Positions 1 through 52,616 of a stretch of 52,616 nt of DNA are shown here, piece by piece; the stretch's first letter is position 1; each line of letters starts with the position of its first letter. The stretch is taken from the IMG/VR virus record IMGVR_UViG_3300034117_000572, positions 1-52,616 of that record, one strand, 5' to 3'. The notes under the pieces are model-generated. The model was not told where the DNA came from. It ran no database searches and saw only the letters and a program-made list of their open reading frames with translations. This stretch comes from a virus. Its lineage: Duplodnaviria; Caudoviricetes. The position numbers and the translations under genes are program-made.

Positions 1-222
1 AGAAAAAGAGCTAAGGAATCTGCTAGATTCTTTAAAACATTTAACTCCCAAATAACAATGGATGTAATGTTTAATTGGAGGAGTTTTTATCATTTTCAAA
101 AACTAAGAAATGACGAGCATGCTCAATTAGAAGTTAGAGAATTAGCACAAAAAATGTTAGAATTAGTAAAAACAATAGAAGGAAATCCCTTCGAACAAAC
201 CATTAAAGCGTTTAAATTATGA
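1..222 (+). CDS. thyX: FAD-dependent thymidylate synthase ThyX, C-terminal part (5'-truncated by window)
   Basis: Own translation of frame 1: RKRAKESARFF...NWRSFYHFQKLRNDEHAQLEVRELA, matching the ThyX C-terminal E-x-AR / N-x-R...F...R...HAQ-x-E-x-R pattern; TGA at 220-222 overlaps next ATG. Confidence 0.85.
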   Translation, partial: RKRAKESARFFKTFNSQITMDVMFNWRSFYHFQKLRNDEHAQLEVRELAQKMLELVKTIEGNPFEQTIKAFKL

Positions 223-524
223 GAAGTTACGGTGAATTAGAGGCCCTTGTTATAGCATGGGCTGCACAGAAAGGTATTCTAGAGAATGGAACACCAAGAG
301 CTCAAGCTATGAAGACTTGGGAAGAAACAGATGAGTTAATTACAGCTATTGAAAATGACAATAGAGAAGAAGTGATTGATGCATTAGGTGATATATTAGT
401 AACAATCATCATCCAGGCAGAGATGCAAGGACTGAAACTTACAGAATGTTTAGAGAGTGCATACAATATAATCTCTCAACGTACAGGTAAGATGGTAGAT
501 GGACAGTTTGTGAAAGATAAATAA
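219..524 (+). CDS. MazG-like nucleotide pyrophosphohydrolase
   Basis: EExxEL...EVIDALGD motif and C-terminal RTGKMVDGQFVK typical of phage MazG-like proteins. Confidence 0.85.
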   Translation: MRSYGELEALVIAWAAQKGILENGTPRAQAMKTWEETDELITAIENDNREEVIDALGDILVTIIIQAEMQGLKLTECLESAYNIISQRTGKMVDGQFVKDK

Positions 525-548
525 TAATAATAATTAAAACCAAAAATC

Positions 549-749
549 ATGAAAAATTTATTTCAGTATGCAGTTATTCTGCATGAGTATGACAAAGAAG
601 GAAACTATCAAGATTCTAAAATCATTGTAGAGCCTAAAACAGCATTAGCTAAATCAGAAAAAGATCTTGTGTTCAAAATTACAAGAGAAATTCCTGAAGA
701 GTTTGCTGAGGATCCAGACAATGTACAAATCTTGGTCAGAAATTTTTAG
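549..749 (+). CDS. Hypothetical 66-aa protein with probable -1 frameshift extension to 946
   Basis: ORF with A-rich leader; ends A-AAT-TTT-TAG; -1 frame is open to TAA at 944-946. Confidence 0.8.
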   Translation: MKNLFQYAVILHEYDKEGNYQDSKIIVEPKTALAKSEKDLVFKITREIPEEFAEDPDNVQILVRNF

Positions 750-792
750 TAACTCCATCTTGGTCAACTAGTAAACCTAGTTATGGTGGAGT
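740..792 (+). other. Candidate programmed -1 ribosomal frameshift signal (slippery heptamer plus hairpin)
   Basis: A_AAT_TTT at 740-746; 5-nt spacer; ACTCCATC(752-759) pairs with GGTGGAGT(785-792), with inner stem AACTAG(766-771)/CTAGTT(777-782). Confidence 0.7.
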
Positions 793-932
793 ATTGAATA
801 GACCAAACCCATTCGGTGGTACCTTTAGAGGATTACCGCATCAACCTATAATGAATGATAATCCTTTTAACACTACAGTTACAACTAATAGTGTAGCAAA
901 TACTTATTCATTAACAAGTGCATTGAATACCA

Positions 933-1355
933 GTGGGAATTTGTAAGACTTGTGGAAAGAATGCAGACAGTGAATATTGTTTTGCTCATAAATCTAGAAA
1001 ACCCTTACCATCATCTGGTAGGGGTTTAACTAGTAAAATGTCTGTTACTTCAAACAAAAAGTTCAATAATGTTCAGAATAACGAACGTTTTACAGAAATG
1101 AGAGACTTCTTTATATCTATATGGAAGAAAAGGTCACATAAATCAGAAGTGAGTGGTGTATATTTAGGTAAAGAACCTATGTCTACATACTTCCATCATA
1201 TTCTACCTAAAGAAAAATACCCTGAAGCTTGTCTAGATGAAGAAAATATCATACTTTTGACACTTGAGGAGCATTCTAATGTTGAGAACGACATGTATAG
1301 ATATGAGGAAGTCAATATAAGACGTAACTTATTAAAATTAAAATATGAACATTGA
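933..1355 (+). CDS. HNH-like endonuclease with N-terminal Cys/His zinc motif
   Basis: CKTC...CFAH at N-terminus; HHILPK...NIILLT...H pattern; GTG start. Confidence 0.6.
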   Translation: MGICKTCGKNADSEYCFAHKSRKPLPSSGRGLTSKMSVTSNKKFNNVQNNERFTEMRDFFISIWKKRSHKSEVSGVYLGKEPMSTYFHHILPKEKYPEACLDEENIILLTLEEHSNVENDMYRYEEVNIRRNLLKLKYEH

Positions 1356-1608
1356 AGTATTAAAATTTAGTGCTATGTGGTGTGGACCATGTAGAGTGTT
1401 AGCTCACACATTAGAAGGAGTTGAAGGAATTACCAACATTGATATCGATAAAGATCAAGAAACTGCTAGAAAGTATGGAATCAGAAGTGTTCCTGCATTA
1501 GTATTTTTAAAAGATGGTGCAGAGATTGGTAGAAGTGTAGGAAGTATATCTCTTGATAGATACAATCAAATATTAGATGAGATTAAACTCTCAGGTAAAG
1601 ACGAATAA
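1345..1608 (+). CDS. trxA: Thioredoxin
   Basis: WCGPC active site and YGIRSVP cis-Pro motif. Confidence 0.95.
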   Translation: MNIEVLKFSAMWCGPCRVLAHTLEGVEGITNIDIDKDQETARKYGIRSVPALVFLKDGAEIGRSVGSISLDRYNQILDEIKLSGKDE

Positions 1609-1623
1609 TTAAAAACAATCAAT

Positions 1624-1902
1624 ATGAAAAACCAATTTTTTTACACAGCCAAGATTGGCGAAAAGGAGTATGTAGCTTCTTTTAACATCAATAAAGTAAT
1701 CAGATCATTAGCTAATGATGCAGGTGGACTTATTGTTATTCTAGATGACTTCAATGAACGTGTTACACAACAACCAGACATTGATCTTAAGACTAACAAG
1801 ATGAAAGGATTTAAGAATGTACGTGAAACTGTACAATCAGAAATCGAATTGAATGCAGATGATGCACAAAAATTTATTAAACTAACTGAATACAAAGGAT
1901 AA
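1624..1902 (+). CDS. Hypothetical protein
   Basis: Co-oriented, closely packed ORF with A-rich leader; TAATG overlap with next gene. Confidence 0.75.
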   Translation: MKNQFFYTAKIGEKEYVASFNINKVIRSLANDAGGLIVILDDFNERVTQQPDIDLKTNKMKGFKNVRETVQSEIELNADDAQKFIKLTEYKG

Positions 1903-2111
1903 TGGAAAATGTAACATTAGGACAAAAGAGAGTCCAAAGAAATTTTAATCCAACAGCTAACACAGAAGTAGAACAATTAAAAGACTACTATGCTCAAATT
2001 ATAGATTTGTTGGAAACAAAAAGAAATGAAAAAAATGGAAGAGAAGTTTCTCTTGCTCAAACTGAAGCAGAAACATCTTGTATGTATGCTGTAAAATCTT
2101 TATTTGTATAA
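1902..2111 (+). CDS. Acb2/Tad1-like helical-hairpin protein (putative immune-signal sponge)
   Basis: 69 aa, helical, C-terminal GREVSLAQTEAETSCMYAVK resembles the R-E-x-SLA-x-T-x-x-E-x-A-x-M-W-A pattern recalled for Acb2-like proteins. Confidence 0.55.
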   Translation: MENVTLGQKRVQRNFNPTANTEVEQLKDYYAQIIDLLETKRNEKNGREVSLAQTEAETSCMYAVKSLFV

Positions 2112-2113
2112 TC

Positions 2114-2404
2114 ATGCCAAAGTTATTAGGAAATCGCATCTATTTAGAGATGCCAAAGAAAGAAGAGAGTAAGCTTATTGTAGATGAAAATACAAAAGAA
2201 GCATTACAGAAAGAACTACTTAAGAAAATGAGTAGATTGAAAGTGCACAGTGTAGGAACAGCTATTACAGATCCAGATTTAAAGGTTGGAGTTGATGTGT
2301 TAGTAGATCCTACAGCATTAAGAGATAAAACTTTAATCATTCCTTTATCAGAAACTGAAGATGTAATGTTAGTTTCTATATTTGACATAGTCCATATATG
2401 GTAG
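2114..2404 (+). CDS. GroES-like co-chaperonin
   Basis: Likely start ATG 2114 (MPKLLGNRIYLE); LGNRI, VHSVG, LKVG-x-x-V and terminal DIVHI motifs follow the Cpn10 pattern. Confidence 0.6.
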   Translation: MPKLLGNRIYLEMPKKEESKLIVDENTKEALQKELLKKMSRLKVHSVGTAITDPDLKVGVDVLVDPTALRDKTLIIPLSETEDVMLVSIFDIVHIW

Positions 2405-2409
2405 TAAAT

Positions 2410-2442
2410 AAAAAAGCCCTATTAAATTAGGGCTTTTTTTTT
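2410..2442. terminator. Bidirectional intrinsic terminator
   Basis: AAAAAAGCCCTA-ttaaat-TAGGGCTTTTTTTTT located where the + and - gene blocks converge. Confidence 0.9.
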
Positions 2443-2548
2443 ATAAATAGACAATCAAAATGCTTGGAGCAATATTAAAAAACTTACACACCTTATGTGC
2501 ATTATCACAATCCCTGCTATCTATTTTTATTATAGATTTATGTCTCAT
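2441..2548 (-). CDS. Possible 35-aa peptide (MRHKSIIKID...)
   Basis: Own translation; TAATG overlap with upstream glycosyltransferase; fills the gap to the terminator. Confidence 0.3.
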   Translation of the reverse strand: MRHKSIIKIDSRDCDNAHKVCKFFNIAPSILIVYL

Positions 2549-3300
2549 TAATTTATATCAAGTTTACCAAAGCCTTTGTGTATCACTTTAATAGGTTGTT
2601 TAGATTGCTTATACATTTCATCTAATGTAATAAACTTATTATATTCTTCAAAATCTGGTTGAATATAAAATTTACCATTAGTAAGTTGCATGTCTCTTAA
2701 TTGAATTCTTGCAATGTTTTCTATAGTGTTATCATCAGTGAATGTAAGATGATAATTAATACCTCCATAATTATATACATAATCAAGATTATCAAAATCA
2801 GAATATTCCATCTTCTTAGGCATATTGTCTAAGAAATGTCTATCTTCTCCTGAATTAACAGGATGTTTATATCCACCACTTTCAAAAAATCCTTTACGTG
2901 TAAAAGATACAACGTTTAATCCAGAGTCAGCTACAATAAATTCATTACCATAAAGACTATAACTTTTAAGATTTCTGTATAAGTTAATCTCAGGATTCTC
3001 TTCATGGACCTTTACACAATTTGCTATTCTATTAGGAAGAAATATATCATCATCATCATGATTTAGATATAGATCGTGATAACCTAATTGTACAGCTAAG
3101 TTTTTCTTTTGACCTATAAGTACTTTTTTACTCATATTAATCACTGTAACATTAGGATGTTCACAAACTAATGTAATGTTCTTATCATCGTTAACGATAA
3201 CAAGCTCCTTATCATCATAATTTTGAGATAAGAAGCTAGCTAATGCTCTTCCTAAAAATGGTAATCTACCATATGTAGGAATTATTGTTAATGTCTTCAT
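2548..3300 (-). CDS. Family 2-like (GT-A) glycosyltransferase
   Basis: IIPTYGR, ELVIVNDD, HDDDD (DxD) and GED motifs. Confidence 0.9.
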   Translation of the reverse strand: MKTLTIIPTYGRLPFLGRALASFLSQNYDDKELVIVNDDKNITLVCEHPNVTVINMSKKVLIGQKKNLAVQLGYHDLYLNHDDDDIFLPNRIANCVKVHEENPEINLYRNLKSYSLYGNEFIVADSGLNVVSFTRKGFFESGGYKHPVNSGEDRHFLDNMPKKMEYSDFDNLDYVYNYGGINYHLTFTDDNTIENIARIQLRDMQLTNGKFYIQPDFEEYNKFITLDEMYKQSKQPIKVIHKGFGKLDIN

Positions 3301-3467
3301 TATTTAGATATCCTCTTTTTTTTAAATAGAGGTCTCTTGGTACCAGAATTACCAGCTTCATTCATATAATTCCCATTGATAGGTTTAGGAGAAGCTACCT
3401 TTGGAGCCATTCTAGGCTTACCACTCTTCTTTGCTTTACCAGAAGTCATGGATTTACTTGCAGCCAT
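3300..3467 (-). CDS. Small basic protein, 55 aa (not in ORF track)
   Basis: Own translation MAASKSMTSGKAKKSGKPRMAPK...LFKKKRISK; overlaps both neighbours (TAATG at 3300). Confidence 0.7.
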   Translation of the reverse strand: MAASKSMTSGKAKKSGKPRMAPKVASPKPINGNYMNEAGNSGTKRPLFKKKRISK

Positions 3468-3816
3468 ATTTGCATTTTTTCATAGAAGTTCCAGATTTAG
3501 CTTTCTTTACAGAAGCACCTTTCTTAGCTATAACACCACGTCCTTTAAGGATGTCTGCTTTAGTAATCTTTCCATCTTTGTTAAGATCAGGAAACTTACC
3601 ACCAGATTTAGCTTTTTTAATAATTTTACCATTTTTAGCAGAACCCATGCTTCCTACTCTTGGCATTTTTTTTCTTTCCTCACGAGTGAATGGAGGTCTT
3701 GTACCTTCTCCTCCACCAATAGTTGGAACACCTCTTTTATCTTTTTTATCTGGATAACTGTTTGCAGGATTAATTGATTTCTTTTTTGTTGTTTTAACAG
3801 GTTTTTGTTGTGCCAT
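3454..3816 (-). CDS. Lys-rich basic protein with EF-hand-like loop
   Basis: Likely start MAQQK at 3816; DLNKDGKITKAD loop; repeated AKxG motifs. Confidence 0.75.
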   Translation of the reverse strand: MAQQKPVKTTKKKSINPANSYPDKKDKRGVPTIGGGEGTRPPFTREERKKMPRVGSMGSAKNGKIIKKAKSGGKFPDLNKDGKITKADILKGRGVIAKKGASVKKAKSGTSMKKCKYGCK

Positions 3817-3836
3817 GATTATATATTTTTTAGAGT

Positions 3837-4106
3837 TTAACAATTCCATTTACGAAGAGCAAGAGTTTTTCTTGTAGGTTCTCCATTAGGTTTTTTGGCA
3901 GGACCTTTCACTCCTGACATTCTTGCACAAAAAGACTTACGTCTATTAGCTGCTTTACTTCCAGGTTTTAACTTAGAAGGTTTAGTAGTTACAGCCATCT
4001 TAAGTTTAGATCCAGGATTAGCTCTTCTATAAGATGCCACTCCTTTGCGGTTAAGACCACCTTTAGGATCTTTACCTTCTTTTCTAGTCCATGCTGCTGT
4101 TGCCAT
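3837..4106 (-). CDS. Conserved small basic phage protein (DUF6321-like)
   Basis: AWTRKEGK..GGLN..G and RRKSFCARM...LRKWNC motifs recalled from aquatic phages. Confidence 0.7.
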   Translation of the reverse strand: MATAAWTRKEGKDPKGGLNRKGVASYRRANPGSKLKMAVTTKPSKLKPGSKAANRRKSFCARMSGVKGPAKKPNGEPTRKTLALRKWNC

Positions 4107-4789
4107 TATTTCTTAGATTTAGCTTTAATCTTCTTCTCTTGTACTAACATTTGTTTAGTAGGCTTCTTTCCAGATCCTTTATTAGCACGAATGTTATCCC
4201 ATAATCCTCTTCTAGAAGAAGAACCATCAGCACGTTTAATCATTCCTCCAGCTTTTTTAATAGGACCACCGTTACGTTTTGTATCCCTTAAAGACTCTCC
4301 TTTATTCTTTTGTCCTGTTCTACAACTTCCTTTGCTATCTCCTCTTTTGGTAGCTCCTTTGATATCTAATCCTTCTAATTGAGCATCACCACCTTTAGCT
4401 TGTTTTTTTATATAAGCTGAATACTCAGCAGGAGTCATTCCTCTTTTAGCAGCACCTTTAGCAAACTCAGTTTCTAATCTATTTTTAGCATCTGCACTTA
4501 TAGAATCTTTATACTGTTTAAATCTTTCAGTTCCTCCTTTGCTTATTAATTCTGTTCTCTTAGCTGACTTTTCAGCTTGTGTCATTTGTTGCCAAGTAGG
4601 TTTCTTAACAGTTAAAGTGTCACCAGTTTGAGCTTTTTTAATAGTACCACCAGATCTTAATGTGCTTCCTTTAAATGGGCCTTTCTTCTTAATAAGAGGA
4701 CCATTAGGAACAGGAGTTATCTTACCACCTTTACGTAATACACCAGGACCTACATAGGCTGATGCTTTTTGGGGATTTAACTTAGACAT
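4106..4789 (-). CDS. Basic protein, putative internal virion protein
   Basis: K/R/G-rich; RGLWDNIRA..G.GKKPT motif; multiple xxGG motifs. Confidence 0.7.
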   Translation of the reverse strand: MSKLNPQKASAYVGPGVLRKGGKITPVPNGPLIKKKGPFKGSTLRSGGTIKKAQTGDTLTVKKPTWQQMTQAEKSAKRTELISKGGTERFKQYKDSISADAKNRLETEFAKGAAKRGMTPAEYSAYIKKQAKGGDAQLEGLDIKGATKRGDSKGSCRTGQKNKGESLRDTKRNGGPIKKAGGMIKRADGSSSRRGLWDNIRANKGSGKKPTKQMLVQEKKIKAKSKK

Positions 4790-4791
4790 TA

Positions 4792-4950
4792 TTATTTAGA
4801 TTTACGCTTTGCAGCAATTTTCTTGAATGTTTTAGCAAGAGCTTTAGCCTTACCAGTACAACCAGGTTTAGTGATTGGTGTACATTTACCAGCAGTACCA
4901 CGCTTCTTAATAGAAGCTGCAGCTTTCTGCATCCACTTCTTATCAGCCAT
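4792..4950 (-). CDS. Small basic protein, 52 aa (not in ORF track)
   Basis: Own translation MADKKWMQKAAASIKKRGTAGKCTPITKPGCTGKAKALAKTFKKIAAKRKSK; fills the gap exactly. Confidence 0.8.
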   Translation of the reverse strand: MADKKWMQKAAASIKKRGTAGKCTPITKPGCTGKAKALAKTFKKIAAKRKSK

Positions 4951-4952
4951 GA

Positions 4953-5342
4953 TTATTTCTTTTTAGAAATCTTCATACCTCTTTTAGCTGTCATCTTAGT
5001 AGCACCAAGTTGTTTGTCTGGAGTGAGAGAAGCTTTACCTCTAGCACCAGCTAATGCATTCTTTTGAACTTTAGTCCAAGCACCACCAACGTCTGTACCT
5101 TTATCTCTTTTGTTAGAAGCAGTAAGTCCAGATAAAGAACCACCGTTTTTCATTTTAGAAGCAGCACCTCTAGCATTCATTGCTCTATTAGCTCTTCTAA
5201 CCATTCTTCCTTCAACTTTAGAAGCTCTTTCAGGGTTAGTTTCCTTAATTCTACCAAGTCTTTTTTGTTGTCTTTTATTTTCTTTAACAACTTTAGCTCC
5301 TATAGAATCTCCATCTTGAGCTTTTTTAATCATTTTTGCCAT
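4953..5342 (-). CDS. Basic protein, putative internal virion protein
   Basis: K/R-rich; KKAQDG, MKNGG and AKRG motifs. Confidence 0.7.
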   Translation of the reverse strand: MAKMIKKAQDGDSIGAKVVKENKRQQKRLGRIKETNPERASKVEGRMVRRANRAMNARGAASKMKNGGSLSGLTASNKRDKGTDVGGAWTKVQKNALAGARGKASLTPDKQLGATKMTAKRGMKISKKK

Positions 5343-5532
5343 AGCGTTTAAATGTTATATTGGGTTTAACAATAATATCTTTGTGAGTGTATTGCCACAT
5401 CTCACCAGTTGAGTTAATTATAATTGTATAGATGGTGTCTGACTCATGACCATAATCAGTCACTAACCATATCATCCCATCTCCCTTGGGTGTTACAACA
5501 TCTATTCTATTCTTTGGTTCATATATTCTCAT
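5326..5532 (-). CDS. Hypothetical protein
   Basis: Co-oriented ORF with globular composition (VVTPKGDG...GEMWQY). Confidence 0.7.
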   Translation of the reverse strand: MRIYEPKNRIDVVTPKGDGMIWLVTDYGHESDTIYTIIINSTGEMWQYTHKDIIVKPNITFKRYGKND

Positions 5533-5587
5533 AGAGAAGTGCTTTTGTTCTCGAAAACCTGTTCTTCGTCACCCAACAGGTGTGTTG

Positions 5588-5818
5588 TTATTCTGCTGTA
5601 GGAGCTTCTACTTCTTTAATGATATCAGCTTCTACACCTTTAATCATTAATTCTTCAATTGCTTGATTAGCTTGCATCATTAATTGAAACCTTGCAGCTT
5701 CTTCTGATGATAAATAAGCTCTAACTGTGTTTAAAAACAGTCCAAACTGTTGTCCTGTTAGTGTGAATGTGTCTTCAGGAGTCCAAGTGTACCTTTTTGC
5801 AGGATCATACTGTGCCAT
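5588..5818 (-). CDS. Hypothetical acidic protein
   Basis: Likely start MAQYDP at 5818 after an A-rich leader and a promoter-like element. Confidence 0.7.
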   Translation of the reverse strand: MAQYDPAKRYTWTPEDTFTLTGQQFGLFLNTVRAYLSSEEAARFQLMMQANQAIEELMIKGVEADIIKEVEAPTAE

Positions 5819-5844
5819 AATATAATTGGTTTTAAAATTAACAG

Positions 5845-5876
5845 TAAAAGTAAATAATGTTTTTTTAATAACCAAA
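5845..5876 (-). promoter_or_regulatory. Bacteroidota sigma-A-like promoter (variant)
   Basis: TTTG-N20-TACTTTTA; consensus is TTTG...TAnnTTTG. Confidence 0.5.
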
Positions 5877-5881
5877 TATAT

Positions 5882-6562
5882 TTAGTATGTTTTGTTTAGT
5901 ACAAAAATATCACTGTATATATTGTTACCAGCATTATTGCTTCCCCATTGTACAGTGACATCTAATACGTTACTGATTGTTGTATTAAATGTTGTGTTAT
6001 TCACTACATTAAAAGCAAATCCTTGAACAGAAGCATTGTTAGTTTTTGTATAATGAAATGCTCCTAACGACACAATAGAAGCTACACCAGCAGTTCCAAC
6101 TTGTCTAATAGTGAAATCAATATTTAAACTCCAAATGTCATTTATAATTGCATTTGTTAAAGATTGAACACCACTATCTAATAATGTAATAGCTCCTGCT
6201 TTAACTCTAATTCTAATAGTTTGATTATTAGCAGCATTCATAACACCACCAAATATAGCTCTGTAACTATCTCCTATTTGAAATCCATTTGCAGGAACTG
6301 TTAATGTTCCTACACCACCATTTATCAATGTAGATTCTACAATAGTTCCTGATATAATAGTTGAATTGCCTGTTTGAGCAAATAATCCACCTGCAGGACC
6401 TGGAGGTCCAGGATTACCTTGTGGACCTTGTGGACCAGTAGGACCTTGTGGACCAGGAACCACTCTTGAATTTACAAATTCATCAAGATTTAGCCATCCT
6501 TTGTATCCTTTACAAGGTTTACATAGTTGTTCCCAAAATCCTGCTTTTATAAATGTTGACAT
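5882..6562 (-). CDS. Collagen-repeat fibre/decoration protein
   Basis: GPQGPTGPQGPQGNPGPPGPAG (Gly-X-Y)7 followed by a beta-rich domain. Confidence 0.75.
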   Translation of the reverse strand: MSTFIKAGFWEQLCKPCKGYKGWLNLDEFVNSRVVPGPQGPTGPQGPQGNPGPPGPAGGLFAQTGNSTIISGTIVESTLINGGVGTLTVPANGFQIGDSYRAIFGGVMNAANNQTIRIRVKAGAITLLDSGVQSLTNAIINDIWSLNIDFTIRQVGTAGVASIVSLGAFHYTKTNNASVQGFAFNVVNNTTFNTTISNVLDVTVQWGSNNAGNNIYSDIFVLNKTY

Positions 6563-6563
6563 A

Positions 6564-6848
6564 TTATTCTAAGTTTATTTCAAATGTTATTACTGAACTT
6601 GTTGTTATTGATTTACTCATGTCCACTCTAATTTTAAACATGTTACAGAACTTTAGTATTTCTTCTATAAGCATATTGTTATACTTAGGAAGACTTGCTG
6701 CTATTCTAAATCTATAAGAGTCTGAAAGTTTTGTTATCTCTAAGCTACATAGTTCATCTACAGAAGATATTACACCTTCTAAGTGAGCAAGAAAAACTTC
6801 ATCGTTATCTTGCATCACTTTAGGAAAATGTTTTTTGTTAATGTCCAT
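6564..6848 (-). CDS. Hypothetical protein
   Basis: Closely packed co-oriented ORF. Confidence 0.7.
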   Translation of the reverse strand: MDINKKHFPKVMQDNDEVFLAHLEGVISSVDELCSLEITKLSDSYRFRIAASLPKYNNMLIEEILKFCNMFKIRVDMSKSITTSSVITFEINLE

Positions 6849-7265
6849 TTATGACAATGTTAATAGATATTTAGTTTTAGCTGCTTCTCCTGATAATGCA
6901 TCTGCTAGATTACATACATCATGGAAACTATTCTTCTCACCATACATTTTTAAATCTGATGCAAATGACATAAGATCTGATACACATTGCTCAGGTTTGC
7001 AGTTGGTAAGAGGTTCAATCTTATAAAGGCCAGGTCTTTTACCTGTATATCCCATAATCTTCTCAACAACACCATCTTTGAAATCTTGCACATATTCATA
7101 CAATTTTCCAAGAGCTTTATGTTCTGCATAGCTAGTTGTTTGCCAATGTAGCAAATGTAATTGCTCATGAAAGTAAGTAAGCTTTGCAGCTATAATTTCT
7201 ATTGTTAAACTAGAACTTCCTTTCGATTCCATCATGTCTTCAGGAAATAGGGATTTTATTGCCAT
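6849..7265 (-). CDS. Ferritin/Dps-like protein (DUF5856-like)
   Basis: Likely start MAIKS at 7265; HLLHWQTTSYAEHKALGKLYE...D..VE...G and terminal KYLLTL motifs. Confidence 0.8.
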   Translation of the reverse strand: MAIKSLFPEDMMESKGSSSLTIEIIAAKLTYFHEQLHLLHWQTTSYAEHKALGKLYEYVQDFKDGVVEKIMGYTGKRPGLYKIEPLTNCKPEQCVSDLMSFASDLKMYGEKNSFHDVCNLADALSGEAAKTKYLLTLS

Positions 7266-7266
7266 T

Positions 7267-7590
7267 TTAGAATCTTGTTTGTTTATGCTCACCGTTAACT
7301 CTATAGTTAAGAATACCTGATAATGTTTCTTCATTGATAGCAGTATCAAATGATATTAATTGATAAGTATCAGTTTCTTTTAATGCAGGTTTAACTTCTT
7401 CATATTTAGCTTGTGCCAAAGCAGCATCTTCTTCTTGAGCTACAGTTTCTCTTAATGATTTGATTTCATTAATTAACTCTATTTTAGCTTCTTCATCTGT
7501 TGACATTAATAAAGCTATTTGCTCTTCTGTCAATTCAACTTGGTTTAATTCAATCCAAGTTCCTTCTGTTGTTGATTGTAAATTTTTCAT
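7267..7590 (-). CDS. Acidic hypothetical protein (possibly fibre-associated)
   Basis: Glu-rich ORF downstream of the fibre and glycosyltransferase genes. Confidence 0.65.
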   Translation of the reverse strand: MKNLQSTTEGTWIELNQVELTEEQIALLMSTDEEAKIELINEIKSLRETVAQEEDAALAQAKYEEVKPALKETDTYQLISFDTAINEETLSGILNYRVNGEHKQTRF

Positions 7591-7608
7591 ATTTTTATTT
7601 ATTATTAA

Positions 7609-8319
7609 TTAATTAATTTTTCCTTTAAATCCATAATATCCATAATGTGTAACTTCTGGATAAGACACTGCAAATATTTTATACATATTTTCCCTTGCAA
7701 TTTTACAAAAGTTATAATCTTCAGATAGTAAATTATCTTCTTCATCAATACTGGTAGTCCAAAATTCTGAAATTTTACTTCCCATTTCAATACCTAACAT
7801 TGCACCTGAATTGTTTTTATATGAATTTACTTTATCTGCTAATGAATGTAACACTTCTTTTTTAATTATCATCATACCTGTTCCTACACATTTAACTTCG
7901 AAAATATCATAGTTAGATATATCTTGGTTTAAAGGATTGATATTAAAATAACCTGAGTAGTTTTCTAAATCTGTTTTACCAAACTCTAAAGCAATTTTTA
8001 CAGAATCCCAGTTAATTCTTTTCATTGGAACTAATGCTCCAATTATATCCTTATCTTCTTTTATCATCCTATCTATGTCAGTTGCTCTAAAAGATTGATC
8101 AGAATCTATAAAAACTAAATAATCTGATTTCTCCTGTAAAAATTTTTCAGTTAGTGTATTTCTTGCTCTTGTTATTAAGCTTTCATTATACAATGGGCAA
8201 TACTTAACTCTATATCCTAGTTTTGGTAACTCTTGAAAAGCTTGTAATAAACTATCAGTGAATGCACCAGTACACACGCCATTATACATGGGTGTTGCTA
8301 TGAATATTTCTTTATTCAT
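7609..8319 (-). CDS. GT-A fold glycosyltransferase
   Basis: Likely start MNKEIF at 8319; IATPMY, SLITRARN, FIDSD (DxD), GTGMMII and SEDYNFC motifs. Confidence 0.8.
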   Translation of the reverse strand: MNKEIFIATPMYNGVCTGAFTDSLLQAFQELPKLGYRVKYCPLYNESLITRARNTLTEKFLQEKSDYLVFIDSDQSFRATDIDRMIKEDKDIIGALVPMKRINWDSVKIALEFGKTDLENYSGYFNINPLNQDISNYDIFEVKCVGTGMMIIKKEVLHSLADKVNSYKNNSGAMLGIEMGSKISEFWTTSIDEEDNLLSEDYNFCKIARENMYKIFAVSYPEVTHYGYYGFKGKIN

Positions 8320-8321
8320 TA

Positions 8322-9242
8322 TTAAGGCCTTCTTGTTATAAACTCTGTATTCCCTTCTATGCAACCAGCTATCACTCCGCCTGATGCGGTTAAAGTATTA
8401 CTATCAGGTAAACTATTTGAAGTGACTCTTGAATATAACAATATTCCACTTAAACTGGCAAAGCTATTTGGTCCGCCTACACAATTTGTAAATGTTCCAG
8501 CTGCATTTCCATATAATCCAAAAGAATTACTTCCTGCTGTGCAATTTGTAAATACACCAGATAATATTGGTCCAATTCCTAATGAAGGATTACCAAAAGA
8601 GGAATCACCTGCTTTACAATTAATAAATGTTCCTGGTATAATAGCTGTACTAACTTTACCAAAAGAAAAATTTCCTCCTTCACAATTAATAAATGTTCCT
8701 GATAGAATAAAAACTCCATTAGACGAAAATGAATCTTGACCTCCTTTACAATTTTCAATAATTGTATTAGACCCTCCAAGAACACTGAAAGTTTTTTCAC
8801 CACAATCTACACCTTTTACGTATGTATCAAAAGTTAAAACAAAAATGGAGCCATTTGTATAACTTACACCATCAAAAGTATGGTTGAATATAATACTTCT
8901 ATTTCCATCTAAGGATACTAAATCAATATATGGAGCGTCCATAAGAAATTGACTTGTTCCAAAATCATAATTTCCTGGAGCTGCTATTACAGTGATTCGG
9001 TTTGTTGCACTTGGAGACATTGTTTGAGCCAAATTATAAGCTGCTTGTAATTCTGCTGCATTTTCTACATCTGTACCATTTGCTGCTACAAATACATAAT
9101 TTGTTCCTCCTATTCCTGCTGCTAAATTTGCAATGTCCTGAGCTGTTGTTTTAACTGTAGAACCTGATTGTACAATAGGAAGAGTTTCTGTTCCTGTTAA
9201 GGATGCAGCTGCTGTGAGCTGACTAATTTTTATGTTTGCCAT
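8322..9242 (-). CDS. Tail fibre/spike with beta-helix repeats
   Basis: N-terminal MANIKISQL...PIVQSG.TVK fibre motif; repeated GTFxNCxxGxxSFG units. Confidence 0.75.
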   Translation of the reverse strand: MANIKISQLTAAASLTGTETLPIVQSGSTVKTTAQDIANLAAGIGGTNYVFVAANGTDVENAAELQAAYNLAQTMSPSATNRITVIAAPGNYDFGTSQFLMDAPYIDLVSLDGNRSIIFNHTFDGVSYTNGSIFVLTFDTYVKGVDCGEKTFSVLGGSNTIIENCKGGQDSFSSNGVFILSGTFINCEGGNFSFGKVSTAIIPGTFINCKAGDSSFGNPSLGIGPILSGVFTNCTAGSNSFGLYGNAAGTFTNCVGGPNSFASLSGILLYSRVTSNSLPDSNTLTASGGVIAGCIEGNTEFITRRP

Positions 9243-9259
9243 TTTTATTTTGTTTTATA

Positions 9260-9487
9260 TTATTCTATAATTAAATTGTTATTATCTTCTGTCATGATGG
9301 AATCATAGTTTTCTGTTGATATAAAATTACCAGCTACATAATTACAACATTCCTTAGCATCTATTTCTTGCCAGTTACCCACCTTTGGTTTAAATGCTTG
9401 CACAATTAAACTACTTGATACAATACGTCCTGAACCATCAAAACGTACAAAAGCTTTAAGCTTATTATTGTTATTACTTCTTGCCAT
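9260..9487 (-). CDS. Small structural protein, paralog A (acidic TE-repeat tail)
   Basis: LKAFVRFDGSGRIV...KPKVG.W.EI...ECCN core shared with 9490-9699. Confidence 0.75.
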   Translation of the reverse strand: MARSNNNNKLKAFVRFDGSGRIVSSSLIVQAFKPKVGNWQEIDAKECCNYVAGNFISTENYDSIMTEDNNNLIIE

Positions 9488-9489
9488 GA

Positions 9490-9699
9490 TTATCTAGGTC
9501 CTGTGGTTGTTGTAGTAGTTGTTGGTGCAGCTGTAGTGGTGGTTGTTGTTGTTGGATTACAGCACTCATATGCTGGAATCTCTTTCCATTTTCCTACTTT
9601 TGGCTTATTTTTTCTAAGGATTAAGCTTCCTGCAACTATTCTGCCAGATCCATCGAATCTAACATAAGCCTTTAAAGGTCTTGAATTAATGCTTCCCAT
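9490..9699 (-). CDS. Small structural protein, paralog B (poly-Thr tail)
   Basis: Same core followed by CCNPTTTTTTTAAPTTTTTTTGPR. Confidence 0.75.
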   Translation of the reverse strand: MGSINSRPLKAYVRFDGSGRIVAGSLILRKNKPKVGKWKEIPAYECCNPTTTTTTTAAPTTTTTTTGPR

Positions 9700-9715
9700 T
9701 GTTTAAAATTTATGG

Positions 9716-10732
9716 TTAATAGTTTAGGTTATATTTTTCTTTTATTTCATTTAATTTAGTGGCATAAAACCACGTACAAAACTTTTTAGATGATTCATTA
9801 TTAAGAATCATATCTAAGTTAGGATCTTTTGTTGGATCTGTTCCCATGTGATATTTTCCTTTATAGAAAGCTGGGTAACCATTTCCTGTTTCAGAAACTA
9901 TTCCTGCATTATGAAAGATTGTGTGAGACTCTAGTTTTGTAATAGGGTCTGATGCCCATGCAAAATTTAATTCAGGAACCACTTTAGTTTCTCCATCTCT
10001 CAACCAAATGTTCCAAAGAACAGCCCACATATCAGCACACCAACTTTGAAAGCCTGTGTTCTCATCTTTAAAGAATTCTCTATTTACTTTCTGTAAATAT
10101 GTTCTTATAAGAATGCAATCATTCATCACCTTACTCCAGAAGTCACCATCTACATTCTTTAATAGATATTGTGCTCCTCCTGAATGATCATTATTAGATT
10201 CACATACTTCTCTACTGATTCCTATAACACTTGCTATTTCAGCAAGTATATCTCTATTCTTATATTCTTCTAGTTTTTCTGGTAACACTTGATTCACCTT
10301 ACTATCAAAATAATTAGCATTGATGTAGCTATTTGTATCTGATAGATAGTTTATGTCGTCTTCTAAGAATTGATCTACATTGAAATCTTTCATAAAAAGA
10401 ATATCAGAGTCACAATAGAATATTGCTTTCTCACTTAACTCTGGATGTTTCTTGAAATGTTTCCAAAGAACATATGGTCTAAGTATAGGAATATAGATTC
10501 CAATTAATCGATTCAAATTATCTTCATCAGCATAGTAATGAAACTCAGCTTCTGGATATAGGTCTTCGATTTGTTTCCATTTATCTCTATTCTCTCTTCC
10601 TTTAGGGGTGAAAATTAAATTAATTGCTTTATCAGAATGTCCTATCTCTTTAAGACTTTCCATCCAAAGATTTACTTGCCATGTATAATAGATGTCACTT
10701 GGACACGCTTGAACAAATTTTAAATCTTTCAT
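9716..10732 (-). CDS. Glycosyltransferase resembling plant peptide O-glycosyltransferases (HPAT GT95 / SERGT GT96)
   Basis: Ordered motifs YYTWQV, LRPY, CDSDIL (DxD), GGAQY, WCADMW and H-N parallel recalled HPAT/SERGT motifs YxxWQ, N(R/K)P, DxD-like, WxxEMY. Confidence 0.6.
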   Translation of the reverse strand: MKDLKFVQACPSDIYYTWQVNLWMESLKEIGHSDKAINLIFTPKGRENRDKWKQIEDLYPEAEFHYYADEDNLNRLIGIYIPILRPYVLWKHFKKHPELSEKAIFYCDSDILFMKDFNVDQFLEDDINYLSDTNSYINANYFDSKVNQVLPEKLEEYKNRDILAEIASVIGISREVCESNNDHSGGAQYLLKNVDGDFWSKVMNDCILIRTYLQKVNREFFKDENTGFQSWCADMWAVLWNIWLRDGETKVVPELNFAWASDPITKLESHTIFHNAGIVSETGNGYPAFYKGKYHMGTDPTKDPNLDMILNNESSKKFCTWFYATKLNEIKEKYNLNY

Positions 10733-10762
10733 AATGTAGTTGGTTTAATGTATAATTACTAT

Positions 10763-10930
10763 TTACGGTGTGGTAGTAGTAGTTGTTGTTGGTGCAATTG
10801 TAGTACTACTAGTTGTAGTGTACGTATTACCAGCACCTGTCACTTTGATAAGTTGCTCTAATTGTTTAGAAATTTGCCACAATAAGTTGTCTGTAGTACT
10901 CCAACCTATCTGTTTTGATGGTATTGCCAT
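10763..10930 (-). CDS. 55-aa protein with poly-Thr tail (not in ORF track)
   Basis: Own translation MAIPSKQIGWSTTDNLLWQISKQLEQLIKVTGAGNTYTTTSSTTIAPTTTTTTTP; lies directly after a promoter. Confidence 0.8.
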   Translation of the reverse strand: MAIPSKQIGWSTTDNLLWQISKQLEQLIKVTGAGNTYTTTSSTTIAPTTTTTTTP

Positions 10931-10949
10931 AATGTATATTTTTAAGTAT

Positions 10950-10980
10950 CAAAGATATAAGTTTTTAAACTTATTTACAA
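10950..10980 (-). promoter_or_regulatory. Bacteroidota sigma-A-like promoter
   Basis: TTG-N20-TATCTTTG upstream of ATG 10930. Confidence 0.65.
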
Positions 10981-11008
10981 TGAATGTTGTTAAATTAAAA
11001 TAATTGAT

Positions 11009-11233
11009 TTAGTTAAATCTTAGTATATGTAAAATAATTGAAGGGATTATAGTTGCTATTATGTCTTTATAATCAAATCCTTTGTACGTGATTTCATCTT
11101 TTATTTCTTTACCTAAAGCAAATAAAAAAACAATTGCCATACTATAATAATCATTAAAGAAGTATTGACTCAATATAAATATAAAGAATCCATAAATAAA
11201 ATGATTTGCTTTATCAATTGGTATTAACATCAT
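11009..11233 (-). CDS. Small membrane protein (VanZ-like DKxxH motif)
   Basis: DKANHF, hydrophobic helices, KE..D and D..DI motifs. Confidence 0.6.
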   Translation of the reverse strand: MMLIPIDKANHFIYGFFIFILSQYFFNDYYSMAIVFLFALGKEIKDEITYKGFDYKDIIATIIPSIILHILRFN

Positions 11234-11255
11234 TCTATTATTTGTTTTAAAAATG

Positions 11256-11396
11256 TTATCTACCTTGACCTACATTCTTCTTTTTGTAATTCTTAGAAGA
11301 TTTTAAGTTAGATGTTTGAGATTTAGCGTGCACATTAGGTCTGCTCACTTTAATTTTCACCTTCTTTTCTGAAGTGTTGTTGGTTTGTTTTGCCAT
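11256..11396 (-). CDS. Small basic protein, 46 aa (not in ORF track)
   Basis: Own translation MAKQTNNTSEKKVKIKVSRPNVHAKS...KNYKKKNVGQGR; GQGR end is recurrent in small basic phage proteins. Confidence 0.7.
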   Translation of the reverse strand: MAKQTNNTSEKKVKIKVSRPNVHAKSQTSNLKSSKNYKKKNVGQGR

Positions 11397-11397
11397 G

Positions 11398-11871
11398 TTA
11401 AAATAATTTATATTCCAAAATTACACTGTATCCTGGAGGATTGTTTGGTTGTACGAAATATTGAGCTCCTACATTAAATCTAACAAACTCTAACATGAGA
11501 TTTGTATATAAAGTGGGTTCTCTTAATGTAAATCTTGTTGATTGAGTACCAAGATATCCATGCACCTCAAAAGGTTTCTTATTCTTGATAATCTCTTTAT
11601 GAATATCAATCATACTCTTTTGATGGAATATGATTGAATCTTTTATATCTAGTTTGTTTTGGAATTCAATTTCCTTCTTCTGGAAGTTCTTGATTCTAAC
11701 TTCTTGTTCTTTAATCACTTGTTTAGCAAAATCATAACGTACAAGATCTGTAGCTACAGCTCTAGCTTGTGCTTCTGTTAGAACAACAACACTATCTTTC
11801 TGGATAACGGTCTGAGAAGAAACTTTGAAGCCCACTAATAGGAAGACTATCAATAACTTTAACTTGTACAT
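11398..11871 (-). CDS. Secreted coiled-coil protein with C-terminal beta strands; putative outer-membrane spanin component
   Basis: Signal peptide without lipobox Cys, coiled coil, amphipathic strands ending YSVILEYKLF; overlaps upstream gene by 80 nt. Confidence 0.5.
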   Translation of the reverse strand: MYKLKLLIVFLLVGFKVSSQTVIQKDSVVVLTEAQARAVATDLVRYDFAKQVIKEQEVRIKNFQKKEIEFQNKLDIKDSIIFHQKSMIDIHKEIIKNKKPFEVHGYLGTQSTRFTLREPTLYTNLMLEFVRFNVGAQYFVQPNNPPGYSVILEYKLF

Positions 11872-12115
11872 ATTCTTTTTGTTTGATGGTTTTGATTCTG
11901 CTTACGATCACTGTGTCTATTTTAGACAGACTATCTATCACTATAGAAGATCGATTGTCTTTTTGTTTAAGTTGAACTATCTTAGCTTCTAACTGTTTAG
12001 TTTGTTCTAACAATACATCAGTCTTATGTTGAGAGTGTAGTGTAAACAATAGCCAGATAACGGTGATGATCACCGCCAAGTACTGTTCTCTTAAATAATT
12101 TAGCACCTTTATCAT
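11792..12115 (-). CDS. Putative i-spanin-like protein
   Basis: N-terminal TM helix plus coiled coil, immediately downstream of the endolysin. Confidence 0.55.
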   Translation of the reverse strand: MIKVLNYLREQYLAVIITVIWLLFTLHSQHKTDVLLEQTKQLEAKIVQLKQKDNRSSIVIDSLSKIDTVIVSRIKTIKQKEYVQVKVIDSLPISGLQSFFSDRYPER

Positions 12116-12118
12116 TAC

Positions 12119-12586
12119 TTATTTGTATGGTACATAGCTTGTTTTACCACCTGACTTAACAGCTCTTAATATTTGTTTACGTTGCTTACCAGTTGATTTG
12201 TACGATACATGAACCCAATCAGGATTAACACTAGTTCCAAATTCCCAAATCAATTGATCAAAGACTAATTTGTCTTTTATAAAATCAAATATCATCTTGT
12301 TTGTAATTCCATTAGCACTACCATCCATATCAATATCAATTGCTTCACCTGAGCAATGTTGGCTGGTTGCACTACCTTTGATCACTTTATTCAAAGCATC
12401 ACTTCTGTAACCAGAAGATATGTGAATAGGTTTACCGAAGTGTTCTCTAATAGGTTGGAAAATATTTTCAGCTAACTTTTTAAAGTTTCCAATGTGTTCA
12501 GGAGTAGGCGTATTGCTTATTCCAAATCTTTTTGCAGTTTCACTTCTTATTACTTCTGCTAATGATAAGTTTTCTGATAATTGCAT
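12119..12586 (-). CDS. Endolysin, peptidase M15A-type Zn peptidase
   Basis: SGYRS, SQHxxGEAxD and WVHVS motifs. Confidence 0.9.
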   Translation of the reverse strand: MQLSENLSLAEVIRSETAKRFGISNTPTPEHIGNFKKLAENIFQPIREHFGKPIHISSGYRSDALNKVIKGSATSQHCSGEAIDIDMDGSANGITNKMIFDFIKDKLVFDQLIWEFGTSVNPDWVHVSYKSTGKQRKQILRAVKSGGKTSYVPYK

Positions 12587-12810
12587 TATTGTTTGTTTTT
12601 AGTGAATTTATCAATTGATGTAAGGCCCAGTGCACCGAATGCAAACAAAGCTACAGACTCTACAAGAATGTCTGAAGGCTTAACTGATTCATGACTGAAT
12701 GTGTTAGCAATTAAAGATGCTACAAGTGCAACAACACATAAAAGTCCTGCTACACGTTTAGATGATACTCTTTCAGTTTCATCACTTACTAGTTCTTTCC
12801 AAAATCCCAT
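12586..12810 (-). CDS. Putative holin
   Basis: SSKR motif, two hydrophobic helices, basic C-terminus, coupled to the endolysin. Confidence 0.65.
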   Translation of the reverse strand: MGFWKELVSDETERVSSKRVAGLLCVVALVASLIANTFSHESVKPSDILVESVALFAFGALGLTSIDKFTKNKQ

Positions 12811-12812
12811 AA

Positions 12813-13193
12813 TTAATTTATTGTGTCTTTGACGGTTATTGAATCTTTATTTGCACCAAGCACCTTATCAAAGAATGATCTTTTCTTAGGCATCTTGTAC
12901 TCATTTATTTTCTTGTTAGCTACTACTAAACAATCTTTTGTAATAGCTATCTCTTCTTTTAGATTAGAGTTTTCAGTTTTAAGATTAGAATTTTCTGATT
13001 TGAAAACATCTTTCTGATGGACAACTAGTTTAACATCATCTTCTAAACCTTCAGTTTTTATTAATAGACTCTCCATCTTCTCTATATCATTAGAGAATAT
13101 AGAATCTATTGTTACAGCTTCTTCTTTTTTAGTAACATTAGGTTTGTTGCACGATACTACTAATAGTATAAAAAGTATAAATATATTTCTCAT
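12813..13193 (-). CDS. Lipoprotein with coiled coil (o-spanin-like)
   Basis: MRNIFILFILLVVSC lipoprotein signal; heptad repeats. Confidence 0.6.
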   Translation of the reverse strand: MRNIFILFILLVVSCNKPNVTKKEEAVTIDSIFSNDIEKMESLLIKTEGLEDDVKLVVHQKDVFKSENSNLKTENSNLKEEIAITKDCLVVANKKINEYKMPKKRSFFDKVLGANKDSITVKDTIN

Positions 13194-13453
13194 TATTTCA
13201 ATCCTTTAATTTGATCTAACATTTCTAATTTTGCAGAAGCTCTTGCTAATGTACTATCAGACTTCTTAAGTCTTTCATCTAGTAAATCAACTTTTTTGTT
13301 TAACTGCTCAACATTAACTCCACAGTTCTCTATTTGAGAAGTGTAGTTCATCTTGTTGTCAACATATAAATATCCAACAGCAAGAATTACCAAAAACAAT
13401 AACCCTTTAACTGGGTCTTGAGAAAACTCTTTGAATGAAATAGGCATTTCCAT
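13193..13453 (-). CDS. Membrane-anchored coiled-coil protein (lysis cassette)
   Basis: One TM helix (GLLFLVILAVGYLYV) then coiled coil; TAATG-coupled to the lipoprotein. Confidence 0.6.
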   Translation of the reverse strand: MEMPISFKEFSQDPVKGLLFLVILAVGYLYVDNKMNYTSQIENCGVNVEQLNKKVDLLDERLKKSDSTLARASAKLEMLDQIKGLK

Positions 13454-13464
13454 AATTATTATTA

Positions 13465-13782
13465 TTATTTTATTTTACTATATACATTTGCAATGTATTG
13501 TACAGTAGCTGCTACAGCAACTATAATACCAATAGTCCAAGTAAATTTCTTTTTAAACTCTTCTTGTTTTTCAAGTTTGTCTTCAAGTTCTTTAATCTTG
13601 GTTTTAAGATCATCTATATCCTTAACAAACCCACCAGTTTTAGTTAAAGAATTACCAAGGATAGCATCTACCACTTGACTTAATTTAGTATCTATTGAGG
13701 TCATTTTTTCCTCAAGATCATATAGACGTTGATCCATGCTTTTTAATTCTTTTTCTACTTGTTGTTCAAATGATTGGGCCAT
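13465..13782 (-). CDS. Coiled-coil protein with C-terminal TM helix (XhlA-like topology)
   Basis: Likely start MAQSF at 13782; heptads then WTIGIIVAVAATVQYI. Confidence 0.6.
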   Translation of the reverse strand: MAQSFEQQVEKELKSMDQRLYDLEEKMTSIDTKLSQVVDAILGNSLTKTGGFVKDIDDLKTKIKELEDKLEKQEEFKKKFTWTIGIIVAVAATVQYIANVYSKIK

Positions 13783-13875
13783 GTGTGTAAAGATGTTATT
13801 ACATATATTATTATTTAAACGCAAAATACCCAGCTCTGAATGAGTGGGGTATTGTTGGTTGTATATAATTAAGAA

Positions 13876-13883
13876 CAAATATA
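13876..13883 (-). promoter_or_regulatory. -7 promoter element upstream of lysis cassette
   Basis: TATATTTG matches TAnnTTTG; no well-spaced -33 element seen. Confidence 0.4.
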
Positions 13884-13968
13884 GAATTTATATTTGACAA
13901 TATAAAATACAAAAATAATATTGTATGCATAATATAGCATAAGTTAAATATATTTTCAACTAATTATA

Positions 13969-14358
13969 TTAGTGAACAATTTTAAGAGTGTCTCCTGTAC
14001 GATATATTTTACCTGGAGATAATCCAGCTAATAATGCTGCTGCATTATTTGCATATTGAGGAGTGACTGTAGGAGCTGTTAATACAAGATTCCAATCAGA
14101 AGCTCCTGTACCTACAGATTTAGCAAAATATAAATTGGATGTAGCTGTATTTAAATAAAGCTGTCCTAAATATCTAGCAGGGGCAACAGGGTTTATTGTA
14201 CCAAATAATGGTATTAAGTTAGTATTTATTTTAGCTAATACAGATTCAAGATCCTCTAAAGGAGCAACATCTAGATTAGATAAATAAGGGCCATTGTATA
14301 TAATGCATAAAGCATTTTCATATGTGGCACACGTTGGGCAAATTGCAGCTGTTCTCAT
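13969..14358 (-). CDS. Structural/fibre-like protein
   Basis: CPTC, shared Y-x-GP-x-L...L..VL.KI module, C-terminal YANNAAA..AGL..G.IYRTG fibre-type motif. Confidence 0.65.
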   Translation of the reverse strand: MRTAAICPTCATYENALCIIYNGPYLSNLDVAPLEDLESVLAKINTNLIPLFGTINPVAPARYLGQLYLNTATSNLYFAKSVGTGASDWNLVLTAPTVTPQYANNAAALLAGLSPGKIYRTGDTLKIVH

Positions 14359-14432
14359 GTGAGCAAATTTATATATTAATTATGTGTTATAAAAGGATTT
14401 ATATTAAATATTTGATATAATATAGCGTTGTT

Positions 14433-17400
14433 TTATCTAATTCCATATTGTGATTGCATTTTTATACCAAGGTCTTTAGCTAGATCTGGATAGAACATTG
14501 GTAAATATCCAGCAGCTTGACTTGATATGGGAAATGACTTCATTAAATATTTAATAGGTGTTGCATCATCTTGTATTTCTTCATTGTCAGTAATTATACC
14601 ATAGTTTTCAGCAACAAAGTTTGTAAAAAACTTTCTATAATTTTCTAGAAGTCCTATAGAAGGAAATATACCACCCTTACCTCCAATTAAATCAATAGGA
14701 GTTGTAGGTTTGTAGAAATACATAAGTTCATCTGTTAGCTTATCTGTTGCTTTTAAAAGAAATTTATATTGATTTTTTACAATTGCTTCTTCATCATCAT
14801 CAGGAGCTACAGCTTTTAATGCAGCAAGTAAAGAAATTAAACTTAATAGAATAACTAAATCTACTGTTTGATTTTTAATGTTTTGATTTACAAGAGCAAT
14901 AAATTCATCTTCTGTCATATCAAGTGTTTTCCCTGTATTAGCTTTATACTCTTCTTGTTTTCTTTCATATAAAGCTCTAACTTGTTCCAACCATACATCA
15001 TTGTTACCACCAATTGCAGATTGTAAACTTTTAATTGATTTTAAAGTATCTTTAGTTAACATTCCAAATATCATTCTCATTCTTCCCCATTCATACGCAT
15101 CTGATGCAGCATTATATTTTATATCCCCAATACGAACATCCACAAGTCTAGGAATCCAGTTCTTAAATACCATCATTGATGATGCATAGACATTCATGTT
15201 GACAAGTCTTTTATTTTCTTCACTCATAGAACCTAAAGCATCTGCTGTAAAACTTTGAACAAGTCTTCTGAAATCTATTACTGAATCAGATTTTTTATCT
15301 ATACCAGGAATAACAAACTCACCATCTACTACTTCTCCAAGTTTTAATACACCTTGTGATTCTAATAACTCTTGTACATCTTTTTCAAACTTATCAGCTC
15401 TTGCTTTTCTTTCTTCCTGTGTTCCAGAATAAAAAGCTTTATACTCATCTGTGCTTCTTAGATATTCTCTTACATTAATTATTTTACCATCTTCAACAAT
15501 TGTATTTTTAAGAAATGTATAAAAGTTTAATGCTTGTACAGCCTCATCTCCATTTCTCATTAAGAACATTAAATAATCTTGTATAGCTTGTTCATCTATT
15601 TTATTTAATGAAAGTTTTCTTGCAGCGTTTCTATTATAACTTTCTACAAAAGGAACAAAGTAATCAAGAGCAGCTAATGCTTTTATACGATCTTCACCAC
15701 CTGTCATTTTACCTGCAAGCATCCAAGTTTGTGTTTTTAAGAAATCTGTTTTTGTAAAATACTTACCAGCATTAATTAATCCATTGGCTGTACCACCAAA
15801 TAAATTGGATAGAGCAGAAAGAGGATTAAGTCCTAATGTAGATATTTGAAACTGAGTATTGATTGCATCTAATAATTTATTTGCTGATAATTGTCTTTCT
15901 TCTAAGTCTTCTGGAAAGATCTTCATTCCTAATTTCTCATTAAGAGTTTTACCAAATCCAGATATTTTACCAAGAGCCATATCAAACACTTCACTTTGAA
16001 TATATTTTTGTTGATAGACAACAGACTTAATCATATCTTCTAGTAACTTAGAGTTTTCTAAATTGTTAGGGTTGAATCTTAAATCTCCGTTCTCTTCTAG
16101 TAAACTACCAAAAGTAGAAGTCATTATAGATTTTTTATTTCTTTCAATTCTTAACAATTGTAAACTTCTTTCTTCAATGTCAGAAAGATTCTTAAACTTA
16201 ATAGCATATTCATTATACAAAGCCATTGTTTTAAACAAGTCTGTTGAATATCCTTCTCCAAGATCTTTTGTAAAATACTTAGGTACAGAATTAATTAGTT
16301 CTCCTGTAATAGGATTGGTTTGACCATATCCAGCTTCTGCTTCATCCATTGATATATTTCTAAGAAACTGTTCACCAATACCTCTAGACTTACCATCAAA
16401 TACAAGTCCTTCTGTAAAGCCTTGTCTTATCCATGGAAGAAACTTTCTTGCAGCTTTACCATTTAAATATCCTACAGATTGAAAATATTTATTTCTTTCT
16501 ACAATATAATCATAGAATGCTTTTGCTGGAGCATTTTCTGGTTTAGTAAGTTCTTTCCATTCTACAGATTCCCATTTTTCTGTTTTTGGAAATTGTCTAA
16601 TTTGTTTATATATTAACCAACCATTAGAGTTTTTATTTGTAAGATCATACTTACTATAAACTTTAGCCATATCTCTTTTGATAGACGCTCTAACTTCTTC
16701 TTCTGTACCAACTCTAGGTTTTGATAATATATAATCTATTTCTTTTTCAGTTAATGCTTCTAAGTGCTCTCTATATAAATCTTGATTAACATTATCAAGT
16801 ATCCATGTAAAATCTTTCTTTGCTATTTTTGATTTTAATTCATCATAAAACTTTTTGTCGTACTGATCAATTAATTCATTCTTATCTTTCTTCATAAGAA
16901 TATCAAAATAGTTTTTTACAGAAAGACCTTTTGAAGAAGCCCACTTAGTATATTCATCTTTTAAAACATTCAATTTCTTTACTTGTTCTAAAGTTTCTAT
17001 ATTAGCTAATCCAAACGCTTTATTAGCAAGTTTATATAATGTTTGAATGTTTGCAACTTGTATTGTAGAAATACTAGAAAACCATTTAGTAATACCTTTC
17101 ACTACCTTCTCTGGTGTAGAACTAGTGTTGTTAAATTTCTCTCCAAAAGTTTCATCTAAGTCTTCAAGTTCAGATATAAAATCTTCAACTTTATCTCTTG
17201 TAGCTGCAAGTTCTAATTTTAGTTTATCATTTTCTTCTGTTTCATCAGTAAGTAATGTTCCTAGTTGTTTAAGATCTAAGTAAGGTTGCAATGCTTCAAG
17301 GTGAACTCTAATCATTCCTGCAAACGCATTGATTTTATCACCATCTATTGTTGAAGGATCTTGACCTTCAAAGTCAGCTTTGTATCTTTTTAATAACATT

Positions 17401-20400
17401 GACACTTGCTTATTTAATATCTTAGCTTGATTAATTAATGGAACAACATTTCCTTTAATCTGTAAGTGTCTAATAGCTTTATATAAAGCGTTTAATTGTT
17501 CAGCTTTACTTCCTCTTTCAGATTCATTTACTTTCTCTTCAGAAAGTTTTCTATACGTAGCATTAAACTGTTCTATTAACTTATCAATTTTCTTATTGCC
17601 AGTTTTCTCATCTGTAATACCTACAGGAAGTAAATAATCTTCTGCAATATTTTGAACATTAGTATCTCCTATTTTTATTTCTAATAGTCTAGGAAGAATT
17701 TCTTTTTCGTAATCAGCTTTTGTATACTTAGCTAATATAGGAATCATTCTAGTTTGACCAAACTCTTCATTCTTTACACCATAGTTACTAGAGATGATAT
17801 CTTTATATTTACCCATCTGTATTCTCCAAGCTTCCACTTTGTACCAAGGAATATCTTCATACACATCTGTGTTAAGATCCATGAATTTCCAGTCAAGTAT
17901 ACTAGTCTTTCCTTCAGAAGTGATTGCTAAGAAATCTACAGTTCCTGCAATTCTTCTTTTCTTATCAAATATCTTAACCTCAGACATGAATCTAGTTCCT
18001 TCAGGAAATGATAAAAGACGCTCTTGTAGATTATCTCTAAGTATCTCATACATTCTTCTATCATTAGAATTAAGTTCTGAAACATACTCTGAATCATCTA
18101 ACATTTGTTCTCTAACAAGTCCTGTTGTAGGATCTACAAGCCTCTTAAATGCATATTCAATATCAGCATGTCCTGCTGTTCCTTTTTCTGCTTTAAGTGT
18201 ATTTACAGCATCTTCAAATGCTGTCTTACCTATCTGTGGAAATATTTTTTCATAGAAGTCTTTTGCAAAATCAGAAACTCTTCGTACAGATTTTATTCCA
18301 TCTAATTCATATCCTCCATCTTTAGCTTCTATTCTATTAGAAGTTTCTAATAAATCATCAAATACTTTTTCTCCTTTTTGTAATTGGAAATAAGCACTTC
18401 CTTTAGAAACATCAATGTCTTCTACACTAGCAATTTTACCAGAAAGAACATCCATAGAAGCTTGATCAAATCCACTCTTTGCATAGAATAATCCTTTAAG
18501 CCAATCAACAATTTGTTCAAACCAATTTCTTCCTACAACATCTTCTAATCTATCAGCTAACACTTGTGCAATAGCTTCTTCTTTAAGTTTAACAATATCT
18601 CTTCTGCCATCTTTCTGATATAATGGATCATTACCATATAAAGCAATTACTTCATTTAATTTAGAATGACCATTAATTTCTTTTAATAATTGTTGATATA
18701 GTTTAGGATTAGTTTGTTTAATAATCTCAACAGCAAAGTGCATAGCTTCTTCTGGTAAAGCAACATCTTCTTGTCCTTCTACCACTTGAATAAGTTTCTG
18801 CATGATTAAAGCAACACCACTAGCATCTACTTTTTTACCATCAACAACAATATCTTGAACAAGTTTATAATCAACACCAATTGATTTAATAAACTCTTTC
18901 ATTAATGTAATTAATTTAGGAGAAGCTTTTTGAACAGAAACATTTGGTTTCTGTAAAAATATAGGTTGTTGTTCTCTCTCAGGAACAATCTCTATTTCAT
19001 TCCATGTATTACCATACTCATCAGTAACTTGCTTTACATTTTCTTTACCATATTGTTTATTAAGAACATTCTTTACAGTGTTCTCATAGAAGTTATAGAT
19101 AGGTTTTAAAGCACCAAACCCTTCTGGTCCTTCTACTCTTTCAAGTTCTTGTTTAAGTTGATTTATTTCATTATCAGCATTAATAATTTCTTGTTCTACA
19201 TTAATATTTCTAGGATTAGGATTTTCATAATCTACACCACTCCAAGCTAAATCTTCAATATAACCTTCATCATTATTTATTAATTTTTCTTTTCTATTTT
19301 CTATTTGTTTAATCCTATCTTCTTTCTGCTTCTTAAACTCTTCTAATGTTGTATGCCCTTCCACTTTACTAGCTGTATCACCACTAGGAAATAACACTTT
19401 CTCATATCCTTTCTTAGCAGAGTCTTGTACAATAGATTTAACAAAGAATGTTACCCAGTTAGATCCTTGGTTTAATAATTGAAGAAAAGAATTACCTGTA
19501 TTTTGATTAGCTAATTTATCAACCTTATCATAAAATTTTATCTCTTCCTCTGTAAAGTCTGAATAATCTTTTCTTTGTAACTTTTTATATAATTCTTGTT
19601 CTTCTTTAGTTAATTTATCTAAAAAATTAGAAACTGGAATTTTTGTTAATTCTTTTTCATCTCTACCCTTCTGAAATAAATCAGATTGTACTTCTAGTAT
19701 TCTACGAGTTTTAGTTTTATCAAAACCAGTAACATTAACTATATCTTTAGCTTTGGTTGCTGGAATTAAATCTTCCATTCCAGGCATTGCTGGAACTATT
19801 TTATCAGAAGGTATTATCTCTGTAGTTACATTTTTAATTTCATCATCACTTCTAAACCAACCAATACCTTTATCTGTAGCAAACTGAGCATGTCCTTTTA
19901 TACTTGGTGTAATAGCTGGTGTAGCTATTTCATTCTCTGTATAATTAGTTCCTCCTGGAACTGTTAGATTAGAATAATAAGATGTTGGTTCACTTTGAAC
20001 ATTGATATCATAATTTTCTTTAGATATTTCAACTTCTTCTCCATAATCAGAATCTACTCTATAATATCTACCATCTCTTTCAATATATTTAGAACTTATA
20101 GATTTATCTAAAGCAGTGTTAATCTCAATAGCAAAACTATAATTACCAAGAAGAGAGGAGATAAGTTCTCCTCTATCTTCTGTATCAAATGATTTTAATA
20201 TCTCTATTTGATCTTTAGGAATACCAAGGTCAGCTTGCATTTTCTTCCAGAAGAAATCACCAGTGATCTTGTTTTTAGCTACAGCATTAAAGAACTGATC
20301 AGCTTTAGGAGATTGTAAAATATTTGTGGCTTTTAAACCACTCTTTACAATTTCTTCTCTGCTTTCTGATTCAGGAACAACACCCTCGTATTTATCCCAT

Positions 20401-20480
20401 AGATAATGAGCTACATCTTCTCCTCTAGAGGATACTAATAATTGCCAAGCTTCTGTATTTTTATTTGGACAAGTTGCCAT
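14433..20480 (-). CDS. Large virion cargo/ejection protein (2015 aa) with PD-(D/E)xK nuclease-like domain
   Basis: Adjacent to vRNAP; SEVKI..IAGTVDFL..ILDWK motif; EVQSD domain; EEAMH degenerate zincin-like motif. Confidence 0.75.
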   Translation of the reverse strand: MATCPNKNTEAWQLLVSSRGEDVAHYLWDKYEGVVPESESREEIVKSGLKATNILQSPKADQFFNAVAKNKITGDFFWKKMQADLGIPKDQIEILKSFDTEDRGELISSLLGNYSFAIEINTALDKSISSKYIERDGRYYRVDSDYGEEVEISKENYDINVQSEPTSYYSNLTVPGGTNYTENEIATPAITPSIKGHAQFATDKGIGWFRSDDEIKNVTTEIIPSDKIVPAMPGMEDLIPATKAKDIVNVTGFDKTKTRRILEVQSDLFQKGRDEKELTKIPVSNFLDKLTKEEQELYKKLQRKDYSDFTEEEIKFYDKVDKLANQNTGNSFLQLLNQGSNWVTFFVKSIVQDSAKKGYEKVLFPSGDTASKVEGHTTLEEFKKQKEDRIKQIENRKEKLINNDEGYIEDLAWSGVDYENPNPRNINVEQEIINADNEINQLKQELERVEGPEGFGALKPIYNFYENTVKNVLNKQYGKENVKQVTDEYGNTWNEIEIVPEREQQPIFLQKPNVSVQKASPKLITLMKEFIKSIGVDYKLVQDIVVDGKKVDASGVALIMQKLIQVVEGQEDVALPEEAMHFAVEIIKQTNPKLYQQLLKEINGHSKLNEVIALYGNDPLYQKDGRRDIVKLKEEAIAQVLADRLEDVVGRNWFEQIVDWLKGLFYAKSGFDQASMDVLSGKIASVEDIDVSKGSAYFQLQKGEKVFDDLLETSNRIEAKDGGYELDGIKSVRRVSDFAKDFYEKIFPQIGKTAFEDAVNTLKAEKGTAGHADIEYAFKRLVDPTTGLVREQMLDDSEYVSELNSNDRRMYEILRDNLQERLLSFPEGTRFMSEVKIFDKKRRIAGTVDFLAITSEGKTSILDWKFMDLNTDVYEDIPWYKVEAWRIQMGKYKDIISSNYGVKNEEFGQTRMIPILAKYTKADYEKEILPRLLEIKIGDTNVQNIAEDYLLPVGITDEKTGNKKIDKLIEQFNATYRKLSEEKVNESERGSKAEQLNALYKAIRHLQIKGNVVPLINQAKILNKQVSMLLKRYKADFEGQDPSTIDGDKINAFAGMIRVHLEALQPYLDLKQLGTLLTDETEENDKLKLELAATRDKVEDFISELEDLDETFGEKFNNTSSTPEKVVKGITKWFSSISTIQVANIQTLYKLANKAFGLANIETLEQVKKLNVLKDEYTKWASSKGLSVKNYFDILMKKDKNELIDQYDKKFYDELKSKIAKKDFTWILDNVNQDLYREHLEALTEKEIDYILSKPRVGTEEEVRASIKRDMAKVYSKYDLTNKNSNGWLIYKQIRQFPKTEKWESVEWKELTKPENAPAKAFYDYIVERNKYFQSVGYLNGKAARKFLPWIRQGFTEGLVFDGKSRGIGEQFLRNISMDEAEAGYGQTNPITGELINSVPKYFTKDLGEGYSTDLFKTMALYNEYAIKFKNLSDIEERSLQLLRIERNKKSIMTSTFGSLLEENGDLRFNPNNLENSKLLEDMIKSVVYQQKYIQSEVFDMALGKISGFGKTLNEKLGMKIFPEDLEERQLSANKLLDAINTQFQISTLGLNPLSALSNLFGGTANGLINAGKYFTKTDFLKTQTWMLAGKMTGGEDRIKALAALDYFVPFVESYNRNAARKLSLNKIDEQAIQDYLMFLMRNGDEAVQALNFYTFLKNTIVEDGKIINVREYLRSTDEYKAFYSGTQEERKARADKFEKDVQELLESQGVLKLGEVVDGEFVIPGIDKKSDSVIDFRRLVQSFTADALGSMSEENKRLVNMNVYASSMMVFKNWIPRLVDVRIGDIKYNAASDAYEWGRMRMIFGMLTKDTLKSIKSLQSAIGGNNDVWLEQVRALYERKQEEYKANTGKTLDMTEDEFIALVNQNIKNQTVDLVILLSLISLLAALKAVAPDDDEEAIVKNQYKFLLKATDKLTDELMYFYKPTTPIDLIGGKGGIFPSIGLLENYRKFFTNFVAENYGIITDNEEIQDDATPIKYLMKSFPISSQAAGYLPMFYPDLAKDLGIKMQSQYGIR

Positions 20481-20481
20481 A

Positions 20482-23400
20482 TTAACATATTGATTTTAAA
20501 ATTTTACCTATTTCTTCTGGTGTGTAACCCAATGCTTCTAACATATTACTATTGATGTCAAGCTTATTATATTCTTTACCATCTTTCAATGTTATTGTAT
20601 CTCCTATTACAGTGTCTGTTTGTAAAGGTACAACTTCTTCTTGAATTTGTGGAGCAATTTGATTAACAATTTCTTCATCCGATAATTCTTGAGCATTTGG
20701 TATTCCACCATTGTTTATTACAGAAGGTTTGAATTCTTTATTAAACTCTACAGCTCTATTACCATCACCGTACACGTTAATCTGTTTGTAATAATAATTA
20801 TATGAAACCTCACTAGTTTCTTTGTCAACAGTTGCAGTTCTTAATGGAATAGAATTACCATATTGATCCATGTTAGTTGTATACACTTTTTTATAATAAT
20901 ATGCATCATAAAGATCTTGTGATCCTTTCTTTTTCATTAATGCATAATCTTTAGCTGTAACCTCTCTTCTGGTAGCTATATTAACTTTACTTCCATCTCT
21001 AGCTGTTATAACTTTAGGAACTTTAATAAAATCAGAAGATAATTGAAATGAGTTATACTTATCATTTAAAACTAGTAAACCTTTCTGAGAAGTTTTTATT
21101 TGTTTAAATGCTGGTATATAATATAATATTTCAATTTCTCCTGTGTTAGGATCTATTATTTCATCTGCTTCTCTCTTAGAAGGATTTGCATAAGGAGTGT
21201 ATTCTGAAAATACATCTTTATTATTAAAGTTATTTCTTTCAAACATTCCATTAGCAAAAGCATCAAGACTTGTTGAAGGTGTAAGTTGTTCTATAATAGG
21301 AGCAATTTTAGCAGCATAATCTTCTACAGGAATAATGTTTCTTATAGATATAGCAGATTGACCAACTCCTTGTAATATAGCAACGTTAACAATGTTATTA
21401 TAAAGATCGTTTAGTTCTGGATTAGTATCTCTCAGCTCTCTCATCATTCCTACATATAAGTTTTCACTATATGCATCTTTTACATTTGCTTTTAATTCTA
21501 TAGAATTAGCACTTCCTTCTCTATTACCAATAACAGGAACTAAGTCTTGTAGTATTTTTATAGAAGGATATTTTTGTTTAGCTTGTTCTAATTGATTAAC
21601 CACTGCAGTTTCTGAATCTACAAGTAAAGGTTTAATCATATTTGACATAACTGTGTTATTCTGAATAACATAGTCTACAAAAGAATTCTTGATTAAGTTA
21701 GATATCTTTTCATAGTCATCAGCAGACATATATTTTTTTGTAGCATATTGTTTTAATGTGCTAATAGTGTAAGCTTTTATTGCAGGAAGTTCTGTCTTCA
21801 TTATAGCACCAAAAGATGCAAATGATTTAGAAAGAAGATCAGCTTGTTTACCTATGAATGTATTTGCTAACACCTTATCTACATTAGATATCAAATTAAA
21901 ATTACTAGCATTGAATGTTGCAAATTCTTTTTTAAGAAGAGTATCTGAGCTACCAAATCTTGTTGTATCATAATTTGTAGACTGTGTGTAACTAAACAAT
22001 TGATCTGCTAATATTTTATATTTAATGAACTCATTTAATATTAATTGTTGTTCAGCATTTTTTAAATCATCAAATTTACCTTTTTCTCCATACTCTCGTA
22101 TATTATCTAAAAATTGATCTGTAGATATTGTAGCATCTTCGATCGCTTTATTTGTAGTAGGAAACTGATCTCTAATATATTTTAAATTCATTTTACCCAT
22201 AACATTTTTAGAACCAACGTTATCTAAGTATTCTAAATACTTTTCTATGATAGGTTGGTTTAAGAAATATATACCAGTATTACCTGCCCCAATAGCTTCT
22301 AAGAACATGAATGTAGAAACAATTGTATCACTTTTTATAATTTTAGTGATGAAAGGCTTGTTAGCAATATCCACAAACGCTGTAGCATATCCAGATAATC
22401 TTTCTGAGATAAGTTGTTTACCATCAGATGTTTTAGTTCCAGATAAAGAAACATATTTTCTTCCTTCAACATCTAATGTATTATGAGGAAGAACAATTGA
22501 TAGATCTTTTACAAAACTAAGTTCTTGTGCAGATAAAGAGAAAAGTTTAGCAGGATCTAAATACACTTGACTCTTTTGTCTTAATGAAAGATTTGTAATA
22601 TTGACAGCAGCTATCCCTACCCATCTCTTACCAGTGATGAATGCATGACGTAAATCAGTCATATAGTTTCTGTTAACAAGTTTTGCTTGAACATTAGCTT
22701 CACTATATCCTCTAGCATCATCTAATATCTCAGAAATCTTTTCTAATCCTCCATCATTAACAGGACTAATTAATTTGTTAAAGTTTTCAGGAAGTGTAAG
22801 AAGTTCTTCTATTGAATCATAGTATTCGTTCTCTAAAGATTTCTTATACATTGTATTTATATAAGATTGTCTTAGTTCAGCATTTATATTATCATCAGTT
22901 AGTTTCTCTAACTCTTTTTCCATTTCACCTCTGAATACAAAAGGGTCATCATACTTATCTTGTATAGAAAGAATATAATCTCCATACTTATTAATTAATC
23001 CTTTTGTGTCTTCTAATCCATATACTAATGTATCAATAGCTTCAATCAACTCTGCTTTCTTTAGAGCTCTTCTTTCTGTTGATTCATCATACACCTTTGT
23101 AAAGAAATCTTTTGTAGCTTCTTCTGTTCCTTGCCATTTAACTAATTTAACATTTCCGTTTTTATCTGTGTATACAGATTTAAGGTACATGTTTAATTTA
23201 TCAATATCAAAGTCACTTCCTGCTTTAGTAGTAATCTCAGAAGGAACAACAACTGTATATCCCATGTATTGTGGTAAGAACCCTTTCACCCTAAATACTT
23301 CCATAGAAGATAATGCTTGTGTAGGAATTCTAAATCCAATACCAGTTAATATCTTTTGACCTTCAGGTGTATTTAAATACTTAAGAATTTGTTCATCTGT

Positions 23401-26400
23401 CATGTTTCCAAACTTATTCTTAAACCAATGAGGAAGCATCACTTCACAATAGCGTTTACCATCTTTATCCTCATAGAATTTAAGTGTATCGTCTGTAAGT
23501 AATACAGATTTCTTTTCTTCTTCTGTAAGAGCTTTATATTGATTCTTAGTTATCTTCTCCCATCCTGTATCAGTTTTTCTAGCAAAGCTTCTTCCTTCTG
23601 TAGCTTTCTCAAACATTGTTACAGGAACCTGTACATGTGGAGCTCCACTCATTGCAGGAGAGATTAATGCTTTATTCACCATAGAATAAAGAATACTTTT
23701 AATTTGTATATAAGAAGGAGAAGCTTCAAATGGCATCATGAACTGACCATTCTTATCTAACTGAATTGTATCTTTAGCATTTTCAGAAAGATCTCTACGC
23801 ATCATTTCATACATAAGAGTTTCTGATACTCTTTGATTATCTTCAAGAGCATAACCATCTCCAAGATCTATTACACCAAGTCTATTTAATAACTCATTAT
23901 ATGCATTTTCATTAAGAAGATCTAAAGCACCATCATGTCTCTTAACTGCTTTTCTAATAACTTCTTTTCTTTCAGGAGTTTCACCAACTGGTTCTCCATT
24001 TTCGTATAAATCTGATGTTACTATCTTTGTAGGTTGAGAACCTCTTGTTTGTGTCTTTTCACCTTCAGACATTGTTTCCACTTGTGTACCATATGCTATC
24101 CAAGGCACCTCAACAATATTCTCAAACTTAGATGTATTGAATGTACCATCAGCATTATAGACATTGTGTAATCCTTCAGCACCAACCTTTCTACCAGTTG
24201 TAACAATACTGTATCCAATGTTTTGATTAAACATTTCAACGTATAAGTTCTCTAAGTTTGTACCTTCTACCATATTATAATATAAAGGCATCTGAGATGT
24301 CTTATCTAATACAAGATCTATTTCTGTTTTGTTAAACTTGTTACCAGATACAATAGGTTTTCTTACAGCAAGTTTATGTTTAGGCATAGGAGAAGATAAT
24401 AACTTATTATCAAGCTCTCTTAGTTTCTCACTTGTATATTCTTTTATTTTCTTTTTATCAAAAGCTCTTCTTGTATAAGCCATTTGCCATTGGTGAAAAG
24501 CTTCAGCTTCATTACTCCATTGTCCTTCTTTAAGAGCAATCTCTTTATGTGTATTATCCATCAACCAAGACATAGCATCTGTCTCATCTGTCTTAGCGTA
24601 TTGATCTTTTATCTCTTTAGGAATATTAGGTAATGTAGCAATACTACCAACAATCTCAACAGTGTTAAGTGTTACAGTGTTAGTGTATGATTTATAATCA
24701 TGGTGCCCAGGTGTTCCCTCTTCAAGTTTTATATCATTTACAGAATTATATTTATCTTTCAAGAAGTTGTTATATTCTGTCATATTAAATGTTCTTCTTC
24801 TAGGAGATAAGAAAGATTTAATACGTTTAGTTTCATCTAGTTTCCCTTTCTCAGTTTTGAATTGATAAGGATCTCCAAATAATATTTTGTGATATTCTTG
24901 ATTGTTTATTTGATAATTAATATTAGCAAACAATATAACATTCTTAACATCCTCAAGTGACACTATACCATTTAAATTATATTTCTTCAAAAAGTCTGTA
25001 TCAAACTTATCAAGAGTGTAACCATCTTCAACAGAACTTATCTGACCAGAACTTAATAATGCATCAATTGTTTCATTAGTCATTTTTTCTGTAAATTGTT
25101 TTACAGATTCGTTTATTGATTGTTTATTTTTTGTAATATATTCTTGTATAGCTTCGTATGTAGAACCATTCTCAATCATTGTTTCAATTGCTGAAACAAT
25201 ATTTTTAGGAAGAATGTCTCTCATTATTCTAAGTTCTTGAGACTTAGCTCTTTGGTAAATATTTTGTTTTCTATTTTCTAATGCTAAGTTAATGTCATCA
25301 TTTAAATAATTAGTATATATACTATACATCTTCTTTAAATAATCTCCTGACATAACATCATCCATAGAGATAACATTACCTAAGTTCATCATCCATTCTG
25401 TAGAACTATCTCCAGGAATAAGAACGTAATAGTTACCATTTATGTTTTGGTTTATCTCTTGTACATATCTTTGTCCTCTTGTTAATCTAGAAGTAGATTG
25501 ATCCTTACCAGTAATTTGATTTTTACTTCCTTGGATATATCCCACTTTAAGTTCAGCAATTCTATTTCCTTCTTTATCAAAGAATAAACCTCCTGGCTTT
25601 AACACTTCACTTCCTTTAGAATATATGTCATTTAACTGAGGCATTCTTTCTAAAAGTTCTTTTAATGTTTTAGATTCATTAAAAGTGTTCTCAAAATAAG
25701 AAGGAGCATTGTTTTCTGAGAAAGCACCAATACGTTGTCCCTCTACACCAAAATATGTAGAGTCTTGATTAGGATTGTTCACTCTATTATAAAGTGTAGA
25801 CAATGTTCTTAATGGTCCTTTAATACCAAGTTTCTTAGCATCAAAAGTCATTAACTCATTGTTCTTTCCTAAATAAGCTTGTATTTGACCTACAGCATCT
25901 GAAAATTCTTTTACTTCAGTTGTCTTCTTTCCTTTTATAATAGCTTCTCTATTACTAAGAGCATTGTAAGTTCCTTGATCAAATTCTATTCCTAGTTCAT
26001 TTAAAAATTTAAGTTGCCCTGTAGACTTTTTAACATCAAATTCTTTAATCTTTTCAGTGTTTATTTTATATACTTTTTCACCTTTATCATTTTTAGTAAA
26101 ACTAATTAATCCACCTTCACCTTTACCAATAGTTTTCATATTAGCAATCCATCCATCAACTGTTTGTGAAACAGTTGTAAATAAATTTGCAGGTCCTGTA
26201 TATACATCACCTTCTTCAGATGTGTATTGGATCAATGCATCTGGTTTTTGTTTTGAGAATGTAGTAAAGAATTGAATAAACAATCTCCAATCTGATTCTC
26301 CAAATGTATCAAAGTCAAAGTTATGTGTTTCTAAATTACCACCTAATGCTTTGAATAAAGGAATATAGTTTGAGTCTTCTTTTGCAAGTTGTATAAACTT

Positions 26401-29400
26401 ATTAGTGAACTCATAAGGATCATTTGTATTATGTAATCTATCTAACAATGTAGCAAACACTCTATTGAAGTTTAATAATTTATATCCAATAGGAGAAGAA
26501 TTAATTTTAGAAACCTTTAACTCTGTACCTTTCTGTACATTTGTTTGGTTTAATCCTCTTCTTTCTGTTAATGTAGACAACAAGAATTTAATAGCTCCTG
26601 TAGAATGTTTCTTCCAATCTGTAGAAAAAGCTTCTGGTGCATAATCTTTTGATGTAGTGTTTTCATCATTGATGCTTATCACTTCATCTGCATTAAATGA
26701 TATACCAATTGTTCTTAAAAAATCAACAGATCTTTTAACAAGTTCATTATATCTCTTTTCTCCTAATGCATCTATTTCTCCAAGGTCTTTATATATTTCT
26801 CTAACTTGAGTAAACACTTGTTCACCTGTTAATGATTCAGGATTAAACAAAAGATCTTTTCTACCTTCTCTAAATATTATAAGTTTAATTTGAGAAACCA
26901 TATCTTGGATATAGTTATTAGTCTGCTCTTCTGTAAGTCCTTCTATTGCTCTATATTCAGGAGCTAATGCTTTTGCTCTCTCAGATAATTTTGTTTCTTT
27001 AAACTTACCAGAATCAATTGCTTTAAACAACTCATTCTTCATTGAAGGTTTACTTACAAATGATTTAAAGAAATCCATTATCTTCTTGAACAAGTTACGT
27101 ACAGATTCACCTAATGATCTAGCTGGAAGTTTACCAAGTCTAAAGTCAGCAAAGTCATCTGCTATTCTTTCCTTAGCTTGTTTATCTGTAGCATCACTGT
27201 ATGCTATTTTCTTACCTGATTGTCTATCTGTAAATTCTCCTTTTTTATTTCTGAACTCAGTTAATAAATCATTCTTCTGAGTTTCTGTTAAGAAGTCTGC
27301 ATAGATAGCTTCAAAGATTTCGTGATACTCTGTACCTCTTAATCCTCCACGAACAAACTTAGCAACACCATTTTCAAATACACCCCATGCTGTTATACCA
27401 CCTCTTTGTATAATGTTCTCTAATATCTCAAAAGGAATAAAAGGAACATTCTCAGCGTGCCATTGTTTAAACATCTCCAATTCAGAATTAGTCATTCTGT
27501 CAGAAGAGTCTTTACCTGCTTGTCTATATTCAGGAGCATCATCTCTTCTTGTTCTTTTAGAAGGATCGTATGGAGCTTCAGTAGGTTGTTCTAAAGCAGC
27601 TAATTCTGCATCATATTTAGCATTGATTTTATTATACTTATCAATAACTTCTTGTGCTCTTGCATCTGAAACTTGTGAATCAGAAGATAGTTTAACTAAA
27701 TCAGGTGTTCTTGATATAACAGCTTTTTGTCCAGATTTAACAAGTTCTAAATTTCTGCCAAATTCTTTTATAAGTTCTTCTTGTCTTCTTCTTTCTATAT
27801 CAGCTTTCTTAGCTTCTACATCTTGTTGAGCTACAACTTCTGGTGGAGCCATTGGTTGTACTACTTCTTCAACTACTGGAGCAGATGTTTGTTCTGCTAA
27901 TGTTTTAGCTAATGATTGTTTTATAGCTGCTCCAATAAATAATTTAGCTTTGTCTTCATTTGATTTTTTATCAAATTCTTCAATCTCTTCAGGAGATAAA
28001 TTTGCTTTTAATGAACTATCAATAGTTTTAATCTTTACTGGATCTGTAGAAAGATCAGAGATTGTTTGATTACTCTGTACATTAACAGCAATCTCTCCTT
28101 CAGGAGATAATGTTGCTGTAAATAAAATTGGTCCTGAATTAATAGGAAATGTTTGAGGAGTTGCTGTATTAACTTCGTATTCTCCAATTTTATTTTTACT
28201 TTGTACAGGAGCTGGTTTAACTTCCTTAGCTGGAACTTTGCCATAAGGAAGAACATCTTTGTCTGTTACATATGCATACTTCTGTTTGTAAGAGTTTTTA
28301 TTCTCTGTAGGTTTAGCTGTATGTGTAATCAGTGGTGTCTCCTGAGATGATCTTGATGATCCATCAGGATTCTTACCAGACAATAAGAATGATTGATAGT
28401 TTGGCCAAACAACTGTTGATAGGTTACCTTCTGCATCAGCTACATATTCTGTAAACTTTTTAGATGTACCTTCTTCTGTTAATGTTTTATTGTTTACACT
28501 AATAAACGCTTCTTGTAAAGCATCTGTTATCTCTTGTTTACTTTGTTCTATTTGAGAAAGAGGAAATGATTTATTTCCTATTCTAAATGCCATTGCATTA
28601 GTATCAAGACTTATCTGACTAGGAGTAGTTGGGTTTCCTTTAAAATTAAAATACATAACATTTCTTAAGAATGTTAGGTAGTTATAATTAGGCTTTACAA
28701 CTTTATTACTATTTGATTTAGCAATTAAGTCTTTAGCCATTGCATTCATTACAGCAAATACATTGTTAGCTTGTTTATTTGTAAGTGTTTTATTATTTAC
28801 AAAATCTAAAAGATCACCATATTGAATTAATGTTGAACCTAAAGGGAATGATAATAACTCTCCATCATGTTCAACTTTACCTGTTGTAACAACAGTGATT
28901 AATCCATCTTGTGTAGCAATTATATCTTCTGCATTAGGTCCAAGTATATCACTAACATTATTATCTTCATATACACCATTAACTACATTCTGATTAGGTA
29001 TACCTCTTGATATAGCAAATGGATATGGAGTGTATCCTTCTTGTTGAGATAACTCTTGTCTAAATATTTTATATGCTTCTAATGCTATCTCTGCATCTTC
29101 TTCTTGTCCTTGTCTAACTTTGTTATATCCACCATCTGTAAAAAGACTAGCAGAAGACATAGTTTGAAATACAACATTATCAAGTATTGTAGAAGATTCT
29201 TCTCCCACCTTACTTAACTTCTCTCCTTTATCATTAACATAGAAGTTTCCTTCAGGTGTTTGAATAATAAACACTTGAGCCATGAATCCTGTATCAACAT
29301 TAGTTTCATCTTCTGTTAAAGGATCTGTAATATTTTTATTATAAGAAAGTTGAACTATACCTTCAAGTCCTAAAGCTTTAGCATTCTTAGGAGTTACAAC

Positions 29401-32400
29401 TATAACTTTATATTCATTTCTATTCTTAAAGAATTTAAAATTGTTTAAAAAGTTTCTAGCTCGTTTAATATGCGGTAAGTTATTAACTGAATCACCAGCT
29501 GTATCTTCAGAAGGACTAGATGTAGATAAGAATAATCTATCTACGTCTTTAGCTTTTTCTTTAGTACCAACAAACTCATCAGCAGGAGTAGGGATAGTTG
29601 GAACATCTCCAGAAGTAGGTGCTAGCTTAGCTAGTTCTCTATCAAGAGTTTCTTTATCTTTTAATAACTTTTCTTCTTCTGTTTGTATTCTTTCATATCC
29701 TTTTAATGTAGAAAGATTAATGTTCTGAATATTACCAGCTAAGTCTTCCACTTTTACTGTACCATCATCATTTAAAGCTATCACCTTTACAGTGGTTAAC
29801 TCTGAGAAATCTACATTAAGATCATCAGCAGCTTGTTTAGCTTCTTCTCTAGTATCATAGTATTTAACTTCTCCATTAGGAGATGTCACTTTAAATTGAT
29901 CACCAGCTTTTCTAACCTTAGCAGGAGAGAAACCAGGAACTTGATATTCTCTACCAACTTCTAATGTTTCTTTCTTACCAGACTTATTCAAGAACCCAGA
30001 CTTCTCATCTTCTTCAAACAATGTTGTTTGTCCTTCTTTCTGTTCTTCTTTTTCTTTTTGTAATTCTTCTGCTTGTGCAAAATATTTATCAAATCCTTTC
30101 TCTGTAGAAAGATCTTCAAAACTTACAGCAGCTTGTTCTTTTCTAGCATTTAGTTTATTTAAATCTTCAGCATAAGTCATTAGTCCAGATGTCTCATCTA
30201 TTCTTAAATTACCAAATGCTATTCCTGGAGAAAACTCTTGATTGTTAAGCTCAAAATTAACTAACTCATTAAATAATTTTGAATCAATTTGTTCTGATGA
30301 TTTAATAAGACTTATCTTCTCAGATAGAGTTCTAAGTTTTTTAATCTCTTCACGCTTAGCTGTTCTTTCAGCAGGAGATAGATTAGCAAGAGACTCACTT
30401 AATGAATTTGCTTTTTGTTCATATGTATCACTCAATTCTTTTAATCCTTTTTTACTTGTTGCTAATGTTAAAAGATCATTTGTAAGAAGAGGATTTACTT
30501 GTGATATAGCTGTTTGTATATCTGCAATTCTTTGATTAGAATCTTGTTGCATGTATGAGAAGTTTGCAAGATCTGTTTTCCAGTTCTCAAACATACCATA
30601 CTTCAATGATTCAGTTCTCTCATCATCTGTTTTAGGATCCATTATTCTTCTATAAGGATTATTAAAAGTAGAATTAATAGATGTTGATATGTCATTAATG
30701 TTATTAGCTTTTTGTATTAAAGCATCAACATATCCAGTAACAGTAGATTGGTTTGAACTATTAAAGTCCATACCAAATGTTTTTTCAAATTCATCCTTAG
30801 GAAGATCTTTTAACATCTCTAATTGTTCTATTGTAACATCATGCATTCCAAGTGGAATTCTTGAGTTTACAAATCCAAAGAACATATCAGATTTTAAATT
30901 TTTAAATTTAAAAATGTTTCCAGAGTTAACAGCTTCATTCATCTGTTTTGCAATCTCAACACTTCTAGATGTATCTTCATACTTATTAGAAAGTACACCT
31001 GTCATTCCATATTGATTTAATATGTTAAGTGTACTATTAAGTCTTTTATTATCTGCTTTTGATTTACCTGTAGCTGCATCTACAATAGGTCCAGTGATAG
31101 CAGCAGTAAGTCCACCTATAACCATACTCTCAATACCAGCAGAACTACCAAATTGCTCAGCCATTCCTTTAGTAGTAGAAGTCATTGCTTCTTTTACAAA
31201 GTCCCAACTTTCTTTTCCTTGTGCTTTATATTTTCTAGTGTAATAATCATATTTTCTAGTGTAATAATCTTCTACACCAACTTGTGTAGCAAACTGTCCA
31301 CCTTCTTCATACACCCCTTCTGTAAATACATTGATTGCTTTTGGTTTTACAAATTCCCAAGCTTTACCAGAAAATGTTTGTGGAATCTTTCTTTCGAATG
31401 TATCAAGAGTTCCTTCTTTAAGACCCACTTTACCTGCATTACCAAAATCACTTAATGTAGAAGATGTAACTCCTCTTTGTGCTCCTGTAAATGATTTGAA
31501 CACATTATCAAATTGTACAGCATTAGATACAGTTAATAATGCCATGTTAATACCAAATCTAGTATTCATAGCATCTGTAGCATATTCTTCTATTTGTTGA
31601 AGTTCTGTACCTGTAGGTTCTTCACCAAAGTTATCAAACTTATATTGTTCTGTAAGTTGTTCTTTTATTTCTCTATATGATTCTCTTGATTCAATAGCAG
31701 CTTCTGTTCTTGCAGATCCATATACAGACATCCCATATCTAAATCCATTAGTTACTTTTTGAGCAGCAGCAAGTTGACCAAGTCTTTCTATGTTCAATAA
31801 TGTTTGTCCAGATTTACCAGCAGCTTTTGCAATATCTAAAACTTTATCTACTTTGTTTGCACCAGAAAATAACTTGTTTAAATATAAAGAAGCTTTGCCA
31901 AGTTGAACTGCAACTAAAGGAACCGCTCCTACACCTTCTGTAACAGCACCAATGATAGCATCTTGAACAAGAGCACCGCCAATAGCTCCAACCATAAATC
32001 CTGTATTCTTTATAATCTTATCTCCCCAGAAGTTAGCAGATCCATATGTAAAAGGAATAGCTGTAGCAAGTCCTCTAGACTTTTCATATTCTGTTACATA
32101 GTTAGGAAAATAATCTTCTAAGTTTTTTGTCCATGTATCAATAGTAGATTCATATCCATCAGGATTTGAAAGATCTGAAAGATTACTATTCTTAAGAGCA
32201 GATATTGTATTAGGAATTGTAGCAAATGATTGACCAAATGCACCTAGTGCAAGTCCTCCCATTTTAATAAGACCATTTCCTAATTGTTCTAATCCAGATT
32301 GTTGTAATCCATATACGTTCTCTAGATTAATTCCTCTCTCATACAATGGATATCTTTGGTTAGCAAGAAGTTCACTTTTAGAAACCATAGAAAATGTAGA

Positions 32401-32625
32401 ACCAAAACTAAAAGGATTACCTTTAGCTGCTAGTCCTGCTTTAGAAAGCTGATCAAAATCCATACCTTGGTAAGAAGGAGTGTTGTCACCAAAGTTTTCA
32501 AAACCTCCAAGGTTAACATTAATATCAGTTAATGCATCTCTTGTAGATCCTAAAGGAGTATCTACTTTAGAATTATAATTTCTGTTTGAAACATTTCCAT
32601 TAAGTTCATTTTCAAATATTGCCAT
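20482..32625 (-). CDS. Giant virion-packaged RNA polymerase polyprotein (crAss-like, phi14:2 gp66-type)
   Basis: GFRIPTQ and GSDFDIDKL (DFDID at 23200-23214) double-psi-barrel catalytic motifs; 4047 aa. Confidence 0.9.
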   Translation of the reverse strand: MAIFENELNGNVSNRNYNSKVDTPLGSTRDALTDINVNLGGFENFGDNTPSYQGMDFDQLSKAGLAAKGNPFSFGSTFSMVSKSELLANQRYPLYERGINLENVYGLQQSGLEQLGNGLIKMGGLALGAFGQSFATIPNTISALKNSNLSDLSNPDGYESTIDTWTKNLEDYFPNYVTEYEKSRGLATAIPFTYGSANFWGDKIIKNTGFMVGAIGGALVQDAIIGAVTEGVGAVPLVAVQLGKASLYLNKLFSGANKVDKVLDIAKAAGKSGQTLLNIERLGQLAAAQKVTNGFRYGMSVYGSARTEAAIESRESYREIKEQLTEQYKFDNFGEEPTGTELQQIEEYATDAMNTRFGINMALLTVSNAVQFDNVFKSFTGAQRGVTSSTLSDFGNAGKVGLKEGTLDTFERKIPQTFSGKAWEFVKPKAINVFTEGVYEEGGQFATQVGVEDYYTRKYDYYTRKYKAQGKESWDFVKEAMTSTTKGMAEQFGSSAGIESMVIGGLTAAITGPIVDAATGKSKADNKRLNSTLNILNQYGMTGVLSNKYEDTSRSVEIAKQMNEAVNSGNIFKFKNLKSDMFFGFVNSRIPLGMHDVTIEQLEMLKDLPKDEFEKTFGMDFNSSNQSTVTGYVDALIQKANNINDISTSINSTFNNPYRRIMDPKTDDERTESLKYGMFENWKTDLANFSYMQQDSNQRIADIQTAISQVNPLLTNDLLTLATSKKGLKELSDTYEQKANSLSESLANLSPAERTAKREEIKKLRTLSEKISLIKSSEQIDSKLFNELVNFELNNQEFSPGIAFGNLRIDETSGLMTYAEDLNKLNARKEQAAVSFEDLSTEKGFDKYFAQAEELQKEKEEQKEGQTTLFEEDEKSGFLNKSGKKETLEVGREYQVPGFSPAKVRKAGDQFKVTSPNGEVKYYDTREEAKQAADDLNVDFSELTTVKVIALNDDGTVKVEDLAGNIQNINLSTLKGYERIQTEEEKLLKDKETLDRELAKLAPTSGDVPTIPTPADEFVGTKEKAKDVDRLFLSTSSPSEDTAGDSVNNLPHIKRARNFLNNFKFFKNRNEYKVIVVTPKNAKALGLEGIVQLSYNKNITDPLTEDETNVDTGFMAQVFIIQTPEGNFYVNDKGEKLSKVGEESSTILDNVVFQTMSSASLFTDGGYNKVRQGQEEDAEIALEAYKIFRQELSQQEGYTPYPFAISRGIPNQNVVNGVYEDNNVSDILGPNAEDIIATQDGLITVVTTGKVEHDGELLSFPLGSTLIQYGDLLDFVNNKTLTNKQANNVFAVMNAMAKDLIAKSNSNKVVKPNYNYLTFLRNVMYFNFKGNPTTPSQISLDTNAMAFRIGNKSFPLSQIEQSKQEITDALQEAFISVNNKTLTEEGTSKKFTEYVADAEGNLSTVVWPNYQSFLLSGKNPDGSSRSSQETPLITHTAKPTENKNSYKQKYAYVTDKDVLPYGKVPAKEVKPAPVQSKNKIGEYEVNTATPQTFPINSGPILFTATLSPEGEIAVNVQSNQTISDLSTDPVKIKTIDSSLKANLSPEEIEEFDKKSNEDKAKLFIGAAIKQSLAKTLAEQTSAPVVEEVVQPMAPPEVVAQQDVEAKKADIERRRQEELIKEFGRNLELVKSGQKAVISRTPDLVKLSSDSQVSDARAQEVIDKYNKINAKYDAELAALEQPTEAPYDPSKRTRRDDAPEYRQAGKDSSDRMTNSELEMFKQWHAENVPFIPFEILENIIQRGGITAWGVFENGVAKFVRGGLRGTEYHEIFEAIYADFLTETQKNDLLTEFRNKKGEFTDRQSGKKIAYSDATDKQAKERIADDFADFRLGKLPARSLGESVRNLFKKIMDFFKSFVSKPSMKNELFKAIDSGKFKETKLSERAKALAPEYRAIEGLTEEQTNNYIQDMVSQIKLIIFREGRKDLLFNPESLTGEQVFTQVREIYKDLGEIDALGEKRYNELVKRSVDFLRTIGISFNADEVISINDENTTSKDYAPEAFSTDWKKHSTGAIKFLLSTLTERRGLNQTNVQKGTELKVSKINSSPIGYKLLNFNRVFATLLDRLHNTNDPYEFTNKFIQLAKEDSNYIPLFKALGGNLETHNFDFDTFGESDWRLFIQFFTTFSKQKPDALIQYTSEEGDVYTGPANLFTTVSQTVDGWIANMKTIGKGEGGLISFTKNDKGEKVYKINTEKIKEFDVKKSTGQLKFLNELGIEFDQGTYNALSNREAIIKGKKTTEVKEFSDAVGQIQAYLGKNNELMTFDAKKLGIKGPLRTLSTLYNRVNNPNQDSTYFGVEGQRIGAFSENNAPSYFENTFNESKTLKELLERMPQLNDIYSKGSEVLKPGGLFFDKEGNRIAELKVGYIQGSKNQITGKDQSTSRLTRGQRYVQEINQNINGNYYVLIPGDSSTEWMMNLGNVISMDDVMSGDYLKKMYSIYTNYLNDDINLALENRKQNIYQRAKSQELRIMRDILPKNIVSAIETMIENGSTYEAIQEYITKNKQSINESVKQFTEKMTNETIDALLSSGQISSVEDGYTLDKFDTDFLKKYNLNGIVSLEDVKNVILFANINYQINNQEYHKILFGDPYQFKTEKGKLDETKRIKSFLSPRRRTFNMTEYNNFLKDKYNSVNDIKLEEGTPGHHDYKSYTNTVTLNTVEIVGSIATLPNIPKEIKDQYAKTDETDAMSWLMDNTHKEIALKEGQWSNEAEAFHQWQMAYTRRAFDKKKIKEYTSEKLRELDNKLLSSPMPKHKLAVRKPIVSGNKFNKTEIDLVLDKTSQMPLYYNMVEGTNLENLYVEMFNQNIGYSIVTTGRKVGAEGLHNVYNADGTFNTSKFENIVEVPWIAYGTQVETMSEGEKTQTRGSQPTKIVTSDLYENGEPVGETPERKEVIRKAVKRHDGALDLLNENAYNELLNRLGVIDLGDGYALEDNQRVSETLMYEMMRRDLSENAKDTIQLDKNGQFMMPFEASPSYIQIKSILYSMVNKALISPAMSGAPHVQVPVTMFEKATEGRSFARKTDTGWEKITKNQYKALTEEEKKSVLLTDDTLKFYEDKDGKRYCEVMLPHWFKNKFGNMTDEQILKYLNTPEGQKILTGIGFRIPTQALSSMEVFRVKGFLPQYMGYTVVVPSEITTKAGSDFDIDKLNMYLKSVYTDKNGNVKLVKWQGTEEATKDFFTKVYDESTERRALKKAELIEAIDTLVYGLEDTKGLINKYGDYILSIQDKYDDPFVFRGEMEKELEKLTDDNINAELRQSYINTMYKKSLENEYYDSIEELLTLPENFNKLISPVNDGGLEKISEILDDARGYSEANVQAKLVNRNYMTDLRHAFITGKRWVGIAAVNITNLSLRQKSQVYLDPAKLFSLSAQELSFVKDLSIVLPHNTLDVEGRKYVSLSGTKTSDGKQLISERLSGYATAFVDIANKPFITKIIKSDTIVSTFMFLEAIGAGNTGIYFLNQPIIEKYLEYLDNVGSKNVMGKMNLKYIRDQFPTTNKAIEDATISTDQFLDNIREYGEKGKFDDLKNAEQQLILNEFIKYKILADQLFSYTQSTNYDTTRFGSSDTLLKKEFATFNASNFNLISNVDKVLANTFIGKQADLLSKSFASFGAIMKTELPAIKAYTISTLKQYATKKYMSADDYEKISNLIKNSFVDYVIQNNTVMSNMIKPLLVDSETAVVNQLEQAKQKYPSIKILQDLVPVIGNREGSANSIELKANVKDAYSENLYVGMMRELRDTNPELNDLYNNIVNVAILQGVGQSAISIRNIIPVEDYAAKIAPIIEQLTPSTSLDAFANGMFERNNFNNKDVFSEYTPYANPSKREADEIIDPNTGEIEILYYIPAFKQIKTSQKGLLVLNDKYNSFQLSSDFIKVPKVITARDGSKVNIATRREVTAKDYALMKKKGSQDLYDAYYYKKVYTTNMDQYGNSIPLRTATVDKETSEVSYNYYYKQINVYGDGNRAVEFNKEFKPSVINNGGIPNAQELSDEEIVNQIAPQIQEEVVPLQTDTVIGDTITLKDGKEYNKLDINSNMLEALGYTPEEIGKILKSIC
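31228..31269. repeat. Perfect 21-bp tandem duplication
   Basis: ATATTTTCTAGTGTAATAATC x2, giving DYYTRKY-DYYTRKY in frame. Confidence 0.95.
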
Positions 32626-35264
32626 TATTTTATATTATTATTTTTTAATAATTTATCAATAGTTACAGGTCCTATATTATTTAATATAGTTTGCAAACCT
32701 GCTTCATTAACATATCCTTGTTGATTAACTACATCACTTATCCAACCTTGACTACTGTTGTAATATAATCTAACTTGGAACTTATCATTAGCACTACCAT
32801 CATTATCGTCACTTCCTTCTACATCAACTCTCACCTTTGGAGCAATAGCTGTACTAGCAATCATTGGTAACAATGGATCAAATCCTTTTATTCTTGCATT
32901 GTAAGGATCTGCCTCACCTGCAAGGTTTGTTGTTTTATTTGAAGAGAATGATACAATTTTTTTAATATCATTTAATGGACTAGTTTGTGCAGTTTGTGGA
33001 AAGTATGCAGTTAACTCTTCTCTAGTTGCAGGTATTCTTTGTGTAGTTTCTCCATCTGAAATAATTACTGTTCCACTACCATCATAGTTTTTAACAATAG
33101 TGTATCCTGTATTTTTACCTTCTCTTAACGTGTTAGTTTTAGATGGATCAAAGTCATCTGGTCTTTGTTGGTCTAATGCTCCATATGTTTCATATTGATC
33201 ATTCTTTCTTGTAATGAATTGATTTATTGCACTAGCAGTAGGTTTGTCTTCTATGTTCAATGTTCCTTTTTGAGTTTGGAACTCTGGAGAATTCATAGCT
33301 ATAAACTCAGATTGTTTTTGTGCCTGTTCTTTAAATTTCTCATTAACTTTAGGAAACACATTTACATTAATTTTTTGCAATTGATTATATATAACTTTTT
33401 CATCTTCACTCATTTTATTATTATTATAACCATTATAAATAGATAATGCTAATGCATAGTTCTTAGTACCTTTAAATTTATTTAAAAACGAAACATCTAT
33501 TCTTTTAACAGCACCTCCTGATCTTCCATCCCCAGTTGATTTGTATTCTAATGTTGAATAATCATTAAGTGCAGTATTGTACATTTTGTACATTGTAGTA
33601 GCATCATACATTGTTCTACCAGTCCTAGAATTCATTACACCTTTTTGAGAACCTATTATAGCAGCAATCTCTGCATCATAACCTTTTGTAGCATTAACTG
33701 CACCTTTCCATAAATTATTACCATCTGCAATTTGTGTATCGTATGATGTAACTTTTTCTAGATACTCACGTTGTTTGTTATCTTTAATAGAATTAGGATT
33801 TTCTAAATATTTTGTTACAAGTCTATCTAAAGATTCTTTAGCTTGTTCAGGTTTTAATCCTGGAAATAATAATTTTCCATATTGATTATTTAATCTTGTC
33901 TTATCATTTTTTAAAACTTCAATGTCTGCTTCTAAATCAAAAAGTGAAGGAGCTTTTATATCAGTTCTAATATCTCCAGGAAGAACAATGATTTGTTCTC
34001 CTTTTGCTTTAGCTTCTTGTTCTGTTTGAAATTTATATTCTTCAAAATTTTGACTTCTCTGTTTTAATCCAAATTCTAACTGAAATCTTTTTTGTGCTTG
34101 TCTTTCTTTTTCAATATCAAATTGAAATTTCTTCTGATCCATTATTGATTTGAATCCTGGATTGTCTGAATATTTTGTAGAAATAGATTCATTAGCAAGA
34201 TCTTTAGAAAGATTTGTTAAATACTTCTGTGTGTATATTTTATATTTATAAGCATCAGCTTCAGCTTCTGTATCAACACCAGCAAGATCTTCATTCATTT
34301 GTTTATCAAATCCTCCATCATAAAGAAGTCCTTTTGCTTTATTTATTTCTGTTTGAAGCATAGACTTTTGTTGAGGAGTAAGATCTTCTGTAGCAAGTTT
34401 TACTGAAGCATCAACAATAGCATCAGAATATATTCTTTTCTTTTCGTTATATGTTTTGATAATATCATTTTGAAATGTAATTGGTGTAGCACTTCTATAA
34501 TGATATTGTGCTGTAATGTTTAACTGTCTTTTATCTGTTTCATCAAGACTATCATAAAAGTTATTTAATATCTTCTCAGCAGCAATTCCTTTTACTGTAG
34601 TAGTTAACATCACTGTATCATACTTAGGCTGTCCTTTAGAAGGATCTGTAGAAACATTACCTTTATTATCGTAATATAATGTTTTACCTGAAATTGAATC
34701 TCGCATGAATGGGTTGTCAATAGAAGTATCTACTTCTTTTAATTTAGAAGCAAGATCTCTAAGTTTCTTATCTACATCCTTATATTCAATATACTGACCA
34801 TTGAAAGATTGTCCAGGGGTAGTGCTTTGTAAATATGCTCCAACTTGATTATTAAAAACATATTCATTCTCTGGAGAAGACTTACCTTCTTGTATTGCTT
34901 TCTCTTTCTTTTGTTGTTCTTTCTTAAGATGAGCAGTTGATTGTATAGCATTTTGTACATTTCTATCTCTAACAATTTGGTTAGTCATACCATTAACAGA
35001 GTTAACCAACTGGAAATTAGAAAAATCTCCAGCAGCCACTGTTCTAAGATCACTACCAAGCTGATTAAGTTTAGATTGTAAATATGCTTTATCAGCATCA
35101 TTGGCAACATCTAATCCAGCAACATTATCAATGTTAGTTTGTATTTTTTGTATACCTTCATCATATTGCTTTTGTTTCTGCATACCTACTTGAACCATTG
35201 CATCTACAGGCAATTGTTGTACGTAAGGATTAAATTGAGGTATTGAGTCAGTGAAACTTGCCAT
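32625..35264 (-). CDS. Virion cargo/ejection protein (879 aa)
   Basis: N-terminal FNPYVQQLP..M...KQ.QYD motif recalled from crAss-like cargo proteins; position upstream of vRNAP. Confidence 0.65.
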   Translation of the reverse strand: MASFTDSIPQFNPYVQQLPVDAMVQVGMQKQKQYDEGIQKIQTNIDNVAGLDVANDADKAYLQSKLNQLGSDLRTVAAGDFSNFQLVNSVNGMTNQIVRDRNVQNAIQSTAHLKKEQQKKEKAIQEGKSSPENEYVFNNQVGAYLQSTTPGQSFNGQYIEYKDVDKKLRDLASKLKEVDTSIDNPFMRDSISGKTLYYDNKGNVSTDPSKGQPKYDTVMLTTTVKGIAAEKILNNFYDSLDETDKRQLNITAQYHYRSATPITFQNDIIKTYNEKKRIYSDAIVDASVKLATEDLTPQQKSMLQTEINKAKGLLYDGGFDKQMNEDLAGVDTEAEADAYKYKIYTQKYLTNLSKDLANESISTKYSDNPGFKSIMDQKKFQFDIEKERQAQKRFQLEFGLKQRSQNFEEYKFQTEQEAKAKGEQIIVLPGDIRTDIKAPSLFDLEADIEVLKNDKTRLNNQYGKLLFPGLKPEQAKESLDRLVTKYLENPNSIKDNKQREYLEKVTSYDTQIADGNNLWKGAVNATKGYDAEIAAIIGSQKGVMNSRTGRTMYDATTMYKMYNTALNDYSTLEYKSTGDGRSGGAVKRIDVSFLNKFKGTKNYALALSIYNGYNNNKMSEDEKVIYNQLQKINVNVFPKVNEKFKEQAQKQSEFIAMNSPEFQTQKGTLNIEDKPTASAINQFITRKNDQYETYGALDQQRPDDFDPSKTNTLREGKNTGYTIVKNYDGSGTVIISDGETTQRIPATREELTAYFPQTAQTSPLNDIKKIVSFSSNKTTNLAGEADPYNARIKGFDPLLPMIASTAIAPKVRVDVEGSDDNDGSANDKFQVRLYYNSSQGWISDVVNQQGYVNEAGLQTILNNIGPVTIDKLLKNNNIK

Positions 35265-35280
35265 AATATTTATTGATTAG

Positions 35281-35311
35281 CAAATGTAACAGAAATAATT
35301 ATATAATACAA
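35281..35311 (-). promoter_or_regulatory. Bacteroidota sigma-A-like promoter for cargo/vRNAP operon
   Basis: TTG-N20-TACATTTG, 16 nt upstream of ATG 35264. Confidence 0.65.
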
Positions 35312-35353
35312 TATAATTCTTCCACGCTACGTAAGTATTTATAATTAAATTTA

Positions 35354-38300
35354 TTATTTAAAAGCTCTTACAATTGAACTTTGTGAGTATTTTTTGTTAA
35401 GTTTACCACCATTCTTTTTAGGAGCTACTTGATTCATATATTCTTCATTAGTGTATTCTTCTTCGTCAATAGGAGTGTAATCTACAGGACCAGATATATT
35501 TTGTTGTACAATAGGAGAAGTTGCAAGTGATGGAATTGATGGAGTTGATGCAACATTAGTAACTTGTTCTTTTTTAGAAACTGGTTGGTATCCTTTTATT
35601 GTTTTACCATCTATATCATAAACTATTTTATGAGTTGGCTTACCATCATTCCCATATATGTAAGGAATGTTTGCTTGGAAAGGAGCATTCATATTAATAG
35701 CTCTACCTCTATTGTCATATCTATAATTATACATATTCTCCATAACACCTAATGTTCTATTCTCAAGTGCGTTCTTAGCATACTTATCAGATATAGAATT
35801 AAGTATAGCTTGTGATGTAGCTTTTGTATTACTTCTAGCTTGTGCTTGTCTTGTATACTGTTGATCATATATTGCTAAGTTCTTTAACTCTGCATCATTT
35901 AATGTCTGAATGTTTCCAGAATAAACAGCATCTTTCATTCTTTGATTATCTATGAAGTCTTGTTCGTTTAATTGTTGCATAGGATTGTATGCCTGTGCAG
36001 CAATACTTGCTTGTGCAGCAGGATTGTATCCAACCAACCTTTGAGCACCTCTTGTTTGTGCAATCAAATCATTCTTAGCTGCTTGTCTACTTATATCAAA
36101 AGGAACTCTTAATTGTGGAGAATATGGTTGTGCTTGTACAGGTTCTAATTGATTAGAAGACATAGCATACATTTCTCCCATCAATTGATTAGGATTAAGT
36201 TCTTCTTGATCTGTAGGTCTTATGAATGGAAGTACTTGTCCAAACGCATCTAAAAGCCCACTTCTTTTATAAGGAATTGTTTCAAATTGATTATCTACAT
36301 TAGTTTCAACTTTAGGAGTTTCTTTTAAAGGTGTAGTCATTCCAGGAGTTGTATATTTAATAGCAGCATCTATAACATGATGTATAGGACCAACTTCTTT
36401 ATTTGTACCTTCTTCAATTAAAAAGTTAATTTTTTCTTCATCTGTAGAAAATTTATTAAGACTCTTTTTAACTTTTTCACTTTCAGTACCATAAGAGTTA
36501 TTAATATAGTCAAGCATTTTCTTACCTCTTTCTTTATCAGCTAATGCTGTTTTTACAGAAGGTGACCATTCTTGTTCATAACGTTGCATGTCATCCCATA
36601 TAGGATTACCTGTATCGCCAGCTTTTGTAAAACTCCATTTATCTCCTCTACCTTTTACAACTTTATCATCACCTTTACCATCTTTTGCTTTAGGAATAGA
36701 AGTTCCAAACTTAGCATATCCTTCCATAGCTTTTTTATCTATTTTAACTTTACCTCTTGCAAGATCATCAGCAACAACACCATATTCTTCTGCTGTATCA
36801 TTTATAGCATTTTGTAAATCAGCAGCTTTTATTTTCTTGTCTGCAATTTCTTTAAGTTTCATATTTCCTCCTTTGATAGATGCTTCTAATGCAGTGAGCT
36901 TTAATTTATCAAAAGAATTTTTTACATCAAGACTGTTCAACTCATTCGTTGATTTCTCAATTAGTTTATTTTGTTTAGCTTCTGTTTTAGAAAGATCAGC
37001 TACATAGTTTTTAAACTTCTTACCTTTAGCATTTTTATCTGCTAATGCTTCAACACCATATTCAGGAATCATAAGATTACCATATACAACAAGACTTTCT
37101 TCTCCTGAAGATCCATCACGTAATTTAGTAGCAGGTTCTCCTCTTTCTACTTCTACAGGATTATCACCATATGTAATACCAATACCAGTGTTACCTTTTC
37201 CATCAGACTCATCGTGACTCTTACCTCTGAACATTACAGTTTCTCCACTACCAGGTAGGTATGGATTTTGAGACATAGGTTCAGCATATCCACCCCAATG
37301 AGTTTTAAGTTCACCGCCCATAGCATATGTTTGCATAGCTCTTTCACTAGGTTCTCTGTAAGCTTTTAAATGTCCACCAGCTCTGAATTCATCTTTATGT
37401 GCAAAGTCTGCAAAGTCTTGAGCATCAAGTTCACCAAACTTAGCAATTAATTGTGGATTATATTCAGGATTCATGTATCCACCATTTCTTAGATTTGAAC
37501 CAAATTTAGGATGTAAATAATCAGTAGTAAATTGAGAAGCAATCATTCTATTCATATTATTTTTTATCTTCTCTTCAGCTTTTCTTTGGTCTCTATCATT
37601 TGTGTCGAACAATCCTCCAATAGCGGTTCCTGCAGTTTGACCTATTGCTTCTCCAGCAGGACCACCAATAGCCATACCAGCAGCACCACCAATAGCACCA
37701 CCTACTTGTCCACCTCCATCATTACCAGTTAAACTAGCAGCACCTTGACTTCCCAATCCACCAATAGCTCCCCATGGAGTTCCTCCACCAGCACCTCCAC
37801 CCATTGAAGACATCATACCAGACATTGCTGCTCCATCAAATGCTTTAGGAAGATATCCTCCCATTCTGTATGATTTAACTTGATCTATATTATATAATGG
37901 TTCATATTCAAGATCATCATATAAAGAATTACCATCACCATATGTATTTTGTATCTCTGTTGGATTACCACCAACCATTCCACCATATTCTAATCTAGCA
38001 CCATTTCTTGCAAGTACATTTGTACCTACACCATATACAGGAAAGAATTCTTCACCTGTCATTTCAGGCATAAATGCTCTTCTCTTTCTTTCTGCATTTT
38101 CTGTATATTGTCTCAATGCATCTACATCTGTAGATTCAGCTGCATCAGCTTGAAGACCTGTAACATTAGCAAACATTTCTGCTTCTTTTCTTTTTCTTCT
38201 ACCTTCTCTAATTGCTTGTATACCACCAATTACCTTACCAGCTGGTCCAGCCATTTTACTAAGCTGATCACCAAAGTTAGGTTTTTTAGGTGTAGCACCA

Positions 38301-38674
38301 GGTGCTGCAGTATTTAAAGGATTACCTTGTTGTTGTTGTATTGTATCAGGAATACCATTATTATCTATATCCCAACTATTATAACTACCAGGAGCATTCA
38401 TTGGACCACTAGCTTGTGGTTGATTTCCTGATGGAAACATACCAGCATTAACACCAGGAGATTGCATCTGACCTTGCATTATATTTTGCATGTCAGGAAT
38501 GCTTTGCATATTCTGAGTAAATGATGACATAGCAGAACTAATCCCAGCCTGAGCTTTCTTAATTGATTTCTTAGCTTCTGGATGAGCTTTGAAGAATGCT
38601 GCTTCAGTTGGATACTTTTTGTAAAATGCTTTATCAGATTTTACACCTGCAATTTTTAAGAATTCTGATTTCAT
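35354..38674 (-). CDS. Virion cargo protein (1106 aa) with Gly/Ala-rich membrane-like segment
   Basis: GKSHD...VEVERGE motif; glycine-zipper-like GGAIGGAAGMAIGG; many xxGG motifs. Confidence 0.65.
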   Translation of the reverse strand: MKSEFLKIAGVKSDKAFYKKYPTEAAFFKAHPEAKKSIKKAQAGISSAMSSFTQNMQSIPDMQNIMQGQMQSPGVNAGMFPSGNQPQASGPMNAPGSYNSWDIDNNGIPDTIQQQQGNPLNTAAPGATPKKPNFGDQLSKMAGPAGKVIGGIQAIREGRRKRKEAEMFANVTGLQADAAESTDVDALRQYTENAERKRRAFMPEMTGEEFFPVYGVGTNVLARNGARLEYGGMVGGNPTEIQNTYGDGNSLYDDLEYEPLYNIDQVKSYRMGGYLPKAFDGAAMSGMMSSMGGGAGGGTPWGAIGGLGSQGAASLTGNDGGGQVGGAIGGAAGMAIGGPAGEAIGQTAGTAIGGLFDTNDRDQRKAEEKIKNNMNRMIASQFTTDYLHPKFGSNLRNGGYMNPEYNPQLIAKFGELDAQDFADFAHKDEFRAGGHLKAYREPSERAMQTYAMGGELKTHWGGYAEPMSQNPYLPGSGETVMFRGKSHDESDGKGNTGIGITYGDNPVEVERGEPATKLRDGSSGEESLVVYGNLMIPEYGVEALADKNAKGKKFKNYVADLSKTEAKQNKLIEKSTNELNSLDVKNSFDKLKLTALEASIKGGNMKLKEIADKKIKAADLQNAINDTAEEYGVVADDLARGKVKIDKKAMEGYAKFGTSIPKAKDGKGDDKVVKGRGDKWSFTKAGDTGNPIWDDMQRYEQEWSPSVKTALADKERGKKMLDYINNSYGTESEKVKKSLNKFSTDEEKINFLIEEGTNKEVGPIHHVIDAAIKYTTPGMTTPLKETPKVETNVDNQFETIPYKRSGLLDAFGQVLPFIRPTDQEELNPNQLMGEMYAMSSNQLEPVQAQPYSPQLRVPFDISRQAAKNDLIAQTRGAQRLVGYNPAAQASIAAQAYNPMQQLNEQDFIDNQRMKDAVYSGNIQTLNDAELKNLAIYDQQYTRQAQARSNTKATSQAILNSISDKYAKNALENRTLGVMENMYNYRYDNRGRAINMNAPFQANIPYIYGNDGKPTHKIVYDIDGKTIKGYQPVSKKEQVTNVASTPSIPSLATSPIVQQNISGPVDYTPIDEEEYTNEEYMNQVAPKKNGGKLNKKYSQSSIVRAFK

Positions 38675-38677
38675 AAT

Positions 38678-39298
38678 TTAATATTTTATATAGGACCACT
38701 TAAATCCTTTAGATGATTTATAAGATTTTTTATTATTGCAGCAATTACAAATATGACTTGCTGATATTTTTAATTCTTGTTGTATCAATTGAGCAGATCC
38801 CCATTCTTTTATAAACTCACCATTTAAGGAATATTGATAAACTTTTTTATATTTACCTTCTTTTGCTTTTTGTATATGATCTAAAGATTGTTTTTTACCT
38901 AATCGTTTTTGTCTAAATAATTCTTTATATTCATTAGACCATACTCTACCAGTTGCTTTTTCTTTAATTTTATTTCTAGTTTCTTCTGTACAAATAGAAA
39001 TATTATTTGGATGCGTTGGTTTTAAATTATATCCATATTTTTTATTATGGACATTCAACATGTTACACCAATAATGTTCTTGTGAATATAAATATATTTT
39101 ATCACACTCTTCTAGTAACTCAAATGCGAAAGAAGTTTCACCATACTTATTCCAAGAATTTTGCATATAATCATTAACGTGTTCATTTTTTCTTAATGAA
39201 CATAAATGATCATTTAATCTTTTTGTAACATTAGATGCAGCTCCTACATAAATATGTTTAGTTGCGTTATTAGTTATAGTGTATATTCCTGTTTTCAT
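38678..39298 (-). mobile_element. Free-standing GIY-YIG homing endonuclease with NUMOD-type C-terminal domains
   Basis: KTGIYTITN...IYVG...R..H, GYN motif, and KKVYQYSLNGEFIKEW...ICNCC (NUMOD1/IENR1-like). Confidence 0.9.
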
Positions 39299-40335
39299 TT
39301 ATAAGCTTCTAACCAGCCTCCTGGTTGTTTTGTATTATAGTTTGTAAAGTTAAGTAGATTATCTAAGTTCTGCAAACCTTTTTGTTCTTGTCTTAATCCA
39401 TTCTTAGCCATAGGATATTCTGTAACCTTCTTACCCTTAAACTTATAGTTCTTACCTGGTTTCATTAACTTAGTATCACCAGTATCAGATATACCTAGTA
39501 CATCATAAGGTACTCCTTGCATTGTTATGTATGGAGAACCTATTTCCGTTATCTCTCCTGGATGATTCCATTGTCCCATATCATCTTTTATCACATTACC
39601 ATACTTTGCACTAGCCATTGTTTTCTTTGCATACTTCCCATTACTAGGAGCAGGAGATTGTGTACGTGCATATGAGAAACCTACAGCTCCTGGAATAGAA
39701 ACACCCATTGCAAATTGCTCCTGAGGAAACATTATGTTCTCTTTCTTTTCAACTGCTGGATGTCTTACATCTTTCTCCCATTTTTCTGCATCCATCCAAT
39801 TTTTAAAAGGACCACCTAAATGTTCTCCTGTCTTTTTAAATTCACCAATAGGATCATATAATGGTTTACCATATTTAAAACTAGGAATCAAATAAGCTGG
39901 TTCTCCATTCTCTCCACCTATAGACATAGCTAATTCAGAACTAGGATCAGCATAAGGTATTCTATATCCTTCTGGTAACTTATCACTAGTAGGTTGTAAG
40001 AAAGTTAATTTACCATTCTGTGCTTGAGGAACATAATTAACTGGATAAACAGAACCACCCATTTGAAACTGTCCTCCCCATGCAGGAGAATAGTTTCTTC
40101 CTTTGGTATTATATCCTTCTCCTACAAATCCTTCTGGTAAAGAAACAGAAGTATCATTATAGTTTTCTTGGTGTTCTTGCATTGTTCCACCATCTTCATA
40201 ACTATCTAACCAACCACCATTTCTCATGTTATTACTATTATCTCTACCACACTCATGGCATATGTACATATCTTTCTTACTAGAATCAGATTTGTTCCAT
40301 GACCATCCACATGTGCATTTTACTTTACCAGTCAT
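39295..40335 (-). CDS. Putative internal virion protein with N-terminal Zn-ribbon-like motif
   Basis: CTCG...CHECG; ITMQGVPY.V.G.SDTG...M.PG.Y.F.G..V.EYP domain; xxGG motifs. Confidence 0.65.
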   Translation of the reverse strand: MTGKVKCTCGWSWNKSDSSKKDMYICHECGRDNSNNMRNGGWLDSYEDGGTMQEHQENYNDTSVSLPEGFVGEGYNTKGRNYSPAWGGQFQMGGSVYPVNYVPQAQNGKLTFLQPTSDKLPEGYRIPYADPSSELAMSIGGENGEPAYLIPSFKYGKPLYDPIGEFKKTGEHLGGPFKNWMDAEKWEKDVRHPAVEKKENIMFPQEQFAMGVSIPGAVGFSYARTQSPAPSNGKYAKKTMASAKYGNVIKDDMGQWNHPGEITEIGSPYITMQGVPYDVLGISDTGDTKLMKPGKNYKFKGKKVTEYPMAKNGLRQEQKGLQNLDNLLNFTNYNTKQPGGWLEAYK

Positions 40336-41201
40336 TACTTATAACTTATTTGTGCAGGTGTTAATATAAATTGAGACACTAAATGTGTTGTTGCAGAGTT
40401 ATCAAGAATGTGTCTCACCTTCAATTCTTTTGCTCTTATTGTAGCTTTCTTAAAGCTTCTCACTCCATAATCCATGTTCTCTTGATTCACCACTTTATCT
40501 ATTGACATAGACTCACATGACACTCTAAACAATGGAACCTGAGAACTCTTCTGTAATGCCCAAAATGTATTGTACTGATAGAAGTTATCACTTTTAGTAT
40601 AAGTGATTGTTTTACTATCTGTATTGTATATTGGATATTGCATATATGCACTCATGTTGTTTAATGGTTTAGCAACAAGCTCAAGAATACCAGAACTTTG
40701 TTGTCCATTATATAGAATAGCTTTGTTAAACCATTTATCATTTGTTTCTATTCTTACATTGTCATTAAATACACCATCAGATATAGGAAGATATTCGTAT
40801 GCCTTAGTGTAATCTTTTACATTCTGTAGGATTTCATCTTGATATTGATATGCAAATGGATATTCAATAATGTATGGTTTTATATTATTATAAAAATAAT
40901 TATAAATTCTTATATTATTTAAATGTGTCCATAGACATGCTGTCTTTGATTGTGTATATCCAACACTTGCATAATCTATAAAACTTATTTCTTCTAAAGA
41001 AAAAGATTTTTCAAAAGGACATTCACCAATAGATTTAATTATTATAACAGTACTGGCAACATCAACAAGATATGTCTTACCTCTTATTAACTCTTTTCTA
41101 CTTACATTTTCATCAAGTACATTTCTAAAGTTATCAAGAACACTAAAAGGTCCTGCATTAGGACCTGTTTGTGTTAGCTTTATTGTAATTTCTCTTTCCA
41201 T
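40335..41201 (-). CDS. Separated C-terminal part of tail stabilisation/muzzle protein with extra N-terminal small domain
   Basis: Likely start MEREI at 41201 (TAATG); LWTH..YNYFY, FNKAILYN.QQSSG motifs recalled from crAss-like stabilisation protein C-termini. Confidence 0.6.
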   Translation of the reverse strand: MEREITIKLTQTGPNAGPFSVLDNFRNVLDENVSRKELIRGKTYLVDVASTVIIIKSIGECPFEKSFSLEEISFIDYASVGYTQSKTACLWTHLNNIRIYNYFYNNIKPYIIEYPFAYQYQDEILQNVKDYTKAYEYLPISDGVFNDNVRIETNDKWFNKAILYNGQQSSGILELVAKPLNNMSAYMQYPIYNTDSKTITYTKSDNFYQYNTFWALQKSSQVPLFRVSCESMSIDKVVNQENMDYGVRSFKKATIRAKELKVRHILDNSATTHLVSQFILTPAQISYK

Positions 41202-44200
41202 TATATTGTAGTTGTTGTAGTGGTAGTTGGACAATCAATTACATCTGTACAAGCATCTCCACATGCTTCTATAAATATATAACCATCTTCTTCAGAAACA
41301 AAATAAATTGATTCAAACTGAGCACATAGAACAATTGAATAATCATCTACATTGTATTTATCTAATTGATTAATTGTTCCAGTTCCATCTACCCAGAATA
41401 ATGTCAAGTTACCATACATTTGAACTGTATAACAGAATGTATTAGGAACAAATGTAGTAGTTGTTGTTGTAGTGCTACAATCATATATTCCAACTATCAT
41501 TCCGTTTTCAATTTCATAAACAGTGTTATAGAAAGAACTTTCTTGTGTAAAATAGAATCCATCAGGAACTGTTGTACAATCTGTAGAAGTTGAATCTAAA
41601 TAAACAATTTGACCAAGCTCTAATGAAAAATAAGAAATTGATATTGAATTTATATTAACATAATTTAAATCAACTGAATTTAAATAAGCAATTCCTGCAC
41701 AAGCATCTTCTGAACTACCTGTTGTAATAACTTCAGGACCACAACTTTCTAAATATCCTGTAATAAATTCTGATGAATTAGGAACATTACTTCTTTGACA
41801 TATTGTAGTAGTTGTTGTAGGAGGAACTGTAATGTAACCATCTCCATCTAACTCACAACTTGTTTCAATAACCACTCCTTCTAATTCACAATCTAATCCT
41901 AGTGTACTAGTAGTAGTAGTTGTAGGTAAAGGTATAATTGTTGTAGATGTAGTGGTAGTAGGAATTATTCTATTTATTTCTCCAACTAATGCTTCGAATG
42001 TAGATTCAGCATTAACATCATCACAACAACCATTAAGTCCTGAATAGAAGAAATTATTTTCTCCTATATAGAAATTAGGAATATAACTATGAAAACTCAC
42101 CCAAGACTTAGTATTAAAATTAAATGATATAGTCCAAGACTTGTTACAGAAGAACTCAGAATCATCCAAGTAAACTTGATCTCTAAATGTAAAGTCATTT
42201 ATTGTAGATTCTAAATAAAATTCTTTTGTGACATCATCATATTTAATATCATTATCTAAAGGAATGTAATCTAGTTTAGTAATAATAATTCTATCAAACT
42301 TACTATCATATACACCATGTAAACCAATACCATTGAAATGATTATCTATATCTGCTTTTGGAAAATATCTAAGTATCTCAAATGATAAATGGTCTGTCAT
42401 AAATCTATTTACACCAGAACCAAATGCTGTTAAATCTACAGCCTGTGTTCCTGATATAAGAAATATTTGTCCACGTTTAGCATCAACAGTTATTTGTCCT
42501 TGAGGAATCTTTAATAAGAATTTATTCTGACTTCCTACATAACCAAGATCTGTTTCAGCAAAATCAATTGGAGGAGCACTTCTAAACAATGATGGATTAC
42601 CAATATAAGCCGCCTGTGGATTACTTGTATCAATTGTAAGCATTGTATTATACAATAATGATTTGTTTTCAAATCTAGCTAATATGGCTTTATTTTGAAT
42701 ACCATCTAACGATGTTAATCCTCCATAGTTTTGAGGAAAATCAAAATATGAAATTGCTCTATATATTAACCAGTTATTCACTCTGTTATCAGTATCAACA
42801 ACTTGAACATCTGAGTATATAGCTCTGAACGGATATTCTGTAAAACATTTACTATCCCAATCATTAGGAAGATGTGAGAAGAAGTTCTCTTTGTTTTGTT
42901 TAGAAAACGTTACATTATAATAATAAGTGTTATCTTGTTCAATAGGAACAAAAGATTGTTGTACCCAATCATCAGGAATACCAGATGAAACATGTGGCCA
43001 GAAATCTCCTTCTCTATTATTAAATGCTTGACGAAGATCAAGATTGTAAGATGTCTCACAATAGAAACTAGGTACCCCATATGCAAACATATAGAAATAT
43101 CCATCATAGTAAGTTAACTCACTTGGAGAATTAGAATTAGTATATTGTGATGTATCATTAGGACAATCAAAACTAGTAGCTTTATAAGATATAAAATTTG
43201 TAAGACTACCAACACTTGATAATATACTTCTTGCAGAATGCCAATATTTTGGGTAGGCAATGTTTCCTATGACATCATAAAACACATCTGAATCATCAGG
43301 AGCATTCACTCTATTTTCTAAAAAGAATGGAAGCTTTGTTTTATATGCAAATCTAGAAATAAATGTATCACCACCAAATACAGTAGCTTCAGTTGGATTA
43401 GTACCATTAAATATTAATTGAAATCCTGTATCAATTGTGACATAAGAATATATTTGTCCCCATTGAGTTGGAGCTATATTTTTTAAAGATCCATAATAAG
43501 AAACAACTTCTATGTCTTGTTCTCTCTCTGGTGTAGAACAAGCATTTGACTCACTTATTGTAAATCTAGAATAATCACTAATTAAAGGTTGTCCTAAATA
43601 CAATAATGAATCCGTTTGATTTGGAAAAGGAAGACCTGATTTATCTATATTAGTTTTTAAATAAACAGATGTTTCTCTATTAAAGTTATTTATATTATTA
43701 TCATCTCCTACATTTTGTACACCTGGAATTAAATATCTTTGTATATCAAGATCTCTTTGTTTTATACCAAGATTATTATTTATTGGTGAAGAATAAGAAT
43801 AACTAGCTCTAGAATTAAATGAATAAGCATAATTCTTTCTTGTAATACCATTTATATAAATAGTTAGATATGCTTGATATGCAGCAAACATTGCTGATAC
43901 ATTACCATCTGAAATAATAAAAGAGCTATTTAATGCAACTTCTTGTGCCTCTTTAGAAAGTAATCTGTATTTAGCATTATCTCTCACCTCTACAAAGTGT
44001 GCTCTTCCAGCACCATACATTACATTTTCAAGTTTTAATATGTCACCTAAAAATGGTTGTCCAAAAGATGTTTCTGGAGAATTAAATATTTGTCTAGTTC
44101 TAGCAATATCATTTGAAGGTATAGGAGGTTGTGGAGTTTCTTTTTTACAATCATCCACTCTAACTTGTCTCTCTAAATAAATGGTTTGTTGTTTATCAGA

Positions 44201-46531
44201 TCCTCTACATTCTTGAGGTTCTCCACTTCCTGCAACAGTATTTACTTGTATCTCTGATGTACGTGTAACCCAAGGTCCTTCAATACTTCCTTCTATAGCA
44301 TCAAGCCAACAAGCTGCAAATCCAGCATTATTAAGTCCAAGAGAATTTTGACCTATTTTAATTGCCCAAATATCATAATTTGCGTATGAAGAATAAGCTT
44401 TAGTTTTTTCACTTTCAGGAAAATTATTTCCAAATATTGATGGATTTACTCCCCAAGGAACTGGACCACTATTTGTTTGTTTCATTTTATTAAAAGGTCC
44501 TTGTCCTAAAAACGTAGGCTTTGTGATAGAACAAACTCTATGTGCACCTAATTCATAAAACTTTTCATTACGAATTTTGTTTGTATTACAATCCGTGTAC
44601 TGAACTTCCATGTAAGGACCATCAACATCTACATTGTTAAATTGTAAAATAATTACATCAAAAGGTTCACATACTTGTGAATATGCATTATTTTGTGCAT
44701 TTAAAAAAGGATCTGCTGCAAGATCATTGTATGGATAGTTTGGATAATAAAAAGTTTCTTCTTGCCTTTCGTATGTTCCTACATTACGTAACATACCTTT
44801 AGCAACAATAGATCTATTTGTACTTCTATCTCCTCTTACTATTTTAAATCCTACAATTTGTGCTTTCTCTTCTCTAGTTAAATTAGAAGAATTTATAAGT
44901 TGTTTAATTTGGTTAACATTTATCTTTACACCAATTGGATAAATAGCATTACTTGTTTGTAACTCCACTTCATATTTATCAGCTACAAATTTTGGAACAG
45001 CTGATTCAAATGCAGGACTAACTAATATATCTGGAAATTTATGATGTCTAATAGGTTGACCAGCAAGATCACCCCATATCTTTTTATTACAAGGATATGT
45101 TTCTTCAGATTCCCAATATGCAAATTCTCCAAATTCATATGGTCCTTTATAATCAGGAGCATTTGTAAATCCAGGATGTGTACCTAATACAGAACCTGTA
45201 TTATATATTTTCCAATAAGGACTTGATCCTGTAATTGGATCAGGAATACCTATAAAATCTGGATTAGATGGAAATACGTTTGGTTGTGAAAACTCATTAT
45301 TATTCTGTGTTCTACCAGGAATATGGAAACCATCTGTTTGTTTTCCATTATCTAATAAAAATACTACTTCAAAGGCATACACTTCATCACGTAAGTATCC
45401 ACGTAAATTTGTAGCATTGAATTCATCTGAGTAATTTTCTGTAGCAGGTATTCTCCAAGTCTCCCATAGTAAAGTAATTTGATTAGCTATCTCTTGATAA
45501 TTAACTCTATCAATAGCTGAAAGTTGATCCCATATAAGTACATCTTGTGCTACAGTAATATCTTGTGCTATATCATAATAAGGAAACTTTTCAAATATGT
45601 CATCTATAGAAAGTCTTATGTTAGTAACATTCTGACCTGTGTATGTTATTTTTCTAAATAAATTATCAATATAATATGTTCCTAATAATTCAACTGAAGC
45701 AACATTGTTTATTGTTTTAATTACAGCTAAATTAAAATATTGAAACTGTCCTGATGTTTCAAGGTTAGAAACATTAACAATTATAGATTTCCCTACATTA
45801 TAATTAAAGTTAACTGTAGTGACACCTGGATCAGCTATAGGACAAGGATTTGTTACTGAATAATAACTTGTATAAGGATTACCAGAAATGTCTGAATACT
45901 GAACTGCAAACTGATATGTACCAGCAAGAAGTTCTCCTCCAGAAACAACATCTACAACTTCTAATTGAGGAATACTAAAGTCTGGTTGTATTTTTAGTTT
46001 GTTACAATCTAATTCATTGGTTACAATTACATCACATGTGTTAGGAACAATTTCTGTTATATAAGGAATTTTATCAATATCCATATATCTTCTAGCATTA
46101 ATTCCATCTGTCCAATATATCTCTGTAGCACAATTTGTTATTCTGTGTACCACTTTATGTATTGGATAATTTATACTAAAGTTAAGACAATCTGCATTTA
46201 TTAAAGTGCGATAGATACAATCATTATTATCCATGTATCCTATCTCACTTTGTGCTGTAGAAGAATTTGTTAGAAAGAATATGTGTTTACTTTTTTCTTG
46301 TATGTAATAATCTCCTATCAAAGAATATCCATTAGGAAAACTAACGCACAATTCATTACCTGGTTCATTTTGATAGTTAACAGAGTTTGCATCAAAGTTT
46401 TCTAAAGCAGCATTTAATGCATACGTAAGAGTACCTGGTTTAATCTGATTAACAGATTGATCCATGTTTAGTCCTACAGTGGCACTATTATATTCTTGTC
46501 TAATATTTCCTTGTTGTGTTTCTTCAGCCAT
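41201..46531 (-). CDS. Tail stabilisation/muzzle protein (crAss-like) with Cys/Thr-rich C-terminal extension
   Basis: GLNMD..YALNA, IYWTDG, RDEVY, IRHHKFP, FGGDTFI, WTISF..WVSFHSY.P motifs. Confidence 0.75.
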   Translation of the reverse strand: MAEETQQGNIRQEYNSATVGLNMDQSVNQIKPGTLTYALNAALENFDANSVNYQNEPGNELCVSFPNGYSLIGDYYIQEKSKHIFFLTNSSTAQSEIGYMDNNDCIYRTLINADCLNFSINYPIHKVVHRITNCATEIYWTDGINARRYMDIDKIPYITEIVPNTCDVIVTNELDCNKLKIQPDFSIPQLEVVDVVSGGELLAGTYQFAVQYSDISGNPYTSYYSVTNPCPIADPGVTTVNFNYNVGKSIIVNVSNLETSGQFQYFNLAVIKTINNVASVELLGTYYIDNLFRKITYTGQNVTNIRLSIDDIFEKFPYYDIAQDITVAQDVLIWDQLSAIDRVNYQEIANQITLLWETWRIPATENYSDEFNATNLRGYLRDEVYAFEVVFLLDNGKQTDGFHIPGRTQNNNEFSQPNVFPSNPDFIGIPDPITGSSPYWKIYNTGSVLGTHPGFTNAPDYKGPYEFGEFAYWESEETYPCNKKIWGDLAGQPIRHHKFPDILVSPAFESAVPKFVADKYEVELQTSNAIYPIGVKINVNQIKQLINSSNLTREEKAQIVGFKIVRGDRSTNRSIVAKGMLRNVGTYERQEETFYYPNYPYNDLAADPFLNAQNNAYSQVCEPFDVIILQFNNVDVDGPYMEVQYTDCNTNKIRNEKFYELGAHRVCSITKPTFLGQGPFNKMKQTNSGPVPWGVNPSIFGNNFPESEKTKAYSSYANYDIWAIKIGQNSLGLNNAGFAACWLDAIEGSIEGPWVTRTSEIQVNTVAGSGEPQECRGSDKQQTIYLERQVRVDDCKKETPQPPIPSNDIARTRQIFNSPETSFGQPFLGDILKLENVMYGAGRAHFVEVRDNAKYRLLSKEAQEVALNSSFIISDGNVSAMFAAYQAYLTIYINGITRKNYAYSFNSRASYSYSSPINNNLGIKQRDLDIQRYLIPGVQNVGDDNNINNFNRETSVYLKTNIDKSGLPFPNQTDSLLYLGQPLISDYSRFTISESNACSTPEREQDIEVVSYYGSLKNIAPTQWGQIYSYVTIDTGFQLIFNGTNPTEATVFGGDTFISRFAYKTKLPFFLENRVNAPDDSDVFYDVIGNIAYPKYWHSARSILSSVGSLTNFISYKATSFDCPNDTSQYTNSNSPSELTYYDGYFYMFAYGVPSFYCETSYNLDLRQAFNNREGDFWPHVSSGIPDDWVQQSFVPIEQDNTYYYNVTFSKQNKENFFSHLPNDWDSKCFTEYPFRAIYSDVQVVDTDNRVNNWLIYRAISYFDFPQNYGGLTSLDGIQNKAILARFENKSLLYNTMLTIDTSNPQAAYIGNPSLFRSAPPIDFAETDLGYVGSQNKFLLKIPQGQITVDAKRGQIFLISGTQAVDLTAFGSGVNRFMTDHLSFEILRYFPKADIDNHFNGIGLHGVYDSKFDRIIITKLDYIPLDNDIKYDDVTKEFYLESTINDFTFRDQVYLDDSEFFCNKSWTISFNFNTKSWVSFHSYIPNFYIGENNFFYSGLNGCCDDVNAESTFEALVGEINRIIPTTTTSTTIIPLPTTTTTSTLGLDCELEGVVIETSCELDGDGYITVPPTTTTTICQRSNVPNSSEFITGYLESCGPEVITTGSSEDACAGIAYLNSVDLNYVNINSISISYFSLELGQIVYLDSTSTDCTTVPDGFYFTQESSFYNTVYEIENGMIVGIYDCSTTTTTTTFVPNTFCYTVQMYGNLTLFWVDGTGTINQLDKYNVDDYSIVLCAQFESIYFVSEEDGYIFIEACGDACTDVIDCPTTTTTTTI

Positions 46532-46536
46532 AATGA

Positions 46537-47511
46537 TTAATTGTTACGTCTTCTACCATATCTATTAGTACGGTTAGGAAGTTCATACATATTAAATCTG
46601 TTAAGATCATTTCTAACTCTTCTTTGTTTCTCCCAAGGAGTTTGTTTTTTCATTTCAATCTCAGCCATGATATAAGATTCTTCATATGCTTGTTTATGAT
46701 ACATCATCTTTTGTTGTAACTGATTGAAAGTTTCATCATTAGTTTGATTCGTAAGAGTCTCAAACATTTTGAATTTAATGAATGCTTCTACATATTCTCT
46801 AATACGATAGTTATCAGGAATCATTTGATTACCTATATCATCATACTCTGTAGCATAGAACAATAAGTGTACAACACCATTTCTGAAATTAGTTACAAAC
46901 TTATTGTCTCTAATATCAAATGAGTCATAACTTGCAGATCCTGGTGTGAACTCACGAATAGGAGGAGCTTCTGCATAGAAGTCCCAAGTGTTTGTATATT
47001 CCACTCCACAGTTTTGTTTTGCAGATATGTTACCAGGCTTAAGTAAATACTCATGAGTAAATCCTCTAGCTACAGTGTTATTTGTTTTATATACAGCTTG
47101 TACTAATTCTGGCATACATGTACCATCACATTGTGGAACTTGACAACCAGGTCTATTACAAGGAGTCCCTCCAATAGTTAATGGAGCCACTTGAATAGTG
47201 GTAGCTGAAGCAGCTTGTGAATAAAATGAGTTAGCTGATTGATATGGATATCCAGAAACTTCTGTACACATCCAAGCTTCTCTTACAGCATAAAAGTTAT
47301 CTGGAAGTCTTGCTTGGAAATCTTCTATAAACAAGACTTCTTCACTTATTACAAAAGTGGTTCTTCCTAACTTCTTTAGAGCTTTATCTAAGTAAGTAGG
47401 AAATAATAGATCATCTATTGCACCAGTATCAAAATAACTTTTAAGTTCTTCTTTAACAGTTGCATAGACAGGCTCTGGGGATACAAAATTATATTTATAG
47501 TAGTATGACAT
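46537..47511 (-). CDS. Tail ring/tubular (head-tail adaptor-like) protein
   Basis: Synteny upstream of muzzle gene; ARLPDNF and TNF..G...Y....D..G..MIPD motifs. Confidence 0.6.
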   Translation of the reverse strand: MSYYYKYNFVSPEPVYATVKEELKSYFDTGAIDDLLFPTYLDKALKKLGRTTFVISEEVLFIEDFQARLPDNFYAVREAWMCTEVSGYPYQSANSFYSQAASATTIQVAPLTIGGTPCNRPGCQVPQCDGTCMPELVQAVYKTNNTVARGFTHEYLLKPGNISAKQNCGVEYTNTWDFYAEAPPIREFTPGSASYDSFDIRDNKFVTNFRNGVVHLLFYATEYDDIGNQMIPDNYRIREYVEAFIKFKMFETLTNQTNDETFNQLQQKMMYHKQAYEESYIMAEIEMKKQTPWEKQRRVRNDLNRFNMYELPNRTNRYGRRRNN

Positions 47512-47517
47512 AGTTCA

Positions 47518-47994
47518 TTATTTTTTCCATTCCTTATAGATGTGTTGATACTTGTCGTTGGTTTTTAAATAGTGTGATAAAAGTCTTGATGTAAGTCTTG
47601 ATGGTTTAAAATACCAAAGGTCTGAATTTTTAAAACGTGCTGTAGATTTAAACCACATCCAACCAAAAAAATAACCTTCTGTATGATAATTAAAATTGTA
47701 TATTACCTTTCCTTTCTCTTTAGTTTTTTGCCAATCAATTGGTAGGTTTACAAACTCTTTTCCATCAGCTAATTTTAATTTTCTTCTTTTCTTTTTATTG
47801 ATAGAGAATTCTCCAAACCCATAAGGTAGCTTTGCTCTATCACCTGTCTCTAAAATATACTCCTTAAAGGATTCATTGTACGTGTAGAGAATGTTTCTCC
47901 ACTCATCGTATGTAAGTTTTATAGAGGGGTGTTTTTTGCAAAACTGATTATAGTTTTCTTTACTAGAGCTTCTCCAATCAATCTTTGTTCTCAT
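47518..47994 (-). CDS. IHF/HU-like basic DNA-binding protein (crAss-like)
   Basis: ILETG...LPYGFGEFSI.K HU-like motif; IDW..TK; position in crAss-like tail block. Confidence 0.65.
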   Translation of the reverse strand: MRTKIDWRSSSKENYNQFCKKHPSIKLTYDEWRNILYTYNESFKEYILETGDRAKLPYGFGEFSINKKKRRKLKLADGKEFVNLPIDWQKTKEKGKVIYNFNYHTEGYFFGWMWFKSTARFKNSDLWYFKPSRLTSRLLSHYLKTNDKYQHIYKEWKK

Positions 47995-48722
47995 TAATTA
48001 GTTGGTTTTGAGTTTGGTGCTTGTCCATCTATTCCTTCTGAGCTTATATCTGTTTTAAGATTAAAATATGTAGATAATAATTTCTTTGATGTTAGTTCAA
48101 GAGTTTGTTGTTCTAAGTATCCTGGAAGAGGAAACTCTTTGTCTAATGGATTCTTACAAATCTCATCTAATGTATATTCTGGAGTACCACATCCACATTC
48201 TGGATACATAATCTCATTCTCTACATCTTCTTCAAATAACGCAACAAATCTAATTGATTTAATCATTGGATTATTTACATATAGATATCCATTAGATATC
48301 CAGAAGTATTCTTCTTTTTTAATTACAGGAAGTTTTAATAGATTGATATATCTATTTACTGTAATCTCTTTTAATTTCTTTCCTTGGCCACCTAATGCAT
48401 TGATAGAATAAACTCCTTGTATTACATATTGGTAGTTACCTTCTGATATACGTGGAAGTTTAAGTTTAGTTCTGGCTATACTACATTCATCTACATAATT
48501 ACAACATTCAGAAATAGGTACTTCTATCATTTCTAAACAAGGAATAGTAGTGAATAATGTATCAGTAGCCCAAAGTTTTCTTAAGTTGGTCTCTCTCTTA
48601 ATTAATAATAAAGAGTTATTTCTTATCTCAGATGCAATTGCTCTGTCTGTAATAAGACTGTCTGTAGAAAGTATCTTGTGGACACTTCTAACATCTGATA
48701 CTAATTTTCTTAATGTTGCCAT
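47994..48722 (-). CDS. Conserved structural (ring-like) protein
   Basis: Position and composition resemble crAss-like ring genes; Cys-containing. Confidence 0.55.
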   Translation of the reverse strand: MATLRKLVSDVRSVHKILSTDSLITDRAIASEIRNNSLLLIKRETNLRKLWATDTLFTTIPCLEMIEVPISECCNYVDECSIARTKLKLPRISEGNYQYVIQGVYSINALGGQGKKLKEITVNRYINLLKLPVIKKEEYFWISNGYLYVNNPMIKSIRFVALFEEDVENEIMYPECGCGTPEYTLDEICKNPLDKEFPLPGYLEQQTLELTSKKLLSTYFNLKTDISSEGIDGQAPNSKPTN

Positions 48723-48724
48723 AG

Positions 48725-49939
48725 TTATATTCTAGTTTCAAACTCTGCTATTTTACCTAGATTAAGATCATAGACTAAAGCAAGAGCAGCACGCACTGAA
48801 TGTACGTAATTGTTATCTAAGTGCCATCTATCAGTTCCTGAAAGACTAGGCATTTGTTGTATTCTTACTCCCTTAACTTCTTTAGCCATGTAGTGATGTT
48901 TATCACCTGTATGAACTTCTCTGTAAACAGCATTACCGAATTGATGACTATATTTAGAATGTGTTGCAAATAATAATGGAAGATCTTCTATCTTACAGTT
49001 ACCATGATGCCATCCAATAAATGTATTTCCTAATGTCAAACCTTTAACAACACTATGTTCTCTGATAAACTCTACATCTTCTACATCTTTAAAGAATACA
49101 TCTAATGCATGAGCTAAGTAAAAAGATTTAGTTCTGTCATGATTACCTTGTACCAATACCACCTTTACAGTGCTAGAATGTTTTCTCAACATATTAATTG
49201 TGTCTACAAGAATAGCAAATCCTATTTCATACTCATCAGCATAATCCATTATAGTGTCCTGTGGAGTACCATTTGTAGTTTGATGTTGATAGTTATCAGT
49301 GTGGAAGTAATCATTTGATATAGGAAGAACAACAGTGTTTATGTTGTAACAAGCTTCTACTTTATCAATCAAAGACTGAGCCACAGTAACATATCTTAAA
49401 GCTCTTGTGGTTACATCATTATCACCATCTACTGTTCTTTTAGCTAAGTGATAATCTGATATAGAAATCTCTACATCTACGTAATCTTTAATATTATTAC
49501 GATCTACTTTAGTGATTGATATATTGTTTGGTTTGTAGTTTTCTAAGAATCTTGCAAAGTCTTCAGGAGAATAATCTTTTGCTTCTTTTCTTTTTGAGAA
49601 GACTGAGGAAGTGAACTTCCCACTTGGTAACATTTTAGACCAGTAGTTTGTTATAATATACTTATCTAAATTTATCTTATGTAACTTAGCTAGTTCAAGA
49701 TCATCTTTAGGTTCAAAATCTGTAACTATTGTACTTTCTATTGTACCTTTTTCAAAATTTACTTTACGTTCTTCTGCAATATTTTTTACTACATCTTCAG
49801 TATCTTTTTCTCTAAGTTCTTTCATCAGTTCATTGACCTCAAATTCACTTATTCCTAGTTTTTCAGCATAGAACTTCTTACTTTTCTTCTGACTTAATAA
49901 CTCTTCTAATCGGTGTAATAAGCTTTGATTTTCAGACAT
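48725..49939 (-). CDS. Calcineurin-like metallophosphoesterase with N-terminal HTH
   Basis: SDYH, NDYFH, GNHD, HHG and GDKHH metal-binding motifs; YAEKLGISEFEV HTH-like N-terminus. Confidence 0.85.
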   Translation of the reverse strand: MSENQSLLHRLEELLSQKKSKKFYAEKLGISEFEVNELMKELREKDTEDVVKNIAEERKVNFEKGTIESTIVTDFEPKDDLELAKLHKINLDKYIITNYWSKMLPSGKFTSSVFSKRKEAKDYSPEDFARFLENYKPNNISITKVDRNNIKDYVDVEISISDYHLAKRTVDGDNDVTTRALRYVTVAQSLIDKVEACYNINTVVLPISNDYFHTDNYQHQTTNGTPQDTIMDYADEYEIGFAILVDTINMLRKHSSTVKVVLVQGNHDRTKSFYLAHALDVFFKDVEDVEFIREHSVVKGLTLGNTFIGWHHGNCKIEDLPLLFATHSKYSHQFGNAVYREVHTGDKHHYMAKEVKGVRIQQMPSLSGTDRWHLDNNYVHSVRAALALVYDLNLGKIAEFETRI

Positions 49940-49967
49940 ATCTACTTATATTAGTTAAAAAATATCG

Positions 49968-50000
49968 TAAAGATAAACAATAGTTTTTATATATTCCAAA
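49968..50000 (-). promoter_or_regulatory. Bacteroidota sigma-A-like promoter (variant)
   Basis: TTTG-N21-TATCTTTA. Confidence 0.5.
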
Positions 50001-50043
50001 TAATTTTAGTTAGAGACTTAATTCTTTATAACTAAAATAGTTA

Positions 50044-50077
50044 GAAACAAAAACTCCCTAGACAAACGTCTAAGGAG
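50044..50077 (-). terminator. Intrinsic terminator
   Basis: Minus strand CTCCTTAGAC-gttt-GTCTAGGGAG followed by TTTTTGTTT. Confidence 0.75.
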
Positions 50078-50117
50078 AAATCCTGTAAAACCAACAAAAC
50101 AAGATTTTTTATTTATG

Positions 50118-50369
50118 TTAAAGTGGAATAGTAGTTGTAGTGGTTGTAGTAGAACCTAATACAATATCTATATAATTTGTACACACTCCAGTTGATAGCA
50201 CTCTAATAATTGTTGTATAATCAGGAACTAATGCAGAAGAATATCCTGCAAGTAATGCTGATTTAGAAACTCCCACTTCAAATGCTGATGAATATCCATC
50301 TAGATTTGAATATAAATTGAATGGACCTGAATCAGTTCCTGCTGTTGTTAATGTTATTAATACTGTCAT
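50118..50369 (-). CDS. Small beta-rich structural protein with poly-Thr tail
   Basis: Domain shared with N-terminus of 40335-41201; ends GSTTTTTTTIPL. Confidence 0.75.
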   Translation of the reverse strand: MTVLITLTTAGTDSGPFNLYSNLDGYSSAFEVGVSKSALLAGYSSALVPDYTTIIRVLSTGVCTNYIDIVLGSTTTTTTTIPL

Positions 50370-50380
50370 ATTATTCTAAA

Positions 50381-50668
50381 TTAAATTATTGTTGTTGTAC
50401 TAGTAGTTGTAGGACAACATATATCTAATTGATCATTGATGTTAATTACATCATCAATTATAATCATTAAGTCTTCAGTAAGATTTGTTATGTCTTCTGT
50501 AAGTATAGCAACATCAGCTGCAACATCACATATAATACTATCAAATTTAGCAAGAATTACATTTAAACCATCACATGTGCTTACATCTGTACAAGGAAGT
50601 GGAGTGCTATCGTATGTGACAGCACTCGTTCCTTTTATTGTTGTATTATTTATCTGAGGACAACTCAT
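50381..50668 (-). CDS. Cys-rich coiled-coil fibre-like protein with Thr tail
   Basis: Shared Y...L.C......D.L...L.K.D module, heptads, ends CCPTTTSTTTII. Confidence 0.7.
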   Translation of the reverse strand: MSCPQINNTTIKGTSAVTYDSTPLPCTDVSTCDGLNVILAKFDSIICDVAADVAILTEDITNLTEDLMIIIDDVININDQLDICCPTTTSTTTII

Positions 50669-50680
50669 GTCATGTTATAA

Positions 50681-51802
50681 TTAAGAAGTTGGACAACATT
50701 GTTCATATATTGAATAAGGAACAGAAAGAGAAACTATTATTCCATCAACTAATCCAGTAGCAGTTAATCCTGGAATAAAGTTTACACATCCTAGTAAATA
50801 AGATCCTGCATCTCTATAAATGTTCTCTTGAGGATCACCATCACAATCGTTAAAATTAATTGTAATTCGACCGTCATCAGTTACATCTAGTAATTCTTGT
50901 GATATAATTACAGCAGAGTCATAACATGTACATTCAACAACTGTTGTACTAGTTGTAGTGGTAGTAGGTGTAGGACAAACTTCATCTACACAATTAGCTC
51001 CTATTGTAATTAAAACTCTTTCATTATTTGCTAAAGTGCAACATCCACAAAATTGTATAGTTTGAAGAGGAGAAATATTTAATAATATTAATGAACCATT
51101 ACAATCAGTGTAAGTTAATGAATAAATATTAGTGTCATCAGTATTAACCGCTGTAATACATTCACAAGGAAGTGTAGTGGTTGTAGTGGTTGTTGTACTA
51201 CTAGTTGATGATGTAGTAGTTGTTGTTGGACCACAAGGACCATTTGGTGTAACAATCACTGTACCTGGAACAGTTAAAGGACTATCTGTTTCAACACAAA
51301 TATTTGTAACTCCTGGTTGTAATATTGTAGCAACGAATCCACCTGTAATACAATCAGTAGTAATTATAGCAACTGATTCAGTTCCAGTATTATCTAATGA
51401 AAAACTTTCACAAAGAATTGGTGCTACAGTAGTGGTTGTTGTAGTGGTTGCAGAACAACAAACATCTAGAGTGTTGTATATATTAATTATATCACCATTA
51501 ATTGTTACTATCTGTGTAGTAATATTGTTAACTTGAACAGTTAATATATTAATTTGTGTAAGTAGGTTACATATAATTTCATCAATCTTTTGTAATACAA
51601 CATTAAGTGTATCGCATGGTTCAGCTGTTGTGCAAGATAATGCAGGACCATCGTAAACAATAGTACTGGAACCAGTTAAAGTTGTTGAACATGGATTGTT
51701 ATTATTACAACCAGTATTGGTAATAACAGAACTACATCCACAAGGATCATTTATAACTATGTCTGTACAGCAAGGGTTTACTGGTAAATATGGATATGAC
51801 AT
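50681..51802 (-). CDS. Cys/Thr-rich mucin-like modular structural protein
   Basis: Shared module and coiled coil, then three small Cys domains separated by poly-Thr linkers. Confidence 0.75.
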   Translation of the reverse strand: MSYPYLPVNPCCTDIVINDPCGCSSVITNTGCNNNNPCSTTLTGSSTIVYDGPALSCTTAEPCDTLNVVLQKIDEIICNLLTQINILTVQVNNITTQIVTINGDIINIYNTLDVCCSATTTTTTTVAPILCESFSLDNTGTESVAIITTDCITGGFVATILQPGVTNICVETDSPLTVPGTVIVTPNGPCGPTTTTTSSTSSTTTTTTTTLPCECITAVNTDDTNIYSLTYTDCNGSLILLNISPLQTIQFCGCCTLANNERVLITIGANCVDEVCPTPTTTTTSTTVVECTCYDSAVIISQELLDVTDDGRITINFNDCDGDPQENIYRDAGSYLLGCVNFIPGLTATGLVDGIIVSLSVPYSIYEQCCPTS

Positions 51803-51814
51803 ATTGATAATTTA

Positions 51815-52615
51815 TTAAGGTATATAAATAATAAAATAACTTGCTATTGAAGGCTGTATATTTGCATGACCAATTCCTCCTCCAATAGGATCATTTGAAA
51901 CTGCTGTAGTAGCACTTATTGTAACATCATCTGTTTTACCAACGTTAGCAATTGCTGCAGATGAAGATTGTAAAGAATATCCTAAATTTCCTCCTGTACT
52001 ATTGGTTGCATTAATTGGTTCACCTGAATTTAATGTACTAGAAGATGAATTAGCCACTGTAAAATGCGAATGTGTAGCTGGTGTAATTGTTGAAACTGCT
52101 GTAGCTATGTGTGTATGTGAAGGAATTTCTGTAACATCTAATGTAACTCGATTTATTCCTGCAACAGAAGGGATGAAAGGAGGAGTAGATCCTGATAATG
52201 TGTAAGAAGGATTTCCAGAAATAGCAGGATTTGTTACAGGGTCTGTTATAGGACTTCCTAACATAGATGTAGCTCCAACTAATGTACGTCCTCTTAAATC
52301 AGGAACACCTGGATTAGCTCCATTACATAAATAAATTTTTAACCAATTTCCTGTACCAGCTCCTGTTCCATCAAAATTACTTAATGGGCCAAAATAAGGA
52401 AGAATTGAATAAGGAACCATTTTACTACTTATAAGATTAGAATTAGGAGCATTTGTAGCTAAATAATTAGCAATATAAGCATTTAACTCAGCACCATTAC
52501 TAGAATAATTAGTAGATAAGTCTAAAGCTAATGCTGTTAAATCAACTTGTACTTGACATAGTTTATTTATAACAGCTTGTACAATAGCATGTGTATCTGA
52601 AGATGATGTAACACC
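51815..52615 (-). CDS. Tail-collar-domain fibre/baseplate protein (5'-truncated by window)
   Basis: LCNG...PDLRGR...G and H.NIQP....FII motifs; frame stays open to the window end. Confidence 0.8.
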   Translation of the reverse strand, partial: GVTSSSDTHAIVQAVINKLCQVQVDLTALALDLSTNYSSNGAELNAYIANYLATNAPNSNLISSKMVPYSILPYFGPLSNFDGTGAGTGNWLKIYLCNGANPGVPDLRGRTLVGATSMLGSPITDPVTNPAISGNPSYTLSGSTPPFIPSVAGINRVTLDVTEIPSHTHIATAVSTITPATHSHFTVANSSSSTLNSGEPINATNSTGGNLGYSLQSSSAAIANVGKTDDVTISATTAVSNDPIGGGIGHANIQPSIASYFIIYIP

Positions 52616-52616
52616 T

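Follow-up and report, generated by a model that had tools for sequence, protein, structure and literature searches.

Serine-rich repeat adhesins of Gram-positive cocci are O-glycosylated in the cytoplasm on long Ser/Thr-rich tracts by several enzymes (GtfA/B, GlyE); they leave the cell by accessory Sec export, and their priming enzyme is a GT-B protein. The peptide O-glycosyltransferases HPAT and SERGT of plants and algae use repetitive tracts of hydroxy-amino acids as substrates. Among viruses, the chlorovirus PBCV-1 encodes a GT-A enzyme, A064R, for its own capsid, the glycans of which are N-linked and atypical. Closest to the case described here, two articles that cite Freeman et al., 2023 (PMC12619734, PMC13313380) connect mycobacteriophage-encoded glycosyltransferases with modified C-termini of capsid and tail-tube subunits. 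The system proposed in this study is alike in that a phage glycosyltransferase is tied to capsid and tail-tube C-termini, in our case through gene context and fold; virion glycosylation is already known in mycobacteriophages, and the Thr-tagged version is a variant of such systems. However, the putative acceptor, unlike those of the mycobacteriophages, is a homopolymeric Thr block, and the hosts belong to Bacillota and Bacteroidota. No Mycobacterium phage was present among the 77 phage records that encode relatives of the enzyme; therefore, the enzyme family differs from the mycobacteriophage one. In the mostly non-subscription literature that was accessible, no report on this enzyme family, or on phage poly-Thr tails as glycosylation sites, was found.

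The window analyzed here is a stretch of 52,616 nucleotides from a lake-water crAss-like phage (Table 1). Its assignment to the crAss-like phages, made originally from the letters alone, holds, as the 1776-aa protein matches the Pfam family crAss_MUZ (E 9.3e-38), and the ORF coordinates likewise confirm the predicted order of a 55-aa poly-Thr gene, a 338-aa DxD protein gene and a 69-aa poly-Thr gene on the minus strand. A second gene of the 69-aa type, encoding a 75-aa paralog, did not appear in the original prediction. The gene for the 338-aa enzyme stands among fibre-like genes, and comparison of the region with cultured phages by blastn gave no match. We propose that the 338-aa protein is likely a phage protein O-glycosyltransferase acting on Thr tracts of virion proteins, a reading that draws on gene context and fold.

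Table 1. Positions of the features of the window that are discussed in the text.
Feature	Position	Strand	Basis
338-aa predicted GT-A glycosyltransferase, phrog_4417	9716..10732	-	ORF, PHROG, AlphaFold2, fold matches
55-aa mini-protein (family A), ends TTTSSTTIAPTTTTTTTP	10763..10930	-	ORF
69-aa mini-protein (family B), ends CCNPTTTTTTTAAPTTTTTTTGPR	9490..9699	-	ORF
75-aa family B paralog, without Thr tract here, ends CCNYVAGNF...	9260..9487	-	ORF
TAnnTTTG word, 19 nt 5' of the ATG of the 55-aa gene	10950..10957	-	possible Bacteroidetes-type -7 element
251-aa glycosyltransferase-like protein, second in window	7609..8364	-	weak GT2/Anp1 matches
250-aa GT2-family glycosyltransferase, third in window	2548..3300	-	Pfam PF00535
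1776-aa homolog of crAss-like tail 'muzzle' protein	41201..46531	-	Pfam crAss_MUZ
373-aa Cys-rich modular protein, three poly-Thr linkers	50681..51802	-	ORF
95-aa protein, ends CCPTTTSTTTII	50381..50668	-	ORF
83-aa protein, ends STTTTTTTIPL	50118..50369	-	ORF
306-aa protein 3' of the mini-genes (context)	8322..9242	-	ORF

The 338-aa protein can confidently be predicted to be a glycosyltransferase of the GT-A fold. It matches phrog_4417, a PHROG family without assigned function (E 1.9e-55; residues 5-319 correspond to profile positions 2-285 of 293), and this family is large, with 2749 relatives at E <= 0.001 and, in a separate search, 775 cluster representatives. The motifs YYTWQV, LRP, DSD and WCADMW lie at residues 15, 84, 108 and 231, in the order in which they had been described. 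In the family alignment of 59 sequences Y80, D108, D110, Y136, Q229, F257, H274 and K291 are invariant, and both Asp residues of the DxD motif (D108-S-D110) are also invariant in 60 and 13 further relatives. The AlphaFold2 model (pLDDT 96.5, pTM 0.93) yielded 147 PDB matches at E <= 0.001 in Foldseek, led by GT-A enzymes with glycogenin on top (E 5e-7). When 48,161 solved chains were compared, the best fold matches were glycogenin (Z 14.3), LgtC (13.8), the Skp1 alpha-galactosyltransferase (13.8), WbbM (13.4), UGGT (13.3) and GlyE of the pneumococcal serine-rich-repeat protein pathway (12.9), and many GT-A families scored Z 10-14. Longer relatives are fused to GT2, GT6, GT7C, GT25, GT29, GT61 and methyltransferase domains.

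With the GT8-type enzymes (glycogenin, LgtC, GlyE and the catalytic domain of UGGT) the model shares 219-243 aligned residues at Z 12.9-14.3, and the family has the DxD motif plus an invariant His, Lys and Gln. In GT8 structures the downstream His is the third metal ligand, the Lys contacts the diphosphate and the Gln lies near the anomeric carbon; H274, K291 and Q229 are candidates for these positions. In contrast to this structural likeness, identity is only 9-13%, the model is about 80 residues longer than glycogenin, and the 338-aa protein matched no Pfam family at E <= 0.1, Glyco_transf_8 included. A PDB sequence-profile search with the family alignment returned chance-level matches only, with no glycosyltransferase at E <= 10. 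The enzyme is probably of a GT8-like structural type and probably works by retaining chemistry. A fold match cannot name the acceptor, since LgtC, a LOS enzyme, and WbbM, an O-antigen enzyme, score like protein-modifying ones. A DNA- or LPS-modifying glycosyltransferase as best structural match had been named as evidence against a protein acceptor; here, glycogenin, which modifies protein, came first, but LgtC follows within 1 Z unit. Two of the GT8-type enzymes, glycogenin and GlyE, have proteins, or glycans carried by proteins, as their substrates. The pathway of GlyE differs from the one proposed here in its substrate, a bacterial adhesin instead of candidate phage proteins. The PBCV-1 enzyme A064R is also a fold match (Z 10.8), although a weaker one than the GT8 enzymes, and its virus has a eukaryotic host.

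From the order of the motifs a resemblance to the peptide O-glycosyltransferases HPAT (GT95) and SERGT (GT96) had been predicted, and this part of the prediction fared unevenly. The Pfam HPAT model (PF23452) did not match the window protein at E <= 0.1 and was not significant on 58 of 59 relatives, the remaining one reaching E 0.012; in a further set, none of 60 matched at E <= 0.01. It was likewise found in none of five genomes that hold homologs. A search of 401 Bacteroidota genomes gave 0 matches, but the control genomes also gave 0, which makes it uninformative on absence. Protein-language-model features, on the other hand, are in line with the resemblance to HPAT and SERGT1: PF23452 occurs in 10-58% of the members of 22 of the 30 nearest named ESM-Atlas clusters (score 0.97). 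Membership of the enzyme in GT95/GT96 is only hinted at by these features.

Thr tracts are strongly enriched in the window. Counted in stop-to-stop frames of at least 30 aa, it contains 12 runs of at least five Thr, versus 2 in the reversed sequence and a mean of 0.04 in 50 shuffles of 3-letter blocks. The tracts use the codons ACA, ACT and ACC 34, 32 and 11 times, and the longest single-codon run is 4; thus, they are not simple DNA repeats. A virion protein bears the tag in this phage as well: the muzzle homolog has four poly-Thr tracts, all within the final 240 residues, and one of them closes the protein (TTTTTTTI-stop). Neither Pfam nor PHROG contains a family that matches the 373-aa Cys-rich protein. 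The gene for the major capsid protein lies outside the window, in which the muzzle, fibre-like and mini-proteins are the candidate acceptors that can be seen.

Both mini-proteins combine a conserved N-terminal module with a Thr tail. In family A, the module MAIPSKQIGWS..LLWQISKQLE precedes the poly-Thr tail; it was found in 73 of 80 related loci in 122 copies, 73 of them with an in-frame downstream run of at least four Thr, and it also forms the N-terminus of larger proteins (e.g., in locus L015). In family B, a conserved module of about 45 aa that ends in E-C-C is followed by two TTTTTTT blocks split by AAP; 77 of the 80 loci have it (143 copies, 105 with poly-Thr), and family B proteins differ in having 1 to 4 TTTTTTT-xAP blocks. 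The 75-aa paralog carries poly-Thr in relatives (MARSNNNNKLKAF...), unlike the copy in the window. An invariant Cys-Cys stands immediately before the Thr run in the phage mini-proteins. Immediately upstream of the enzyme gene, 34 of 76 assessable loci have a poly-Thr mini-gene, and immediately downstream, 50 of 77 do. A tract was present in 71 of 80 loci of the window's own clade versus 12 in controls. In each of four complete relatives (113-119 kb), a single enzyme gene is accompanied by 15-40 six-Thr DNA matches, versus 0-4 in controls, and the gut crAss phage cr108_1 has neither the enzyme gene nor six-Thr matches.

Two other glycosyltransferases are encoded in the window. The 250-aa protein is a clear match to PF00535 (E 1.5e-13; 51.5 bits versus a cut-off of 23.3). 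For the 251-aa protein, the Pfam matches, to Anp1 at E 1.2e-5 and to GT2 at E 1.1e-3, stay below the curated cut-offs; it also matches phrog_1574 (E 8.5e-33) and phrog_34859, annotated 'glycosyltransferase' (E 1.4e-4). It was considered as a conserved partner of the 338-aa enzyme and rejected, as such a gene is present in 0 of 80 related loci; it is a candidate for a glycan-extending enzyme specific to this phage. The 306-aa protein encoded 3' of the mini-genes has no significant family in Pfam or PHROG and was found in 4 of 80 related loci; its N-terminus presumably resembles a tail fibre.

A promoter predicted at 10950-10980 was not confirmed. No sigma-70-like site was found there on the minus strand, and a scan of 9000-11400 gave 8 such sites versus 12.2 expected. 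What is present is the word TAnnTTTG, which we take to be the Bacteroidetes -7 consensus and which precedes 7 of 39 minus-strand gene starts, compared with 2.5 +/- 1.5 on random placement. In four metatranscriptome runs, with contigs at 85% likeness, two longer contigs of relatives extend from the family B genes into the 3' end of the enzyme gene; most short contigs fall on Thr-coding repeats only and are probably RNA of other organisms. Contigs of this kind do not establish that the genes are transcribed, or transcribed as one unit, and gaps in their coverage carry no information; the genes are described here as present in RNA libraries.

The original prediction had proposed looking for co-occurrence of enzyme homologs with poly-Thr structural proteins, and indeed Thr-rich tails or linkers occur on neighbouring structural proteins in 9 of 9 phage lineages inspected. 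In phiFL1A, phiCTP1 and Lactococcus 1706 the enzyme gene comes directly after the tail-tube gene, whereas bIL285 and VPE25 have it directly after the capsid gene; as in mycobacteriophages, the glycosyltransferase gene of these five siphophage lineages lies within or beside the virion structural genes. The homologs are SCO93502 in VPE25, gp51 in phiFL1A and orf14 in 1706. Such neighbours are also found in TPWB06, Staphylococcus F1 and Chryseobacterium MA9V-3, and Lactobacillus 521B has (TTV[AK]P)n tails on two genes upstream of the enzyme gene. In 2 of 4 VPE25-like loci the tail-tube protein has short Thr runs only, and in these two a poly-Thr frame lies between the capsid gene and the enzyme gene.

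Enzyme and tags also vary together within lineages. Among phiFL1-like loci, retrieved via the capsid protein, capsid and tail-tube poly-Thr tails are both present in 12 of 12 loci with a homolog and in 0 of 7 without; loci with a homolog have 3-6 runs of at least five Thr, and 15 of 15 loci without it have 0. The 12-versus-7 comparison leaves out two short contigs, L099 and L100, as well as L105-L113, whose capsid matches are distant or partial; none of them has enzyme or tract. Complete lactococcal bIL285-like loci have poly-Thr C-terminal tails in 13 of 13 cases with the enzyme versus 0 of 56 without, again on capsid and tail-tube subunits as in the mycobacteriophage system. Partial loci were left out of this count; enzyme and tail are both present in L133, and neither is in L134, L135, L137, L152, L159, L178, L183, L185, L197, L199, L205 and L206. 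L132 and L134 form a near-identical pair, with a tail-tube protein 97-98% identical to that of bIL285, and yet L134 has neither the enzyme gene nor a Thr tail on its capsid or tail-tube protein. The independent evolutionary events behind this co-variation are few: the lactococcal loci with the enzyme, 13 in number, form one tight group of near-identical sequences, and the phiFL1-like capsid tree contains 2 state changes, 1 on well-supported branches only, with which a sign test cannot reach significance. Joint presence and absence within these two lineages, together with adjacency in 9 of 9, couple the enzyme to the Thr tags and support the predicted action on Thr tracts.

This coupling is not universal in the DNA examined. 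Among 80 diverse viral loci, a tract was found in 44 versus 7 in reversed-sequence controls, at a median distance of 397 nt from the enzyme gene, and 36 have no tract of at least five Thr (35 by the measure of 8 Thr in 12). Of 80 loci from bacterial genomes, 58 are without a Thr-rich frame within 6 kb. A viral-contig search with two divergent representatives (P0269, P0230) gave no match.

The bacterial loci bear on a different purpose for the same chemistry. The mini-genes could encode precursor peptides, the enzyme and the 55- and 69-aa products forming a RiPP-like system with soluble or released glycopeptides directed at host or competitor cells, with Thr O-glycosylation unchanged. Homologs on Bacteroidota chromosomes are 570-582-aa fusions with a second glycosyltransferase domain, LanC-like genes adjoin them in 16 of 80 loci, and in four loci (L307, L312, L313, L366) the neighbour is a small double-glycine-leader peptide whose core has Thr runs and several Cys, which recalls the Cys-Cys before the Thr run of the phage mini-proteins. 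These LanC-adjacent homologs and Thr-run leader peptides are an independent hint of peptide substrates. However, the phage mini-proteins have no double-glycine leader, no LanC-like match was obtained among 26 window proteins scanned (Pfam or PHROGs), large fibre-like proteins of relatives likewise begin with the family A and B modules, and the tags of Gram-positive phages sit on the capsid and tail-tube proteins themselves. For the phages we consider a glycopeptide system unlikely.

Equally improbable, in our view, is that the enzyme glycosylates a non-protein target such as phage DNA bases or an envelope polymer of the host (teichoic acid, LPS, capsule), and that the Thr tracts are mere flexible linkers. 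One article (PMC12619734) presents DNA glucosylation and serotype conversion as the best-known tasks of glycosyltransferases from phages. The high fold scores of LgtC and WbbM, and the many enzyme loci without a Thr-rich frame nearby, would also fit. In contrast, gains and losses of the enzyme gene coincide with those of the tails on two separate structural genes, a pattern not expected if the tracts were linkers only. Serotype-conversion genes usually lie near the lysogeny module, whereas in the five siphophage lineages the gene is placed inside the late structural operon. Several carriers (bIL285, phiFL1A) are temperate prophages, and extensive DNA hypermodification is unusual in temperate phages. 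Least probable of all is that the link reflects shared ancestry of mosaic structural modules through few recombinations and has no functional meaning: the small number of transitions would agree with it, but the association is found repeatedly, across two host phyla and genomes of podo-, sipho- and myovirus type, involves enzymes only 29-45% identical, places tags on non-homologous proteins (capsid, tail tube, portal, muzzle, fibres), and in L134 both tails are missing from genes otherwise 97-98% conserved.

If the 338-aa protein is a protein O-glycosyltransferase, a metal-dependent GT-A enzyme would glycosylate Thr runs of phage proteins while these are still in the cytoplasm, either ahead of virion assembly or in the course of it. 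The runs, in most cases TTTTTTT blocks with xAP or VKP spacers, would serve as portable acceptor tags, with Thr as the presumed acceptor residue. In Gram-positive siphophages the tags would be C-terminal tails on major capsid, tail-tube, portal and decoration proteins; in the window phage, they would be the tails of the two flanking mini-proteins, the linkers and tails of the fibre-like Cys-rich proteins and the tracts of the muzzle protein of the tail. Extension of the first sugar may fall to the other two glycosyltransferases of the window. The glycosylated products would be exposed on the virion surface, where a glycan brush might act in stiffening, protease protection, shielding or adhesion.

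A broader and more tentative view is that an HPAT/GT8-like enzyme and poly-Thr cassettes form a two-part 'glyco-tag' module that has spread over phages of Bacillota and Bacteroidota and over bacterial RiPP-like clusters. A protein gaining a TTTTTTT-xAP block would then become glycosylated, the free 55-90-aa anchor-plus-tag proteins of crAss-like lake phages would be glycan whiskers of the particle, and the fraction of tagged subunits would, for some siphophages, be set by programmed frameshifting where the capsid or tail-tube gene ends. Frameshift-extended products are predicted for the capsid protein of VPE25 and for the tail-tube protein of TPWB06 and Staphylococcus F1. Taken as a whole, this view is possible but doubtful.

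In summary, the occurrence of the enzyme together with poly-Thr tags across many unrelated phages suggests, at the level of sequence, a widespread self-coating of phages with sugars. If this is true, virion glycosylation would not be confined to mycobacteriophages but would be common and readable from sequence. Dairy, gut and environmental phages would have this trait, including the well-studied Enterococcus VPE25 and phiFL1A, Lactococcus 1706 and bIL285, and abundant freshwater crAss-like phages, and the cultured carriers make the claim directly testable. The large family phrog_4417 would receive a function, and a simple acceptor rule would predict which virion proteins are sugar-coated. Such coats would be relevant, in phage therapy, to stability, adsorption and immune recognition, and also to the engineering of glycan display on phage particles.

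The original prediction described poly-Thr mini-genes on either side of a 338-aa DxD protein. They are present on the minus strand, in the order 55-aa, 338-aa, 69-aa and 75-aa protein, and the motifs it named lie at residues 15 (YYTWQV), 84 (LRP), 108 (DSD) and 231 (WCADMW). Runs of at least five Thr number 12 in the window versus 2 in the reversed sequence and a mean of 0.04 in shuffles, and are not a product of chance. Nor are they DNA slippage repeats: the tracts use a mixture of ACA, ACT and ACC (34/32/11), with none of these codons occurring more than four times in a row. ACC makes up 11/77 Thr codons inside tracts (e.g. 9500-9560 and 10766-10820) versus 6/509 in four of the phage's large genes, which suggests that codon mixing in the tracts is under selection. 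The presumed crAss-like nature of the phage holds, since the 1776-aa protein matches the crAss-like tail muzzle family; the tag is therefore borne by a genuine virion protein. The promoter predicted ahead of the 55-aa gene was not recovered, as no sigma-70-like site exists there on the minus strand. The word TAnnTTTG, which we take to be the Bacteroidetes -7 consensus, lies 19 nt upstream of the 55-aa ATG; it precedes 7/39 minus-strand genes (2.5 +/- 1.5 expected), a modest enrichment.

Features of the window and of fetched loci (L-numbers)
Sequence	Position	Strand	Feature	Remarks
Window	2548-3300		GT2 enzyme	E 1.5e-13
Window	3454-3849, 4106-4789, 4953-5342		Three successive very basic Lys/Arg/Gly-rich proteins	
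Window	5882-6562		226-aa protein	Short collagen-like G-x-y repeat; tail-fibre PHROG matches
Window	7609-8364		Weaker glycosyltransferase-like gene	
Window	9260-9487	minus	75-aa protein	Paralog of 69-aa protein, without Thr run
Window	9490-9699	minus	69-aa protein (family B)	C-terminus CCNPTTTTTTTAAPTTTTTTTGPR
Window	9716-10732	minus	338-aa protein	Between 55-aa and 69-aa genes
Window	10763-10930	minus	55-aa protein (family A)	C-terminus TTTSSTTIAPTTTTTTTP
Window	12119-12586	as locus	Peptidase_M15_3 protein	Just upstream of locus; E 6e-18
Window	38678-39298		GIY-YIG-type homing endonuclease gene	Near muzzle gene; phrog_314, E 7e-30
Window	40335-41234		299-aa ORF	Overlaps muzzle gene end; phrog_15100 match
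Window		minus	1776-aa protein	Four Thr tracts, one at extreme end; Pfam crAss_MUZ, E 9.3e-38
Window		minus	373-aa Cys-rich protein	Three Thr tracts
Window		minus	95-aa protein	C-terminal Thr tract
Window		minus	83-aa protein	C-terminal Thr tract
L003 (VPE25)	4725-4880		Poly-Thr frame	Overlaps capsid gene 3' end, -1 frame, at ...GCA AAG TAA
L118 (TPWB06)	9660-9923		Poly-Thr frame	Overlaps tail-tube gene 3' end, +1 frame, at ...CCC TAA
L119 (Staphylococcus F1)	9548-9922		Poly-Thr frame	Overlaps tail-tube gene 3' end, +1 frame
L202	about 7190-7300		Overlapping poly-Thr frame	
L116 (1706 orf3)	964-1368		Annotated holin	Thr-rich tail
L114 (521B gp117)	10724-11335		Annotated holin	Thr-rich tail
L299, L301	6001-7750		Two-domain glycosyltransferase homologs	By LanC-like genes
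L312	5636-5869		Double-glycine-leader peptide	
L366	5609-5854		Double-glycine-leader peptide	
L313	1948-2172		Double-glycine-leader peptide	
L307	253-495		Double-glycine-leader peptide	

The N-terminal module of family A (the 55-aa type) occurs in 73/80 related loci and that of family B (the 69-aa type) in 77/80, often in several copies and sometimes at the head of large fibre-like proteins. TTTTTTT-xAP blocks range from 1 to 4 in number. The same A-enzyme-B order is found in a Sediminibacterium-binned contig (L346), with an enzyme that shares just 32% identity with the search query. We read the mini-proteins as putative anchor-plus-tag proteins. Among the other window genes, the Peptidase_M15_3 protein is likely an endolysin, and the weaker glycosyltransferase-like gene was found in 0/80 related loci. 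The 226-aa protein stayed under the cut-off for Pfam Collagen (E 1.6e-3). The three basic proteins had no family match; they are possible virion components, either internal or associated with DNA. Only the last ~190 of 1783 positions of the phrog_15100 virion-protein profile are covered by the 299-aa ORF, thus the muzzle region may be split or rearranged.

For the 338-aa protein, Pfam returned no family at E <= 0.1, and PHROGs placed it in phrog_4417 (function unknown; E 1.9e-55). At E <= 0.001, a word-indexed search gave 2749 relatives and an exhaustive search 775 cluster representatives. The AlphaFold2 model, built from a 59-sequence alignment (pLDDT 96.5, pTM 0.93), had glycogenin as its top Foldseek match (E 5e-7, TM 0.44/0.57). 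A separate all-against-all structural search was led by glycogenin (Z 14.3), LgtC and Skp1 alpha-galactosyltransferase (both 13.8), followed by WbbM (13.4), the UGGT catalytic domain (13.3), GlyE (12.9) and LARGE1 (12.6); the chlorovirus capsid glycosyltransferase A064R scored Z 10.8. GT8 enzymes carry a DxD/His/Lys/Gln set, to which the invariant residues D108, D110, Q229, H274 and K291 of the alignment may correspond. Longer relatives are fusions with other glycosyltransferase and methyltransferase domains. By its modelled fold, the protein is a GT-A glycosyltransferase of GT8-like architecture and probably retaining. For the proposed likeness to HPAT (GT95/96) there is a hint: 22 of the 30 nearest named ESM-Atlas clusters include PF23452 in some members, but the Pfam model itself fails.

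Relatives of the enzyme were detected by tblastn in 77 records from cultured phages; siphophages of Enterococcus, Lactobacillus, Staphylococcus, Lactococcus and Clostridium make up most of these, and one is a Chryseobacterium phage. Here the anticipated co-occurrence with Thr-tailed structural proteins was indeed seen. In phiFL1A the enzyme gene lies directly 3' of the tail-tube gene, and a poly-Thr C-terminus is found on both the tail-tube and the capsid protein; in VPE25 it lies 3' of the capsid gene and the tail-tube C-terminus is poly-Thr. Similar adjacency was observed in phiCTP1 (tails on portal, a head protein and tail tube), Lactococcus 1706 (orf3, orf10 and tail tube), bIL285 (tail tube), and Arcanobacterium TPWB06 and Staphylococcus F1 (protease/scaffold region and tail tube), and MA9V-3 has Thr tails on the two genes immediately upstream of its homolog. 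Lactobacillus 521B lacks any six-Thr run in its whole 136 kb; both genes upstream of its homolog terminate in (TTV[AK]P)n repeats. Two annotated holins of enzyme carriers have Thr-rich tails, so the tag may extend beyond virion proteins; alternatively, these genes may be misannotated. The overlapping poly-Thr frames at the ends of structural genes look like programmed-frameshift extensions, which would leave some of the subunits with a longer Thr tag.

Enzyme and tails also come and go together within two lineages. Among phiFL1-like loci, fetched via the phiFL1A capsid protein, capsid and tail tube bear poly-Thr tails in 12/12 with the homolog and 0/7 without it; Thr runs per locus number 3-6 with it and 0 in 15/15 without it. 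The capsid tree of this group holds two state changes, independent transitions too few for a sign test. For complete loci fetched via the bIL285 tail-tube protein, a Thr tail is present in 13/13 with the enzyme versus 0/56 without. The partial locus L134 has a tail-tube protein with 98% identity to that of bIL285, yet enzyme gene, capsid tail and tail-tube tail are missing together; all three are present in L132, a close relative. All four VPE25-like loci encode the enzyme; in two, the tail tube has short Thr runs only, and a poly-Thr frame lies between capsid and enzyme genes.

In wider samples the association was not universal. Of 80 diverse environmental viral loci, made up of the query's own locus and others whose enzyme shares 39-45% identity with the query, 44 hold a Thr tract (reversed-sequence control, 7), no more than 1.5 kb from the enzyme gene in 42/80; no tract of at least five Thr occurs in 36/80, or 35/80 by an 8-Thr-in-12 measure. 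The window's own clade gave 71 of 80 loci (control, 12), and in bacterial genomes no Thr-rich frame lay within 6 kb in 58/80. Four complete relatives of 113-119 kb, two with terminal repeats, all encode a single copy of the enzyme and contain 15-40 six-Thr DNA matches apiece (controls 0-4), nearly all on the enzyme-gene strand in 4/4. Both enzyme gene and six-Thr matches are absent from cr108_1, a gut crAss phage. Since the window spans 52.6 kb versus 113-119 kb, its capsid, portal and terminase genes probably lie outside it. Near-identical DNA occurs in lake-water metagenomes; besides the possible source sample, at least 60% of the words sampled were present in five further studies. RNA-library contigs of relatives span family B genes and the enzyme gene 3' end, weak evidence of expression.

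On Bacteroidota chromosomes, two-domain proteins of 570-582 aa have the homolog as their N-terminal half and adjoin LanC-like genes, which were neighbours in 16/80 loci. Four loci encode, next to the homolog, a small peptide that has a double-glycine leader and a core containing Thr runs and several Cys residues. Such loci may represent a glycosylated lanthipeptide-like RiPP class, and because of these neighbours and peptides, peptide Thr glycosylation is supported as the chemistry of the family. The same loci speak for a rival in which the phage mini-genes encode glycopeptide precursors, which we regard as improbable. Glycosylation of Thr-tract proteins by the phage enzyme, as suggested by sequence and modelled structure, appears likely. 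Within limited coverage of the literature, no description of a phrog_4417-type enzyme paired with phage Thr tracts was found. The closest known system is that of mycobacteriophages, whose virions are reported to be glycosylated at the C-terminal ends of their capsid and tail-tube subunits (PMC12619734, PMC13313380). The present case differs in its enzyme family, for which none of the 77 records is a Mycobacterium phage, in its proposed acceptor, homopolymeric Thr blocks, and in spanning two host phyla.
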